DNA from: Shigella virus Moo19
Sequence record: MZ358387
Reading direction: 5' to 3' (one strand)
DNA length: 64,000 nucleotides
The translations under genes were made by a program, and so were the position numbers. Below are positions 1 through 64,000 of the stretch, in pieces. Positions within the stretch are counted from its first letter, which is position 1, and the number at the start of each line of letters is the position of its first letter. The notes beneath the pieces are model-generated. The model made no database searches. It was not told the DNA's origin and saw nothing but the letters and a program-made list of their open reading frames with translations.

Positions 1-129
1 CTGGAGAATGCTTTCTCAGATTTCAGCAATGTTATGCGTAATCGTGACCAGAAAGCTGACTTAACTCCGGCTGACAAAGACTTCCAGGCAATCCTCAATG
101 ACCTGAAGAAACCAGGCAAACTTCATTAA
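1..129 (+). CDS. 3' end of an upstream gene (partial, last 42 codons); possibly RNA polymerase II small subunit by position
   Basis: Open frame 1 from the window edge to TAA at 127-129; sits directly upstream of the RNAP II catalytic-subunit gene. Function inferred from synteny only. Confidence 0.3.
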   Translation: MENAFSDFSNVMRNRDQKADLTPADKDFQAILNDLKKPGKLH

Positions 130-178
130 TTAACCCATATGCGTGTTCCATACAGGAACCAGATGCAGGAGTAATAAA

Positions 179-1396
179 ATGCAAACTTTTACCGCTAAAC
201 AGTACCTGGCTATCGATATCGCTAACAACTTTGGTCTGGATAAGAAGACCTGGGATGAGCGTTTGGCCTGGTTCGATGAGAACAAAGACAACCTCATGAA
301 CCAGTTAGAAGCAGCAGAGGAACCTGCTCTGTATTATGCAGGCGTTAAAGCCTATGAAGACATGCTGGCTGGTAAGCCTATTGGTTATACCATTGCACTG
401 GATGCTACTGCATCTGGTCTGCAATTACTGGCATGTCTGACTGGTGACCGTAAGGCTGCTCAGTTGTGTAACGTAGTGAACTACTATGGTAGCGAAGGCA
501 AGGCTCGTCGTAGCGATGCCTACACCGTTATCTACCGTACCATGCTGGAAGCCGTAGGTCAGTCTTCTCGTGTTAAACGTGATGACTGTAAGCAGGCTGT
601 AATGACTGCATTCTATGGCTCAGAAGCTAAGCCTAAAGAAGTGTTCGGTGAAGGTATTCTGTTGAAGACCTTTGAACACGTAATGGGTATCGAAGCACCT
701 GGCCCGTGGGAACTGAACAAGTTCTATCTGCAATGTGGTAACCCGGATGCAACCTCATATTTATGGGTTCTGCCGGATAACTTCCATTGTCAGATTAAGG
801 TAATGGTTGACGAAGTACAGACCATTAACTTTATGAACAAGCCATATGACATCATTCGCAAAGTACAGGGTACTGAAGAGAAGACTCGTATGCTCTCTGC
901 TAATACCACTCACTCAATTGATGGAATGGTAGTGCGTGAGATGCTGCGTCGTTGTAACTATGATGCTGACCTGATTACCTATGTAAAACAGCTTTGCTAT
1001 GGCGTACAGGAATCAAATGTATTCCTGCCAGAAAACGCTGAAATGGTGCATGAGTTATGGAACCACTATGAACGTAGTGGTTTCCTGTCCATGCGTATCT
1101 GCGATTATCTGGATGCAGGCTCCATCGCTCTGGTTGACCGTCAGGTCATCCTTGAGATGCTGGAGACTCTGCCTAAGAAGCCATTCAAAGTACTGACTGT
1201 ACATGACTGCTTCCGTTGCCATCCTAATTATGGCAATGACCTGCGTCGTCAATACAATCAGATTCTGTCTGACATTGCTAAATCCAACCTGCTGTCATTC
1301 ATTCTGTCTCAGGTACTGGGACAAGAGTTCACTGCTGGTAAGCTGGACAATGACATGTGGAAAGATGTCTTAGACGCTGAGTACGCATTAAGCTAA
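179..1396 (+). CDS. T7-like single-subunit RNA polymerase, catalytic subunit (N4 RNAP II large-subunit-like)
   Basis: AGGAG at 167-171 then ATG at 179. Palm motifs of T7-type RNAP are present: motif A 'IALDATASGLQ', motif B 'KQAVMTAFYGS', motif C 'VHDCFRC'. About 405 aa. Confidence 0.8.
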   Translation: MQTFTAKQYLAIDIANNFGLDKKTWDERLAWFDENKDNLMNQLEAAEEPALYYAGVKAYEDMLAGKPIGYTIALDATASGLQLLACLTGDRKAAQLCNVVNYYGSEGKARRSDAYTVIYRTMLEAVGQSSRVKRDDCKQAVMTAFYGSEAKPKEVFGEGILLKTFEHVMGIEAPGPWELNKFYLQCGNPDATSYLWVLPDNFHCQIKVMVDEVQTINFMNKPYDIIRKVQGTEEKTRMLSANTTHSIDGMVVREMLRRCNYDADLITYVKQLCYGVQESNVFLPENAEMVHELWNHYERSGFLSMRICDYLDAGSIALVDRQVILEMLETLPKKPFKVLTVHDCFRCHPNYGNDLRRQYNQILSDIAKSNLLSFILSQVLGQEFTAGKLDNDMWKDVLDAEYALS

Positions 1397-1400
1397 TATG

Positions 1401-1436
1401 AGCCTCATACCTTCGGGTATGGGGCTTATTTTTTTC
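1401..1436 (+). terminator. rho-independent terminator after the RNAP II gene
   Basis: 11-bp stem agcctcatacc/ggtatggggct (one mismatch), loop ttcg, then TATTTTTTT. Confidence 0.7.
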
Positions 1437-1453
1437 GAATTGAGGACACAACT

Positions 1454-2275
1454 ATGCCTGAGTTAAAAGTTGCTTTTAACAAAGACACCTATGTAGCTAC
1501 CGTACTGGATGCCAGTGGTAGCGTTCCGAGTGGTTCTGTGAACGTAGGTACTTTCTTCCATCCTGATGAGACTTACCCTGATAGTTATGTTATCTATCAT
1601 GGTGTTCGTGAACTCCTGTATAAGCGTTCTGAAGTTGACCCGGCACAACCAGGCTTCTGGCCTGAGAACATTACCAACATGCAAGCTGTTACCATCGATA
1701 ACAAGGCTACTGCACGTCTGGTACTGAATACCTCCCTACCTCGTGTAGTATCTACCATCGAAGGTGGTAAGGTTACTCTGTCTGTTGTTGCTCTGGGTGG
1801 TAAGGCTCCTCTTAAATACAAGTGGGAGTTCCGTGCACCTAATGCTTCAACCTGGACTGCTGTATCTGGGCAGACTACTGCTAATCTGGTTCTGGATAAT
1901 ATCGATGCTGATAAAGCAGGTGAGTATAAAGTCACCGTTACCGATGCTGCCGGAACCAGTGTAGATAGTACTGCTCTGGTAGCTGTGGGTGCTTATCCAC
2001 CACCAGCACTGACGGGCATTAAGGCTACGCCTACTTCCCTGTCTCTGTCTGTAGCTACTGACGCTGCTGGTAAAACTGTAGCTCTGTCTGCTATCCCGAC
2101 TGATGCTGAACTGGGTACATTGTCTATTAAGACTGCTCCAGATTCTGCTCGTGCTACTGCTACTATTTCTGGTTCTACTCTGACTGTTAAACCAGTGGCT
2201 GCTGGTGCTGCAACTTCTGTTGTAGTAACCAACGGTAAAGTTGATGTGACTATCACTATCAACGTTGCAGCATAA
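1454..2275 (+). CDS. Ig-like domain protein, putative capsid decoration protein (N4 gp17-like by position)
   Basis: ATG 1454 after GAGGA. Ser/Thr/Val-rich beta-type sequence with Ig-like signature ('KYKWEF...GEYKVTVTDAAGTSV'). Follows the RNAP II gene as gp17 does in N4 (from memory). Confidence 0.45.
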   Translation: MPELKVAFNKDTYVATVLDASGSVPSGSVNVGTFFHPDETYPDSYVIYHGVRELLYKRSEVDPAQPGFWPENITNMQAVTIDNKATARLVLNTSLPRVVSTIEGGKVTLSVVALGGKAPLKYKWEFRAPNASTWTAVSGQTTANLVLDNIDADKAGEYKVTVTDAAGTSVDSTALVAVGAYPPPALTGIKATPTSLSLSVATDAAGKTVALSAIPTDAELGTLSIKTAPDSARATATISGSTLTVKPVAAGAATSVVVTNGKVDVTITINVAA

Positions 2276-2296
2276 GCTGATAGTTTTGTTTGGCTA

Positions 2297-2325
2297 AAGC
2301 CCTCCTTGTGAGGGCTTTCTTGTAT
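2297..2325 (+). terminator. terminator-like hairpin (weak U-tract)
   Basis: Stem aagccctc/gagggctt, loop cttgt, followed by 'tcttgtatc'. Confidence 0.35.
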
Positions 2326-2341
2326 CTATAGGAGAGTAAAA

Positions 2342-2656
2342 GTGACTAACAAATTACGTGTATGGCATATCCCGCAAGTGCCAATGAAAGCATTCTTTGT
2401 AGAATGCGATAGCATTCAGGAAGCTGTTAAAATTCGTAGTGCACTGGCAGATTACGACTTGTTCCAGTATGAGAACAATGTCAAAGGTGATTACTGTAAC
2501 GCCAGCGGTATTCATATCTGGGATGAAACTCTGTCTGACCAAGACCTCATCGATATGGAACTAGACGACCGTTGGGTTGACTGGTTCTATGAAGATGAAA
2601 ATGAATACTTCGATGACCCAGAAGAATATCTGGAATGGCTTGCTACGCAATCCTGA
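2342..2656 (+). CDS. small highly acidic protein (hypothetical; DNA-mimic candidate)
   Basis: GTG 2342 preceded by GGAG at 2331-2334. C-terminal half is dense in D/E and aromatic residues ('DMELDDRWVDWFYEDENEYFDDPEEYLEW'). Confidence 0.45.
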   Translation: MTNKLRVWHIPQVPMKAFFVECDSIQEAVKIRSALADYDLFQYENNVKGDYCNASGIHIWDETLSDQDLIDMELDDRWVDWFYEDENEYFDDPEEYLEWLATQS

Positions 2657-2703
2657 TTGCTTTTTTGGGTTGAGCAAACCCGTAACATTCCTTTGATATC
2701 CTT

Positions 2704-2731
2704 GACCTCCCTAAATGGGAGGTCTTTTTTT
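2704..2731 (+). terminator. rho-independent terminator
   Basis: Stem gacctccc/gggaggtc, loop taaat, then TTTTTTT. Confidence 0.75.
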
Positions 2732-2758
2732 GGTTGTTATCTACTTTGGAAAATAAAT

Positions 2759-2959
2759 ATGAAATTTTCTGATTTACTCTGGGCAATTCTATTCCTGTTA
2801 CTTACTGCCTTTATTTATGGGGTAGTACTGCCTAATGCAGTATCTGCTTCAGATAGTATAAGTGTAGTAATTGGATTGATTGTTTCTATTATGTGGCCTG
2901 TTATAGCAGGTCGTGTTGTTTACCTTATCGTTAAGAAACGGAAGAAGAAACATGCGTAA
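2759..2959 (+). CDS. small membrane protein with two predicted TM helices
   Basis: ATG 2759 downstream of terminator 2704-2731. Two hydrophobic helices ('LLWAILFLLLTAFIYGVVL', 'VVIGLIVSIMWPVIAG') and a basic tail. Overlaps the next gene by 8 nt. Confidence 0.45.
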   Translation: MKFSDLLWAILFLLLTAFIYGVVLPNAVSASDSISVVIGLIVSIMWPVIAGRVVYLIVKKRKKKHA

Positions 2960-3788
2960 ATTTATTATAGGTTGTTTACTGGCAATAGTTGCAATGGCTA
3001 GTCTTACTGGTTGTTATCAACGAGTAGAGCCAGGTAATGTAGGTATTATCGTTAACCGTTTGGGTGACGATAAGGGCGTTGACCAACAAGTAAAAGGCGT
3101 AGGCCGTTACTGGATTGGTTGGAATGAAGACCTGTATACGTTCCCGACATTCAAACAGATGAAAACCTACGACGATAAGTTTTACTTCCAACTGTCGGAC
3201 GGTACTCAAATTGGCCATCAACTGGCTATCAGCTATAAGGTCAACCCGACCAAAGTAGCGACCATCTTCCAGACCTACCGTAAAGGTGTCGATGAAATCA
3301 CTGACCAGGATTTACGTCAGCGTATTGCCGATATCCTGAACCGTCAGGGTAACCTGATTAACACTGACAAGTTCATTGACGGTGGTAAGTCACGTTTGCT
3401 GGATAGTGTAGCTGATGCAGTTAAAAAAGAGATGGAGCCAGTCGGTATCGACATTATGGCTATCTCCTGGGTAGGTGCACCGGAATACCCGGACAACGTG
3501 AAGCGTGCAATTAACGCGAAAGTTGAAGCTACCCAGAAAACCCTGCAACGTGAGCAAGAAGTGCAACAGCGTATCGCTGAAGCAAATATGGCTCGTGAGC
3601 AAGCCAAAGGTGAAGCTGATGCCGTAGTACTGAAAGCAAAAGCAGAAGCTGATGCTATTAAGCTGCGTGGTGATGCACTTCGTGAAAACCCTGGTGTAAT
3701 GGAACTGGAAGCAATCAACAAGTGGAATGGTGTATTACCAACCACAATGATTCCAGGTGCAGCCACACCATTTGTGCCTGTTAAATAA
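2952..3788 (+). CDS. SPFH/band-7 (HflC/prohibitin-like) domain lipoprotein
   Basis: ATG 2952. Signal peptide with canonical lipobox 'MRKFIIGCLLAIVAMASLTGC'. SPFH-type core followed by an Ala/Glu/Lys-rich coiled coil ('QREQEVQQRIAEANMAREQAKGEADAVVLKAKAEADAIKLRGDA'). Confidence 0.65.
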   Translation: MRKFIIGCLLAIVAMASLTGCYQRVEPGNVGIIVNRLGDDKGVDQQVKGVGRYWIGWNEDLYTFPTFKQMKTYDDKFYFQLSDGTQIGHQLAISYKVNPTKVATIFQTYRKGVDEITDQDLRQRIADILNRQGNLINTDKFIDGGKSRLLDSVADAVKKEMEPVGIDIMAISWVGAPEYPDNVKRAINAKVEATQKTLQREQEVQQRIAEANMAREQAKGEADAVVLKAKAEADAIKLRGDALRENPGVMELEAINKWNGVLPTTMIPGAATPFVPVK

Positions 3789-3794
3789 CAATAA

Positions 3795-3821
3795 AACCCC
3801 CAGACATTGCTGGGGGTTTTT
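3795..3821 (+). terminator. rho-independent terminator
   Basis: 9-bp GC-rich stem 'aacccccag'/'ctgggggtt' with loop 'acattg', followed by TTTTT. Confidence 0.75.
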
Positions 3822-3837
3822 ACGTCTGGAAAGTGTA

Positions 3838-4188
3838 ATGGAAAAGAACCGCAGGAAGACACTCATTGAGCGTCTGCTTGCCCGTATCAAGATAATGGAT
3901 ATGGGCTATACCGTTAATGGTCAGCCAAGCCTATGCCACATCTGGACTGGTTCCCACTCTGGGAATGGTCGAGGTGGTCAATATGGCAGGATTTCCGTGA
4001 ATGGAGTTACCTCTGCTACACATATTGTGGCCTATACCCACTATCACGGTTACATCCCTTGCAAAATGCAGGTAGACCATCTCTGTAATAACCGTCTGTG
4101 CTGTAACCCGGAACATCTCGAACTGGTGACTCACCAAGAGAACCAGAGAAGAAGAGCTGCACGCCAAACTAAAGGTAAAAAGAAATGA
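3838..4188 (+). CDS. HNH homing endonuclease
   Basis: Start placed at ATG 3838 because the upstream in-frame ATG lies across the terminator. Motif 'HIWTGSHSGNGRGGQYGRISVNG...VDHLCNNRLCCNPEHLELVTHQEN'. Confidence 0.7.
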   Translation: MEKNRRKTLIERLLARIKIMDMGYTVNGQPSLCHIWTGSHSGNGRGGQYGRISVNGVTSATHIVAYTHYHGYIPCKMQVDHLCNNRLCCNPEHLELVTHQENQRRRAARQTKGKKK

Positions 4189-4355
4189 TGAACTATTTAG
4201 GTGGTATTACTCTTGGTTGGCTTATTACCGCATTAGTTTTTGTATATCTGCCAGATGAGCATATTGCTAAAGCAAAAGCCATGAAAGAAACTTGCGAACA
4301 AAAACTTTCTCGTGAGCAGCAATGTGTAATGCAATTCGTACCGGAGAAAAAATGA
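4185..4355 (+). CDS. small membrane protein (56 aa), not in the ORF track
   Basis: ATGATG at 4185 overlaps the HNH stop codon (ATGA). One TM helix 'GGITLGWLITALVFVYL'. Ends TGA 4353-4355. Confidence 0.3.
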   Translation: MMNYLGGITLGWLITALVFVYLPDEHIAKAKAMKETCEQKLSREQQCVMQFVPEKK

Positions 4356-4549
4356 CCTTAACTCGTACTCAACAGTCTACCCTGCGAATGATTGCAGGTG
4401 GTTTAACTCGTGTTGCACCGAATAACAAAACAGCCCTTGCTTTGAAAAAAGCAGGGCTGATTACATTCAATCCACCTTTCGGGTGGGTATGTACTAAAGC
4501 TGGTCTTGAAAAGAACCAGGAACTGATAGGTATGCGTAAGCCTACCTGA
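4352..4549 (+). CDS. hypothetical protein
   Basis: ATG 4352 preceded by GGAG at 4343-4346; the ATG at 4322 in the ORF track has no RBS. Confidence 0.35.
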   Translation: MTLTRTQQSTLRMIAGGLTRVAPNNKTALALKKAGLITFNPPFGWVCTKAGLEKNQELIGMRKPT

Positions 4550-4577
4550 TAATTAATTCCCTAACAGGAGATGCAAA

Positions 4578-4922
4578 ATGAGTGACCGTACTCCCTCAAC
4601 TGATGCCCTGGAAACTCTCGGCATGATTCACTTCAAACCGGAACATCGTGACGCTATTCACTTAGCTGTTGAACCAGTTAAAGCAGGATTGCCACTGTCA
4701 CCCGGTGAACGCATTGGTATCGTGGATGGCTTTGCTTATCCGGCTGGTTATAAACTGGTACTGGAAAACAAAGCATTGGTAGTCCCTTACCACGGAATTG
4801 TTGACCCATTCCTGCCTAAAGGTGTTATTACACCAGGCAAATCCTTCTGGTTCGTAATGGCTCCACGTATGGTTACATCTCTACGTCATGTCTGGTCACA
4901 CCCGGAGTTCCCTGATGAGTGA
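4578..4922 (+). CDS. hypothetical protein
   Basis: Strong RBS AGGAG 4566-4570 with 7-nt spacer to ATG 4578. Confidence 0.5.
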   Translation: MSDRTPSTDALETLGMIHFKPEHRDAIHLAVEPVKAGLPLSPGERIGIVDGFAYPAGYKLVLENKALVVPYHGIVDPFLPKGVITPGKSFWFVMAPRMVTSLRHVWSHPEFPDE

Positions 4923-5274
4923 ACCATTAGATATTAATGATACCGGGCTGTGTGAAGCACTGCTCATCATGGGCGACGAAAAAGCCGTAGCCTGGGCATG
5001 GATTCGAGGTTATACCAAGAATCTGCTACAACAAATCGAAGAGTATCTCGGTGACACAGACTATAAATATCAGTCCAATGTCATTGAAGATGAATACGAC
5101 TTAATGGAACTCGCTGACGGTCACCAAAATGGTAACTGGGGCGATTACATGATTGTCGGTGGACTCTTTGAAGGTGAAAGAATTGACCCAACTTTTTGGA
5201 ACAAATATGCCCTCGTCCGTGGTATTCCTCGTGAAGAAATTTCAGAAAGTAATCTCTTCTCTTGCTCCTGTTAA
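4915..5274 (+). CDS. hypothetical protein
   Basis: ATG 4915 preceded by GGAG 4904-4907; overlaps the upstream stop by 8 nt. Acidic. Confidence 0.45.
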   Translation: MSEPLDINDTGLCEALLIMGDEKAVAWAWIRGYTKNLLQQIEEYLGDTDYKYQSNVIEDEYDLMELADGHQNGNWGDYMIVGGLFEGERIDPTFWNKYALVRGIPREEISESNLFSCSC

Positions 5275-5285
5275 GGAATGAAATA

Positions 5286-6341
5286 ATGTCAAACATCGAT
5301 TCACTTGTCGTGTGTAACTCAAGACAAGCTCGTAAATTTATCATCCGTGCATTGCAGGCAGGTAACGTACCGTTCCTGACCTCCTCACCCGGTATGGGTA
5401 AATCTGCAATGATTCATAGCATTGCAGAAGAATTTGGCATGAAGCTGATTGACCATCGTCTGTCTACTTCTGCCCCAGAAGACCTGTCTGGTCTGCCACG
5501 TTTCCGTCCAGATGGACGTGCAGAGTTTGCACCGTTTGCAGACCTGTTCCCACTGGAGGGTGACGAAGTACCCGAAGGTTATAACGGCTGGCTCCTATTC
5601 CTTGATGAGTTCAACTCAGCCAAGAAAGAAGTTGTTGCTGCTGCATACAAACTGATTCTCGACCGTATGACTGGTCAGAAGAAGCTGCATCCTCAAGTGA
5701 TGATTGTATGTGCTGGTAACAAACAAACTGACCGTGCAATCGTTAACCCAATGGGTACTGCAATGCAGTCTCGTGTTGTGCATCTGGAAATGGAAATCAA
5801 CTTCGACATCTTTGTCGAAGACGTAATGATTCCTCAGAAATGGGATGAGCGTTTAGTTGCATTCCTCCATGCTAATACGTCGTATCTGCATGACTTCGAC
5901 CCGGCACACAAGAACAAAACGTTCTGCTGTCCTCGTACCTGGGACTTCGTTAACGAAGACCTAAAGAACCAGCCTCCTGGTGCTCTGCCTGATGAAGATT
6001 CTATCTTCTATGCTGGTCACGTCACTGCTGGTAAGGCAACTGAGTTCGTTCAGTTTACTCAGGTATATAACCAACTGGTCACTATTGAGCAAGTGGTTAA
6101 AGACCCTAAAGAGGCACGTTTACCGAAAGATAACAACCTCTGCTGGGCAACTGTTACCTATCTGGCTAATAAGACCACGGTAGATAACTTCCCGGATGTA
6201 GTTGAGTATATCCAGCGTCTGGATAAGATGACTCACCGCATCCTGTACTTCCGTACTGTGCATAAAATCGTACCAGATGTTACTGGCCTCCCTGAATGGC
6301 GTAAAGCTGGTGCAGAACTGTCTCGCTACCTACACGGATAA
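5286..6341 (+). CDS. MoxR-like AAA+ ATPase
   Basis: ATG 5286 after AGGA. Walker A 'SSPGMGKSA'; MoxR-type Walker B/sensor 'LLFLDEFNSA'. Confidence 0.65.
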   Translation: MSNIDSLVVCNSRQARKFIIRALQAGNVPFLTSSPGMGKSAMIHSIAEEFGMKLIDHRLSTSAPEDLSGLPRFRPDGRAEFAPFADLFPLEGDEVPEGYNGWLLFLDEFNSAKKEVVAAAYKLILDRMTGQKKLHPQVMIVCAGNKQTDRAIVNPMGTAMQSRVVHLEMEINFDIFVEDVMIPQKWDERLVAFLHANTSYLHDFDPAHKNKTFCCPRTWDFVNEDLKNQPPGALPDEDSIFYAGHVTAGKATEFVQFTQVYNQLVTIEQVVKDPKEARLPKDNNLCWATVTYLANKTTVDNFPDVVEYIQRLDKMTHRILYFRTVHKIVPDVTGLPEWRKAGAELSRYLHG

Positions 6342-6344
6342 AAC

Positions 6345-7517
6345 ATGAACCAGATACCTCAGCACACTTTGACCGACGAGCAACTCATGCGAGAGTATGA
6401 CCGTACTCAGGCTCAGGCTTTTCTGGGCAAGAGTGCTGCGTTCTTTGGCTCACTACTGTGTAGTCTTAAATTCTCCTGGCAACGGGAGAATTGCGATACC
6501 GCTCAGACCGATGGTACTGAGCTTCAGTTTAACCCTGACTTCTTTGTCTGGTTAAAGCCTGAAACAAGAAAGACCGTGCTTATGCACGAGCTTTGGCATG
6601 TAGGTTATCTGCATGGTGTCCGTCAGGGTTCTCGTGACCCAGAGTTCTGGAACTATGCCTGTGACATCTACATTAACAACCAGTTAGAAGACGACGGCTA
6701 CTCCTTCGAGGGAGTAGAGAACTGCTGGAAAGACCCAAAATATAAAGGTTGGGTCGAAGAGGATATTTACGATGACCTTATGAAGAATCCCCACAAGAAG
6801 CCGAAGGCATTGGGGGCATTTGGAACAGGGTCTGGTGGAGATATGGTTAGCCCCACTTCGGGTTCATCTCCTGCAACTATCGTCAACAACGTAGTACGTG
6901 CACTGCAACAACAAAAACTGGCTGGTGGCACACTAGCTGGTACTGGTGCAGGCCGTATGCAAGAGGTGATTACCCAATTCCTCAAGCCAGTAGTTCCGTG
7001 GCAGCAAGTCCTGTTCGACTTCTTCACTGACATTGATGACACCAAGTACACCTGGGCAAGACCTAATCGTCGTTACCCGGATATGTACCTGCCATCTCTG
7101 GAAGATGATGAAGGTCGCTTACGACATCTGGCCTATTTCGAGGATGTCTCTGGTTCCATTAGCAATGCTGACTCTCTGCGTTTTAACTCAGAAGTGGCCT
7201 ATGTTAAGAGCCAGTTTAATCCGAAGAAAATGACCCTACTCACTTTCGATACTGTTATTCAGGACGAAATCGATATCACCGAAGAGGATACCTTTGAGGA
7301 GATTAAGATTACAGGCCGTGGAGGTACTTGCCTCAAGCCTGTTCGTGAGTGGATTATCAAGAACAAGCCAACTGCTGCTATCATCTTCTCTGATATGCAC
7401 GTTGCACCTATGGAAGAACTCCCGTTTGATATACCTATCATCTGGGTTTGTTTGGGAAACCGACATGCCACCGTGCCTTTCGGTGAAATCTTACATATTG
7501 ACCCAGGAATGAAATAA
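6345..7517 (+). CDS. VWA-like protein with N-terminal HExxH metallopeptidase-like motif (DUF2201-like partner of MoxR ATPases)
   Basis: Starts 4 nt after the ATPase gene. 'LMHELWHVGYLH' motif near the N-terminus; C-terminal half resembles a VWA/MIDAS-type domain ('YFEDVSGSIS'). Confidence 0.5.
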   Translation: MNQIPQHTLTDEQLMREYDRTQAQAFLGKSAAFFGSLLCSLKFSWQRENCDTAQTDGTELQFNPDFFVWLKPETRKTVLMHELWHVGYLHGVRQGSRDPEFWNYACDIYINNQLEDDGYSFEGVENCWKDPKYKGWVEEDIYDDLMKNPHKKPKALGAFGTGSGGDMVSPTSGSSPATIVNNVVRALQQQKLAGGTLAGTGAGRMQEVITQFLKPVVPWQQVLFDFFTDIDDTKYTWARPNRRYPDMYLPSLEDDEGRLRHLAYFEDVSGSISNADSLRFNSEVAYVKSQFNPKKMTLLTFDTVIQDEIDITEEDTFEEIKITGRGGTCLKPVREWIIKNKPTAAIIFSDMHVAPMEELPFDIPIIWVCLGNRHATVPFGEILHIDPGMK

Positions 7518-8023
7518 TGGTTTTAAACGGAAATGCTCTGTATCGTTCGTCTCAACTGCTGGATGTCCCAGACCGTAAGGTATCCGAGCATGGTGTAAGC
7601 TATGGATTGGGTGAAGCTGGTTATGATATTCGTATCAAACAAGACATCACCTTCTATCGCTTATTTGGGTTGATTCCAATGGTGAAAACTGTCGATGGTG
7701 AGACGGTAACTCGTCGCTTCGGTAAGTTCGCATTGGCTTCAGCAATTGAGAAGTTCAATATGTCTCCGTCCTGTGTAGCTATCGTTCACGATAAGTCTAC
7801 CTGGGCAAGACGTGCATTATCAGTGTTCAATACCGTGATTGAACCAGGATGGAAAGGGTATCTTACTCTCGAACTGGTCTATCATGGTCGTAAGAAACTG
7901 CATATCCCGGCTGGTGCTGGGATTGCACAAGTGCTGTTCCATCTGGTTCAAGAACCTGCCCATTACAATGGGAAGTATCAGAACCAGGAAAACCAACCTG
8001 TCGCTGCAAGAAGCAGCAAATAA
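7517..8023 (+). CDS. dCTP deaminase/dUTPase-fold protein
   Basis: TAATG overlap with the upstream gene. Motif 'VFNTVIEPGWKGYLTLELVYHG' matches the dCTP deaminase/dUTPase beta-barrel signature. Confidence 0.55.
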   Translation: MVLNGNALYRSSQLLDVPDRKVSEHGVSYGLGEAGYDIRIKQDITFYRLFGLIPMVKTVDGETVTRRFGKFALASAIEKFNMSPSCVAIVHDKSTWARRALSVFNTVIEPGWKGYLTLELVYHGRKKLHIPAGAGIAQVLFHLVQEPAHYNGKYQNQENQPVAARSSK

Positions 8024-8032
8024 GGAATTACC

Positions 8033-8230
8033 ATGTCTGTATTTACTACTAAAGTTGGCGGTGTAAAAGTTACTGTTGTTGCTGCAAATGTTGCATTTGT
8101 ACGCGATATCGAAGGTAAAGGTGAACTGAACTTCGTATCCGGTCTGCAACTGCAAACTGAAGTCGGTTATGACTCTGTACGTCGTAACGTAGCTAAAGCA
8201 CTGTCAGGGGCTGAAGCAGAAGCTGAATAA
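8033..8230 (+). CDS. hypothetical small protein
   Basis: AGGA then ATG 8033; 65 aa. Confidence 0.45.
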   Translation: MSVFTTKVGGVKVTVVAANVAFVRDIEGKGELNFVSGLQLQTEVGYDSVRRNVAKALSGAEAEAE

Positions 8231-8251
8231 GTAGCAAGTGCTTACCTTAAT

Positions 8252-8270
8252 AGCCCTGCAATGCAGGGCT
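8252..8270 (+). other. perfect hairpin (terminator-like, weak U-tract)
   Basis: 'agccctgca a tgcagggct' inverted repeat right after the 8033..8230 gene, followed by 'atttg'. Confidence 0.3.
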
Positions 8271-8272
8271 AT

Positions 8273-8288
8273 TTGTGGAAGTTCCTTC
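8273..8288 (+). promoter_or_regulatory. 16-nt repeated motif TTGTGGAAGTTCCTTC, copy 1 (candidate promoter/operator)
   Basis: Exact 16-nt match to 8597-8612. Contains the near-palindrome GGAAGTTCC. Lies 8 nt upstream of the SD (8296-8300) of the Imm-like gene. Confidence 0.35.
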
Positions 8289-8306
8289 AATAACTCAGGA
8301 GTCTTA

Positions 8307-8567
8307 ATGGAAGTTTTATCTGCATTACTGGTTCTGGTAATTGCTCTTACAGCTTATCTGTTACCAACTATCATCGCATTCGTTCGTGGTCATGCTTCTA
8401 AGTGGGGCATTTTTATCACTAATTTACTGTTGGGCTGGTCACTGATTTTCTGGATTGTTGCACTGATTTGGTCACTGTCCAATAAAGGACAATCTCAGAC
8501 TACAATCGTTAACGTTGGAAGTGGTAACAGCTACAACGTGTCTCAAACGAGTCAGTCTGATAAGTAA
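8307..8567 (+). CDS. superinfection-immunity-like small membrane protein (Imm_superinfect-type)
   Basis: AGGAG 8296-8300 then ATG 8307. Two TM helices with the family-typical pattern 'YLLPTIIAFVRGHASKWGIFITNLLLGWSLIFWIVALIWSL'. Confidence 0.55.
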   Translation: MEVLSALLVLVIALTAYLLPTIIAFVRGHASKWGIFITNLLLGWSLIFWIVALIWSLSNKGQSQTTIVNVGSGNSYNVSQTSQSDK

Positions 8568-8596
8568 CTAACCTAAGCATCATTTAAAAGTGGTGC

Positions 8597-8612
8597 TTGT
8601 GGAAGTTCCTTC
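8597..8612 (+). promoter_or_regulatory. 16-nt repeated motif TTGTGGAAGTTCCTTC, copy 2
   Basis: Exact repeat of 8273-8288; here a full 5-bp stem/3-nt loop 'GGAAG TTC CTTCC'. Lies between the Imm-like gene and terminator 8641-8667. Confidence 0.35.
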
Positions 8613-8640
8613 CAGCTCATTGCTTATCCATGCGTAACCC

Positions 8641-8667
8641 AAAGCCCACTTAATCGTGGGCTTTTTT
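8641..8667 (+). terminator. rho-independent terminator
   Basis: Stem 'aagcccac'/'gtgggctt', loop 'ttaatc', then TTTTTT. Confidence 0.7.
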
Positions 8668-8682
8668 AATTTAGGTACTCTT

Positions 8683-9144
8683 ATGTCAGTCGTTAAAGGT
8701 TCATGGTCTGCCCGATACCCTAACTTAATGAATATACCCCGTGGCTCAGGTAAGTCAGTACTAGTAGGAATGGACTTTTCTAGTTTGGAAGACCGTGCAG
8801 CAATAGCTATACGTGATGGTAAATCTGCAAGAGTTATATCAGTATCGCCTACAGGTCGTATAAAAGATGACGCTATAGATGCGATGCTTATGCAAGCTCT
8901 ACAACATAACCTGTCTGGAACAAAAGCTGACTGGTACACAGTAGATGACTTGTATACACCCCCTAAACCACACTGCATGTCCCAAGTGCATGACATTATT
9001 GATAGCTTCTGGTCTGCCCCGGCACTGGGATTATATGGGCAATATATTGCTCAGTTAGACAAGAAGCCAAAAACCAAAGATGTTTTTAAAGGAAAAAGCA
9101 CTACTCACCATTACCCCTGGTATAGAAGAGGAAGCAAATACTAA
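8683..9144 (+). CDS. hypothetical protein
   Basis: Start set at ATG 8683, downstream of the terminator that occupies the upstream part of the ORF. Confidence 0.45.
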   Translation: MSVVKGSWSARYPNLMNIPRGSGKSVLVGMDFSSLEDRAAIAIRDGKSARVISVSPTGRIKDDAIDAMLMQALQHNLSGTKADWYTVDDLYTPPKPHCMSQVHDIIDSFWSAPALGLYGQYIAQLDKKPKTKDVFKGKSTTHHYPWYRRGSKY

Positions 9145-9146
9145 TA

Positions 9147-9593
9147 ATGCGTATCCCATTCTTAAACAAAAGGAAAAGGGTTCCAACCCTGTTTCAAAAG
9201 GGAATTGAAGACGAGTTCGCTCTTAACCGTAAAGCACAGCAATACATCGTAACTTTGTTCACTGGTGCAAAGGTAGATGCAGAAATGCAGCTTACTTTCA
9301 TATTTGAACAGCTATTCATCGTGTACAATCTCGCCTTGTTTACTGGCTCTCACGAAGTGAGTGATTGTGCACGAGAAGCCCTCCGTAAGCTCCGTGGTGA
9401 GTTTGAAAGACTACATGCCAGCTTTCCCTTCACTATGGATGCAGTCGCCTCTGTGAACTGCTCAAAGGCTCTGGCAATGGGTATACCCATTTTGCAAGAA
9501 CTACCTCGTAGTGAATTTAAGTTGGCTTATGTGCAAGCCCGTAAGCTAACGGAGTCCAAACAAACCCTAATCTATTTAGAGAACCTACGATGA
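9147..9593 (+). CDS. hypothetical protein
   Basis: ATG 9147, 2 nt after the upstream stop; ATGA overlap with the next gene. Confidence 0.5.
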   Translation: MRIPFLNKRKRVPTLFQKGIEDEFALNRKAQQYIVTLFTGAKVDAEMQLTFIFEQLFIVYNLALFTGSHEVSDCAREALRKLRGEFERLHASFPFTMDAVASVNCSKALAMGIPILQELPRSEFKLAYVQARKLTESKQTLIYLENLR

Positions 9594-10534
9594 TTAAAGC
9601 AGAAGTAATTGCTGATAGTCTTCATGAGAAGACAGGCACTCGCATTACCACGTTTGAACTGGTTTACCCACGTTTCATTCACAGTGAGTTTATGACTCAC
9701 CGCATCTTCAACCGTAATGCTTCAAGCAGTCGTGCAATTCCTACCGACCGTTTTATTGAACAGGTGCGTACTGACCCTGTATTCCCAAGCTATTGGGGTA
9801 AGAACCAGAAAGGGATGCAGGCATTTGAAGAACTGTCTGAAGACCAACGTAGTGATGCAATGTTTATCTGGGACCAGGCTGCGTCCAGTGCTGCTACCTA
9901 TGCAGAAATGCTGCGTCGTGGACAAGTCCATAAGCAGATTGTTAACCGCATTCTGGAACCGTTCACCCATATCCGTGTGGTAGTTACATCCACTAGCTGG
10001 ACAAACTTCTATGGTTTACGTGACCATGAGGATGCCCAACCGGAAATCCGTTTACTGGCTCAGGCCATGAAGAAGGCTCATGAAGAATCTGTTCCGCAAA
10101 AACTCAAGAAAGGTGACTGGCATCTGCCTTATATTCGTGGTGCTGATTGTGCTAACGCTTACAATCATTGCAAATATCAACGAATTACAAGGGATGAACC
10201 AGGTAATGAGGAAATTTTAGGCTTACTGCTTAAAGTTTCTGCTGCTCGTTGTGCTCGTGCCTCCTATAACAACTTCGAAGGCAAGCCATCTACTATCAGT
10301 GATGACCTTGACCTCTTCGCTAAGTTGGTAGAGAAACAGCCAATTCATGCCTCACCTACTGAGCATCAGGCTACACCGATGGACTTCAGTACCAAGTACG
10401 TTAATAACTCAAACCCAGCAACCTGGGAACAGGGTGTTACCTCTATGGATAGGGAGGGTAATCTCTACTCCGGTAACCTGCTGCACTTCGTCCAATTCCG
10501 TAAACTCATCCCCGGCGAAACAATCACTGCGTGA
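9590..10534 (+). CDS. ThyX-like (flavin-dependent thymidylate synthase-like) protein, tentative
   Basis: Motif 'HSEFMTHRIFNRNASSSR' resembles the ThyX 'RHR-x7-S-x-R' signature. Motif-level only. Confidence 0.35.
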   Translation: MIKAEVIADSLHEKTGTRITTFELVYPRFIHSEFMTHRIFNRNASSSRAIPTDRFIEQVRTDPVFPSYWGKNQKGMQAFEELSEDQRSDAMFIWDQAASSAATYAEMLRRGQVHKQIVNRILEPFTHIRVVVTSTSWTNFYGLRDHEDAQPEIRLLAQAMKKAHEESVPQKLKKGDWHLPYIRGADCANAYNHCKYQRITRDEPGNEEILGLLLKVSAARCARASYNNFEGKPSTISDDLDLFAKLVEKQPIHASPTEHQATPMDFSTKYVNNSNPATWEQGVTSMDREGNLYSGNLLHFVQFRKLIPGETITA

Positions 10535-10570
10535 TTGTGTTGTTTGGTTTGAACAACTCTTAAGGCAAAT

Positions 10571-10843
10571 ATGAAAAAGCTCGCTTTGTACGCAATGATT
10601 GCTAGTTGCATCATTACACTGGTTTATGTAATTAAGCTCCAATGGTTCGTTGAAACAGACTATGCGTTCTGGCGAATCACAGCCATTACTGCACTAAGTG
10701 AAATTGGTCTGTGGTGCTTCTATTACTACGCTCGTGACTACGAAGGCATCAAAGCACACGAAGAAAATGCCAAGCGTATTGCACGGCACTTTACTATGAT
10801 GGTTCAGCCATCAGATGAAGACGACTCAGGACAAAAGCAGTAA
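10571..10843 (+). CDS. small membrane protein
   Basis: Two hydrophobic helices ('LALYAMIASCIITLVYVI', 'ITAITALSEIGLWCFYYY'). Confidence 0.5.
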   Translation: MKKLALYAMIASCIITLVYVIKLQWFVETDYAFWRITAITALSEIGLWCFYYYARDYEGIKAHEENAKRIARHFTMMVQPSDEDDSGQKQ

Positions 10844-10849
10844 ACTTAA

Positions 10850-10875
10850 AGACCTCCTACGGGAGGTCTTTTTTT
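10850..10875 (+). terminator. rho-independent terminator
   Basis: Stem 'gacctcc'/'ggaggtc' with loop 'tacg', then TTTTTTT. Same stem as the terminator at 2704-2731. Confidence 0.75.
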
Positions 10876-10901
10876 GAGTCTACTACTGTCCGGGAGGACT
10901 T

Positions 10902-11120
10902 ATGCCACATAAATACCGTATTAAAAGCTCTGGTGATTTCGTCTATGCGTTAGTTTACTCGGACTACGGAGCAGCTAAGTTAGACACCAATGCTACTGGC
11001 ATTGAGCACAAATCCGTAACCCTGGAAGAGAATGGAGGGTATCCATTCTTCACTGTACCAGTTAATCAGTTGGAAGAAATTTATGATGAATCCAAAGGTA
11101 ATACACAGCAAAACGGGTGA
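10902..11120 (+). CDS. hypothetical small protein
   Basis: GGGAGG then ATG 10902; 72 aa. Confidence 0.4.
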   Translation: MPHKYRIKSSGDFVYALVYSDYGAAKLDTNATGIEHKSVTLEENGGYPFFTVPVNQLEEIYDESKGNTQQNG

Positions 11121-11430
11121 AGCTGTAGAGCTTGATACCATTGCTAAAGTGGAAGATATTCTGGCTTGCCCTGCAAATATTGCATCACTTTGCCAGTGTA
11201 TTGTTGCACTGTCAGAGGAGCGTAAGCTATGGCTTGAACCAAACAAAGAGATGGTTCAGGCTGGGATTGCTGAAGTACATAGTACTTTAGAAAATATTTC
11301 TCAGGAAAACTACGAAGCTGGGGAATGTAGTCATGTTGGTCATATTGACCTTGATACAATGACTGATGACCAGGCTTCTGATTTAGCTGTATTCGTCCTG
11401 CAAGCTATGGCAGGTAAGCGTAGTGGTTGA
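11083..11430 (+). CDS. hypothetical protein
   Basis: ATGATG at 11083 after 'GGAAG'; overlaps the upstream ORF by 38 nt in another frame. Start uncertain. Confidence 0.4.
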   Translation: MMNPKVIHSKTGEAVELDTIAKVEDILACPANIASLCQCIVALSEERKLWLEPNKEMVQAGIAEVHSTLENISQENYEAGECSHVGHIDLDTMTDDQASDLAVFVLQAMAGKRSG

Positions 11431-11564
11431 GCTGTTCAACCTAATATCCCCACTGATGTATACCTTCAATGATTTTCTTGGAACATACGGCACTGCTTTA
11501 GGTAGTGCCGTAGTTCTATTCGCTCTTTTCTATTAAAAGCTGCATTCTATCTGGAGAGTTAAAA

Positions 11565-14189
11565 ATGCAAGTCGCAGACAATCAAGAATTAACTACCTCT
11601 GCTACCCTCGGTGGCAAACAAGCTATCTCATTCGGTATCTCGGATGACCCGGCATTCTTTCACGTACTGAGTTCATCTCTGTATAACAATCCAAATCTGG
11701 CTGTTGTACGTGAAACCATCTGTAATCAGTGGGATGCTCACATTGAAGCAGGTAAGACACACCTGCCCGTGCTAATCGTCATTGATAAAGACAACTTTAT
11801 TACCTTTCGTGACTACGGTAAAGGTATCCCATCCGATAAGATTGGTGCTGTATATGCCACTTATGGGGCATCCACCAAGAAAGCTAATTCCAGTGTAACT
11901 GGTGGCTTTGGTCTGGGATGTAAATCACCATTCGCTTATACAGACAGCTTCCAGGTTACTTCATGGAACCAGGGTAAGATGTCTATCTATAACGTTACTA
12001 AGTCCTCGGTAGAGACTGACGGTAAGCCGGGTGTAATCCCAATTATTACGGACGTTGCCTCTGACGATACTGGTCTGGAAGTTAAATTCCAGCTTCGTCC
12101 TGAAGATGTGAACGAGTTCATTCGTTACATCGAATCCATTGTTTATAACGGTGAGATTAAAGCAATCCTGCGTAGCCCTAAGATGGTACTCAATCCTGAT
12201 GGTAACCGTACCATCGAGCTGCAAGACCGTAGTCTGCCTGTACTAGGTATGTCCTTTGAACCTGGTTCATATGACATTAACGGTACATGGCATCGTAGCT
12301 ATATGGGCAGCAGTGCTGTTTATGTACGTTATGGTAACGTAATGTATCCGGCTGTTGAAAGTCCGGCTACAGAGGAAGCACTGGGAGTTATTCATAACTT
12401 CATGAACATCATTGGTGCTAACCGTATTGTTGTTCAAGCTGCTCCATCTACTCTGGCTATTGCCCCAAGCCGTGAAACACTGTCGAACCAGAAAATGACT
12501 GACGATGGTATCGTAGACATCTGTGTTGACCTCGTTGACCGTCTGGAAAAGGAAATCAAAGCAGGTATCCCAATAGCTTTGAAAGAAATTGAAGAAGGTA
12601 TTGCTAAGTCTAATCACTTTAGCATGTATGACTGGGAAAATTTCTTTGATTACGTATCTAACACTCGTGTTAGAGGCTACATGAAGTCAAGCCTGTGGCG
12701 TAAAGCATCTCGCCACTATCGTAAACACTGGAAAAAACTGTCTAATAAACGATTCTTTGAACAAGAAGAGTTTAAAGGTATTCACTTTAGTCGTAGTCGT
12801 GCAATGACTGCACTAAAGCAATCCCGTTCAAGCCAAAGACAGGATTATTTTCTGAGCTTCCTGCAACGCTATGTTGTACTGCCTAAGCTGTATGAATGGA
12901 AGTTGTGTAAGCTGAAATGGTCTGGTCACGTTGTTGGTCGTTATCACAACTGCATGTTAGTAAAGCATGGGTTACGTACCTATATGCGTACCTATTCTGA
13001 CCTGGCTGTGCTTCAGACACTGGTAACCAAAAACGTAATCATTACCCGTCGTATGTCAGATTGTCATGAATCGTTTTATTACCATCCTGATTATCATGGT
13101 TCAGCATGGGAAGCTAAATGTGGTGGCAATAGTGGTGTATACACTACTAAAACTGCTCATGTTATTCACATTGGAGCCAAGAAAGGCGAAGCTGAGGAGG
13201 TAGCTGCTAAGTATACTGCTCTGGGCTATCAAATCATTGACCTTACCAAGCAAAATGATTGGGATAAACCAGCAGAAATGCGACGTATTGCTACTGCATC
13301 GGCTAATGCTAAACGTGCCAAGAACAAAGCTGATTTATTAGCTGCTGGCATGAAAGGCTCTGAACCAAACCGTTTAATTTCAATTAACTGTGTGCTTAAT
13401 AAGCGTAGTGGTATTGACCGTGATACCAAAAAAATCTATGAGTTCGATTATATCGACCCTGATTTTGCTGCACCAGAAAAGTGGAAACAATATGGTCACG
13501 TTGACGTAGAGAATCCACTCTATTACGTAGAACTTAAAGAGATTCGTTCTGGGCGTCCTGAACAGAATCCTGACATTGGTTCTATGCACCAATGGACTGA
13601 TTTAACTGATGAAGTTAAAGCAGTAACCGTTGTCTGCCGTAATAAAATTGAGGTTAACAAAGCCATTAAACGTGGTGCTGTGCATCTCGATGACAAACGC
13701 TACAAGGAAGTGCTGGACATTGTTAAATCCAAAGAGTTCAAGAAATACGTTACTTATGAACGTATTGGTATTCTTGAATATCTGAACATGGAGGATGGTC
13801 AGTACCAAGAGTTGCTTAAGCTGCTCGGCATTAAAGCTAAGGTATTCGATAATCTGGTTCTAAGACCAGAGTTCGAGTGGGCATATAAATTCCTCAATTA
13901 CATGGACTCCAGTAAGAAACGCAAATTGGTTTCTCTGGGTTGCATGGAAAAAGAGGAAGATATTGACCAGTACCTACCATTAACTCACTTGAAGACGTTC
14001 AAAAACCTTCAATCGTTACTGGATATCAAGGGTATCTTCCAAGTAAGGGAAGTAAGTGGTCCTGCTATGTATTACTCATCTGTGCAGGATTTAATCAACT
14101 GGCTTACTGAACACCCAGAGGATATTCCTGGGTATAAGATACTCATCCGTAACTGTTTAACTAAACGTAAAGGTATATACACAAGATGA
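11565..14189 (+). CDS. rIIA-like protein with N-terminal GHKL-type ATPase fold
   Basis: GGAG then ATG 11565. Bergerat-fold boxes 'RDYGKGIP' and 'GGFGLGCKS'. 874 aa, followed by a partner gene with ATGA overlap. Confidence 0.55.
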   Translation: MQVADNQELTTSATLGGKQAISFGISDDPAFFHVLSSSLYNNPNLAVVRETICNQWDAHIEAGKTHLPVLIVIDKDNFITFRDYGKGIPSDKIGAVYATYGASTKKANSSVTGGFGLGCKSPFAYTDSFQVTSWNQGKMSIYNVTKSSVETDGKPGVIPIITDVASDDTGLEVKFQLRPEDVNEFIRYIESIVYNGEIKAILRSPKMVLNPDGNRTIELQDRSLPVLGMSFEPGSYDINGTWHRSYMGSSAVYVRYGNVMYPAVESPATEEALGVIHNFMNIIGANRIVVQAAPSTLAIAPSRETLSNQKMTDDGIVDICVDLVDRLEKEIKAGIPIALKEIEEGIAKSNHFSMYDWENFFDYVSNTRVRGYMKSSLWRKASRHYRKHWKKLSNKRFFEQEEFKGIHFSRSRAMTALKQSRSSQRQDYFLSFLQRYVVLPKLYEWKLCKLKWSGHVVGRYHNCMLVKHGLRTYMRTYSDLAVLQTLVTKNVIITRRMSDCHESFYYHPDYHGSAWEAKCGGNSGVYTTKTAHVIHIGAKKGEAEEVAAKYTALGYQIIDLTKQNDWDKPAEMRRIATASANAKRAKNKADLLAAGMKGSEPNRLISINCVLNKRSGIDRDTKKIYEFDYIDPDFAAPEKWKQYGHVDVENPLYYVELKEIRSGRPEQNPDIGSMHQWTDLTDEVKAVTVVCRNKIEVNKAIKRGAVHLDDKRYKEVLDIVKSKEFKKYVTYERIGILEYLNMEDGQYQELLKLLGIKAKVFDNLVLRPEFEWAYKFLNYMDSSKKRKLVSLGCMEKEEDIDQYLPLTHLKTFKNLQSLLDIKGIFQVREVSGPAMYYSSVQDLINWLTEHPEDIPGYKILIRNCLTKRKGIYTR

Positions 14190-16276
14190 AAATCGAGCTG
14201 ATTTCAATAATCGCACTCGCCGTAGACAGCCGTAACATCACGCTGTGGAAACCTGATGGTTCCACGGTAGTCTTCCCACAAGGCGACCTTCGTGTCGCCC
14301 GTATCGTTGCCGAAGCTAAAGCCAAAGGTCTTGAACCAGGCAAGGTAATTGAAGTGAATATCGCACCAGAAATCGCAGGTAAAACTGAGTTCACTGATGC
14401 AGAGAAACACACTAACGGCCTCGTTAAATTCTTCAAAGTGGCTAAAGCCAAACTCAAAGAGTTCTTTGAAGACGAAACCGAAGTCCGTCCTGCACCACAA
14501 GTACCTGATATCAAAATGGGTAGCCCATGTCAGGTAATGGTTGATAAAGCAATGGATACCTTCCTGGCTATCCAGGCTAATCAACCAGAGGTAACTGTAG
14601 AGTATGGGGATTACGACCGCTGTAATCACCTGCTGTGGATTACCGGGTATGACAAAGAGCATGACCGTGTTGGCTTAATTCGTTTCATTAGTGAGACTCT
14701 GAATTACAGCCCGGAACGTGCAACTACTCATGCCAATCTGGAATGGCCTATTGCCCTGAAAGCTGTGTCTGATGATGCACTGGTAGAATTTACCAATCGT
14801 CTACAACAACTTAAGGGTGTGCACTGGGCAGTTACTAATCGCAGTGTAACGCCGGATGCTTATGAAGAACCTAAAGTTACTCAGGACAAACCTGCTGAAC
14901 CAACTAAGCAAGAAAAACTGACTGCTGCGTCTGAGAAGCTGAAAGCACTGGGTGCTGTAAGTACCGATGATGCTTCCTTCCACGAAGATGTAAAAGAAGA
15001 CGAAGCAATCGTAGCTGTTACGAGTGCTGGTGTAGTCCCTGGTGTTGAAGGGCTGCAACGTCATCTGCGTCAGGCAAGTAAGCTGAAAGACTACAAGGGC
15101 TTTAACCGTTTCCTTGAGCGTCTGGCTCCGGTAGTTAAAGACCGTCGTCACTCAGTTGAAGACCTGATGAAATTCATGGAAAAAGCAGAACTTCCTATCG
15201 CTGATGATGGTTGTATTCTGTTCCTGAAACGCCTGAACTTCAAAGAGACTGGCGTAGATGGTCGTCGTGTATTCGTGGATTGTCACTCCGGTAAAATTAA
15301 ACAATGGGTTGGCATGAAGGTACAGGTTCGTGAAGACCTGGTAGACCCTGACCGTCGTAAAGACTGTTCTAACGGTCTGCACGTTGCTGCTATGAGCTAT
15401 ATTACTGGCTTCAGCGGTAATGTAACCATCCTGGGTAAAGTAGCACCTGAAGACGTATTTGCTGTTCCTGAGTACAGCACCAACAAGATGCGAGTAGCTG
15501 CATATCACATCATTGCTGAGTTGCCTGAAAAAGAACGTAGTAACGTCTGTAATGGCGTTTACCTGTCCAAAACGGACGTAGGTAAAAAACTACTTAACGA
15601 TGCAATTGTGGGCAACCACACTGCACCAACAGACCTGGTAATGGTTGGTGGTCATATGGGCAGCAACCTGAAATACACCCAGTTAACTGGCGGTACTGTA
15701 GAGCAAATCCGTACCACTGCATCGAAAGAAGCATTGGATATGGAAGAGTCTCTGTCACCAGAAGCTCTGAGTGCTGAACCAGTGAAAGCACTTGATGTCA
15801 AACCCGTAAACAAACCAGCGGTTGAAATTAAACCTGCTAAGGCTCCTACTGTGAAAGAACAAATCCTGGAACTGGTAAAAGAGTTCCAAAATGCAACTTC
15901 CCCGGAAGATAAGCTGGCTGCTGCTGACCTGCTGGTCGAACTACGTGGTAAGGCTAAGAAGCCGTGGGGTGCATTCGGCGTCGATAGCTCTATCGTCGAT
16001 GAGATTGCCAAAGTACGTTCCACTCAGGAACGTCTGGAAGAAGCTAAAGCCGAACCAGTGAAAGTAAGCAAGCCCGTTAAGGCTGCTGCTAAACCTGGTA
16101 AGGGCAAACATGCTGATACCATCCGTAGCTGGCTCAATGATAGTGGTATGTCTGACTATCAGAAAGCCCACTCTATTCATGACCTGAAACGTGCTGCTAA
16201 GAAATCTTATGCTGCACTGGGTCTTACTGAAGAAGAGTGCAAAGCTATTGACAAGCTTAAGCATCATCTGAAGTAA
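14186..16276 (+). CDS. rIIB-like protein (by size and position next to rIIA-like gene)
   Basis: ATGA-coupled to the upstream gene; 696 aa. No diagnostic motif recognised. Confidence 0.4.
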   Translation: MKIELISIIALAVDSRNITLWKPDGSTVVFPQGDLRVARIVAEAKAKGLEPGKVIEVNIAPEIAGKTEFTDAEKHTNGLVKFFKVAKAKLKEFFEDETEVRPAPQVPDIKMGSPCQVMVDKAMDTFLAIQANQPEVTVEYGDYDRCNHLLWITGYDKEHDRVGLIRFISETLNYSPERATTHANLEWPIALKAVSDDALVEFTNRLQQLKGVHWAVTNRSVTPDAYEEPKVTQDKPAEPTKQEKLTAASEKLKALGAVSTDDASFHEDVKEDEAIVAVTSAGVVPGVEGLQRHLRQASKLKDYKGFNRFLERLAPVVKDRRHSVEDLMKFMEKAELPIADDGCILFLKRLNFKETGVDGRRVFVDCHSGKIKQWVGMKVQVREDLVDPDRRKDCSNGLHVAAMSYITGFSGNVTILGKVAPEDVFAVPEYSTNKMRVAAYHIIAELPEKERSNVCNGVYLSKTDVGKKLLNDAIVGNHTAPTDLVMVGGHMGSNLKYTQLTGGTVEQIRTTASKEALDMEESLSPEALSAEPVKALDVKPVNKPAVEIKPAKAPTVKEQILELVKEFQNATSPEDKLAAADLLVELRGKAKKPWGAFGVDSSIVDEIAKVRSTQERLEEAKAEPVKVSKPVKAAAKPGKGKHADTIRSWLNDSGMSDYQKAHSIHDLKRAAKKSYAALGLTEEECKAIDKLKHHLK

Positions 16277-16287
16277 CCTGTTCAAGA

Positions 16288-16319
16288 ACCCTCAGTTGAA
16301 ATATACTGAGGGTATCTTT
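16288..16319 (+). terminator. terminator-like hairpin after the rIIB-like gene
   Basis: 9-bp stem accctcagt/actgagggt with 8-nt loop, followed by 'atctttg'. Confidence 0.35.
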
Positions 16320-16335
16320 GAAGAGGAAATGTACT

Positions 16336-16731
16336 ATGTCTAAAGTTTATCGTGTTAATCGCAAAGCAACTGATGAAGACATCATTAAGATGAATGCAGT
16401 TGGTTTATCCCTGGCAACTATTGCAAAGACGTTGGGGATTCATCCCACAACAGTTACTTTGCGATTGCGTTCTCTAAATATTGAACCTGCCGACACCCGT
16501 CGGACGTTCATGGAGAATGTACTAACACCACTGCCCACCCATGTGGTCGATTGGTTAGCCGAGCAAGTGGGTCCACAATATGAGATTCGCTCATATGTTC
16601 GTGACCTGCTTATGGAGGCTTACAACAATCGCCACCAATATCAAGAGAGTGCTCATGAGCGATTCCTCAAACGATACGCTGGTACAAACTCAGAACTGGT
16701 TTCTGAAAGCAGTACCAAACCCAACGAGTAA
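16336..16731 (+). CDS. helix-turn-helix DNA-binding protein
   Basis: AGAGGA 16322-16327 then ATG 16336. HTH segment 'LSLATIAKTLGIHPTTVTLRLRSL'. Confidence 0.5.
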   Translation: MSKVYRVNRKATDEDIIKMNAVGLSLATIAKTLGIHPTTVTLRLRSLNIEPADTRRTFMENVLTPLPTHVVDWLAEQVGPQYEIRSYVRDLLMEAYNNRHQYQESAHERFLKRYAGTNSELVSESSTKPNE

Positions 16732-17116
16732 AAATATCAGTACCCAAATTGGTTGCCATTTAGAAGAAGTTCTAGAAATGGTAGATGTATTAATGGGGGA
16801 AGATTCATTTTCCCAGATGGCTCTTACCGATTTACGCCATGCACTACGAACTGTGTCAGAGCGTATGAAAAACAATTCAGATGCCATTTATATTAATCAG
16901 GAAGACAGGGAAGAACTTCTGGACAGTCTTGCTGACCAGATTGTTACAGCGACTGGTGTCGGTGTTTTCCTGGGTATGAATGTACCCGGTGCTCTCGATG
17001 AAGTTAACCGTTCGAACTACTCTAAGTTCGAGAATGGGGAACCAGTATTCAACGAGAACAAAAAGGTCATGAAAGGCAAAGACTATACGCCACCTGACCT
17101 GAGCAAATTTATCTAA
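16655..17116 (+). CDS. MazG-like nucleotide pyrophosphohydrolase-like protein, tentative
   Basis: 'EEVLEMVDVLMGE' resembles the MazG EExxE metal-binding motif. Start uncertain (16655 or 16778); overlaps the upstream gene by 77 nt if 16655. Confidence 0.35.
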   Translation: MSDSSNDTLVQTQNWFLKAVPNPTSKNISTQIGCHLEEVLEMVDVLMGEDSFSQMALTDLRHALRTVSERMKNNSDAIYINQEDREELLDSLADQIVTATGVGVFLGMNVPGALDEVNRSNYSKFENGEPVFNENKKVMKGKDYTPPDLSKFI

Positions 17117-17136
17117 CCCTCTACGGAGGGTTTTTT
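17117..17136 (+). terminator. rho-independent terminator
   Basis: Stem 'ccctc'/'gaggg' with loop 'tacg', then TTTTTT. Confidence 0.7.
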
Positions 17137-17149
17137 ACTGGAGAAATTG

Positions 17150-18460
17150 ATGTTTTCTAAACCTACCAAGTCCCCGTTGAACCAGGGGCAGAATGCTGTC
17201 GCAGACGCTTTCTTTGACTTCCTGCTTGACCCTAATCAGTCAGAGTTCAATATCAGTGGACCTGGGGGTACTGGTAAGACTTACCTCATGTCTCACCTGA
17301 TTGATGACACGATGCCACGTTACATGGAAACATGTGAACTGATGGGTACTAAACCCATGTATCAGGAAGTTGTCATGACAGCGACGACTAACAAGGCTGC
17401 TGAAGTACTGGCTCGTGCTACTGGGCGTCCTACGTCTACGTATCACTCATTCCAGGGACTGACTGTTAAGAACGACTTTAAGACTGGTGACAGTAATGTA
17501 ATTCCGTCCAAGTCATTCAGTGTTAAACGAAACAAAATCATCTTTATTGATGAAGCGTCAATGATTGACCGTCAGTTACTGAAGTATGCCCGTGAGGGAA
17601 CTCATAACAGTAAGCTGGTATTCGTAGGTGATGCAAGTCAGCTACTGCCAGTAAAAGAAAACAAGTCACCAGTATATGCTGGTAACATCCCGACTCACTA
17701 TCTGACCCAGCAGATGCGTACCGACCAGCCAGAACTGAAAGCATTGCACCAGCAACTGCGAGATACAGTTAACGGCGTAACGGGATTCCTGCCAATCAAA
17801 TGTGTACCGGGAGTTATCGACTGGGTACAAGGCGAGGAGATGGAGAAGCTGGTACTTGACCACTTCACCCAACCTACTGATAGCCGTATTGTGGCCTACA
17901 CGAATGACCAGGTTATTAATTACAATAACTACATTCGTGGTGCTAATGGTCACACTGGCGAATACAAAGTAGGTGAGAAACTCGTTTCTAACTCTGCTGT
18001 AGCAGTTACTGCCGAAGACCGTCTGTCTATTGAACAGGAAGTCGAAATCATCGACCAAGACAGTGCAACTCGTATGATTCGTGTCGTTAACGACATTGAA
18101 TTAGAAGTACGGGATAGCACTCTTGACCTGGGTTACGGTGGTATCGTCAGCAGTGTACCTGTTCCGACTGACCCAGATTATTTCAACCGTTTGGTTAAAT
18201 GGCTGGGTAAGGATAAGAACTGGGAACCCTATTTCCGTATGAAGGAAACTATCCCAGACCTCCGTGCTCTACATGCCTGTACTGTTCACAAGTCACAAGG
18301 CTCGACTTACGACACTATCTTCATTGATGCTTCCGACCTCTCAAGCTGTCGCCAACCTGACATGGTTGCCCGTCTGCTTTATGTCGCAGTATCCCGTGCT
18401 CGTAAACGAGTTGTGTTCTATGGTGACCTGGCTCAGAAATACGGTGGCCTTACCTACTAG
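17150..18460 (+). CDS. SF1 DNA helicase (Dda/RecD-like)
   Basis: GGAG then ATG 17150. Walker A 'GPGGTGKT', Walker B 'IIFIDEASM', motif 'VGDASQL'. Confidence 0.7.
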   Translation: MFSKPTKSPLNQGQNAVADAFFDFLLDPNQSEFNISGPGGTGKTYLMSHLIDDTMPRYMETCELMGTKPMYQEVVMTATTNKAAEVLARATGRPTSTYHSFQGLTVKNDFKTGDSNVIPSKSFSVKRNKIIFIDEASMIDRQLLKYAREGTHNSKLVFVGDASQLLPVKENKSPVYAGNIPTHYLTQQMRTDQPELKALHQQLRDTVNGVTGFLPIKCVPGVIDWVQGEEMEKLVLDHFTQPTDSRIVAYTNDQVINYNNYIRGANGHTGEYKVGEKLVSNSAVAVTAEDRLSIEQEVEIIDQDSATRMIRVVNDIELEVRDSTLDLGYGGIVSSVPVPTDPDYFNRLVKWLGKDKNWEPYFRMKETIPDLRALHACTVHKSQGSTYDTIFIDASDLSSCRQPDMVARLLYVAVSRARKRVVFYGDLAQKYGGLTY

Positions 18461-18468
18461 GAGGAACT

Positions 18469-18999
18469 ATGGCACAGATAGGAACCAGAACGATTAACGA
18501 CATTTCCAACAGTAGTGAAATCGTTAAACATTTGTTCTTCGCTGAATTAACCCGTCTGGATGATGTGCTTAACAAGCTCATTGACCAGAATGACCGTATT
18601 CACGGTATAGATATATCAGCAGGATTCATGTATCAGGGGGAGTATTACCTACGTTCCAACGCAAGCCGTGCACCAACCTACGGTGAGAGACTCATGCTTA
18701 ACCCAGAACTCTGGGAAAAGATGAATAATTATCTCAAAGCTGCTAGTCGTCTGGTCATGGAAGTGCATCTGGTAAACCAGACCGTATTCCGTCTGGTTCG
18801 TGGTTGTATGACCTATCAGGATGTACGTGATGCTCTACCTGAATGTCTGGTAGCGCAAGACCAGTCAGGACGTTATAAAGGGCTGGAGCGTACTCGTGAG
18901 GCTGCTTGGACACTGGCTGGTGACAAACGTGCACTAGAACAGTACGAAAAGATTTTGCCTTCGATTGAATATTACGCTGCTGCCCACTTAATCTTCTAA
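18469..18999 (+). CDS. hypothetical protein
   Basis: AGGAGG then ATG 18469. Confidence 0.5.
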   Translation: MAQIGTRTINDISNSSEIVKHLFFAELTRLDDVLNKLIDQNDRIHGIDISAGFMYQGEYYLRSNASRAPTYGERLMLNPELWEKMNNYLKAASRLVMEVHLVNQTVFRLVRGCMTYQDVRDALPECLVAQDQSGRYKGLERTREAAWTLAGDKRALEQYEKILPSIEYYAAAHLIF

Positions 19000-19009
19000 G
19001 AGGGAAGCT

Positions 19010-21589
19010 ATGCGTCATATCGTATCCCATGATTCCGGCAAGTATCCTATTGCCATTCTGTCTACCCGACTCAACAGGGAAGACATGATAAAAACCTATC
19101 TGCACCCCGACCAGTTATCTATGGAAGATTTTATCTTCCTGGAACTGCATTCTGCACCGGGTAAAAAGAAAACTCCTGCCAAGGAAATGAAGGAGTTTAT
19201 TCAGTCAGAGTTGCAGCAAGTGCTCGACACTGCTGAGACTAAGTACGTTATCTGTACTGACTCTGACTACTTTAAGGTGCTGACTAAGGAAACTAAAGCT
19301 GAAGCCAACTTAGGCTACATCGTTGATTCCATCTGGGGTGACCAGAAAGTTATCTATGTGCCTAACTACAGACAGGTCTTTTATGACCCACCTGTGGTTA
19401 AGGCCAAGATTAAACAAGGGATGGATGCTTTACTCAACCATATCCGGGGGCAGTATGCTGAACCAGGACAAGGAATAATTGAGTTTGAAGCCTATCCCCG
19501 TACTAACCAGGAAATCAAAGCATGGCTTGACCAGTTGCTTGAGATGAATAAGCCATTGGCAATAGACATCGAAGCATTCGGTTTAAAGCACTATAACGCA
19601 GGCATAGGAACGATTACGTTCTGCTGGAGTAAGACACAGGGCATTGCCTTCAACGTCGATTACGAGCCGATTGTAGGGGCTACACAGCCACCTTACGGAC
19701 GAGTTAACCGTAACGACATTGTTCGTAACCTGTTACGTGACTTCTTCATGAAGTACATGCAACGGCAGATATATCACAATATCAGCTATGACGTGTATGT
19801 CCTCATCTATCAGTTGTTCATGGACAACCTGATTGATACAGGAGGACTGCTTGACGGCATGGACGTAATGCTTCGTAACTGGGACTGTACAAAACTGATT
19901 ACCTATCTGGCTACAAATAGCTGTGCTGGTAATCACCTTAGCTTGAAGGAACAAGCTCAAGAATACGCTGGTAACTATGCTCAGGATGACATTAAAGACA
20001 TCTGTCAGATTCCTAATGACCAACTGCTGCGTTACAACCTCATAGATGGTCTATGTACCTGGTACACCTATGAGAAGCACTGGGATACTCTGGTAGCTGA
20101 TGACCAACTGGATGTTTACAACAACATCTTTAAGCCAGCATGTGAGGATATTATTCAGATGCAGCTTACGGGTATGCCCATGAACATGGACACCGTAAAT
20201 GAAGTTGCAACTGAGATGGAACAAGACCGGAACCGGGCAATGAAGACTATCCAGAGTAGCACTCTGGTTAAGAACTTCACCCTGCATCTTCGTCAGAAGT
20301 GGGTAGACGAAAAGAATCAGAAGCTGAAAAAGAAACGAGTAACACTGGCTGATTGTAACCTTGAGTTTAATCCAAACTCTGGGCCACAACTGCAAGATTT
20401 GTTATTCGAATTCATAGGCTTACCTGTATTAGGTCTGACTAAGAGCAAGCAACCTGCTACCGATGGTGACACCATTAAAGCTCTACGAAGTCACACCAAA
20501 AATGACGACGTTAAGGAACTGCTCAATGCACTTATCGACTATAAGCTTGTGGATAAGATTATCACTAGCTTCATCCCAGCCTTCCGTAATGCTCAGCCAG
20601 GGCCAGATGGATGGCACTACTTATTCGGCAACCTCAACCTTGGGGGAACTGTATCTGGACGGCTGTCGGCAAGCGAGCCTAACCTTCAGACAATACCATC
20701 TGGTTCGAAATATGCTAAGGCAATAAAACGTTGCTTCCAAGCACCACCGGGATGGATATTCTGTGGATTAGACTTTGCCTCACTGGAGGACAGAATCTCT
20801 GCACTGACTACGAAAGACCCTCAGAAACTTAAGGTATATACCGATGGTTACGATGGTCATAGTCTTCGTGCATATGCTTACTTCGGTGAGCAAATGCCCG
20901 ACATCGTAGACACAGTTGAGTCAATTAATTCCATTCAAGAGAAGTACAAACACTTGCGTGGTGACTCTAAAGCCCCAACATTCTTGCTTACTTATGGTGG
21001 CACGTATATGGGCTTGATGAAAAACTGTGGATTCTCGGAAGAGAAAGCTAAGACAACAGAGAAACGTTATCACGACCTCTATACGGTCAGTGATGCGTGG
21101 GTACAGGCTAAGCTGGACGAAGCTGCCAAAACTGGTTATGTTACTGCCGCATTCGGTTTGAGAGTGCGTACTCCTTTACTGGCTCAGGTATTACGTGGGA
21201 CATGTAAGACTCCGTATGAGGCAGAAGCTGAAGGCCGAACTGCTGGTAATGCTTTAGGGCAAAGCTGGTGTCTGCTTAATAACCGTGCTGGTTCAGAGTT
21301 CATGCGTAAAGTCAGAACCAGTGAGTTCAGGCTGGATATCCGACCGAGTATTCATATTCATGATGCTCAGTACTTCATGATTCGTGACAACATGGACACG
21401 TTGCAGTTTACCAACAAGCACCTCGTTGATGCAGTTAACTGGCAGAATCACCCGGATATTGCCCATCCAGATGTTGGTCTGGGTGGAGAGCTATCTTTAT
21501 TCTACCCAACGTGGGCTAACGAGATTGTCATTCCAAATCACGCTACCCCGGAAGAAGTTCATTCAACAATTCAAAAGGCATTTTCATGA
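19010..21589 (+). CDS. family A DNA polymerase
   Basis: 859 aa in the replication module. Pol I-type motif 'RLSASEPNLQ' and a candidate exonuclease motif 'LAIDIEAFG'. Confidence 0.75.
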   Translation: MRHIVSHDSGKYPIAILSTRLNREDMIKTYLHPDQLSMEDFIFLELHSAPGKKKTPAKEMKEFIQSELQQVLDTAETKYVICTDSDYFKVLTKETKAEANLGYIVDSIWGDQKVIYVPNYRQVFYDPPVVKAKIKQGMDALLNHIRGQYAEPGQGIIEFEAYPRTNQEIKAWLDQLLEMNKPLAIDIEAFGLKHYNAGIGTITFCWSKTQGIAFNVDYEPIVGATQPPYGRVNRNDIVRNLLRDFFMKYMQRQIYHNISYDVYVLIYQLFMDNLIDTGGLLDGMDVMLRNWDCTKLITYLATNSCAGNHLSLKEQAQEYAGNYAQDDIKDICQIPNDQLLRYNLIDGLCTWYTYEKHWDTLVADDQLDVYNNIFKPACEDIIQMQLTGMPMNMDTVNEVATEMEQDRNRAMKTIQSSTLVKNFTLHLRQKWVDEKNQKLKKKRVTLADCNLEFNPNSGPQLQDLLFEFIGLPVLGLTKSKQPATDGDTIKALRSHTKNDDVKELLNALIDYKLVDKIITSFIPAFRNAQPGPDGWHYLFGNLNLGGTVSGRLSASEPNLQTIPSGSKYAKAIKRCFQAPPGWIFCGLDFASLEDRISALTTKDPQKLKVYTDGYDGHSLRAYAYFGEQMPDIVDTVESINSIQEKYKHLRGDSKAPTFLLTYGGTYMGLMKNCGFSEEKAKTTEKRYHDLYTVSDAWVQAKLDEAAKTGYVTAAFGLRVRTPLLAQVLRGTCKTPYEAEAEGRTAGNALGQSWCLLNNRAGSEFMRKVRTSEFRLDIRPSIHIHDAQYFMIRDNMDTLQFTNKHLVDAVNWQNHPDIAHPDVGLGGELSLFYPTWANEIVIPNHATPEEVHSTIQKAFS

Positions 21590-21897
21590 CCAAAGAAACC
21601 CAAAAAGAAGATAAAGCCATGCACCACTGGATGGTATCTGCACAGGTTGTATTTACCAACAAAGATGCCAGTGATGGTGGCGTACTTCCAATGAATGCCA
21701 TTCTGCTGACCGAGCAACAGTATGTTAACGCTGCTTCTCTGGCACAGGCTCAACGTACTCTGACAGCAAATACGATGGAACGTATGCAAGCCCCAGATAT
21801 GGGTATTGTTGATATCGTATTTATGGGTATCAGCTATCTGGGTCACATGACTCAGGCAGGCTTCAACCCGGATAACTCAGTTAAGCCGGGGGTCTGA
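21586..21897 (+). CDS. hypothetical protein
   Basis: ATGA overlap with the DNA polymerase gene. Confidence 0.5.
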   Translation: MTKETQKEDKAMHHWMVSAQVVFTNKDASDGGVLPMNAILLTEQQYVNAASLAQAQRTLTANTMERMQAPDMGIVDIVFMGISYLGHMTQAGFNPDNSVKPGV

Positions 21898-21898
21898 T

Positions 21899-22177
21899 AT
21901 GACTAAGCTCTCCGGTGGTCTTAATAACTGGTATGTAGTACCAGTAAAAAATCCCCAACGGAAAGAGCAAGAGCCATATCAGGCAGAGTGTGAGGATATT
22001 ATCCAGGCACTGGGCATGACCTTCGATGAAGGTTGTGCCTTTAAAGCCTTATGGCGAAATGCTGCTGCTCGTATGGGTAATGGTAAACCAGGCAACACTG
22101 CTGTTTACGATGCTCAAAAAATGGTGCATTACACCACTCGTGTATTGAATAAGGAGTTAGCTGATGAAGATAACTAA
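21899..22177 (+). CDS. hypothetical protein
   Basis: ATG 21899, 1 nt after the upstream stop. Confidence 0.45.
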   Translation: MTKLSGGLNNWYVVPVKNPQRKEQEPYQAECEDIIQALGMTFDEGCAFKALWRNAAARMGNGKPGNTAVYDAQKMVHYTTRVLNKELADEDN

Positions 22178-23144
22178 TGAACATGACGTAAGTCTGGCCT
22201 TAGCTGTCTGGCTCCTGTACGACGAATATGACTATGTGGATAATCCGAAGTATCTTTCGGCTACCACACTGCTTAAACCACTTAAGCAGATTGTCATGAA
22301 GCACCGTGTTGACTTCAGCAATGAGTCAATCGATGTGATGGACTTTGCTCAGGCTTCGATGGGTACTGGTTTACACGACTCTATCGAGAAAGCATGGAAG
22401 TTAGGCCATAAGTCTGCACTCAAGAAACTGGGATACCCAGACCGTGTTGTTAATGCTGTAGTCATTAACCCTACCAAAGAAGATTTCGATAAGAACCCGA
22501 ATTTAATTCCGGTGTATATCGAACGTCGTGGAACCAAGAACCTCAGAGGCTGGCTCATTGGGGGTAAGTTCGACATTGTAACAGAAGGTCTGTTGCAGGA
22601 CTTTAAGTCCACCTCAACCTATTCCTGGGTTGCAGGTTCCCGTGACGACGAACATAAAATGCAAGGTAGCATCTACCGTTGGATTCACGATGATGTAATC
22701 ACAGAGGATGTGATTCGCATTAACTACATTTTTACCGACTTCGTTAAGTACATGGCAGCAAATAATCCGAAGTATCCTGCCCGTCGCATTATGCACAAAG
22801 ATATTCCGTTGCTGTCTTACGAACGTACTGAAGCCTGGCTAAATGAAAAGCTACAGCTTATTGAGAAGTACTGGGATGCTCCTGAAAGTGAAATCCCTGA
22901 GTGTACTGACGAAGAGCTGTGGCGAACTGAGCCACAGTTTAAGTATTTTTCTGACCCAACAAAGGTAGATGTACCCGGAGCGAGAAGTACTAAGAACTTT
23001 GATGACATGATTTCTGCTCGCAAATTCATGGCTGAAAAAGGTGGTAAGGGTGCAATCAAAGTAGTCGAGGGACAAGTTAAACGCTGCGAGTATTGTGCCG
23101 TAGCACCTATTTGTAAACAAAGAGAGAGATATTTCCCATCATGA
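22164..23144 (+). CDS. PD-(D/E)xK nuclease with C-terminal Cys cluster (RecB/Cas4-like)
   Basis: AAGGAG then ATG 22164. 'GKFDIVTEGLLQDFKST' fits a D...D-x-K active site; C-terminal 'CEYCAVAPIC' cysteine cluster. Confidence 0.55.
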   Translation: MKITNEHDVSLALAVWLLYDEYDYVDNPKYLSATTLLKPLKQIVMKHRVDFSNESIDVMDFAQASMGTGLHDSIEKAWKLGHKSALKKLGYPDRVVNAVVINPTKEDFDKNPNLIPVYIERRGTKNLRGWLIGGKFDIVTEGLLQDFKSTSTYSWVAGSRDDEHKMQGSIYRWIHDDVITEDVIRINYIFTDFVKYMAANNPKYPARRIMHKDIPLLSYERTEAWLNEKLQLIEKYWDAPESEIPECTDEELWRTEPQFKYFSDPTKVDVPGARSTKNFDDMISARKFMAEKGGKGAIKVVEGQVKRCEYCAVAPICKQRERYFPS

Positions 23145-23656
23145 GTAAGCTGACTCAGCAACGGCTGAAAGAGTTGCTGCATTATGACCCATTAACTGGG
23201 ATATTCACTCGCCGCATTTCTTTAAGCAACCGCACACCAGTAGGTAGCGTTGCTGGGTCACTTAATAAAAGTGACGGCTACGTCTACATAACTGTTGATT
23301 CAATACGTGAATCTGCACATAGATTGGCTTGGTTGTATGAAAAAGGTGTTTGGCCTAAAGGTCTTATAGACCATAGGGATACAATACGTCATCACAACTG
23401 GATAGCAAATTTAAGGGAAGCAGATAAAAGTACTAATGGTGCTAACCGTGGACTGAATATAAACAACACCACTGGTTTTATGGGTGTTGCAAAATTCAGA
23501 AAGGGATACCGAGCAGCAATAAAGGTAAACCATAAATCATATTTTTTAGGCGTGTTTCCAAAGGCAAACGATGCAGCAAAAGTCTATGACCAAGCAGCTA
23601 TTGAACACTTTGGTGAATTTGCTGTCACTAACATGAGTTTAGGATTAATTACATGA
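23141..23656 (+). CDS. HNH endonuclease with AP2-type DNA-binding domain (homing endonuclease)
   Basis: HNH region 'GLIDHRDTIRHHNWIANL' followed by an AP2-like segment 'GFMGVAKFRKGYRAAIKVNHKSYFLGVFPKANDAAKVYDQAAIEHFGEFAVTN'. Confidence 0.7.
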   Translation: MSKLTQQRLKELLHYDPLTGIFTRRISLSNRTPVGSVAGSLNKSDGYVYITVDSIRESAHRLAWLYEKGVWPKGLIDHRDTIRHHNWIANLREADKSTNGANRGLNINNTTGFMGVAKFRKGYRAAIKVNHKSYFLGVFPKANDAAKVYDQAAIEHFGEFAVTNMSLGLIT

Positions 23657-25809
23657 GTATCGACCTTACTGGTATAAGCCACCATCCTGCAATTGAAGAA
23701 ATTGTGGATGTGTTGTGTAACAAGACACAAAATAACGACCGGGGGTTCTTCCGTGTCGAAGTAGCTTACTTCCTGGCTAAAATGGCATCCTGTATGGGTG
23801 CAACCATCGTCACTAAAGACCGTGGTGACCTGCCAGTAAACATCTATGCTATGGCGTTAGCTACGTCTGGCTTCGGTAAAGGTCACTCGGTAAATATCAT
23901 TGAAGATGGGTTCATGTCTGGATTCCGTAAACGTTTTATGGAAGACACCATGCCCGTCATCTCTAACGACCGTCTATGGCGTATTGCCAATGACCGTTCT
24001 GCAAGGAATGGTACTGACCAACAGGAAGAGTTTGATAAAGTTGAAGCTGAGTATAAACGTGCTGGTGCATATCCATTTACGTTTGACTCAGGTACTCCAC
24101 CAGCAGTTAAGCAATTACGCCATAAACTGTTAATGGCTGGCTGTGGTTCTATCAACCTACAGATTGACGAAATTGGTTCCAACTTGTTAGCCAACGTCGA
24201 TGTGCTGAATCTGTTCCTGGAGTTATATGACCAGGGTAAGGTTAAGCAGAAGCTGACCAAGAACACTGCCGAGAGCCAGCGAGGTGAGGAACTGGACGGT
24301 AAGACTCCAACTAATCTGCTGCTTTTTGGTACGCCAAGTAAACTGCTGGATGGTGGTCAGACCGAAGACCAGTACTATGACTTCCTGGACACTGGTTACG
24401 CACGTCGTTGTATCTTTGCTATCGGTCAAGTTGACCGTAAAGCCTATAACACAATGACTCCTGAAGAAATCTACCATAACCTGACTAAGCAGGATAATAC
24501 GGCATCGTTAAGTAAGTGGGCTAATAAGTTTCACGACTTAGCTGACCCAAATTTATTCGGCTTTAAGATGGTAGTAGAAGACGATGTAGGTATTGCCCTG
24601 ATTGCTTATAAAATTGACTGTGAAAGACAAGCTGAAGCTATGGCTGACCACGAAGAAATTCGTAAAGCTGAAATCTCTCACCGTTACTTTAAAGCACTCA
24701 AACTGGCTGGTGCATTGGCCTTTGTTGACCAAAGTTCATTTATTGAAATGGGTCACTTACAGCAAGCCATTCTGTTAGTAGAAGAGTCTGGTGCAGCATT
24801 CCAAACAATTCTGAATCGTGAGAAAGCTTACGTTAAGCTGGCTCGTTACATTGCCTCTGTAGGCAAGGAAGTAACTCACGCAGATTTGCTGGAGTCATTG
24901 CCATTCTATAAGAGTGGTAATGCAGCTCGTAATGAGATGATGACCCTTGCTACTGCATGGGGCTACAAACAGCACATTATTATTAAGAAGACCTTCAACG
25001 AAGGAATTGAGTTCTTCCGTGGGGAAACTCTGAAAGAAACCAATACTGATGAAATGGTAATCGCCTACAGTGATAACTTTGCTTATAACTACATTGGCGA
25101 AAAAGTACCATTCGACCAGCTTCATGTGCTGACCCAGCATGAGGGTATGCACTGGATTAACCACCACGTTAAGAACGGTCATCGTTCTGAAGAAAACGTT
25201 ATCGCTGGCTTTAACATGATTGTTATTGACTGTGATGGTGGCATTCCACTGAATACGTGCCATGAACTGATGAAAGATTATAAGTTCATGACGTATACCA
25301 CCAAACGTCACACAGATGACGAAAACCGTTTCCGTCTCATTCTGCCAATGAACTACCAACTCGAACTGGACACAGAAGAGTACAAGGAGTTCATGAATAA
25401 CGTTATGGCCTGGCTCCCGTTTGATACGGATGAATCAGCCAACCAACGTGCTAAGAAATGGATGTCTTGTGAGACAGGAACGTATCACTACAACCTTGAA
25501 GCTCCACTTCTGGATGTACGTGATTTCATTCCTCGAACCAGTAAGAACGAGCAATTCCGTCAGCATATGCAACAGGTTCAATCATTGGATAACCTGGAAC
25601 GTTGGTTTGCTGGGCGTATTGCCTCTGGCAACCGTAACAACCAGATGATTAAGTATGCCCTGGCTCTCGTAGACAGTGGCTGGGACTTTAATCAGGTTCA
25701 TAAGTCAGTGATGGAATTTAACAAGAAATTGTCTAATCCATTGCCAGACGATGAACTTAACTCAACTGTTATGGTCACTGTAGCGAAGAAATTCGCAGGC
25801 AGTAAGTAA
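23653..25809 (+). CDS. putative DNA primase (N4 gp43-like by size and position)
   Basis: 718-aa protein between the nuclease and ATPase/SSB genes; P-loop-like 'ATSGFGKGH'. Assignment rests on synteny. Confidence 0.4.
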   Translation: MSIDLTGISHHPAIEEIVDVLCNKTQNNDRGFFRVEVAYFLAKMASCMGATIVTKDRGDLPVNIYAMALATSGFGKGHSVNIIEDGFMSGFRKRFMEDTMPVISNDRLWRIANDRSARNGTDQQEEFDKVEAEYKRAGAYPFTFDSGTPPAVKQLRHKLLMAGCGSINLQIDEIGSNLLANVDVLNLFLELYDQGKVKQKLTKNTAESQRGEELDGKTPTNLLLFGTPSKLLDGGQTEDQYYDFLDTGYARRCIFAIGQVDRKAYNTMTPEEIYHNLTKQDNTASLSKWANKFHDLADPNLFGFKMVVEDDVGIALIAYKIDCERQAEAMADHEEIRKAEISHRYFKALKLAGALAFVDQSSFIEMGHLQQAILLVEESGAAFQTILNREKAYVKLARYIASVGKEVTHADLLESLPFYKSGNAARNEMMTLATAWGYKQHIIIKKTFNEGIEFFRGETLKETNTDEMVIAYSDNFAYNYIGEKVPFDQLHVLTQHEGMHWINHHVKNGHRSEENVIAGFNMIVIDCDGGIPLNTCHELMKDYKFMTYTTKRHTDDENRFRLILPMNYQLELDTEEYKEFMNNVMAWLPFDTDESANQRAKKWMSCETGTYHYNLEAPLLDVRDFIPRTSKNEQFRQHMQQVQSLDNLERWFAGRIASGNRNNQMIKYALALVDSGWDFNQVHKSVMEFNKKLSNPLPDDELNSTVMVTVAKKFAGSK

Positions 25810-25864
25810 GAAACCGGGAGTCTTTCTTTGGTTTGAAGGACTCCCAATTAACCGAGGAAAAGTA

Positions 25865-26620
25865 ATGTCCGAAGAATTAGTCGCCAATGACATGAACACA
25901 CAATTGATTCTGATTGCTGGGTTCTCTGCGAGTGGTAAATCAGCGTCACTCCGTAACTTACGGAACCAAGAACGCTGGTTGTATCTGAATACCGAAGCAG
26001 GTAAACGTCTGCCATTCCGTAACAAGTTTCAGTCCTACAACATCGAAGACCCGTATCAAATCTGGGAAGCGTTCGATGCTGCATCACCTGGTGGTGATAT
26101 GGCTAATGACATTGATGGCATCATCATTGACTCAGCCACATTTATGATGGATATGCTGGAATCCCAGTATGTACTTCCATCAGCAAACACCCAGAAAGCC
26201 TGGGGGGACTTTGCTCAGTTCTTCAAAATTCTGCTTCAGCAGAAGGTTGTTAAGTTTGGTAAGCCAGTGATTATCACGGCTCATGCCAAAGACGAACTGG
26301 ACGAAGCAGCAGGTATCATGAAGACGTTCATTCCAGTGAAAGGTTCGCTGAAGAATAACGGCCTGGAAGCATACTTCTCAACTGTCGTTTACGCAGAGCG
26401 TGTAGACATTAAGGAACTAGAGAAGTATGGCAATAAGATGCTGGAGATTACGGAAGAAGAACGTGACTTAGGTTATAAACACGTATTCCAGACTCGCCCG
26501 ACTAAGAAATCTGTCGGTAAGCGTCTTCGTTCACCAATGGGTATGTTCGAGAAGTCAGAGACTTATATCGATAACGATGCCCAGAAACTGCTCGACCACC
26601 TGGCTGAATACTACGCTTAA
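25865..26620 (+). CDS. RecA-fold P-loop ATPase (Sak4-like)
   Basis: GAGGA then ATG 25865. Walker A 'GFSASGKS', Walker B-like 'GIIIDSA'. Confidence 0.5.
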   Translation: MSEELVANDMNTQLILIAGFSASGKSASLRNLRNQERWLYLNTEAGKRLPFRNKFQSYNIEDPYQIWEAFDAASPGGDMANDIDGIIIDSATFMMDMLESQYVLPSANTQKAWGDFAQFFKILLQQKVVKFGKPVIITAHAKDELDEAAGIMKTFIPVKGSLKNNGLEAYFSTVVYAERVDIKELEKYGNKMLEITEEERDLGYKHVFQTRPTKKSVGKRLRSPMGMFEKSETYIDNDAQKLLDHLAEYYA

Positions 26621-26659
26621 GCGTTTGCCTGGTTGTTAATAACTTATTAGGAAAATCAC

Positions 26660-27451
26660 ATGTCAAATCTGTTTGGTAATCTGAAAGACAAAACCAAAAA
26701 CGCTGAAGCTACTAAAGACTCCCTGGGTGGTGGCTTCGGTGCTAAAGAAACTGACATCTACACTGGTGTTGTGAAAGTTGCCTACGTAGGCAAAGCTGAC
26801 TCCGGTGCTGACTGGATGCAGCTTATCATCGAAGAACTGAAGAACTCTGACGGTGCACCTGCTGGTGAATACCGTGAGCAAGTCTACTTCACTTCCGGTA
26901 AAGAAAAAGGCAACAAGCCTACTTACGAGAAGAACGGTAAGGAATACTTCCTGCCTGGTTACACCACCATCAACGATATGATGTTGATGACTACTGGCAA
27001 AGAACTGTTCGAAGCTGACTTCGAAGAGAAGATTGTCAAAGTGTATGACTTCGACCAGCAAGCCGAAGTTAACAAGTCTGTCATGGTTCCAGTCGAAATG
27101 ATTGGTCAGCCAATCACCATTGCGATTGAAAAAGTTCTGGAGAACAAACAGTCCAAAGGTGACGACGGTAAGTACTACGACAACGGTGAAACCCGTGAAG
27201 TAAACAACATCCAGAAAGTGTTCCACCCGGAACTGTTGGTTACTGTTGTTGAAGCTCGTGAAGCCGAAAAAGCAGAGAAAGACCTGACGCCTGAACTGGC
27301 TCAGTTCCATGCTGCATGGCTGGATAAGAACAAAGGTAAAACCCGTGATAAAACCAGCAAGACTGGTGGCAAAGCGGGTACTCCACCTAAACCAGGTTCT
27401 ACTGGTGGTTCTGCTCCGGCTGGTGGTAAGTCTCTGTTCGGTAAGAAATAA
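26660..27451 (+). CDS. putative single-stranded DNA-binding protein (N4 gp45-like by size and position)
   Basis: 263 aa with a Gly/Lys/Thr-rich flexible C-terminus ('KTGGKAGTPPKPGSTGGSAPAGGKSLFGKK'). Confidence 0.45.
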   Translation: MSNLFGNLKDKTKNAEATKDSLGGGFGAKETDIYTGVVKVAYVGKADSGADWMQLIIEELKNSDGAPAGEYREQVYFTSGKEKGNKPTYEKNGKEYFLPGYTTINDMMLMTTGKELFEADFEEKIVKVYDFDQQAEVNKSVMVPVEMIGQPITIAIEKVLENKQSKGDDGKYYDNGETREVNNIQKVFHPELLVTVVEAREAEKAEKDLTPELAQFHAAWLDKNKGKTRDKTSKTGGKAGTPPKPGSTGGSAPAGGKSLFGKK

Positions 27452-28011
27452 TGCAAATCCCAATTCTCGGAGCAGACATCTCTCTTCGGAATTGGGGATT
27501 AGCAAGGGGTATGCTGGACATTGAGTCCGGCGTGTTTGAGAAGGTAGAACTCAAACTGGTTCAGACTGAAGTTGACCACAACAAGCAAGTCCGAACCAAC
27601 TCCAAAGACATTCAAGCTGCCCATGATATCTTCATTGGCGTTAAGGACTGGTTCATTGAAGACAAGCCCAAAGCTGTATTCATTGAAGTGCCTGTAGGCT
27701 CTCAGTCTGCTAATGGCATGAAGTCATATGGCTTGTGTGTCGGACTCGTTGGGGCATTCCGTGCATTGGGATGCCCCGTCTTCGAGGTATCCCCTACCGA
27801 AAACAAAATTGCACTGGCTGGTAATAAAACAGCCTCCAAAGACGTAATGATACGTACTGCCTACGAAATCTATCCTGAAGCTAACTGGCTCAAGGATAGT
27901 AAGGGTAAGTTGCTCAATAAGAATGAGCACTTAGCTGATGCAATCGGTGCAATCCATGCTGGTGTAAATCTGCCAGCGTTTCAAAACTTACTGAAAATGT
28001 TAAAGGCTTAA
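27451..28011 (+). CDS. RuvC-like Holliday junction resolvase
   Basis: TAATG overlap. RNase H-fold acidic residues in 'ILGADIS', 'VFIEVPVGS' and 'EHLADAIGAIHAG'. Confidence 0.5.
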   Translation: MQIPILGADISLRNWGLARGMLDIESGVFEKVELKLVQTEVDHNKQVRTNSKDIQAAHDIFIGVKDWFIEDKPKAVFIEVPVGSQSANGMKSYGLCVGLVGAFRALGCPVFEVSPTENKIALAGNKTASKDVMIRTAYEIYPEANWLKDSKGKLLNKNEHLADAIGAIHAGVNLPAFQNLLKMLKA

Positions 28012-28012
28012 C

Positions 28013-28510
28013 ATGCAAATCACACTGAACCAAGAAGAAGTACAGGCTGCGTTGCAGGCTCACGTTGACACACTTGTTAACGTAGCAGGTGATGCTCATA
28101 TCACCGTCAACGAAGATGGTACTGCCCTGGTTATTATCGGGGAGGAACATCATGAAGATACTCCACCCGTGGTAGATAAGCCAAAACGTACCCGTGGTCC
28201 GAACAAACGCAACCCTGCTGAAGCTAAGCATGTTCCTGTAGAAGCAAAAAAGGAACTGGAACAGCCTGCCGAAACCCAGACCTCGACTGGTGGTCAGAAC
28301 GAGAGTTCTACGCAGGAAGCTAAAGAATCCGAGCAGGAAAAGGATACTGAATCAACCGAGCAACTGAAAGAAGAAGCTACCGAGCAAGCTGAAGAAGCAG
28401 CATCGAAAGGGGCTTCTCAGGAAGCTGAAGTAAAACAGGAAGTTCAGGAAGAGAAGGCTGCTGAAGCTCCGGCTGCAAAACCTTCCCTGTTTGCTAACCT
28501 GAAACGTTAA
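28013..28510 (+). CDS. hypothetical protein with acidic low-complexity C-terminus
   Basis: ATG 28013. C-terminal half is rich in E/Q/K/A/T. Confidence 0.5.
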   Translation: MQITLNQEEVQAALQAHVDTLVNVAGDAHITVNEDGTALVIIGEEHHEDTPPVVDKPKRTRGPNKRNPAEAKHVPVEAKKELEQPAETQTSTGGQNESSTQEAKESEQEKDTESTEQLKEEATEQAEEAASKGASQEAEVKQEVQEEKAAEAPAAKPSLFANLKR

Positions 28511-28645
28511 TCTGGTAGGTGGCTCAGAAGCTGCTGCTATTTGTGGTAGTGTTCATAATTCTGATGCTATTGCTTATCAGGATTCTGGACGTGTCGGCTC
28601 CATACATAGCCTTTATCATCACTGTGATTATCCTCTGGAAATGCA

Positions 28646-28987
28646 GTGAAAAGTCCGGTGGTGACAAGCCGCCAGATTAATAACAACCGAACCAGTGTGC
28701 AGGAATACTCTCCCCTGTGCATTGGTTCAACTCGGATAAGTAATATGACTGTTCATCCTATGGAAGAGTACATTGATGCTCTTGTTACCTGTGAAATTGC
28801 CATGTTGATGGCCATCAAACACAAGGAGAATCCGAATGTTTCTGTAGCTTTGTGTGCTGCAAGGCAGTCACTTAAGTGCACTAACAGAATGAACAGGGAT
28901 TTGTTTCGTGAAGTCAGTAAATCTGAATTACCTGCTGTAATGGTCTATAGTTTCAGGACTATGCTGGATGAAGCAATTAGTAAATAG
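28646..28987 (+). CDS. hypothetical protein (start uncertain: GTG 28646 or ATG 28745)
   Basis: Open frame ahead of the tRNA array; no clear RBS at either start. Confidence 0.3.
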   Translation: MKSPVVTSRQINNNRTSVQEYSPLCIGSTRISNMTVHPMEEYIDALVTCEIAMLMAIKHKENPNVSVALCAARQSLKCTNRMNRDLFREVSKSELPAVMVYSFRTMLDEAISK

Positions 28988-29026
28988 TTGCACAAGCAGA
29001 TAAGTTTGTAGTATAAAGATTTCCAC

Positions 29027-29108
29027 GGGGGAGTAGTCAAGCGGTCGAAGACGGCAGACTGTAAATCTGTTATCCCACACGGTAGTTCGAATCTACCCTC
29101 CCCCACCA
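29027..29108 (+). tRNA. tRNA-Tyr (anticodon GUA)
   Basis: 7-bp acceptor stem gggggag/ctccccc, T-loop TTCGAAT, anticodon arm 'gcagaCTGTAAAtctgt', encoded CCA. Anticodon arm resembles E. coli tRNA-Tyr as I recall it. Confidence 0.7.
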
Positions 29109-29109
29109 C

Positions 29110-29184
29110 GGTAAGTTAGCTAATTGGTGAAGCGGCTGACTGTTAATCAGTGATAGAGTGGTTCGAGTCCACTACTTACCGCCA
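29110..29184 (+). tRNA. tRNA-Asn (anticodon GUU)
   Basis: Acceptor ggtaagt/acttacc, anticodon loop 'ctGTTaa', T-arm agtgg-ttcgagt-ccact, encoded CCA. Starts 1 nt after tRNA-Tyr. Confidence 0.75.
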
Positions 29185-29189
29185 CATTA

Positions 29190-29266
29190 CGGAGTTTAGC
29201 TCAGTCTGGTAGAGCATCTGCTTTGGGAGCAGAGGGTCGTAGGTTCGAGTCCTGCAATTCCGACCA
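29190..29266 (+). tRNA. tRNA-Pro (anticodon UGG)
   Basis: Acceptor cggagtt/aattccg (one G-U), D-arm gctc...gagc, anticodon loop 'ttTGGga', T-loop ttcgagt, encoded CCA. Confidence 0.75.
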
Positions 29267-29272
29267 AACAAT

Positions 29273-29348
29273 TAGGGGTTAGTTCAGTTGGTAGAACATC
29301 GGACTTTGATTCCGAATGTCACAGGTTCGAATCCTGTACCCCTTGCCA
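29273..29348 (+). tRNA. tRNA-Gln (anticodon UUG)
   Basis: Acceptor taggggt/acccctt (1:72 mismatched), anticodon stem tcgga/tccga, loop 'ctTTGat', T-arm acagg-ttcgaat-cctgt, encoded CCA. Confidence 0.7.
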
Positions 29349-29350
29349 AA

Positions 29351-29426
29351 TGCTTCATAGCTTAGTAGGTAGAGCACACCCCTGATAAGGGTGAGGTCAT
29401 TGGTTCAAATCCAATAACGGACGCCC
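29351..29426 (+). tRNA. tRNA-Ile(GAU)-like element with no acceptor stem (possible pseudo-tRNA or non-canonical tRNA)
   Basis: Intact D-arm, anticodon arm 'cacccCTGATAAgggtg' and T-arm 'attgg-ttcaaat-ccaat', but 5' tgcttca cannot pair with 3' aacggac. Starts 2 nt after tRNA-Gln. Confidence 0.35.
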
Positions 29427-29653
29427 AATTTGGCAGTAACATAGTCCTGATTGTATAGCACTCTAAAGACAACACTGGTAAGACAGTCCAGTGGCTGCTA
29501 ATATATTGTTATTCCCCTCGACGGGAATTTCGCTGGAGAATAGGAACTCCTTAAATCCTAGCCCTGATGAAGTAGTGGACTATCAATCCATCCTCGCTCT
29601 AGTGATGAGTACTACTGAATCTGCAAGCCTCCCAGCTATGGGTAAATAGTACT

Positions 29654-29689
29654 AAGCCCCTCAGAGCCGTCACTCTGGGGGGCTTTTTT
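29654..29689 (+). terminator. rho-independent terminator closing the tRNA/ncRNA region
   Basis: About 11-bp stem ('gcccctcagag'/'ctctggggggc') followed by TTTTTT. Confidence 0.7.
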
Positions 29690-29718
29690 ATTCGAACAAT
29701 ACAAACACTGAGGAACCT

Positions 29719-30141
29719 ATGGAACTCGAACAAAAGATTAAAGAAGCTGGTGCTGATAAAGCTCCACGTATTACCCCTGACCATATCCAGAGCAAAGTAA
29801 TTGCTAAGCACTTCTTCACAGCATTAGATGGTGCATCCACTCAGATGCGTAGCGAAGATAAGTTCTCGAACCAGGAAGTACAGTCACTGTCTCTACTGAC
29901 TTTCTGTGTACTGGTTCTGGAGAATGGCTTTACTGTTACTGGTGAGTCTGCCTGTGCATCCCCGGAAAATTTCAATGAGGAAATTGGACGTAAGATTGCC
30001 TATGACAATGCAATCGATAAAGTCTGGTTGCTGGAAGGTTACCTGCTTAAGCAGAATCTCCATGAGCAAGCTCAGAGCCAGGAAATGCTGAAGGGTTTTC
30101 TGGAAAACAATGAATGTGAGGGTGGGGGCTGTAAAATATAA
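29719..30141 (+). CDS. hypothetical protein (N4 gp49-like by position)
   Basis: GAGGAA then ATG 29719. Last substantial rightward gene before the strand switch. Confidence 0.4.
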   Translation: MELEQKIKEAGADKAPRITPDHIQSKVIAKHFFTALDGASTQMRSEDKFSNQEVQSLSLLTFCVLVLENGFTVTGESACASPENFNEEIGRKIAYDNAIDKVWLLEGYLLKQNLHEQAQSQEMLKGFLENNECEGGGCKI

Positions 30142-30377
30142 TGTCGTTAACTGAAATCATCCGAAATTCTATTATCGAAACGGATACCCGTGGCAAAGCC
30201 TTTGACTTTATTCAACGCGAAGCAGGTGTACCCCGTATCGTAGCTAAGAGACTACTGTTCTCTTTCCTCTGGTTCCCTACTGAGGAAACACTCCAGAAGA
30301 TTAAAGATAGTGGTGGTGATGATTTACCTGCCGATATCAAAAGCAACCTGGAAAGTGCAGTAGCAGCAAAGCTGTAA
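30141..30377 (+). CDS. hypothetical small protein
   Basis: TAATG overlap; 78 aa. Confidence 0.45.
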   Translation: MSLTEIIRNSIIETDTRGKAFDFIQREAGVPRIVAKRLLFSFLWFPTEETLQKIKDSGGDDLPADIKSNLESAVAAKL

Positions 30378-30383
30378 AAATTA

Positions 30384-30412
30384 AAGCCCCTCTAATGAGG
30401 GGCTTTTTTATT
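30384..30412. terminator. bidirectional rho-independent terminator at the strand switch
   Basis: Stem 'aagcccctc'/'gaggggctt', loop 'taat', flanked by A-run upstream and T-run downstream. Sits between convergent genes. Confidence 0.65.
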
Positions 30413-33400
30413 TTAGTTTACCAGATTCATCCAAGGGTTGAGGTTATGAGCACGTAAGCCCTGACCCAATCCGATAGAGTAATCCAGTCTACCATCAGCA
30501 GCAGCCGAGAACAGGTTATCCTGTAATGGCAGACCAACGTTACCAAACATGGTAGGAGTTGGAGCCAGCATAGCCATAGCTGCATGAACAGGGTTATTAC
30601 GAATCATGGACACTGCAACTTTAGTAGAACGAATCTTAAAGTTATAGAACCACATCAGACCCATGCTTTCCATGTAACCACGGAAACGACCCGGCAGACG
30701 GTCATAGTTAATGAACTCTTCGGTAACACGACCCAGAGCTTCTTCCTTACTCTTACCTTTACGCTTAGTCAGTTCATCATAGATGATTGCTTTAGCAATA
30801 AAGTCAGAGTACTCAACCGTCTTCTGGATACCCTGGAACAGAGCAGTATCCTTAGTGATAAGTGCATAACGACCAGCAGTTTGCAGCTTCTTAGGCAGCT
30901 TATCTGCTAAACGCTGCATGTACTCCTGTACCTTACCATCCGGGATTAACAGGTCATCACGAGAGATACCAGCATCAGCAATAGAAGAGAACTCACCAGC
31001 TTCCAGCAAAGGCCAGATACTCATACGCTTATAGCTATCATTGATGGACTGAATCTCAGCTTTCAGTTTACGAGCCTGGTTCGGATTAGTAGTTGCACGA
31101 AGTTCTGCTTCAGCATCAACCTGGCGAAGACGAGACTTCATATACTGGTTAATCTCAGCAGTCTTCTGAGGGATACCTTTAGCAATATCCTTAACTGGAA
31201 CACCACGGGCAACCATCTGATAGAGGTTAGCCAGGAAGTTCACAGCAGGAACCACGAGAGACTTGACCACGATTAAGGTCTTAGCCTCACGTACAACCGT
31301 CTGAGTGATATTCTCACCCTGCATAAAGTATTTGTATGCACGGTTGCCAAATACGCCCAGCATTGCTTTCTTGAAGGTATCCAAAGTCTCAGGTGACCAA
31401 CGAGAGTTACCAGTCCATACATCACCAACAGAAGCAGCACGATAACCAAGTGCATCATTCAACATGTCACGACGTACCCACAGTTCACCATTACCAAACA
31501 GTGACTCAGCTTTCTGACGAGTTTCTGCATTCATCAGACGCATAGCATCAGCAGTAACTGGGTCAAGTTTAGAACCAAGAAGGTTAATGTACTGGCTCTT
31601 ATTGCTGGTAGAATCTGCCATGTCCTTCTCGTACATAGCGTGAAGATTTTCAATCAGAGCATCGTTAAACTTCTGGGCTTTAGCTTCTTCTACCTGACGA
31701 CCTCGCCATACACCAATTGCTTTAGCAAGGTTATCCTCACCAGCAATGTGAGTCAGCATGTTAGGGTCAATAGAGTGCTCATAAGCAACCACACGACCAT
31801 TGCCATCATAGATAGGCATCAGTGGTTCATTACCACGTTCACCCTTCGCCAGAGCTTTGGTGATACGGTCAACGGAAGGCTTGTCAGTAATACGACCAGC
31901 AACCATTGTTCCCATTGTGAAGCCAGTACCAACATCCACACCACCAGCAGTATTACGAACGTTCTGGAGAATACCCTGTGAGTATGGAGCACGAGCAGCA
32001 ACCGGGCTGAAGTAGTAACCACGACTACGAGTACGTTCACCAGAGCTACCCTGATAACCAGCAATACGAGTGAATGACTTCTCACTCAGTTCGTTAAACT
32101 GGCTGTCTTCTGCAACAATCAGGTTAACACCCTGCTTAGTCTCAGAAGGAATGTAGCCTTTGTAGTGGTTCAAACGAGCACGGTCATCATTCTGTGCTTT
32201 ACGTTTCTCTTCCACACGCTGGCCTACCAGATAGGAAGTGACAAAGTCCATACCTTCGGTTTCAGTCTGAGCCAGGGAAGCTAATGCCTCACGGTCAGCC
32301 TGACTCATTGCTTCGATGGCATACAGAGTAATCAGCTTGTCTAAGGTGTCCACATCAACGGTAGATTTAACGCTGGTACGCTCACCTAACAGACGGGAGA
32401 TTGCCTCAGCATTACGCAGCAGGTTGTTACCGACAGTACCATTAATCATGTACTGAGCCAGTTGCTTAGACTTACGGTTAATCAAAGGCCAGTTACGTCC
32501 TGCCTGATTCTGGAGGTCAGCTTCCAGCTTATTAACCAGCTTATCCATTTCTTTCTGTGAAGACAGCAGGTCACGAATTTCACCCAGACTCATGGTGTCA
32601 CGCAGTACAGCAAGGTCAGTTTTACCCATACCAGTGTGCATAGCTTTCCACTCTGCATCAGTCAGCTTACGGCTGAACTTAGAAGCAATAGTGGTAGGCA
32701 GATGCTCACGGAATTGCTGACGGTCAGCCTGTACCTGAGAGCGAACAGCTTTAATCATGTCATAGACAGAAGCATTCGACTTAGTACGACCTACGATGTC
32801 ATTAACCAGGTCATAGAAAGGTTGCCATGCTTTTCCCTGGTTCATTGCAGCCATAACACCCTGTGCAACTTTCTCACCGTTCTTCTCAGTAGCAATAGCA
32901 GCTACCAATTGAGCAGCATGAGCAGTTGCCTTAACCAGTGGGTTCTTAGCATTAGCAGCAACATCACGAGCAGTATCCAGTGTGGCATCAGCCAGACGTT
33001 CTACACCATCAACAATATATTGGTTAGCACGGTCAATCATATTCCCAGTTGGGGTAGCAACAGAGTCATAGAAGGACTGAGCATTCAGGCTGGATTCCAT
33101 AATAGTTTCTGCCAGAGCATCAATACCTTCCTGAACGTTAGTTGCTTTGGTATCACCAGCAACACGCTTGTTCAGGCTATCCATTGCAGCTACGCCAATG
33201 TTAGTCAGCATTGCATCAATAGTATTACCGGATGCTTTATCTGCTTTCATAACAGGCATGTCAGTCAGTACGTTACGTACCTCTTCGCTTACCATTGCCA
33301 GACCAACAAAGGTAGGCAGTAAGGAAGAACGACCCTGAGCATCAAACTCAATATTGTTAGCACCCATCAACGTATCGAACTTCTGTTGAGCATAGTAACG

Positions 33401-36400
33401 GTCAGCAGGGTTAGTGCTGTTCGGGTCTGCCATGAAGTCTTCTACTTTCAGGTTCTTGGTAACGTGAGTGTAATACTCCTGAGCACGAGCCAGAGCAGCA
33501 GGATGAATTGCAGCCTCAGTTGCTAGTGCAGCAACAATGTTGGTGAACAGACGACGTTCTTGCATGTTCATAGTAAAACCATGCCCCTGAACATCACGAG
33601 TTACCTTAACTGCATTCACTACTGCGTCAGAGAATTTACCCTTACGCATATGTTGCTGTACCGGGTCATTACCCAGGTAGTTCGTAATGAGACGGTCAAA
33701 GGTTTGACCCAGTGAAGTAAGACGGTCATTGTTGCCATAAGCAGTGCTATGGAACAGGGTAGCCTCAGCAGTAACCGGAGCAACCGGAGGCTGTGAACGC
33801 ATCACTACAGCAGAGTTAAACAGCAGACCGGAGAACATATCTTCACCGTAAGCAGGGGCTTTCTTACGACCAAAAATGAGGCGTTTAATTGCTTCATAAA
33901 CATCTTTAACCATCCTGGTAAGAGCAGTGGTTTTCTTCTGCTTCTTAATCAGTTCATGGTTGGTTAAGCCCCATGCCATGTACTCATTCAGTGCAGCAGC
34001 TTTAGCCATTGCTGGGTCAATGAAACCGTTGGACAGATGACCATTGATAGTATCCAGTGCATCAGCGTAAGCCTCACGCATAGCCGGAGTATCTTTGGAT
34101 ACATCCAGACTACGGAACTGTTCCATCAGATTCTCGATGTTCTGTACAGCTTCATTGGTCTGGCCTTGATAGTGGTCAAGTACAGTCTCAAAAGTAGAAG
34201 CATGAACCAGTTCATGAATCAAGGTTTCCATTGATGGGCTAACCAGGTAGACAGTCTTATCTGCAAAGTTAGTCCAACCATAGATATTACCTGCATTTGC
34301 AGCTTCAATATCTTCTGGAGCAGGACGCTCTACGTTACGTTCCATTGCATACTGGTCAATCTGGTTCACGTTACCGTAAACAACCTTGTAGCCTTTAGCA
34401 GCCAGTGACTTCTGAATCTCATTCAGTACAGCAGCCTGTTCAACAGGAAGGTTGGACTCTTTAGCCAGTTTGTTAATAGCAGTCTGAGACAGCACACGAA
34501 CACCAGACTTCAGAGCACGGCCTACAGTATCAAACTTATTAGTATCGGCTACTGGAGTCTTCTCAGCTTTACGAGCCTCTTTACGAGCCTGCAATTCAGC
34601 ATCGAATAGCTCATTCAGTTTTGCTACTTGCTGGTCAACAGTCAGACCATCCAGAGAGATATTACCGTTGTTCACATAAGGGGAACCAACAGCAGCCATC
34701 TGGTCAACAGTAGTCTGTACCTGGTTCATTACCTTGTGACGGATATCGACACCCAGAGCAATGTTACGCAGGTTACGCTCAATAAGATTAACACCTGCTT
34801 TCTCAATCATATCAATCTTATACTGCCTGTCACCATCAACACGACTGATATGAGAAAGTTGTTCAAAATCCAAAGCAGAACGGGCAATACTATCAATTGC
34901 TTCATCTGATAACTTATTGAAATCTACATTTTTTACAAACTTAGAGAAGGAGTCATACACATTCTTGATAGGGTTACCCTGCCATGAAGTGTATACAGCT
35001 TCGTTAGCCTTACGGCTTGCATCAGTGATGTCATTGATACCGATGTTCATACCATCAAAGATTTTGAGAGTATTTTTCGGTGCACCTTTCATAATAGAAA
35101 GGGTCTGCATCATCATGCCGTCACCAGTACCAATCGTCATGAAAGGAATACCAGCAACACCAGCTTGTGACGGTGCATAGATGCTCATTGGCACACGCAT
35201 ACGGTCATCAAAGTTGGTAGCCAGAACCTGGTTAGCAACATCAGTATTCTCAGAACCAGCAATGTAGAAAGTCTGGGAACCAGTCTCAATCATTGGAGCT
35301 AAGTCAGACAGTGAAGCCTGAATATCGTTAAGCTCTTTCTGAGTTAAGAAGTCACCCTTCTTCCAGTTAGGGTCTTTTTCTTTTTCTGCCAGCTTCTCCT
35401 GGACACGTTGCTGGAACATGTCTTGCAGAACCAGAGACTGAATCTGGGTAGCTTTCTGAAGCTGTTCAGTGGAGTGCATCAGCCCTTCACCAACAGTATT
35501 CTGAATACCCTGTCTCATTGGTTCAACGAAAAAGTGCAGCATGTTCTCTTGCAGAGACTTCAGTTGCTCACCTTTGACAGTGAACTTCTGAGGGTCAATC
35601 TTGCCAGACATAGCAGTACCAGTGTCTTCAAGAGACAGTTTACCTTTACGCATAACTGGAACAGTACCAGTCAATGCTTTCATGTCTTCAATGAAACGAC
35701 CGAGCATAGCCTCAGCATCGGCCTCAGATGCTGCCTGCTTGCCGAACATTGCCATAGCCGGGGAAATGTCCGGGTTCTGTGCACGGGCTTGCAGAACGTC
35801 GCTGAAGCGTTCGTAGATGGCATCAGTAATTGCACTCACCATCTTGCCTGCAATACCACGAGCACCGGAACCATAAATGGTAATGGTCAGTGGGTTCTTG
35901 GCAATGCCACGTTTCAGTTCGAGGTTGCCTTCTTCATTGATGTTATAGTCAGGAATGAACAAGTCCATCAGAGAGGACAGATGATTCATCTGAGTATTAA
36001 CAGCCGGGTTATTGGCATAGGTATTTCGCAGGTTAGTCAGTGCAGCTTTCAGACCGTTAGTGGATGCTTCGTACAGGTCAACGCTATCGTCAATAGAACG
36101 ATGTTCGTTCATCGTCTTACCAGCACGACCAAAGAATAGACCACCCTTAGCAGTATTCTGTACCCATTCTTTGGTGAACTTACCACCAGTCATCAGCATC
36201 ATTGCGTTAATCGGACCGTTGGTTACACCATCAGCCTCAACGTACAGTGGAGTGTTGAACTTAGACTTGTCTTCAGCATTCAGGTAACGGGCATACTCCA
36301 TCAGAGCCATGAGAGCTACGAAGGATTTATCACCACCCAATGCAGTATTCAGAATCTCAACAGAGTTATCTGGCAGGTTCCCAGTTTTATCGAAATCAAC

Positions 36401-39400
36401 CATCATATCGACAGCAGGTTTCAAATTGCCTTCCAGTGCAGCAGTCAGTTTTGCTGACATTGCCTCACGAGACATGTTGTGAACCTTGATGCCCAATGCC
36501 TGAGCCAAGCCAACCTGGAAATCAGAGAAGGTCTGTGAGTTTTCATTGGACAGGTCAATAGTAGAAAACGTAGGCAGAATAGCTTCACGAACCAGCTTAC
36601 TGGACTGAGGATTATTCTTACCAAGCATCTGCATACGACCAACACGAGTCATGTTGTAGGCATAGTGGATTGGAGTTTCCAGTCCGTTTTCCTGTGCACG
36701 AGTTTGCTCTACCACACTAAACAAGGAATCATAAGCCATAGCTACTGACAGGTTTTTACCTTCCAGTGACTTAGCAGTATTCACATTCAGCAGTTCAGGA
36801 TTAAGCGTACCAGCACCCATCAATTCCAGAATCTTGTCACGACCCATAGCCTCATAGAAGTTAACCATAGGTTCATGAATACGGAACTCAGTAGCCTGTT
36901 CTGCTTTCAGAGCAGCTTTCTGTTCCGGGGTATTCTTAACAGCAGGGTTGCGTAACTGAGTCTGAGCCACAGAAGGTACGTCGTCACCGAAGTACATTTT
37001 CTCTTCTGGTTCTACCAACACAGCTTCTTCAATTGCTGTAGGGAATTTATTGATAGGGTCATTGTCTGCCAGCTTATCAATGGTATACAGACCAACAGTC
37101 TTAGTGGAGTCTGGGTCAATTTCAGAGACATCTAGCATAGTCTCAGTAACTTCACCTGCTTCAATAAGAGCAGACAGAATCTCAGTTGCCATAGCAACAG
37201 GGATACCTTTGGTATAACCCAGTGGTGCATTAGGGTTACGGTCAAAGCCCCAGTAAGATTCAATTTTCTGAGCCAGTGAGTTAGTAGCTTCAACGAGAGT
37301 CTGAGCATTCTCAAACATCTCAACTACACCTTCCGGTAACAGAGCCTGTTCAATACCAGTAATAGCAGCCACGTCTTTAGCATCTTTAACGGCAGCATTC
37401 TGAGTAGCAGTCAGTCGCCATTGCAGACCAGCAAGTACGGCAGTTTCAAGCAGAGAATCGTTGAACTTAAAGCTATTGCCATCTGGTTCAACAATATTCA
37501 GCAGCTTACCACCAACCCAACGGTTAGCTTCAGTGCCCTCAGCAAAACGCTTACCTACGTTCTTGTTAGACAGGAACTTAGCCAGTCGGTCATTCAGAAT
37601 GGATTTAATGTTTTCACCCGTGTTCATCAGGTCTTTATAACGACCAGATACATCAGGGGTAAGAGCAGTATTCTCACTCTGAGTAAACGTTTCGAAACGT
37701 GCATTAGAAGACAGAGCCTGACCAATATCTTTCATTGGAGACTCGGAACCAGTGGTACGAGACTTAGGTTCAGCAGGTAATGAGTAAGCAATCTTGAGGT
37801 AATTTTTTACCCCAGGCTGGCTGACATCAGTACTCCCAACCAAATCAGGATAAGCAGCGTCAATACCACTACGAGTGGATTCCACTTCATTAGTAGTTTC
37901 CTCAGTATTTTCAGTAACATCCTCGATGCTACCCTCATTGATGAGGGTAGCATCCTTTGCCTTTTCGGATTGAGGCTTAGTTACTTTCTCTGGTTCTGCC
38001 TTAGACTCAGTAAAAGGAGCACTATTTTCTACCGTCGATTCCCTATTAGGAGTTACAGTAGGTGCAGCCTCCTGAGTTTGTGCAGGAGTTTCGTCAACTT
38101 GATTCACTGGTTCATTAGTCTGTTGGGATTGAGCAGCGTCAAGATTGCCCTGACGGAACTCTTTAACCACCTGGGCAGCAGGCTTGTCCAGACGTGAATC
38201 CAATGAGGTAACATTGATATGAGAAACGTTAAGCTCCGGGTAAGCCGTAGCAAGTGCATTAGCAATATCAGCTACGGTTTTGGCTTCCAGTCCTACTTGC
38301 TGGGCAAACTTAACCGACTTGGTATCGTAAGGATTAACACCGAGTCCAGTACGACTTCTTACCCATTCACGGGAAGGGGTGAGGGCTTGGTAATGGACAG
38401 ACTTATTCTTATCCGCATTCCCAGAAATCAGATGTTCATTCAACGCTCCGACCTTGTTCTGCATGTGCTGGGCGAACTGCATAAAGTCGCTCAAATAAGC
38501 GGAAGCCAAATCGAAGTTACCAGAGTTATACGCAGACCGAATGCGTTTAGCATGTTGCAACGCAGAGTACTGGCCTTCATTAGAACGAGACTCGTCGGTT
38601 TTAATCTGTTTACCCACAATGTCTTGAGGCCGTAAACCAAGCTGTTCAGCTTTGGTATCAAACTCACGTGCTCCCTGTAATAGAGCAGCAGCGGATTGCA
38701 GGGCAGCACGTTGACGATTGTTCAACGTAATCTTGCCTTCACTCGCATGTTTCAGAACCATGTTCACTGAATCAGCGTCCAGTACTTCCGGGCTTACGTC
38801 AGCAGCCATTGCTACGTTGTTAGCCTGATTCTGGTCTGCTACATCTTCGGTCACATTCAGATTACCTTGTTCAGCTTGTTCCTGAATCATGGAATGAATG
38901 GCACGGAATGCACGAAGTACCTTTGGAGTATTCTGGATGTTAGCCATCAGACCCGAATACTGGTCGAGCACAGCATTAGCAGGACTATCTTTAGGCAGAT
39001 TGTTCAGTGCAGCAGGGTCACGGTTAACGAAGTCTTCCATCTGCATAACCATGTCGTACATATTGGCAGCAGCTTCCATCATCTGGTTCGGGTCTTCAGT
39101 AGTGTTAACTACATCAGCCAGTTTCTGGATTACCTGAACTCGGTCAGTGGAACCGTTAACAGCTTCCTGAACCACAGGAGAAGCATCAGCAAATTCTTCC
39201 GGGTTAATACGGGTAGCATTAACCAAATCACTTGCATACTGGTGTGCAGCAGCCTTCTCTTCAGGAGAGATGTCCATTGCTTCAACAGCATCAGCCATAG
39301 TTGCCTGAGCAGTATCTGCTTGTGCAGCAGCTTCCTGAGCAGCCTCAGCTACTTTAGCGTCAGCAACAGGAGAAGCCTCTTCATTGCGTCGTGCAACTTC

Positions 39401-40852
39401 TTCACCACGTTGAACCAGGATATTGGTAATAGGTGAAGCAGCTTTAGCTACGACATTACCAGCAGCGTTAAGACCAGCCAGGGTAGTACGCAGAGCAGGA
39501 CCAGCAGCAGCACTTGCAGCTTTAACAGCAGAGCCAGGAGCTTGAGCAACTCCAGCAGAGCCGAAGCCATAGAGTGCACCCAGACCAGCTTGCTCACCCA
39601 CACCTTTGAGTGTGTCACGGGTAGCATCAACGTTACTCCGAATTGCACGGTTCTGTGCATACTGACCAGTACCAGACTGAATACCTTCTTCCACAGTCTC
39701 ACGAAGCATGTTGGAACCAGCACCAGCAAGTGAACCTACTTTCAGTGGATTCAGTTCAAACTTGGATACCAGTGGACCCGTTGCAGCAGCAACCGGAGCA
39801 GTGATAGCAGCAGCATCAATACCTGTTTCAGAAGCAGTCTGACGACGAGCTTCATCTGGAGAAAGACCATCTTTGATATGTTGCTGATAAACAGGAGACT
39901 TAGCAGCCAGTTCTTCATGAGACATTTTCATAATCTCAGAAGCAGTTTGCTGATAAGCACCACCAGCTTCCATTGTGCCAATAGCAATGGCAGCAGGAGC
40001 AACCTTAGAGGCAGCATTAACCAACTGTGCAGGACGATGGCCTAATTCAGCAGCAAGTGCAATTGCACGAGCAGCTTTTTCACCACCCATTACAGCACGA
40101 CCTAATGCAGCAACCCCTTTAATAAGAGGACCACCCGTAAACAGTGAGCCTACTCCTTCGCTCAATCCATCTGTTGCAGCCATACCAGTGTCAAGAGTGT
40201 TGGCAACAGAATCATAAGCGTCACGGCCAATACGAGAAAGAGAAGCGACCAAATCACTCTCGCCATCTTTAATATCCTGTTCGTATAAACGCTGGTTTTT
40301 CTGAGCAGATAGCTGGTTCTGGTTCTGAACTACTTTACGGGAAAGATTTAAAGCATCAGACTGAAGACCATGAACACCTTCATTCAACCAGTCCATGCCA
40401 CTAGCTATGGTAGCACCAGCATTATCGTTGATAAGACCTGTTCCAAGAGAAGCAATGCCCCCAAGGGTATTAGCAACACCAAGACCAACACCAGAAAGAG
40501 AATCACCAATTGCTTCTGCATTCGTTCTCTCTCTGGATAAGTCCTGACGAACAGAATCGGCTGCATTAGCACGGCTATTAAGAATACGAAGACCTTCTTC
40601 GGTTCCATACTTAGCAATAAGTTCCATTGGGGAGGCTTGAGTAAAATCAGCCTGAAGTGAACCTGGTTCGAATGCACCAATGCCGAGATTACCTACCCGA
40701 CCTGTTTGAAGGTTATAGGCAGTATCTGGGGTGAGTTGGAAAGGGTTATACCCTTCAGCAGCTTGCTTCTGGGAGGTTGCAGTAGAGACATCGACTTGCT
40801 TAGCATTAGTGATGCTGTCTGCGAAACCTGCCAGTCTGTCAAATGTTGACAT
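30413..40852 (-). CDS. giant virion RNA polymerase (N4 gp50-like)
   Basis: ~10.4-kb ORF. Central region carries T7-like motifs ('YVEADGVTNGPINA', 'KNPLTITIYGSGARG'). ATG at 40852 has AGGAAA RBS; ORF-track start 40894 is GTG. Confidence 0.8.
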   Translation of the reverse strand: MSTFDRLAGFADSITNAKQVDVSTATSQKQAAEGYNPFQLTPDTAYNLQTGRVGNLGIGAFEPGSLQADFTQASPMELIAKYGTEEGLRILNSRANAADSVRQDLSRERTNAEAIGDSLSGVGLGVANTLGGIASLGTGLINDNAGATIASGMDWLNEGVHGLQSDALNLSRKVVQNQNQLSAQKNQRLYEQDIKDGESDLVASLSRIGRDAYDSVANTLDTGMAATDGLSEGVGSLFTGGPLIKGVAALGRAVMGGEKAARAIALAAELGHRPAQLVNAASKVAPAAIAIGTMEAGGAYQQTASEIMKMSHEELAAKSPVYQQHIKDGLSPDEARRQTASETGIDAAAITAPVAAATGPLVSKFELNPLKVGSLAGAGSNMLRETVEEGIQSGTGQYAQNRAIRSNVDATRDTLKGVGEQAGLGALYGFGSAGVAQAPGSAVKAASAAAGPALRTTLAGLNAAGNVVAKAASPITNILVQRGEEVARRNEEASPVADAKVAEAAQEAAAQADTAQATMADAVEAMDISPEEKAAAHQYASDLVNATRINPEEFADASPVVQEAVNGSTDRVQVIQKLADVVNTTEDPNQMMEAAANMYDMVMQMEDFVNRDPAALNNLPKDSPANAVLDQYSGLMANIQNTPKVLRAFRAIHSMIQEQAEQGNLNVTEDVADQNQANNVAMAADVSPEVLDADSVNMVLKHASEGKITLNNRQRAALQSAAALLQGAREFDTKAEQLGLRPQDIVGKQIKTDESRSNEGQYSALQHAKRIRSAYNSGNFDLASAYLSDFMQFAQHMQNKVGALNEHLISGNADKNKSVHYQALTPSREWVRSRTGLGVNPYDTKSVKFAQQVGLEAKTVADIANALATAYPELNVSHINVTSLDSRLDKPAAQVVKEFRQGNLDAAQSQQTNEPVNQVDETPAQTQEAAPTVTPNRESTVENSAPFTESKAEPEKVTKPQSEKAKDATLINEGSIEDVTENTEETTNEVESTRSGIDAAYPDLVGSTDVSQPGVKNYLKIAYSLPAEPKSRTTGSESPMKDIGQALSSNARFETFTQSENTALTPDVSGRYKDLMNTGENIKSILNDRLAKFLSNKNVGKRFAEGTEANRWVGGKLLNIVEPDGNSFKFNDSLLETAVLAGLQWRLTATQNAAVKDAKDVAAITGIEQALLPEGVVEMFENAQTLVEATNSLAQKIESYWGFDRNPNAPLGYTKGIPVAMATEILSALIEAGEVTETMLDVSEIDPDSTKTVGLYTIDKLADNDPINKFPTAIEEAVLVEPEEKMYFGDDVPSVAQTQLRNPAVKNTPEQKAALKAEQATEFRIHEPMVNFYEAMGRDKILELMGAGTLNPELLNVNTAKSLEGKNLSVAMAYDSLFSVVEQTRAQENGLETPIHYAYNMTRVGRMQMLGKNNPQSSKLVREAILPTFSTIDLSNENSQTFSDFQVGLAQALGIKVHNMSREAMSAKLTAALEGNLKPAVDMMVDFDKTGNLPDNSVEILNTALGGDKSFVALMALMEYARYLNAEDKSKFNTPLYVEADGVTNGPINAMMLMTGGKFTKEWVQNTAKGGLFFGRAGKTMNEHRSIDDSVDLYEASTNGLKAALTNLRNTYANNPAVNTQMNHLSSLMDLFIPDYNINEEGNLELKRGIAKNPLTITIYGSGARGIAGKMVSAITDAIYERFSDVLQARAQNPDISPAMAMFGKQAASEADAEAMLGRFIEDMKALTGTVPVMRKGKLSLEDTGTAMSGKIDPQKFTVKGEQLKSLQENMLHFFVEPMRQGIQNTVGEGLMHSTEQLQKATQIQSLVLQDMFQQRVQEKLAEKEKDPNWKKGDFLTQKELNDIQASLSDLAPMIETGSQTFYIAGSENTDVANQVLATNFDDRMRVPMSIYAPSQAGVAGIPFMTIGTGDGMMMQTLSIMKGAPKNTLKIFDGMNIGINDITDASRKANEAVYTSWQGNPIKNVYDSFSKFVKNVDFNKLSDEAIDSIARSALDFEQLSHISRVDGDRQYKIDMIEKAGVNLIERNLRNIALGVDIRHKVMNQVQTTVDQMAAVGSPYVNNGNISLDGLTVDQQVAKLNELFDAELQARKEARKAEKTPVADTNKFDTVGRALKSGVRVLSQTAINKLAKESNLPVEQAAVLNEIQKSLAAKGYKVVYGNVNQIDQYAMERNVERPAPEDIEAANAGNIYGWTNFADKTVYLVSPSMETLIHELVHASTFETVLDHYQGQTNEAVQNIENLMEQFRSLDVSKDTPAMREAYADALDTINGHLSNGFIDPAMAKAAALNEYMAWGLTNHELIKKQKKTTALTRMVKDVYEAIKRLIFGRKKAPAYGEDMFSGLLFNSAVVMRSQPPVAPVTAEATLFHSTAYGNNDRLTSLGQTFDRLITNYLGNDPVQQHMRKGKFSDAVVNAVKVTRDVQGHGFTMNMQERRLFTNIVAALATEAAIHPAALARAQEYYTHVTKNLKVEDFMADPNSTNPADRYYAQQKFDTLMGANNIEFDAQGRSSLLPTFVGLAMVSEEVRNVLTDMPVMKADKASGNTIDAMLTNIGVAAMDSLNKRVAGDTKATNVQEGIDALAETIMESSLNAQSFYDSVATPTGNMIDRANQYIVDGVERLADATLDTARDVAANAKNPLVKATAHAAQLVAAIATEKNGEKVAQGVMAAMNQGKAWQPFYDLVNDIVGRTKSNASVYDMIKAVRSQVQADRQQFREHLPTTIASKFSRKLTDAEWKAMHTGMGKTDLAVLRDTMSLGEIRDLLSSQKEMDKLVNKLEADLQNQAGRNWPLINRKSKQLAQYMINGTVGNNLLRNAEAISRLLGERTSVKSTVDVDTLDKLITLYAIEAMSQADREALASLAQTETEGMDFVTSYLVGQRVEEKRKAQNDDRARLNHYKGYIPSETKQGVNLIVAEDSQFNELSEKSFTRIAGYQGSSGERTRSRGYYFSPVAARAPYSQGILQNVRNTAGGVDVGTGFTMGTMVAGRITDKPSVDRITKALAKGERGNEPLMPIYDGNGRVVAYEHSIDPNMLTHIAGEDNLAKAIGVWRGRQVEEAKAQKFNDALIENLHAMYEKDMADSTSNKSQYINLLGSKLDPVTADAMRLMNAETRQKAESLFGNGELWVRRDMLNDALGYRAASVGDVWTGNSRWSPETLDTFKKAMLGVFGNRAYKYFMQGENITQTVVREAKTLIVVKSLVVPAVNFLANLYQMVARGVPVKDIAKGIPQKTAEINQYMKSRLRQVDAEAELRATTNPNQARKLKAEIQSINDSYKRMSIWPLLEAGEFSSIADAGISRDDLLIPDGKVQEYMQRLADKLPKKLQTAGRYALITKDTALFQGIQKTVEYSDFIAKAIIYDELTKRKGKSKEEALGRVTEEFINYDRLPGRFRGYMESMGLMWFYNFKIRSTKVAVSMIRNNPVHAAMAMLAPTPTMFGNVGLPLQDNLFSAAADGRLDYSIGLGQGLRAHNLNPWMNLVN

Positions 40853-40919
40853 AGCTTGTTTCCTGTTCAAACTTATATCTATAAGAGAACTCACTGTACA
40901 TTAAGTGAGGGTAAGAAAA

Positions 40920-40937
40920 AAGCCCCGAAGGGCTTTT
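40920..40937 (-). terminator. terminator-like hairpin downstream of the 654-aa virion protein gene
   Basis: Stem aagccc/gggctt with loop cgaa; on the minus strand it is followed by a U-run. Confidence 0.5.
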
Positions 40938-40943
40938 ATAGTA

Positions 40944-42908
40944 TTACTGATTTTGTCTTGGTTGCATATACTCTGGCAACCCTTGTGCTTGTCTCATATA
41001 TCGAGCAGCACGCTCTCTGTTTTCTTTCTCAACTGCCCGGTCTACGGAAGCCTGAGATTGAAAGTTTCTCGGAGCCAGATTCTGTGGGTCAGCTTGAACC
41101 TGTCCTTGTGCAGCTTGCAACATTGCAGCAGCTTTCTGTACTGCTTCCTGACGTGATGGAAGCAACGCAGTGAGTGCAGTCTGACCTGTAGCAATCTTAT
41201 TCTGAGTGTTATTGAGTTGAGCAACAGCAGCGTCATAAGCTGTCTGTGCAGCCTGGATATTTTGAATAGCCTGAGCATTACCCAGATTACGAACACTTGC
41301 TTCCAGTGGTTCACCACGCTTCAATCCCTCAACCATCTGGTCTACAGCACGGTCATTAAGACGCAAGCCATTACCAGCTTCATTACTAATGAATGGGTTT
41401 AGTGCATCAATACCACGACTAATATAGCCTTCCGGTACGTTGGTCATTGCACGTTGAATAACGTTAGCAGCCATCGCCGGGGACACATTAGCACGTTGAC
41501 TAATATCATTGATACGAGCCACAACCCAATTCTTATCAGCACCCTTAAAGTCACCTTCCAGAAGTTTGGAAGCAACTTCACCTACAGTAGAGGTGTCATT
41601 CAGAGAACGTAAATAATCAGGGGTAATACCACCTGCATTATTCTCCATCAGACGAGTACCAATCATACCAGAAGCAAGAGTAGATACAGCCTGATTACCC
41701 TGAGCATCCTGAACCAGAGCAAGAGGATTAGCTCCTACTTCAGCCTGAGCAATCACAGGTTTAATCTGTTCCCAGGTCATATCTTTGTAAGCACCTGGAG
41801 AAGAGTTAGGCAGAGCAGCCCAGGTATCTTTCAAGTTGCCATTCTTACGAGCTTCAAAGATAGCCTTACCAATCTTCTCCTGATTCTCAGCAGACATTGG
41901 CTGACTAGCCCAGTTATCTCCCAGTACTTTAGGTGCAAAGTCCTGAAGAGTAGCCTGATTAATCTGGAATGCACCAACAGGGGAAGCACCCAGATTAGTC
42001 TTCATACCATCCTGATGTTTGACCACATCACCAATGCTCATCTGAGTAATTGGAGTAGAGGTTGGGGTAAAACCATACGTTGTATCATATGGAGAACCAG
42101 CACGAGTACCAGCAGTTCCTGGGGCAGAAGGAGCACCAACCCCATTGCCATAGACACCTGGGTAAGCCTGAGCAAGTAAACCTTGCAGACGAGCCTGAGC
42201 TACTGGGGACAGTTGCTTACTATATGCCTCAGCCAGGATACGAGCATCGTTGGGGTTCTCAGCACCACGAGTAATCTGAGACATAACACCCATAGCAGCC
42301 TGAGCATCAGCATCATTACGCATCTGAGTACCCAAGTTGAAACGAGATTGGTTGTTACCAATACCACCCCGTTCCTGACCTTGCAGACGACCCATAATAT
42401 CAAGAGCCTGGTCAGCAGGAAGAGTAGACAGAGCATCCCCTACCTGACTTTGTGCAGCCTGAATCTGTTTAGGGTCACCAGACTGGTAAGCCATAGCCAG
42501 TTGACGAACAGCAGGGGAAGCAGCATCCATTGCAGCGTCAGTAGTCTTAAGACGACCAAAACGGTAATCATTATAGGCATTAGTCCCAGCCTGACCTTCC
42601 TGGTTCAACAGAGTGCCAGCACGGTTATCCAGATTTTCCAGAGTACGGGTACTAATCAGATTGGGGTCAACACCCTCAAACAGAGCACCAGATGCCAGAG
42701 CATTACGGTACGCTGTAGGGTCTTGATAACGCATAGCGTTCATCATGACAGCACTGCCAGCATCCTGACGAGCAGCGTTCTGGAAGTTACCCAGTGCATC
42801 ACTCAAGCCAGTAGTGGCATTACCAATCATGTTGCCAAATGTGCGAATGCTATCACCAACTCCAGAGAAGTTAGGTGTATCAACATTACGCCAAGTAATT
42901 TGAGCCAT
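40944..42908 (-). CDS. virion structural protein, Q/A/N-rich (N4 gp51-like by position)
   Basis: AGGAA RBS before ATG 42908; 654 aa, low-complexity Gln/Ala-rich. Confidence 0.45.
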   Translation of the reverse strand: MAQITWRNVDTPNFSGVGDSIRTFGNMIGNATTGLSDALGNFQNAARQDAGSAVMMNAMRYQDPTAYRNALASGALFEGVDPNLISTRTLENLDNRAGTLLNQEGQAGTNAYNDYRFGRLKTTDAAMDAASPAVRQLAMAYQSGDPKQIQAAQSQVGDALSTLPADQALDIMGRLQGQERGGIGNNQSRFNLGTQMRNDADAQAAMGVMSQITRGAENPNDARILAEAYSKQLSPVAQARLQGLLAQAYPGVYGNGVGAPSAPGTAGTRAGSPYDTTYGFTPTSTPITQMSIGDVVKHQDGMKTNLGASPVGAFQINQATLQDFAPKVLGDNWASQPMSAENQEKIGKAIFEARKNGNLKDTWAALPNSSPGAYKDMTWEQIKPVIAQAEVGANPLALVQDAQGNQAVSTLASGMIGTRLMENNAGGITPDYLRSLNDTSTVGEVASKLLEGDFKGADKNWVVARINDISQRANVSPAMAANVIQRAMTNVPEGYISRGIDALNPFISNEAGNGLRLNDRAVDQMVEGLKRGEPLEASVRNLGNAQAIQNIQAAQTAYDAAVAQLNNTQNKIATGQTALTALLPSRQEAVQKAAAMLQAAQGQVQADPQNLAPRNFQSQASVDRAVEKENRERAARYMRQAQGLPEYMQPRQNQ

Positions 42909-42920
42909 GATGGTTTCCTA

Positions 42921-43376
42921 TTAGCGAGAAAGTTTATTCTTCTCAATGTACTCGTCAGCAGTAGATTGGTCACGGTTTTCTGCAACAGCACGACTACGTG
43001 CACGGTCTTCTAACGCAGTGTTATAAGACTTAATCGAGTTATTAAGGTTCGTGTTAGTAATGTCCTTAGTAAAGGACAACTGGTCTTTGGCTAACTTGTT
43101 AGCCTGGAAACCACCATAGATATTAGCCAATGAACCAAGAGCACCAAGTCCCAATTGGAAGGTTGGAATATTCAAGCCTAAGCCCTGAGATGCCCCACCA
43201 AACAGAGAGGTATTACCAGCAGAGGAAGTACCTGGGGAAGTGTAATCTCCCAAAGTCATGCCCGGCTGATAATTCATTGCTGGAGTATTAAAGTTTTGGT
43301 TCTGGTTGTTACCAGATAACCAGGACATCCCACCAGCATTTTGAGAGGGATTCCCTGTAAGGAAGTTCAAATCCAT
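42921..43376 (-). CDS. Gly/Asn-rich small virion protein (hypothetical)
   Basis: 151 aa, Gly/Asn/Ser-rich; packed between structural genes. Confidence 0.4.
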   Translation of the reverse strand: MDLNFLTGNPSQNAGGMSWLSGNNQNQNFNTPAMNYQPGMTLGDYTSPGTSSAGNTSLFGGASQGLGLNIPTFQLGLGALGSLANIYGGFQANKLAKDQLSFTKDITNTNLNNSIKSYNTALEDRARSRAVAENRDQSTADEYIEKNKLSR

Positions 43377-43389
43377 AAGGATTCTCCTG

Positions 43390-46032
43390 TTAATCTTTCA
43401 GTGTTAAGTCTAAGGTCATGTCAGAGAAATTGGTAATCATATCCAGAGACATACCAGCAATATCGGAACCAGTTAAGGTAGTACGAGAGAGGAAGGTATC
43501 CAGCGACTCGATAGAGACAAACTGCATTGGGTCAATTACACCCATACCATCTGTACCGAACATCTCTTCATACTTCTTATTAACAGCCATCATATCAGTA
43601 TTGTACTGCTGCATGGTTTGCTCTGCCTGACGAATGATATCAGCAGTAGAGGCATTAATGTACTGAGTAATCCCATTACCTACAGCAGAGGTAAGCTGCA
43701 TGATATTCTGAGCATTCATCATGTTAGCTGCCATAGTAGACATAGTAGTACCTGTAGCCATTGCAGTACCCACGTTCATTGCAACTACAGAGGCAATAGC
43801 AGCTACGATGAAACCAATCTTATCACCGAACAGTTGAGTAGAAGCCAACTGAAGAATAGAGATAAGAACCATTGCAGCAATGGCATTTGCCACAGCACCT
43901 ACAATTACAGCAGCTAAGCCAGCAAAGCCTAATGCAGCCCCTACAGCACCGTAAGCACCCAGGATACCAGCACCACCTGCACCAGCAGTAAATACTGATA
44001 CAACCACAGCAACCACAACTACTACGATTTTAAATGTCCCAGTTTGATACCACTTCTGCTTAACCTTCTTGTATGAGTTCATTACAAGATAGGAGCAAGC
44101 AGTAGCTAACTGAGTACTATGAGTCAGTGACATAGCACGATAAATATTGGTATGCAGTGGGATAAGGAATCCTGACTCCTCAGCATCACCCATAGCCTCT
44201 GCTACATCAATGCCAACAGACTTGTTCTTATACACCCGGTTATTATGATACAGACCCAGAACACGAAGACGGCGATAGGTGTTCTTACCATCCTGCCATA
44301 ACATTTCATACTCCTGCATGTTATAGACAGTATTGGTTTTTACTAAGTCACCCGTTTGATTATCTTTACGGAAATTGCTACGAGTAAGCTGAACATCACC
44401 AGCATAGCGAGTTCTTAGCTGGCTCTGCTTTGCACCTTCCCATGCTTGACCTGTATGAATAGTTTCAAATACGAAGTTCCACTCAATGGTCATATCATAC
44501 TTGTAACCCTTATCACTGCTAACCCTAAAGCTACGCTTAGGAATTACAGGATACTGTGGGGGTTCTGGTGGATTACCAGCAGAATGGTCACCCTCTTTCC
44601 ACCACTTATAATATGCCTCAGCAGCGGCATTAGCATCAGCAAACCCCTGGATAACAGCTTCCAATGTCGGATATTCTGGGTCAGGTGGGAATGACTCAGT
44701 AGCCATCTGGAAGAATCGATAAATATACTCTTTAGCCGTATCTTCCGGTGTATTGAGTGCACAACCGAATGTACCGTAGATGTATTGAATATCCCCAATT
44801 TTGTCGTTCTTTTTTAATTCAGTAACGACATCATCAAGCTTCCCTCCGGTTGCCTTCTTCATTGCTTTTTTGCAATCAGGGTAGATAGGGTCATTCTCTA
44901 CCCAACGTTTATCATTACGAATAGGAATGAATGGATAGAAGCGGTTATCAGACGCTGGGGTATCAAATAAAGCGTCCAGCACAGGATTACCATCCCCCTG
45001 CTTATAGATAAACAAATGAGGTTCATCAGTAGCAGTCATGGTTGTGTTGTTACTGGTGGACTGAGATACATAGAAGTTAACCAAAGATTCTTTGGTCACT
45101 TCAGTAATTGTAGTAATGGTTACCCCACCAACAGTTTCAGTCTTAGTATCGGTAGTGGTTTGCTTATCCACTCTCCCACGTTTAGATTGAGTCATCACAC
45201 GGTTATCAATGATGATAGTAGTGCCATCAGTGTTAAGAGTGAAGCCTCGTTTATAAACATTGACCCAGGAAGTCCAGTTCTGGGTAGTAGTAACAGGAGT
45301 AGTTGTTACTTCATCGGGACGACCATCACTGTACTTCTTAGTTACCTTGGTGGTGGTAGTCAGGGAAGTACTTTCTGCCTTATCTGTTTCAGACACAGTA
45401 GACCATAGAAAGGTAGACGGTAAATCACCCTCAGTAGGATAAATATCTTCTGGTCTTACTACAGGTGGTTCAACAGTAGGTTGCCTGTAATAGCTGTAAT
45501 CCACATAGAGGTAAAGAGCACCCGGAACAAAGTTCTCAGGGAAGAAGGAGATATCCGTTCCCCCATCCTGAGAAATCATGGTGATTTCGTTGGTATCCTC
45601 ATCAATATCAATTTCGAATTGTTCCATAATTCGTTCCGGATAATTTTCGTAAAGATACTGGTCACACCAATACTCAAAGTCAGCAAACCCAATCTCAGCA
45701 GATTGCACGAAAGTAGTGCTGTCTGCCTGAGTAGGTAACTGGCTGGCAACCACATCTGGGTCAACCTTAGCCAGTACACCTAATGAACTTGCTGCCATGC
45801 CTACCTTGTCATCGTAATGGTCTTTGCTCCATGAAGAGAACAAACGCATACGTACACCCGGACCATTCAGATAACTGCTTTGAATAGTGTCTGCCATAGT
45901 AAATCCTGTGTTGGAAACAATGTTCCCAATCACCACGGTCTTCATATAGTTAGGACGTTGGGCAATATCCCCAGCCAGGTTATACACTGAGGATGCTACG
46001 TAAATTTTTGTTTTCCTACTGAACAATCCCAT
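43390..46032 (-). CDS. large virion protein with Gly/Ala-rich hydrophobic segment (candidate ejection/channel protein)
   Basis: 880 aa. C-terminal third has a long hydrophobic Gly/Ala/Val tract ('KIVVVVVAVVVSVFTAGAGGAGILGAYGAVGAALGFAGLAAVIVGAVANAIAAMVLISIL'). Confidence 0.45.
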   Translation of the reverse strand: MGLFSRKTKIYVASSVYNLAGDIAQRPNYMKTVVIGNIVSNTGFTMADTIQSSYLNGPGVRMRLFSSWSKDHYDDKVGMAASSLGVLAKVDPDVVASQLPTQADSTTFVQSAEIGFADFEYWCDQYLYENYPERIMEQFEIDIDEDTNEITMISQDGGTDISFFPENFVPGALYLYVDYSYYRQPTVEPPVVRPEDIYPTEGDLPSTFLWSTVSETDKAESTSLTTTTKVTKKYSDGRPDEVTTTPVTTTQNWTSWVNVYKRGFTLNTDGTTIIIDNRVMTQSKRGRVDKQTTTDTKTETVGGVTITTITEVTKESLVNFYVSQSTSNNTTMTATDEPHLFIYKQGDGNPVLDALFDTPASDNRFYPFIPIRNDKRWVENDPIYPDCKKAMKKATGGKLDDVVTELKKNDKIGDIQYIYGTFGCALNTPEDTAKEYIYRFFQMATESFPPDPEYPTLEAVIQGFADANAAAEAYYKWWKEGDHSAGNPPEPPQYPVIPKRSFRVSSDKGYKYDMTIEWNFVFETIHTGQAWEGAKQSQLRTRYAGDVQLTRSNFRKDNQTGDLVKTNTVYNMQEYEMLWQDGKNTYRRLRVLGLYHNNRVYKNKSVGIDVAEAMGDAEESGFLIPLHTNIYRAMSLTHSTQLATACSYLVMNSYKKVKQKWYQTGTFKIVVVVVAVVVSVFTAGAGGAGILGAYGAVGAALGFAGLAAVIVGAVANAIAAMVLISILQLASTQLFGDKIGFIVAAIASVVAMNVGTAMATGTTMSTMAANMMNAQNIMQLTSAVGNGITQYINASTADIIRQAEQTMQQYNTDMMAVNKKYEEMFGTDGMGVIDPMQFVSIESLDTFLSRTTLTGSDIAGMSLDMITNFSDMTLDLTLKD

Positions 46033-46037
46033 GTTAC

Positions 46038-46877
46038 TTACCCGTTAAGATTATTGTTACGTTTCAGGGTAGTCAGAACATCATCGATGCTGGAGTTAGT
46101 GAATCCATTAGGTGGAGTCAGACCTTCATCAATGGTTTTCTGAGTAATCCATGCGTCAGTAAACAGCTTGGATGCTTTAACTTCTGCATCACGCTGGTAG
46201 CTAGTAATCTGCTGAGTATACAGTTCTTTCTGTTTACCAATAGAACCAGAAACAGTAGCACCGTCAGACCGTTTATCCAGAGTCTGTGCACGTTGTGCTT
46301 CAGTCTGCTCGATAAGCAGTTTGAGTTGCTGAGGCAGAGTCTGTTCTACATTGAACAATGCAGCACAGTAAGTCTCAGATTCAGTAGAGAGTTTGAGCTT
46401 GGTAAGAGCATATTCACTCTTAGCATTCAGTGCCTGGAACTTAGCCAGCACGTACTGAGCTTTAGAAGTAGCCAATGCAACACGAGCACTAACAGCCTGA
46501 ATCTGTGCCATAGCAGCAGCCCAGTAAGCCTGGTCACGACCTAACAGATACTGAGTGGCATTGCCCATACAGGTCTCTACAATAGCAATATATGCTTTGG
46601 TGTATTCACCACCAGTAATACGACCTTCCTTGAACTCCTGCTTAAGGTGAGCAGCAGCAGAAGCCATCAGTGCATCGAATGTACCGGAACCACCAACAAC
46701 ACGGGTAGTCAGGTCTTCATTAGTAAGTCGGGTTACTTCTGCAAAGATAGGGGAACCGTCCCCACCTGGGATATCCCATTCAGGACCGGACATATCAATA
46801 TCGGGTAGGGCAAAGTCCTCGCCCTCAGTTAATGCTAACAACAGTCGGTTAGCTTCTACCTCTGCACCACATGACAT
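46038..46877 (-). CDS. virion structural protein (N4 gp54-like by position)
   Basis: Start set at ATG 46877 (GAGGAAA RBS) because the hairpin and U-run abut the first ATG at 46892. Confidence 0.45.
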
Positions 46878-46895
46878 GATGTATTTCCTCATGGT

Positions 46896-46933
46896 TCAAA
46901 AAGAAACGGCTCACGGAATTAACCAGTGAGCCG
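46896..46933 (-). terminator. hairpin plus U-run between structural genes (terminator/attenuator)
   Basis: Minus-strand stem cggctcac/gtgagccg, 11-nt loop, then UUUCUUUUU. Confidence 0.4.
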
Positions 46934-46954
46934 TGTTATCGGTCAGCTTACAAC

Positions 46955-47593
46955 TTAATCGTTGTTTGTGCTACCAGCAGCAGTCTGGGCAGCAGCTAAC
47001 TTATCCAGGTCTTCCTGGGTCAGTGGTGGGAGTTCTTCAATTGCAAACTCACGCACCCATGCCTGTTCAATCTTTTTACCCTTATTCGATACACGAATGT
47101 TCAGGAATTTACGATTCTTCAGGAACTCATAAATACAGTAAGGGATATGGTATCCATTATCAGTTGCTTCACCGAATGGAACGAACTTACGAATCGTACC
47201 CATGTATTCGTTAGCAACAGTGATAATCTCACCCGGTAGGTCTTTCTTCTTAGGGTCGAGATTCTGGATACGAACACGAATCAGACGGGTTTGTTCCAGA
47301 CGAATGCGTTGACGCATTTGTGCTTCAGTCTCTTTGACTGGAGCTTTTTTAGTATCTTCGAGTGGATTCACTTCCGGTTCTTCCTGTTCTGGTTCAGATG
47401 CTTTACCTTCCTGTGCATCTGCAATTTTCTGACGCAACTTCTCAAGACTAATGTTGTTTGAGAATGAAATGTTCATCAGCTTGGCACGTTGCTTCAGTAC
47501 TGTCAGTTCATCTGGCATTGGTACATCATCAACAGTGTCGTTGCTCTGAATGACTTCTTCTTGTTCAGGAGTCGGCTTGTCGTTAATGCTCAT
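46955..47593 (-). CDS. hypothetical virion-module protein
   Basis: 212 aa, acidic N-terminus; immediately downstream of the capsid gene. Confidence 0.4.
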   Translation of the reverse strand: MSINDKPTPEQEEVIQSNDTVDDVPMPDELTVLKQRAKLMNISFSNNISLEKLRQKIADAQEGKASEPEQEEPEVNPLEDTKKAPVKETEAQMRQRIRLEQTRLIRVRIQNLDPKKKDLPGEIITVANEYMGTIRKFVPFGEATDNGYHIPYCIYEFLKNRKFLNIRVSNKGKKIEQAWVREFAIEELPPLTQEDLDKLAAAQTAAGSTNND

Positions 47594-47611
47594 GTTAATA
47601 ATTCCTGTGGT

Positions 47612-47641
47612 TCATAAATAAGGGGGAGGTTCCCCTCCCCG
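47612..47641 (-). terminator. terminator-like hairpin downstream of the major capsid gene
   Basis: 7-bp G/C stem ggggagg/cctcccc, 14 nt after the capsid stop codon. Confidence 0.5.
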
Positions 47642-47653
47642 TTAGGTTAGCTA

Positions 47654-48859
47654 TTACAGAGGTGCAACAGCTTTCATTACGGCAATACGTTCTGGACGTT
47701 TAACCAGGATACCGTAGTACCACTTGATGCTGGAGAAGCCAGTCTCACCGTAAGGGTCATTACGGTCAGCAGTTTCTTTACCAGGCATCTTGGTCATAAC
47801 ATTGAACTTAACAGACTTACCGTCAGTCTGGAAGCCAATAGTGGTGAAGGAATCATCACCAACAACCAGTACTGGGTAGACATCGTAGTGCTCAGTACCG
47901 TTAACGGTAGAAGTACGATAACCAGGGTTAGCATCAGTAGCTGCTGCACCTGCACCTGCCCAGTGGAGCATCTCTGGAACCTGGATGATACGGAACTTAT
48001 CGATAGTACCGATTTCACCGTTCATCAGAGTACCAGCATCACCGTAGTGCTGAATCTCGATGAATGCTTTGTTACCGAACAGGTCTTTCATTGCCTTCAG
48101 GTCAGGAACCAGTTCAGAACCAACGTACATTACACGAGTACCACCAATCACTTTGGTATCAACCAGACGGGAACCAGTGATGATAGTAGTTTGAGTAGGA
48201 GTACGGTTATCGGTCAGGATGGCATCCAGACGCATCAGGTTTTTATAGGTGATAACAGAAGGGGTAGAACCTTCACCAGTGATGGTTGCATCAGAGGTAG
48301 CAGCGCCTGCATACAGTACTGTACCAGCAGCAGCCAGAAGGTCTTTCTGGAGAACAGCTTCGGTAATCTGTACTGCACCGTTCATCAGTTCACGGGACAG
48401 GTGTTCTTTCAGTTGGTCATCAGAGTCGAAGTCCAGAGATTCCTGGGTGAACTCGTAGAAGAAACCGAACTTATGGATGGAACCTTCACGAGACAGACGG
48501 GTGAAGCCAACACGGTTAACACGACCACCGTTCTCGGTCAGCAGAGGCAGCTTGGAGGTAATAGTACCGATGTCTTTACTTGAACCATACAGGTTACCGT
48601 TTACGATGTGTGCACCGTTAGCATCGATACCCTGGTCGTTAATGTTACGGTCATCCAGCAGAGGAACATATTCGTAAACCTTAATGGTTTTACCCATGTT
48701 CTTCGGCATGTTAGTAACGGAAGCCAGGGGCATAAAGTATTGGTCTTTACGAGCCTGGATAATAGCTTTCTTGAGCCAGTAGAAGGTATTCATCTGGTCA
48801 GAGCCAGCACCATCGATACTGGATTTCTGACCGTCAATTGGAGCGTTATAGTTCAACAT
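47654..48859 (-). CDS. major capsid protein (N4 gp56-like)
   Basis: 401 aa, which is the size I recall for N4 major capsid protein; sits between scaffold-like and downstream virion genes and is followed by a strong hairpin. Confidence 0.65.
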
Positions 48860-48871
48860 AATAATTTCCTG

Positions 48872-50107
48872 TTAAAGTCCACCGGGATTCGGCAGTTTAG
48901 CGAACTCTTCATCACTCATAGCGAGTGGATTAATGAAACGTTCTACTTTTTTAGGTGCAGCTCGACTTGGCGAAGCAGCACTTGCTTGTTCAGAGTGGGT
49001 CACCGTAGGTTTCGGTTTAACCACTCGTGTTGCTACTGCTGCACGTTGAGCAGTAACTTCCGGCTTAGGTTCAACAGGTTTACCAGCCAGATGGTTAAAT
49101 GCACCTTGTTTAGCAAGAGCATCACCAACATAGTTATAAGCCTGAATAAACGGTGTTCCGGCTGGAATCTGACCTAACATCTGAAGACGGTTAATCTCAT
49201 TCGAGATAATGTCATAAATGCCATTTTCACGTTGAGACTGAATCGTCTGGATTAAGCCACGATTCTCAAACAGTGCATTCTTACTGGCTTCATCCCATGT
49301 CTGAGAAATTACACCTAAAGTAGCTTGTCCTTCTGGGGTAGACTTTAAATCGTCCAGTTCGGTTGCAAATGCTGCTTCAGTGTCAGATACACGGTGATTG
49401 CCTTTCTGGTAATTGATTTCCTCATCCATATTAATATCGAGAGGGTCAGTACCAGAATCTTTAAGCAACTTACGAATGGCTTCTGGGTTCTTCTTATCTA
49501 AGTCAATTAGATAAGACAGCTTGTCCTCATCCATCAGTCCGTTGTTTTCTAACATCAGCATCACCTTACGGTAAGGCTGTAATGCTTGCATCTTACGAGT
49601 GTAGTTAGCACCCATCTGCATCAGGCTAATGGCCTCCTCCGGTGATTGGGGAGTAATCATTTTACCGTTAGCTTTAAATGGAGCCATCAAACGTTCGTAA
49701 CCAGCTTTATAGTCGAAGTCGGTTGGCAGACCTTCAGACTGTTTATCCTCTTCTGTCTTACTCTGGCCGGAGTCTTCAGTAGCAGGAGCAGCTTTAGTAA
49801 TCGGCTTACCGTTACTATCAACTTCATTGGCGTCAACTTTATCATCAACTTTATCAGAAGTTAAATTTTTTGCTGCATCTTCATCTACTTCAGACTGCTC
49901 AGAGTTATCTTCTTCTGGTTCGTCCGTTGTGGTTGTTTCTTCAGATTGGGTAGTAACTACTTCTTCTTGTTCAGTAGTAACGTCTTCTTCTGGGTTGTTC
50001 TGAGTGTCTTGCTCAACTTCCTCTGAAGGAGGAACAGACATATTCAGAATCTCATCATCCGACATTGCGAGAATGTCGGAAGCCTGTTTAGTGGCTTCCG
50101 TAGTCAT
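48872..50107 (-). CDS. putative scaffolding protein
   Basis: 411 aa, highly acidic N-terminal half; located between portal and capsid genes. Confidence 0.4.
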   Translation of the reverse strand: MTTEATKQASDILAMSDDEILNMSVPPSEEVEQDTQNNPEEDVTTEQEEVVTTQSEETTTTDEPEEDNSEQSEVDEDAAKNLTSDKVDDKVDANEVDSNGKPITKAAPATEDSGQSKTEEDKQSEGLPTDFDYKAGYERLMAPFKANGKMITPQSPEEAISLMQMGANYTRKMQALQPYRKVMLMLENNGLMDEDKLSYLIDLDKKNPEAIRKLLKDSGTDPLDINMDEEINYQKGNHRVSDTEAAFATELDDLKSTPEGQATLGVISQTWDEASKNALFENRGLIQTIQSQRENGIYDIISNEINRLQMLGQIPAGTPFIQAYNYVGDALAKQGAFNHLAGKPVEPKPEVTAQRAAVATRVVKPKPTVTHSEQASAASPSRAAPKKVERFINPLAMSDEEFAKLPNPGGL

Positions 50108-50125
50108 GGGGAGTATCTCCGGTTA

Positions 50126-50488
50126 TTAGTCTTGAATTACTTCTTCGTCTTCATCCGGTTCTGCACGAACCGTATCCAGCATTTCCTGAACACGTTCGAT
50201 AGTACCGATAGCCTGGTCACCCAGACGCAAGGAGATATCCAGCCAACGACGGATATGACCAGCAGCTTGTGCCATTGCCAGAGCATCAGCACGTTGTTCT
50301 GCTGTCAGCAGAGGGTCGCCTGATTCCTGAACGTAGCGAGCACATTCTTTCTCACAGAACTGTTCCAGAATTACTTTACGGAACAGACGGTTTTCACACA
50401 GTTTGCGAACGTCTTCTGCACGGGCAACAATTTCTTTGTTGCCAGCCAGTTGATATTCCAGTCCTGCGATTTCTTGTTCTTTACTCAT
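50126..50488 (-). CDS. hypothetical protein
   Basis: 120 aa between the portal and scaffold-like genes. Confidence 0.4.
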   Translation of the reverse strand: MSKEQEIAGLEYQLAGNKEIVARAEDVRKLCENRLFRKVILEQFCEKECARYVQESGDPLLTAEQRADALAMAQAAGHIRRWLDISLRLGDQAIGTIERVQEMLDTVRAEPDEDEEVIQD

Positions 50489-50502
50489 GAAGGTCTGCCT
50501 TA

Positions 50503-52785
50503 TTAAAGGTTCATGCCGGGACTCAATGCTGGGTCACGACTTGGGTCAAAATACTGGGAACCAATGGAAAGAGATGGGTCTTGGGGTGCAAGAGCATCAC
50601 GTTCTAATTCATTGTTCACCTGGTTGTTACCATCGGTAATTGCATTATATCCGATAGCAGCAGATATGTTAGGGGAAGTTTCGCCTTCTTTTACTGGTTG
50701 TGTCAATGCTTTAGTTACTTGAAGGTTCTGGTTACCCTGAGATTGTGCTTTTTGTTTTTCCATTTCACGAGCATGTTTAGTGCCGGATTCCTGTTCCAGA
50801 TAATCCAGATTAGTCATATCTTTCTTAGCATCTTCTGCACGAACCTTAGCTTCGTTCAATGCAATCTCAGATTGCAGCTTTTGGTTTTCCAGTTGAGCTT
50901 TCTGAATAGCCAGTTGCTTAAGTTGTTCTTCCATTGGGTCTGGTTCTGGTTTCCAGGTACGTAACTCGTGTGCCAGTTCAGGCATACGTTTAAGTTCTGC
51001 AATACGTGCAACCAGTTTAAGAGTAACTTGCTGGTCAACCGTGTTACCAATAGTCTGAACCATGAAGCCCAGGTCTTGGGATTTCTGGTTATCGACTTCA
51101 GCAGTGTTGATATCTACTTCAATATCAAAGTTGCCTTTCAGGTCTTCACGGTTAATAGTCACGTATTCCTCATTGGTAATACGAACGACTTCTGTCTCAG
51201 AAAGGAATACGGCATTCATTGCACAAATCTTTGTACCAATGTCAGCCATACCTTTTGCCAGACGACGAAGGATTGCCATCTCACGTTTAGAAGCTGCATC
51301 CAGTGCACCACGAATACCAGCAGCAACATCACCATAAGCTGAACCAGTAACACCACCTGCAAATGCCTTTACCCCGGTAAGTGCTTCTGCTTCTTGGTTC
51401 TGCATCTGAGACATTACAATTGCAGACTGAGGTAACTCAGGGAATTTATGTTCGATAATTGCCTGAGAAGGATTACCCGTCTGGGGATTGTATTCATAGT
51501 CCAGACCATCTTCGAAACGACGACGGTTAAGAGTATCCAGCATACCTTTAGGGTAAGCACGTTGACCATTGGCACTACGACCAAGTAAGTCAATCATGCC
51601 ACGCATGGTAGCACCCAGGATTTTCTGGTTATCACCTAACAGTTCTGCATCTGCTTCGCCATACAATTCACGTTTACGTGGCATATATGGAACCAGTACG
51701 AATGGTAGCTTACCATCTGGGTATGGATTCTCTTCCATACGGATAAGAGTTGTACCAATCCAGGTAGCTACAATTGGCTTAAGTTCACCGTCACCGTTAG
51801 TATCCCAGAATCCCCAGTATTCATATGCAATGACACGTTTACGCATAGCATCACGGAACTGGAAGTCACCAGGAGTTTTACTCTCATGGTCTGGGTCAGT
51901 AAGTGGGGAAGAACTTTCCCAATCAATTTTATCCAGATTGTGATAACGGTCTGGGGTCTTTAACAAATCTGCTTTACAGGTTTCGAATGAGACAACTGCA
52001 AACAGTGCTCGGTCGAGGTCACCATTACAGGACGGGTCGATAACAACGTTGTTTGGGTCGAGCATTTCAACCGTTGGCCTGTTAACCACAGCCTTCTCGA
52101 CTTCAACTTCCGTAGTACCCGTCTGGATAGCATAAGTAGCTTCACCCGTTTCATTGAAATAGTTAACAGCTTCCTTAACGTCATCTGCTACTTGTTCCTC
52201 ATATCCACGGGGGTTTTGTGCCTGAAGGTCTAAGGCTTGTTGCAGAATCTGAACTTGTTCTTCTGTTTCAACAGGGTACATCTGGAAGACAGGGGCGTCC
52301 TGTTTAACCTTAACTACCTTGCGTTCCCAACCAACACGAGCAATGCCAGTACCGTCATCGCAGACAGAGTGAACGTAATCATCCACCAGCTTCACACGGT
52401 TAAGCTGAGTACGGAACTGGTAATTAAGTACAAGTTCGTTCTGACGTGCAGCTTGTTCATCTTCCCAGGTAACCGGGGTAAGTTTGAATAACTTAGGGGA
52501 TGACAGAAACGGCTCAGACAATGGGGCATAACGCCACTCTGCCTGACGTCGAACCAGTTTAGGCTGGACCTGGGAACGGCCTTTTACCTTTGGGGGCTTA
52601 GCCGAACCTTCTGCTTTCATGAGGTCATTCCATTTCTGGATTTCTTTCATGATTGCATCATGGGCTGGTTTACCTGCTTCAAGGTCAGCCTTCAGTGTCT
52701 GAATACTTGGCTCTTTCTTCCAGTTAGTCAGCTTATCTGATTGCCCTGGGTCTGGAAGAGGAGTCATAGAATCTTGATGTTCCAT
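50503..52785 (-). CDS. portal protein (N4 gp59-like)
   Basis: 760 aa (N4 portal about 763 aa as I recall); position between lysis cassette and scaffold/capsid genes. Confidence 0.6.
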
Positions 52786-52793
52786 AGTAATTC

Positions 52794-53294
52794 CTATTGT
52801 AAAAGTTTCCGGTCGGCCTTGATTTGGTTCCCCAACTCAATCAATTGGTTGTCACGGAGTCTAACAGTTGCCCTGAGTTCTTCAACCACTCGTCTGCCTT
52901 GTTCAAGACTGGAGTCGAGTTCGGCTGCATGGCTTGCAAGACTTCTGCACTCAAAGGTTCCGGCTTCGGCTTGACGTTTATATACGTCGGCTCTTTTGCT
53001 TGATTGCTGCATCCGGCTGTCGTAATCACTGCTAAGGCGAGCAAGCTCGCCTGCGTAATTACTCTCAGCCGTCTGCAATCTGGTAGTGAGCATACCGACT
53101 TCATAGCTGTGTTGTCTGTTAAGGACATCGTATTCACCCTTAAGTTTATTGTAGGCTTTCTGGTCTTCTACTTTCTGAGCATCCCACTTGGCCTGAACTT
53201 TATCCTGACCATTACTGGAACCCCAAAAGTAAATGGTGGCTCCCAAAGCCACCACTACCAGATAAGGCCAACCTTTAGAGATTAGCGTCATCAT
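52794..53294 (-). CDS. i-spanin (Rz-like)
   Basis: GGAGG RBS then ATG 53294. N-terminal TM '[17 protein letters not shown]' followed by a coiled coil. Confidence 0.55.
52841..53128 (-). CDS. o-spanin (Rz1-like lipoprotein) embedded in the i-spanin gene in another frame
   Basis: Hydrophobic signal '[14 protein letters not shown]' with lipobox Cys, then a Pro-rich mature part ('[11 protein letters not shown]...'). Start uncertain (53128 or 53104). Confidence 0.5.
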   Translation of the reverse strand: MSLTDNTAMKSVCSLPDCRRLRVITQASLLALAVITTAGCSNQAKEPTYINVKPKPEPLSAEVLQAMQPNSTPVLNKADEWLKNSGQLLDSVTTN

Positions 53295-53910
53295 TACATG
53301 CCTCCAGAGGCACATTACCAATACGGTTTGATATCCAGCCATACGTATAGTCAGGCATGTTTAACGAGGTGTAGTGATTAAGTTGTTTACCATCCAATAG
53401 CTTAATCATAGTCTTACAGGCTTCTACTTTGCCTCGTTTTTTCTGGAGTGCCCTATACGAGTTAATGGTTGCTGTACCAACTTTACCATCAACTTGTATT
53501 TTAGGGTAGTCTTTGCCATTACGACTAACGTCATTCAAAGACTCTTGAAGCCAACGTGCTGGACGTGGTGTCCCAGTGTTTACTCCAGCATCCACCAGCT
53601 TGTGGGTCACAGCAGGACTAATAGAAGCGAACTCAATAAAGTTTGGCTTGATAATGTAGTCATCAACATAAACTTCAGCAGCCATCTCTTTAGTAAGTCC
53701 TTTCATAGTCCCATCCCATCCGTATTTCTTTGCTAAGACTTCCTTGTGGGACTGGGCTACTTTCTTAGTTATCCCGTGATTAGTTTCCCCTCCTGGGTCT
53801 TTGGGGTCATTTACATAACCACCTTCCAGCATAAAAACGGAACCAAGAATGGCAGCAACTACTGCTCCCACTGCACCACCCCTGGTTGCTAGTTTTTTAT
53901 TTATTGCCAT
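53275..53910 (-). CDS. SAR endolysin, GH108-type N-acetylmuramidase
   Basis: AGAGGAGG RBS then ATG 53910. N-terminal Gly/Ala-rich weak TM 'GGAVGAVVAAILGSVFML' followed by 'EGGYVNDPKDPGGETNHGIT'. Confidence 0.7.
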   Translation of the reverse strand: MAINKKLATRGGAVGAVVAAILGSVFMLEGGYVNDPKDPGGETNHGITKKVAQSHKEVLAKKYGWDGTMKGLTKEMAAEVYVDDYIIKPNFIEFASISPAVTHKLVDAGVNTGTPRPARWLQESLNDVSRNGKDYPKIQVDGKVGTATINSYRALQKKRGKVEACKTMIKLLDGKQLNHYTSLNMPDYTYGWISNRIGNVPLEACNDDANL

Positions 53911-54163
53911 GATAGTCCTCCTCTTTAGGCTTTAAACGAATAAGCCTGCCAACGATGTTCAAGGCAAATAAGCCAATGGCAACACCTGAACCATGTGGAA
54001 TCTGGTCAAGCAGATGTCTTGGCAAACCTGAGAACATTGGCTGGATTATATCGACGGCAGAGAAGAGAATCAGACCAATAGTACTAATCTGGATAGAAGC
54101 CCATTTCCAGGCTCGTTTCCAGTTAGGTACTAGTTCAACCCTTTTGGTTAACCTGCGAACCAT
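53897..54163 (-). CDS. holin (two TM helices; pinholin candidate)
   Basis: TAAGGAGA RBS then ATG 54163. Two hydrophobic helices and a charged C-terminus; overlaps the endolysin start by 14 nt. Confidence 0.5.
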   Translation of the reverse strand: MVRRLTKRVELVPNWKRAWKWASIQISTIGLILFSAVDIIQPMFSGLPRHLLDQIPHGSGVAIGLFALNIVGRLIRLKPKEEDYHGNK

Positions 54164-54477
54164 GCGAAAATCTCCTTACGTGCTGCAACCAACAGACTTA
54201 AGATTGCACCTGCTGCTGCCCATACCCACTTACCAAAGATTCCTGCACCAACTACCTTGTGCTTAATGGTAATGAACTCTTCGATGGTAGGCTCATTTTT
54301 AGCAAGACTCTCTTCAACATTCTTAAGTCTGTTACTAACTTCAGCAACTGAGTCCTTAAGATTGGTGATGGAGTTTTCCAGCTTTGCTCGGTCATTCCTT
54401 TCACGTTCCTGGTTCTCGAACATGGTTTTAAATCGTTCCTCCAGTCGAGCCAGTAATACATCAGTGGGTTCAGACAT
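54148..54477 (-). CDS. C-terminally membrane-anchored coiled-coil protein (antiholin/lysis-regulator candidate)
   Basis: Cytoplasmic coiled coil then one C-terminal TM 'VVGAGIFGKWVWAAAGAILSLLVAA'. Start at ATG 54477; ORF-track start 54507 is GTG. Confidence 0.35.
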   Translation of the reverse strand: MSEPTDVLLARLEERFKTMFENQERERNDRAKLENSITNLKDSVAEVSNRLKNVEESLAKNEPTIEEFITIKHKVVGAGIFGKWVWAAAGAILSLLVAARKEIFAWFAG

Positions 54478-54535
54478 AATAATTTTCCACGTAGTAATAA
54501 TATGCACCAGGAATAATACTTATAAACGCTAGCCT

Positions 54536-54567
54536 ACGAAAGGAAAAAGCCCCCATTAAGGAGGCTT
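54536..54567 (-). terminator. terminator-like hairpin downstream of the tail-spike gene
   Basis: Stem aagcccc/gaggctt (one mismatch) with U-rich flank on both strands. Confidence 0.45.
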
Positions 54568-54573
54568 ACTTTT

Positions 54574-57204
54574 TTAAAGCTGGGAGATGCTCCAGTATGC
54601 ACTACGTGATTTTGTCAGTGGTGGTCTAGTGGTAAGTGGTTCGGTTGCCCGAATACGAGTACCTGCCGGAACTGCTGTCTGAATAGGATGAGCAATGTCC
54701 ATCGTAATCGGAGCAGAGATGTTTGTAGCAGGTGTCTGATAAGGAGCCTTAGTAATATAAGTCTCAAGGTCAGCACCTCCAGCCCCAGCACCCGGAATTG
54801 TAATACGAGTACCTGGTGAGAACTGGCAAACGTACAACCATGCTGAACCCTTAGACGTACCATCTGGAGTCAGATTCTGGGTAATGGTTTTAGTCCCAAC
54901 AGCAGCAGCTTTAATATCTGCTTCTTCGGTATCCGGGATAAACACACCAGGGGAAGTAACTACGAATGGGCTGTTAACGTAAACGTCAGCAGCAACAAAC
55001 TTAGTCTTATCCCTCATGTTGTCACGACCAGAGAGTGACGTGTTAGGAACCATCATGGAACGTTGAAGCTCCATAACAAACACCGTATCCCCATAGTTAA
55101 ACTGACGACCAGTAGGGAAACGAGTACCATTCTGACCGTGGTCAGCTTCACCAGGGAAGTAGACACGACCAGCAGAACCAACAGGCACACCGTTAGAACC
55201 AATGAAGTTAGCGTATGGTACAGACGTAACGTTAGAACCAGTGATGCTCACCTCAGAGTAACGGCAACGTAACCAGCCCTGACTAATTGCAATACGGTCA
55301 CCGTGGGTAGCGTTAACGTTAGTCATGTTCAGGACAGAACGTTGGAACGTAAACCAACCATCACCAGTAAAGCCATCAGCAGAAGAATACTGACCAACAC
55401 AGTTAAATACCTGAGTCAGTACGTTGGACATGTTCAACTCAGATGCTACACCGAACACAGTGAACTTGTAGGCATCAATGTTATCCAGTGTCACACGGTT
55501 ATTGTGCTCAACCAGATTGCCGTCCAGACCAGCAGATACACCTGCATAGAAACGACCAGTCTTAGTCACAACGTTACGTACTGTGAAGTTGTGGCAAGGA
55601 CAAGCCGGACCATATACGAAACCTGGGTCGGGTGGAATCAAAGTACCACTCTCATCATACTTAGGAGCATTGTTACCCCACTCCAGAGAAATAAGGCGTA
55701 CATCCTCAGCACTGGCAATTTCCTGGAATTTACCCGGTTCAAGCGGGAACTCAATACGTTCAGTCGCTAAGTCCGGTTCGCCGTATACACCGTTAATAGC
55801 AAAGTCTTTACAGCCATACATGAAGACTGCACCCAGAGACAAACCAGTACCCACAGATACTTTGTTACATGGGTCAGCATGAATGTTCTCGATAACAAGG
55901 TTACGACCAAGCTCAAAGTGAACCACCTGACGAACACGGTCTGCATAGACATTACGGATGGTAACGTTCTTACAGTATTGGTCTTGAGTAGCAGCCCAAC
56001 CATATGGACCCTTACCAGCAACACCGATACCGATACCCCAGTTGGATACAGGGATTGGAGCCAGGGAACCATCAATGTCAAAGATGGTGATGTTCTCAAT
56101 AACACAGCCATCATCGAAGCAGTTCTGTACAACGTTAAGCTCAATGGCATCGCCCTTCATAGAATGGAATGTAAGGTTACGAAGAACCATACGGTCAATC
56201 TTGCCACCAGAACCTTGCTGAAGAATACCGAAGTAACCACCACGGAAAATACAACCTTCCATCTGGAAAGTACCTGCATCAGTGAAAGAAGCATTAGCAG
56301 CTTTCTCTGCATCAGTAGCACCAGGGATAGAAGTGTCATAATGCCATAAGTGCTGGAATACAACGGAGCCAGCTTGACCAGCACGAGGAGGACCATCGAA
56401 CAGACAATCGGTCATAACAATGTCACCACCCTTTGGCATTACACGCGTGTTCTTAAACGTAGTGCCACGGAAGATAGTGTTATGAATCCAGAAGTCACGG
56501 TCACCCTCAAACTCACCATTCAGTACAGTGATGTTTTCAGCAAGCAGACGCCCTACGTTAAGCCAACCGGACTGGAATCCAGTACAGTCAATAACGTGTG
56601 GTGCATTGTCACGAGCATATTTAAACGCATCGTTAACTGCATCAGTCATGGTTGCATATGGACGGTTAGTAAATTCACGAATGTGAGGTACGTTCATCCA
56701 GTCAGAGATATTACCACCAGCAGGAGTAGTAATAGTCTCAGCAGGAATAAGAACCCATGCACCAGGTTTAATGCCACCAGCATTAATTGGGTTGTCCGTG
56801 GCAGACATCTGCTTAGGTAATGCCCCAGTCCAACGGTAACGACCAGCACCGAACAGAATAGTTTGGTTATGGGTTTCCAATGTGTAATTCATACCAAAAG
56901 CAAAACCAGTATGAAAATACTCACCACGTTTAGCAGCATACTCACCAAGGTCTATAGAACCAGCAGAATGTGTAAGTACCCCAGAAGTAGCTAAACCTAC
57001 TGCCGTGGTTCCAGATGGTAGACCACTAGGTAGATAATAAGCACGTTCTGTACGCTGGTCATAAATCACACGAATGGCAGAAATATCCATACCAGCTTTA
57101 AAGTAAGCTACCTGTTTTTCTGTTACCCCGAAATTACGGGCAATTGATTGCATATTTACAAGGATACTAGTTGAACCCTTTCCTTGTGCAAACAAGTTGT
57201 TCAT
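54574..57204 (-). CDS. tail spike protein with predicted right-handed beta-helix (polysaccharide-depolymerase-like)
   Basis: AGAGG RBS then ATG 57204. 876 aa with recurring beta-helix rungs ('IENITIFDIDGS', 'VTIRNVYADRV', 'LVIENIHADP'). Confidence 0.5.
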   Translation of the reverse strand: MNNLFAQGKGSTSILVNMQSIARNFGVTEKQVAYFKAGMDISAIRVIYDQRTERAYYLPSGLPSGTTAVGLATSGVLTHSAGSIDLGEYAAKRGEYFHTGFAFGMNYTLETHNQTILFGAGRYRWTGALPKQMSATDNPINAGGIKPGAWVLIPAETITTPAGGNISDWMNVPHIREFTNRPYATMTDAVNDAFKYARDNAPHVIDCTGFQSGWLNVGRLLAENITVLNGEFEGDRDFWIHNTIFRGTTFKNTRVMPKGGDIVMTDCLFDGPPRAGQAGSVVFQHLWHYDTSIPGATDAEKAANASFTDAGTFQMEGCIFRGGYFGILQQGSGGKIDRMVLRNLTFHSMKGDAIELNVVQNCFDDGCVIENITIFDIDGSLAPIPVSNWGIGIGVAGKGPYGWAATQDQYCKNVTIRNVYADRVRQVVHFELGRNLVIENIHADPCNKVSVGTGLSLGAVFMYGCKDFAINGVYGEPDLATERIEFPLEPGKFQEIASAEDVRLISLEWGNNAPKYDESGTLIPPDPGFVYGPACPCHNFTVRNVVTKTGRFYAGVSAGLDGNLVEHNNRVTLDNIDAYKFTVFGVASELNMSNVLTQVFNCVGQYSSADGFTGDGWFTFQRSVLNMTNVNATHGDRIAISQGWLRCRYSEVSITGSNVTSVPYANFIGSNGVPVGSAGRVYFPGEADHGQNGTRFPTGRQFNYGDTVFVMELQRSMMVPNTSLSGRDNMRDKTKFVAADVYVNSPFVVTSPGVFIPDTEEADIKAAAVGTKTITQNLTPDGTSKGSAWLYVCQFSPGTRITIPGAGAGGADLETYITKAPYQTPATNISAPITMDIAHPIQTAVPAGTRIRATEPLTTRPPLTKSRSAYWSISQL

Positions 57205-57212
57205 AAGAACCT

Positions 57213-57240
57213 CTTTAAAAAGCCCTACCTAAGTAGGGCA
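57213..57240 (-). terminator. rho-independent terminator downstream of the SGNH tail-fibre gene
   Basis: Stem gccctac/gtagggc, loop 'ttag' on the minus strand, then UUUUU. Confidence 0.6.
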
Positions 57241-57260
57241 TTAAATGAAAATTGGAGAGG

Positions 57261-60200
57261 TTAGAAGCAACCTACAGCAGACTCAGAGTTACCAAACCAA
57301 TCACTACCCTCAAGCTCAATGGTCCAATAACCAGTTGGAGCAGTGCTAGGCCATGCCAGAGTAAATACCAGATAAATACCACCTTTCCAGGAAAGGTCAG
57401 TAGATGGGTTACCTGTTTGTTCTTGCAAACCTGCATTGTAGTCATAAATATTTTCCAATGGTTGGTTTGCACCAGAACTACCCGCTGCCACAATAACGTT
57501 TTGTTTAGCTGTACCCATGTATGCAGTTAAGGTTGGTACAGAGGCAACATCAGCAAAACTGTGGGTAAGAACTTTGCCTTTCCACTTAAGACCAGACGAA
57601 CCATCCTTGTAGACAAGCCACTCGATGTAGTCGCCTTTCTCGTTATATACCTTCAGTTTGCCTGGAACCGTATTGTAGAAATAAGGAGCAGGAACTGCAT
57701 TCGTACCCGGACCAGTACCCAAGAAGCTCTGAGGTGCTCTCATTTGGAAGCCAGTCAATGCTACTGCCACAGGTAGCGTACCACCCTGCCCAGATGGAGA
57801 AGGCATACGACGAGTGTGTACTACACGATAACGGCGTTCTTCATCCTGTCCCCACATCTGCTCAGTTGACAGACCAATTGGGATTGGCTGAACAGTAATG
57901 CTGTTAACAAAAGCATCTTTCAGTGCTTCACCTTGCAAATTGGTAAACAGAGTAATAGTGTGCCAACCACGACCAATCAAACGACCCACAAACTTACGTG
58001 AGCCTGGCATTCCCTCGTAGTTGTTAGCTGACTTATTAACACGCTGTAAAGATGCACCAAAAGAGTTATCAATATCTACTGCATACTGGTAATAAGGCTT
58101 GTTGCCGTTATTCCACCAGTATCCATTGGTGTAAATGGTATTAATTAAACCATCCAGCTTACCGTAGATATGTGCAGCTTCTGCATCCAGATAGAAGCTA
58201 AAGGTACAGATGGTTGCTTTACCCGCCTGGAGTACACCAGTAACTTTGTCACGAGTGTACGCTCCGTCAGAACGACCAGTACCAATATTACCTCGTGCAT
58301 CACACCAACCAATATGGTCAGACATCATACCCGTCCACACAGTAGTTTCATTAACCACTGGTTTATAGGTATCCAGGAGTCCACCTGCCATAAGCATGGA
58401 TGCCAGCTTCTCACCGTGAATTGCATAACCCATAGAGTTGTAGTGAGTACCATCAGACTGAACAGCAGCATAGTGACGGTTAAGCATTACTTCATGAGCA
58501 TCAAATACAGGGCAACCGTAAACACGAGCTACCATCTGCATACGTTTAGCCCAATGCAGCCACGCTGGGTTACCAGCACCCTGACCACCACCAGATGGAC
58601 GTTGAACAACTACAGCACAGCCCCAGTCGATATAACGACGAATGAGCTTCTCCATGTATTCCATGTAGAGGTCAAGAGTTGCACCAGCTACACCACCGGA
58701 ATCGTTAATTGCATACATGATGAACACAATGTCGCAGTTTGGATTAGACTGCCACAGTGCCTCTTCATAAGCCTGTTTCGCCGTGTAACCTGAAATTGCT
58801 CTCATAGTAATATAGACGGAACAACCAGACTGTTCAGGCAAGTAACTAGCAAAACGGTATGGGTAGTTCATAGAAGCACGGGTAGCCCAGTCACCATCCT
58901 GAGCAGGAATAGTATCTGAGGAAGTACGGTCAAACCCAGCAGTCATGGAGTCACCCAGGAAGCAGCACTTCAGGGAACCACGGTTATGAACTTGATAATC
59001 GCACCATGCCAGCTTAGCCATGTTCTTTGCACGGAAAGATGCAGAGTCAGACTGAACAAGCCATTGCTCAACAGTACGCCCGTCAGAGGCTTTAACCATT
59101 GCAGCACCACCAGTACTTGCAAGCTGGCTGCGTAAAGTTGCATTAGTAATCTCTACCCACTTACCAGAACCAATTCCACCAGAAGAAGATGGAGTATCCC
59201 CGGCACGTACAGTCTTAGGTAATGCACCTTCCCAACGATATAGCTTACCTTCCATAGTAGAACCAACTGACTTAGCAGCAGAGTCAACAGTTGCACCTTT
59301 CTCGAAAGTACCAGCCATTGGATTACCAGTCTCAGCCCCCAGACGGGAAAGAACAGGCTCAACGATTACCAGTGGGTTTGCTGGTTCTAACAGGTCAATA
59401 ACAACAGCACCTGGGTTATAAATCAGCTTGTTACCTTCTACCTTAACGATATAAACGTTAGGTGGCAGGTTAGGCAAATCCCAGTACTTCTGAGCATTCA
59501 CATCGTAAAGAACTTTCTTGTCAGTAATCACTACATTAGTAGAGGAAGACAGAACAACATCAGTATCCTTTACGTTGTTTGCACGAGCTACTTCTTGCGT
59601 GGTTCGGTCAGTAATCTCAAGACTGGCAGATTCACCACCCAGAGTAATAATCACACGGTCACCCTGAGCAAGAAGCTCAGTCATAGTAACAGTACGAGTA
59701 CTTGGGTCATAAACGTAAGACTTGGTTTGCAGGTTCTTATAGTAACGTTCACCATTTTTATAAACGGCAGGAACATCTTTAAAGTTATAAGGAACAGTAA
59801 TTACCTGTTCGCCACCTACAGCAGCACCGTTGTTATAGAGCCAGTTAACCTGAACCCAGTTGGATACATTAGGGTTATCCGGGCTTGCTGGAGCAGCAGA
59901 AGTCAGTGCAATAACTTCATCACCCTGAACCAGTGGGTTACTAAGGGTAACGGTGGAGTTAGCTGGGTTAAAGCTGAAGCCATAACCAATGTACTGAACC
60001 GAGCCGTTAATGATAATGAAGGGTACACCCAGTGCTTCAGCAGGAACTTTAAATGAAGTCTCCCCACCCAATGCAGAGCCATTAGCATAAACGTATGGAA
60101 TGTAGGAACCGGAACCACCACCTGTACCACCACTGCCGGAACCAGAGGTAGATACTTTAATCCAGGAGCCTGTAGCAGTTTGGTCATCTGGGCGAATACC

Positions 60201-60521
60201 AGAAGTATCATCAGGTACGTACAGGTAATCAGTTACCTGACGGTCACCTGTATCAGCGAAGCCATAGACACGGGCATACTTAGCCAACTTGTTCAGCTTC
60301 TTTAATTCAGCTTCTGACTTAACACCCAGAACCATACCGTAGGTATTCAGGAAGTCATACAGTAACTTCAGGTTACCCAGGTTACAGTAGACTGCACGAA
60401 CCACGGCATAGGCATTACCAATCACCTTATCGACAAGTGGGTCGTTGGAGCGATTGCAATGATATGGGTCGAGAGTCCAGTCATTGTCTGCATCAAATGG
60501 AATGTGAGAGTTCATACCCAT
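57261..60521 (-). CDS. tail fibre/spike protein with SGNH (GDSL) esterase domain
   Basis: 1086 aa. All three SGNH blocks present: '[11 protein letters not shown]', 'MYAINDSGG', 'SDGTHYN'. GAGGA RBS favours the third codon (ATG 60515). Confidence 0.65.
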
Positions 60522-61216
60522 CCTCGTTTTTCAAATAAAACATTTGTATTAGACATGCTTCCATTAGCAAGGTCGAAATCTACGACTTCACCACAGATGC
60601 TTTCATATAGCTGTAAGTATTCAGCAGCTTTTGCTGTGCTGCCCTCAGTATTGAGTCCAGTATGGTAACGATAACCAACCCAGTTCTCTAATGCTGAGTA
60701 AAGAGTCTCAGGGAGGTCAATCTCCTGATTCTCATCCCCGGTAAGCTCAGGATGTTTAGCCTGATAAAGTACGTTCAATGCTTCAAAGTGACGAGGCCAC
60801 ATACACTGCAAAACGTCAGGTCGAGGTGTAAACAAACCGTTCTTATCATGGTCGTCGTTGAGTTTACGACGAATACCTTTACTATCATAGACATTCAGGA
60901 TTTTAATTACATCTTCCTGGAATGGTTCTTGTGGGGTATCCATGATGTATGGGTAAGGAGCCTTAGCTGGGTCAAACCGTTCATATGAATAGCGAGCCAG
61001 TAAAGGGTAGTCAGTACGTCCCTCTTTCATTTCCACAATACAGTTATTCGTTCTCAGTACGAATCGACTGTGCAGACGAGTAAGACCTTCATTGATATGG
61101 GCAAGCACTTCAGGCTTACCCCATGCTTCAATGTTAACCTTATCGTCAGTAATAAAGCCTGCACTCTTTAAAGAGGTAAGAGCCAGCACCTTATAAACGT
61201 CGGATAACTTACGCAT
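60512..61216 (-). CDS. hypothetical virion/tail-associated protein (N4 gp67-like by position)
   Basis: 234 aa between terminase and tail-fibre genes. Confidence 0.4.
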
Positions 61217-61222
61217 AGTTCC

Positions 61223-62815
61223 TCACACGATGTACGAAGATAATGGGTTTGAGTTGTCGATGTCATCATCGTCATCCCACATAGGGTCACCCTTCGCATC
61301 CACCATAACCATACCTGCTTGTGGTTTCCACGGGTTAAGATAACCGAGCATCGAAATGGTATCGATACAGTCATCCTTACCTTTAATACCGTTAATGGTA
61401 GCCAGCTTAAGCTGACCCATGAACAGACCCATGATTGTAGTATCTCGCATTTCCTCCGGGAAATACATCTTACCTGTTTTGAACCAAGGAACTACGAGGT
61501 TAAAGCGAGCAAGTTTAGAGGTAACTGGACGGATACCCGGTTGTCCACCCTGAGAGGATGCAAAGTTAAAGAACACATTACGGTTAATCATTTCTTTCTG
61601 TAAGAGTGAAATGAAACCACCTTGCTGTCCTGTGACTTCAACACCAACCTGTTGTGGCTGATACTCCTGAACCAGACGGAACAAATCATCGAAATTCTTA
61701 TCCATAGTCTGGCGAGCACAGATACCATCCATCCAGAACCAATCACCATTAGAACCATAAGCCCAAACTGAAATGACAGAGTAGTCACTGGTTTGTTTCT
61801 CACTGGTAGCAAAGTCGGTTGTAATGTAATAGTTGTAGCAACTCTTCATACGAAGTAACTGCTGACGACTAAACCATTTGATTTCACTGTCCTGTACCAG
61901 ACGTTCATCTTCAGAACTAATACGAAGCATAAGTTCCTGATAGAAGCCAGCCAGCTTCCCGGTCTTCTTAGCCATCTGGTATTGGTCATTGATATAGTCA
62001 TAGGAGAAACGGTCATCCCATGCACCCTGGAACTCTTCACGAGTACAGGGGAACTTCTCACATACAGGCCATACGTTGACATCCCATGCCCCGGATTCAA
62101 CTGCTTCAATCAGAATATCTTCCTTGTTAAAGGGAGTACCATTGAAGATTACTTTACGACGAGTAGGGTCAAGTGCGTGGTTCACGCCCTTATAGACTGT
62201 ATCCTTAATGGCTTCCATGCTTGTTTTAGAACGAGCATCATCATCACTAACCAAGTCATCAAGAATGCAGAGTGTTGGACGCTTACCGAAAATCTTCGTA
62301 CCACGAAGACCTGTTTTAGCACCAAACATCTTAACACCCAGTCGGTGTCCTTCGGCATTGAAGAACTCCAGGTAGTTATCAGTAAAGGTTGCTTTAGGAA
62401 TCCATTGCTGAAGAAACTCACTGTTCTGATAACGGAACTCGATGTTCTTACGTGCAGATTTAACGCCGTTATCCATTGAGTCAGATACGTAAATCATTCC
62501 CTCAACTTTACCCAGACCAGGCAAGTGACCAAACACTGCCAGGAACAGGGTGAAGTATTCCATAAACAAAGTGGTCTTAGCTGCACCACGGAAACACAGG
62601 TTAGCAATGTACTGGTGAGGGGAAGTCACCTTATCCAGCATCTTCAAATGAACAGGGGGAGTCTTGTTTGACTCCCCTTCCTTGCCATTCACCAGCTTAA
62701 TAAAGTTGGCAAAGGTCAGAGCGAATGTGCTGGGCAGGTAGTTCGGTGTGTTAAGTACCGAGTAGTCTACACTGTCCAGCCATTCATCTAGCTCCTGCTT
62801 CTTTAATTCAGACAT
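61223..62815 (-). CDS. terminase large subunit
   Basis: 530 aa. Deviant Walker A 'CFRGAAKTT', Walker B 'LCILDDL', C-terminal RNase-H-like nuclease region. Confidence 0.6.
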   Translation of the reverse strand: MSELKKQELDEWLDSVDYSVLNTPNYLPSTFALTFANFIKLVNGKEGESNKTPPVHLKMLDKVTSPHQYIANLCFRGAAKTTLFMEYFTLFLAVFGHLPGLGKVEGMIYVSDSMDNGVKSARKNIEFRYQNSEFLQQWIPKATFTDNYLEFFNAEGHRLGVKMFGAKTGLRGTKIFGKRPTLCILDDLVSDDDARSKTSMEAIKDTVYKGVNHALDPTRRKVIFNGTPFNKEDILIEAVESGAWDVNVWPVCEKFPCTREEFQGAWDDRFSYDYINDQYQMAKKTGKLAGFYQELMLRISSEDERLVQDSEIKWFSRQQLLRMKSCYNYYITTDFATSEKQTSDYSVISVWAYGSNGDWFWMDGICARQTMDKNFDDLFRLVQEYQPQQVGVEVTGQQGGFISLLQKEMINRNVFFNFASSQGGQPGIRPVTSKLARFNLVVPWFKTGKMYFPEEMRDTTIMGLFMGQLKLATINGIKGKDDCIDTISMLGYLNPWKPQAGMVMVDAKGDPMWDDDDDIDNSNPLSSYIV

Positions 62816-63497
62816 CAGTAATATCCTCGTCTGCCCTGATTAGAGCACTGCCAGCTATTTCCTTGGTTGAAGTGCCTCCTTGAATTGCTTCAATCTGCTT
62901 CTCAGCCAAGGCTTGCAGTGTGTTCTTGAGGTCAGTCAACCCAGAGCTTTCACGCACATCAATGTTGATATTCGTTGAGGCATCCTTCGGCTTAGCCAAG
63001 TGAGTAAGGATTGAGTTAGCTGCATCACAGCGAACTTTCTCACTAACGGCTGTATTCATCAACTCTACCTGAACGTTTATAGCCTTTTGATAGTTGTCTT
63101 GGTTTACAATCCACACTGGAACCAAACTTTGTTCCATGATGAGGTTAACCAGCTTGCCTCGGTGGTAAGCAGACACGTAAGCACTGATATCTTTCTCACT
63201 GGTTCCACGAGCTACTAATTCAGCTTGTCGATTCGGGAATGTCTTGAAGTAAGCATCCTTGTTACTGTACCCCATGTGCTTATAGGTTACATACTGAACT
63301 GCACTGATGTAGTCAGCAGTCTTGAACTTTCCTTCCTTCATTACCCCAGAGTATGAGATGAAATTCTCACGGAAGGTCTGAGCGAGTAACTCATCCTGGG
63401 TCACGTTGTTAATTGTATCGACCAACTCCTGAGTAACACTGTTCTTGAAGTTGGATGGCAATGCGTTGATTACCTGTTGTTTAGTAAGTTCACTCAT
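62808..63497 (-). CDS. putative terminase small subunit (by position)
   Basis: 229 aa, immediately upstream of and overlapping the large terminase gene; first gene of the leftward late block. Confidence 0.35.
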   Translation of the reverse strand: MSELTKQQVINALPSNFKNSVTQELVDTINNVTQDELLAQTFRENFISYSGVMKEGKFKTADYISAVQYVTYKHMGYSNKDAYFKTFPNRQAELVARGTSEKDISAYVSAYHRGKLVNLIMEQSLVPVWIVNQDNYQKAINVQVELMNTAVSEKVRCDAANSILTHLAKPKDASTNINIDVRESSGLTDLKNTLQALAEKQIEAIQGGTSTKEIAGSALIRADEDITDV

Positions 63498-63642
63498 AGT
63501 TATCTCGCTACAAAGTTATGTCTAGATACATGGATTCTTTTTCTGGGGTGAGTTACCCCCTTGAAGAAACCGTACCACACAGTTACACTTTAGTCATGAT
63601 ATAGAAAAAGTTCATGATACTACAATAGTATGTAATGTTCCC

Positions 63643-63960
63643 ATGACCCTATTCCCAAAGGAGAGTACCTTGAGACTCTTTACCAGAAGTGATGATAATC
63701 ATGACAGATACGTAGAACTCGACCACAAGAAGGCTGGGTTCATGCCTGGAGATATCATTATTACTACGACCGAGCAGGAATACCATGAGTTGTCTGGTAT
63801 GCTCCTCTTTGAAAATGTTTCAGGAGTTACGGTCAAAGAACCAGCAGAAAGTTACTCTTTAGAAAAATCCGTTTCTGCTATTGTGTTTTTCACTAAGTTA
63901 CCTCATAGTGTCTCTATCAAACGAAGCCGCGATGCTGTTCGGATGATGGTGACGATGTGA
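63643..63960 (+). CDS. hypothetical protein (alternative TTG start at 63670)
   Basis: Rightward ORF divergent from the late operon. AAGGAGAG at 63657-63665 inside the ORF favours the in-frame TTG at 63670. Confidence 0.35.
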   Translation: MTLFPKESTLRLFTRSDDNHDRYVELDHKKAGFMPGDIIITTTEQEYHELSGMLLFENVSGVTVKEPAESYSLEKSVSAIVFFTKLPHSVSIKRSRDAVRMMVTM

Positions 63961-64000
63961 TTCTTGCTGTACCCCGCCCAGTGGCTAGTGGCGGGACCGG

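Follow-up and report, generated by a model that had tools for sequence, protein, structure and literature searches.

The tailspike locus of phage Moo19

The window analysed here, the whole stretch of 64,000 nucleotides (GenBank MZ358387), comes from the Shigella phage Moo19 of the Schitoviridae, and the tailspike pair that it carries at positions 54574-60521 has already been published. Two open reading frames occupy this region, both on the minus strand like all other features described below: 54574-57204, encoding gp81 (876 aa, 93 kDa), and 57261-60521, encoding gp82 (1086 aa), in exact agreement with the coordinates and sizes given in an earlier note on this DNA. A phmmer search aligns the 1086-residue product with PDB 9d80_D/9d81 from end to end (1-1086 versus 1-1086, 2528 bits), with 100% identity across residues 1-957, the part displayed. 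Directly upstream, gp83 (60512-61216) encodes a head-to-tail adaptor of 234 residues, and its 3' end overlaps the start of gp82 by 10 nt. The top match of the adaptor is chain 9d80_B 'Gp83' over its full length (1-234 versus 1-234, E 1.7e-162), and the portal likewise finds a chain of 9d80 as its full-length top match. The protein sizes agree with those of Subramanian et al. 2024 (gp82, 118 kDa; gp81, 93 kDa; portal, 760 aa; adaptor, 234 aa). The locus is identical to the one described there (PDB 9d80/9d81), with no sequence difference, and it is already known: the structure and assays of gp82 were published in 2024 (Subramanian et al., Sci Adv, PMC11654681). Since that publication includes an esterase tailspike determining infection of O-acetylated S. 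flexneri 2a, the main claim of the earlier note brings nothing new. At the DNA level, just two matches of ~60 bp turned up when the locus was compared with 50,697 phage records, a collection that excludes Moo19's own MZ358387 and NC_070850.

The gene order corresponds to that of Escherichia phage G7C (gp63/gp63.1/gp66/gp67/gp68), with the adaptor gene in the place of G7C gp67. Each tailspike gene is followed by a terminator-like hairpin: GCCCTACTTAGGTAGGGC then TTTTT at 57222-57239, 3' of gp82, and AAGCCTCCTTAATGGGGGCTT then a T-run at 54547-54567, 3' of gp81. G7C has an analogous hairpin 3' of gp66, and the 16-bp 'repeat_regions' annotated on both sides of its gp63.1 gene turn out to be hairpin stems (CCCCGCTTCGGCGGGG) of the terminators that follow gp66 and gp63.1. 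These repeats were rejected as a shared recombination signal, because they are terminator stems in G7C and the hairpins at the same places in Moo19 are unrelated to them.

Domain organization and esterase activity of gp82

The N-terminal part of gp82, a hub tailspike with esterase activity (PMC11654681), is a virion attachment domain (aa 1-130, 60132-60521), of which residues 10-74 have been modelled into the virion tail map (PMC11654681). It lies inside a longer stretch (aa ~1-457) that is 54% identical to G7C gp66 aa 1-454 (BLAST, E 1e-159) and that, together with XD-domain matches, places gp82 among the hub proteins. A Gly/Ser linker of 16 residues (aa 124-139) follows the attachment domain and leads to XD2/XD3-type branching domains (aa 140-300, 59622-60104), a candidate docking site for gp81 by analogy with G7C. 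In phmmer searches, this region matches CBA120 TSP2 (6w4q; gp82 aa 140-399, E 1.2e-22) and TSP4-N (7rfo; aa 132-211, E 9e-13). The next segment is an internal tailspike N-terminal (TSP-N) module (aa 295-476, 59094-59639), detected as Pfam Tail_spike_N PF18668 at aa 405-458 (E 1e-13) and by matches to CBA120 TSP1 (4oj5, aa 295-474), TSP4 (5w6h) and G7C gp63.1 (4qnl, aa 295-468). Behind the esterase domain (aa 521-705, 58407-58961), the C-terminal distal domains (aa 706-1086, 57264-58406) gave no Pfam match at E <= 0.01 and are presumed to bind the substrate. Taken with the SGNH domain, they show about 74% identity to tail fibres of the T7-like phages Dev2, GW1, SFPH2 and SH3-5 and to PDB 9lna.

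The esterase domain is recognized by the Pfam profile Lipase_GDSL_2 (PF13472) at aa 521-701 over its full length (profile positions 1-178 of 178), with 55.8 bits (E 1.1e-14) against a curated cut-off of 32.9 bits; PF00657 scores 21.3 bits, slightly under its cut-off of 23.6. The SGNH blocks occur in order, as block I (G523-D-S525), block II (S577-G578), block III (AIND, ~603-607, with N606 and D607) and block V (D690-G-T-H693), pointing to Ser525, Gly578, Asn606, Asp690 and His693 as the key residues, and alignments show every block kept in B2 gp48 and in PDB 9lna. The earlier note had described a complete SGNH domain with GDS, GxND and DxxH blocks. The full-length profile match, GDS and DxxH bear this description out, but a literal search for G.ND in gp82 found none, block III being A-I-N-D, without the Gly that opens GxND in its textbook form. 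When gp82 was shuffled 2000 times, an ordered GDS..ND..DxxH series within 220 aa arose just 24 times, and this rarity, combined with the Pfam profile match, argues that the motifs are not there by chance.

The activity itself is known from published experiments. Purified gp82, solved at 2.4 Å, hydrolyses the model ester 4-nitrophenyl acetate in an assay with a negative-control tail protein alongside (PMC11654681), which supplies the hydrolase activity on which the earlier note had made its proposal depend. The role of the 1086-aa protein as an SGNH esterase receptor-binding protein is experimentally established in the same work. Moo19 infected just one strain of the panel tested there and requires O-antigen; infection is lost in a gtr-/oacD double mutant, which is without the GlcNAc O-acetyl group and glucosylation, and is unaffected by deletion of oacB, while attempts to knock out oacD alone did not succeed (PMC11654681).

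Our analysis suggests that the gp82 esterase most likely has the O-antigen of S. flexneri 2a as its natural substrate and acts on the O-acetyl groups there. Alternatively, the enzyme could be a generic esterase with another acetylated glycan as its real target, the O-antigen being recognized through binding by the distal domains alone. Such a division of labour would fit an assay that used a model substrate solely and genetics that rest on the double mutant, with no effect of the oacB deletion, yet we consider it improbable: in G7C and Possum, two systems of equivalent architecture, the SGNH spikes have been shown to deacetylate O-polysaccharide, and Moo19 no longer infects once the GlcNAc acetyl group and glucosylation are both gone. 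A module directed at O-antigen would also agree with the hosts of the phages that carry ~74% identical versions of it, namely Shigella flexneri, Citrobacter and Cronobacter.

gp81 and its place beside gp82

gp81 has been found in virions by mass spectrometry and seen as a flexible side appendage; its attachment site and partner interface are not resolved in the virion map at 4.3 Å (PMC11654681). Its first 160 residues (56725-57204) form a gp63.1-type docking (TSP-N) module: aa 1-159 are 47% identical to the same residues of G7C gp63.1 (BLAST, E 5e-41), CBA120 TSP3 and TSP1, 4qnl and B2 gp48 are matched with E values from 1e-40 to 1e-43, and PF18668 is detected at aa 97-153. This N-terminus, and the position of the gene adjoining the hub gene on its downstream side as in G7C, identify gp81 as a branch spike.

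The Moo19 authors called gp81 'G7C gp66-like', with an 'unclear' function, and described gp82 and G7C gp63.1 as having similar topology (PMC11654681). We rejected the gp66-like label, as the match is weak (29%) and covers the shared TSP-N module only. An orthology of gp82 with gp63.1 was discarded too, because BLAST finds no similarity between the esterase domains and gp82 is without the G7C_GBD and G7C_C Pfam domains. By sequence homology, it is gp82, not gp81, that is the gp66-type hub, with gp81 as the gp63.1-type branch, and the published homology labels should be swapped. In G7C, binding of gp63.1 needs the XD3 domain of gp66, according to deletion mutants cited in PMC8825819; by analogy, we infer that gp81 docks on the XD3 domain of gp82.

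The rest of gp81 (aa 170-876, 54577-56697) is predicted to be a beta-helix body with a WcaM-like core at aa 324-473. PHROG 6117, 'colanic acid degradation', covers aa 16-860 (E 5.9e-179), and phmmer aligns gp81 with phi92 gp150 (6e0v) in three stretches (E 2.9e-42), the similarity being concentrated in aa 300-475 and including the shared motifs GDAIELNVV and HxE. The AlphaFold2 (AF2) model of gp81 has a mean pLDDT of 81.6 and is strand-rich from about residue 200 on. With this model, Foldseek returns 6e0v_A as the top match (E 5e-33, target-normalised TM 0.80), ranked far above every other beta-helix spike, with 24% identity in the structural alignment. The suggestion of the earlier note that the 876-aa protein is beta-helix-like thus holds in the model and in its best solved match, a beta-helix tailspike, and the predicted depolymerase function is likewise favoured by the sequence matches and the predicted fold.

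The WcaM family models of NCBIfam (equivalogs NF007517/TIGR04004) match the core (aa 324-473) at model positions 164-308 of 464 (E 1.6e-19). As this partial match scores 69.8 bits, well short of the 808-bit cut-off, gp81 is not a WcaM orthologue and shares only a domain with WcaM. The corresponding Pfam domain, PF27800 'WcaM', is precomputed on gp81 homologues, including one 97% identical, and is found in many phages behind varied anchors, among them P22 head-binding and T7 fibre N-termini. In an alignment of 39 gp81 homologues reaching down to 27% identity (alignment A1), 36 columns are invariant, including Q330, D352, E355, N357, Q426, H429 and E431. Literature searches on WcaM and phage tailspikes, and on the status of the colanic-acid genes in S. 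flexneri, returned no usable report.

Exchangeable modules and a probable branched adsorption complex

Comparison of the locus among relatives shows that its parts are exchanged separately. The metagenomic relative L002 is collinear with the window at 92-96% nucleotide identity save for one segment (57214-59408), which corresponds to gp82 aa 372-1086 and its terminator. The L002 hub is 78% identical to gp82 over aa 1-397 and unrelated beyond that, without an SGNH domain; its residues 398-892 gave no Pfam, NCBIfam or PDB sequence match. L002 thus swaps the hub module and keeps gp81, at 97% identity, while phage DSF2 has the esterase spike and no gp81. Judged from these sequences, the esterase and gp81 are cassettes that can each be exchanged without the other, the scaffold being conserved.

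These comparisons also bear on host range, which the earlier note had attributed to both proteins. The attribution stands for gp82 and not for gp81, since B2 and DSF2 do without gp81 and yet infect serotype 2 hosts of S. flexneri. As far as host range is known, it is therefore gp82 that sets it, and gp81 is dispensable. The 'dual-enzyme adsorption apparatus' proposed from the sequence is secured in one half: both proteins are in the virion and the esterase of gp82 has been demonstrated, whereas the enzymatic part of gp81 is predicted from its sequence and modelled fold.

As to what gp81 may do, its body is most likely a glycanase with a beta-helix fold that belongs with phi92 gp150 and WcaM in one family, predicted to degrade colanic acid or a similar exopolysaccharide. 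PMC13450770, citing Xu et al. 2025, reports that gp150 hydrolyses colanic acid; the bond cut by gp150 is the Glc-Fuc linkage. gp81 is 43-45% identical over 95-99% of its length to proteins labelled as colanic-acid-degrading by annotation only. With 24% identity to gp150 and labels of this kind, the substrate is not secure. We tentatively entertain, at somewhat less than even odds, that gp81 has colanidase activity and serves as a conserved branch spike of a 'generalist' kind, which would strip Rcs-induced colanic acid common to many Enterobacteriaceae, with serotype specificity coming from the C-terminal cassette of the hub, an esterase in Moo19 and DSF2 and an unrelated module in L002. If true, this would explain an appendage left without a function in the Moo19 paper. 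On this view, gp81 should give an advantage solely where hosts are mucoid, stressed or in biofilms, and the normal plating of the gp81-less phages B2 and DSF2 on laboratory lawns fits that prediction.

Beta-helix tailspikes often switch substrate at the divergence that separates gp81 from gp150, the characterised colanidase to which it is similar mainly in aa 300-475. gp81 might instead be an active depolymerase for another polysaccharide, such as the O-antigen, capsule or exopolysaccharide of an alternative host, and so widen the host range. The presence of PF27800 behind several anchor types in many phages would agree with this, as would the second spike of G7C, which is thought to expand host range (PMC11654681), and the same proposal for CBA120-like second spikes. 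We regard it as rather unlikely, as the best-conserved segment of gp81 is the WcaM-like core, held in common with a protein from the bacterial colanic-acid gene cluster, and as gp81 is nearly unchanged in a relative with a wholly different hub module, which is expected if the target glycan is conserved and not serotype-specific; the single strain infected by Moo19 does not speak for a widened range either. Infection of serotype 2 hosts by B2 and DSF2, and the fact that the Moo19 authors found no function for gp81, could also mean that it is a catalytically dead or vestigial passenger kept by linkage, leaving an adsorption apparatus that is effectively single-enzyme. The invariant columns among distant homologues (with D352, E355, N357, H429 and E431), incorporation into virions according to mass spectrometry and map density, and an intact gene with its own terminator, conserved in L002, make this highly improbable.

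Taken together, the locus probably encodes the branched two-spike adsorption complex of an N4-like phage with the G7C architecture, in which gp82 is the hub esterase, gp81 the docked colanidase-like branch, and the modules are exchangeable. The N-terminus of gp82 anchors the trimer to the tail, its XD2/XD3 domains would serve as the docking platform, and its C-terminal two-thirds comprises the SGNH esterase and the distal domains. Action on the O-acetyl groups of the S. flexneri 2a O-antigen would then result in reversible, serotype-specific primary adsorption. The first ~160 residues of gp81 would dock the branch on the hub, and its beta-helix would degrade colanic acid or a similar exopolysaccharide and thereby let the virion reach the LPS. 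The published work (PMC11654681) located both proteins in the virion, solved gp82, measured its esterase activity with a model ester and showed that infection depends on O-antigen; the present analysis contributes the assignments by homology, the match in fold and the limits of the cassettes. What goes beyond the published paper is modest, namely the swapped hub and branch labels and the functional hypothesis of gp81 as a colanidase-like glycanase, the latter being relevant to engineering Shigella and E. coli phages for mucoid or biofilm cells. More broadly, this locus is a well-documented case of the way in which N4-like phages assemble their host recognition, with a hub-and-branch scaffold that is conserved and enzymatic modules on it that can be interchanged.

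The individual modules have relatives in otherwise different phages. phi92 gp150 (PDB 6e0v/6e0w) and the 'colanic acid-degrading' proteins of phapecoctaviruses have the beta-helix fold in common with gp81 aa ~170-876, but gp150 has another N-terminal anchor and belongs to a myovirus, in contrast to the podovirus Moo19. The tail fibres of the T7-like phages Dev2, GW1, SFPH2, SFP20/21 and SH3-5 (PDB 9lna) carry an esterase and distal module 69-74% identical to gp82 aa ~404-1086, yet on a short T7-type N-terminus; in 9lna, a chain of 832 aa, the homology starts near residue 143. As there is no DNA-level similarity to these fibres, any transfer of the module would not be recent.

Shigella phage B2 shares with Moo19 its host and the esterase activity: its gp49 (PDB 9d83/9d84 for the gp49/gp48 pair) corresponds to gp82 aa 25-378 and its gp48 to aa 294-1082. 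In B2, hub and esterase are two polypeptides and there is no gp81-like spike, whereas in Moo19 they are fused in one chain, leaving the docking platform free for gp81. The likeness to G7C gp66/gp63.1 (Prokhorov et al. 2017; PDB 4qnl) extends from the gene order to the two-protein hub-and-branch design, with N-termini 54% (hub) and 47% (branch) identical to those of Moo19 and one spike that is an SGNH esterase needing acetylated O-antigen. The two systems differ in that G7C bears the esterase on the branch, gp63.1, and Moo19 on the hub, gp82, its branch bearing the colanidase-like beta-helix instead. With the labels swapped, the Moo19 esterase thus sits on the opposite partner from that of G7C, which shows both positions to be able to bear the enzyme.

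Two spike genes and a documented esterase

Two minus-strand ORFs encode the spikes, gp81 (876 aa, 54574-57204) and gp82 (1086 aa, 57261-60521), at exactly the positions the earlier note had given. Residues 521-701 of gp82 match the entire Pfam Lipase_GDSL_2 profile at 55.8 bits (cut-off 32.9), with SGNH block I at 523-525 (GDS), block II at 577-578 (Ser-Gly), block III at 604-607 (A-I-N-D) and block V at 690-693 (D-G-T-H). The ordered motifs were also present in 24 of 2000 shuffled versions of the protein. Among the three blocks claimed from the sequence, GDS and DxxH stand; GxND does not occur literally, its first residue being Ala, but its catalytic Asn does.

Solved structures identified the locus: over its whole length, gp82 aligns with residues 1-1086 of PDB 9d80 chain D and 9d81 (2528 bits, all displayed residues identical), and the 760-aa portal and 234-aa adaptor find their top, full-length matches in 9d80 chains A and B ("Gp83"), respectively. 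These are structures of Shigella phage Moo19 (Subramanian et al. 2024, Sci Adv, PMC11654681; GenBank MZ358387); the window's proteins have the sizes given in that paper. There, gp82 (118 kDa) is the tailspike, with its isolated trimer resolved at 2.4 Å and its N-terminal residues modelled in the virion; the purified protein hydrolysed 4-nitrophenyl acetate dose-dependently, a tail protein serving as negative control. Moo19 no longer infects S. flexneri CFS100 (serotype 2a2) mutated in waaC, waaL or waaG, infection is likewise lost in a gtr-/oacD mutant, and purified LPS leaves the phage infectious (PMC11654681), so its interaction with LPS is reversible. Hydrolysis and O-antigen requirement bear out the earlier reading of gp82 as an esterase receptor-binding protein, and the lack of hydrolase activity named as its refutation is countered by the published assay. 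The Moo19 experiments thus already address the main claim and its test: the feature is known, the observation is confirmed and its interpretation supported.

The surrounding genes comprise a lysis cassette, SU10/N4-type portal, adaptor and large terminase. The DNA backbone is ~78-80% identical to G7C-like (Gamaleyavirus) and related N4-like phages; at the DNA level, gp81 and gp82 matched none of the phages deposited in the collection searched. A minus-strand ORF of 3493 aa (30413-40894) is, by size and position, the N4-type virion RNA polymerase, named gp67 (378 kDa) in the Moo19 paper (PMC11654681). Four plus-strand tRNA genes (Tyr-GTA, Asn-GTT, Pro-TGG, Gln-TTG; 29027-29348) sit where the plus-strand gene block gives way to the minus-strand block; DSF2, 94% identical to Moo19, is reported to have none (PMC13153029). 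The gene for an Rz-like spanin (PHROG 6197, 52794-53342, minus) contains an ORF nested in another frame (52841-53137), resembling the annotated gp60/gp60' pair of G7C. Since the spanin ORF spans 182 aa from ATG to stop, against 166 aa called in DSF2 and in the metagenomic relative L002, its start is probably internal. Between holin and gp81, a minus-strand ORF of 119 aa from GTG (54148-54507, PHROG 5211) occupies the position of G7C gp63; DSF2 keeps its counterpart as "gp80", 109 aa (PMC13153029). The end of gene gp83 (234 aa, 60512-61216, minus) shares 10 nt with the start of gp82, and its product is homologous to the "head to tail adaptor Gp50" of phage B2. In Table 1 of the Moo19 paper the adaptor appears as "gp68, 70 kDa" and gp83 is entered as a "predicted structural protein", while the text describes a 234-residue adaptor (PMC11654681), which looks like a labelling inconsistency.

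Colanidase-like features of gp81

Several lines point to a colanidase-like enzyme in the body of gp81, as judged from homology and a predicted fold. PHROG 6117 "colanic acid degradation" covers residues 16-860 (E 5.9e-179), and tblastn gave 43-45% identity across 95-99% of the length with phapecoctavirus "colanic acid-degrading" proteins and, in the same range, with tailspikes of N4-like Kosakonia and Enterobacter phages. Three stretches align by phmmer with phi92 gp150 (6e0v; E 2.9e-42), for which colanic acid hydrolysis is reported (PMC13450770, citing Xu et al. 2025). This colanidase is also by a wide margin the closest solved structure to the AlphaFold2 model of gp81 (mean pLDDT 81.6; E 5e-33, target TM 0.80), whose N-terminal module matches 4qnl (G7C gp63.1), 9d84 and CBA120 TSPs. 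The 43 homologues in a large protein collection carry Pfam PF27800 "WcaM" after N-terminal anchors of three kinds, and Q330, D352, E355, N357, Q426, H429 and E431 are invariant in an alignment of 39 sequences with identity down to 27%. NCBIfam WcaM models match residues 324-473 (E 1.6e-19) far under the equivalog cut-off, indicating a common domain rather than orthology. The sequence matches and predicted fold support the earlier proposal of a depolymerase-type tailspike.

Exchange of spike modules

The 26-kb contig L002 is 92-96% identical to the window in nucleotides and collinear save for 57214-59408, which is replaced. Its hub spike is 78% identical to gp82 over residues 1-397 and unrelated thereafter, and a search for an SGNH domain found none; its gp81 homologue is 97% identical. 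Conversely, DSF2, a phage lysing S. flexneri serotype 2/X, lacks gp81, and its 1085-aa spike shares 94% identity with gp82 (PMC13153029). Spike gp81 and the C-terminal part of gp82 are independent cassettes. The esterase and distal module of gp82 (aa ~404-1086) shares 69-74% identity with the tail fibres of T7-like phages of Cronobacter, Shigella and Citrobacter, and is therefore common to different phage families; PDB 9lna falls in the same range.

L002 (Logan ERR11441280) comes from an uncultured close relative of Moo19, and its hub (5269-7947, plus) carries a different C-terminal module at residues 398-892, with zero matches among Pfam, NCBIfam and PDB sequences; here the known scaffold bears a receptor-binding module yet to be characterised. 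Two ~56-62 kb phage contigs (L003, 5285-10649; L005, 5610-10382) encode Thy1, DNA polymerase A and a "Cap_depo" protein, and combine a gp81-like WcaM-domain spike with another Tail_spike_N protein; one of these ends in an endosialidase-chaperone (Peptidase_S74). The colanidase-like branch spike therefore recurs as half of two-spike sets beyond N4-like phages.

Hub, branch and a model of adsorption

Residues 3-457 of gp82 are 54% identical to residues 1-454 of G7C gp66, the hub of a branched tailspike complex (E 1e-159), and residues 1-159 of gp81 are 47% identical to the same residues of the branch gp63.1 (E 5e-41). The gene order gp63/gp63.1/gp66/gp67/gp68 of G7C is kept at the Moo19 locus, and gp82 residues 132-399 resemble the XD-type branching domains of CBA120 TSP2 and TSP4-N. 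Together, these homologies identify gp82 as the hub and gp81 as the branch. In the virion, gp81 (93 kDa) was detected by mass spectrometry and is a flexible side appendage, its AlphaFold model being docked at 4.3 Å; the authors label it "G7C gp66-like", assigning no function (PMC11654681). Its match to gp66 is weak (29%) and confined to the common tailspike N-terminal module, which, against 47% to gp63.1, favours a gp63.1-like label instead.

A branched gp82/gp81 complex is the best-supported model. Trimers of gp82 would be anchored to the tail and adsorb reversibly and specifically, their SGNH domain acting on the O-acetylated O-antigen of serotype 2a; gp81 trimers would dock on the gp82 XD3 domain through the gp63.1-type module and remove colanic acid or an exopolysaccharide like it. 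Others established the presence of both proteins in the virion, the esterase activity and the O-antigen requirement; the homologies, fold match and cassette boundaries come from the present analysis. What the esterase acts on in nature, where gp81 docks, and the activity and substrate of gp81 are inferred. In G7C, gp63.1 binding needs the XD3 domain of gp66 (PMC8825819). A less likely alternative is that the esterase targets something besides O-antigen, since the assay used 4-nitrophenyl acetate; the loss of infection in the gtr-/oacD mutant speaks against it. Likewise, gp81 might degrade some other glycan, a reading that its WcaM-like core speaks against, or, improbably, be inactive, against the evidence of the invariant residues.

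What is left beyond the published work is the corrected hub/branch homology and a testable colanidase hypothesis for gp81. In phage B2 the counterpart of gp82 is split into gp49 (gp82 residues 25-378) and gp48 (residues 294-1082). The esterase lies on the hub in Moo19, whereas in G7C it is on the opposite partner.
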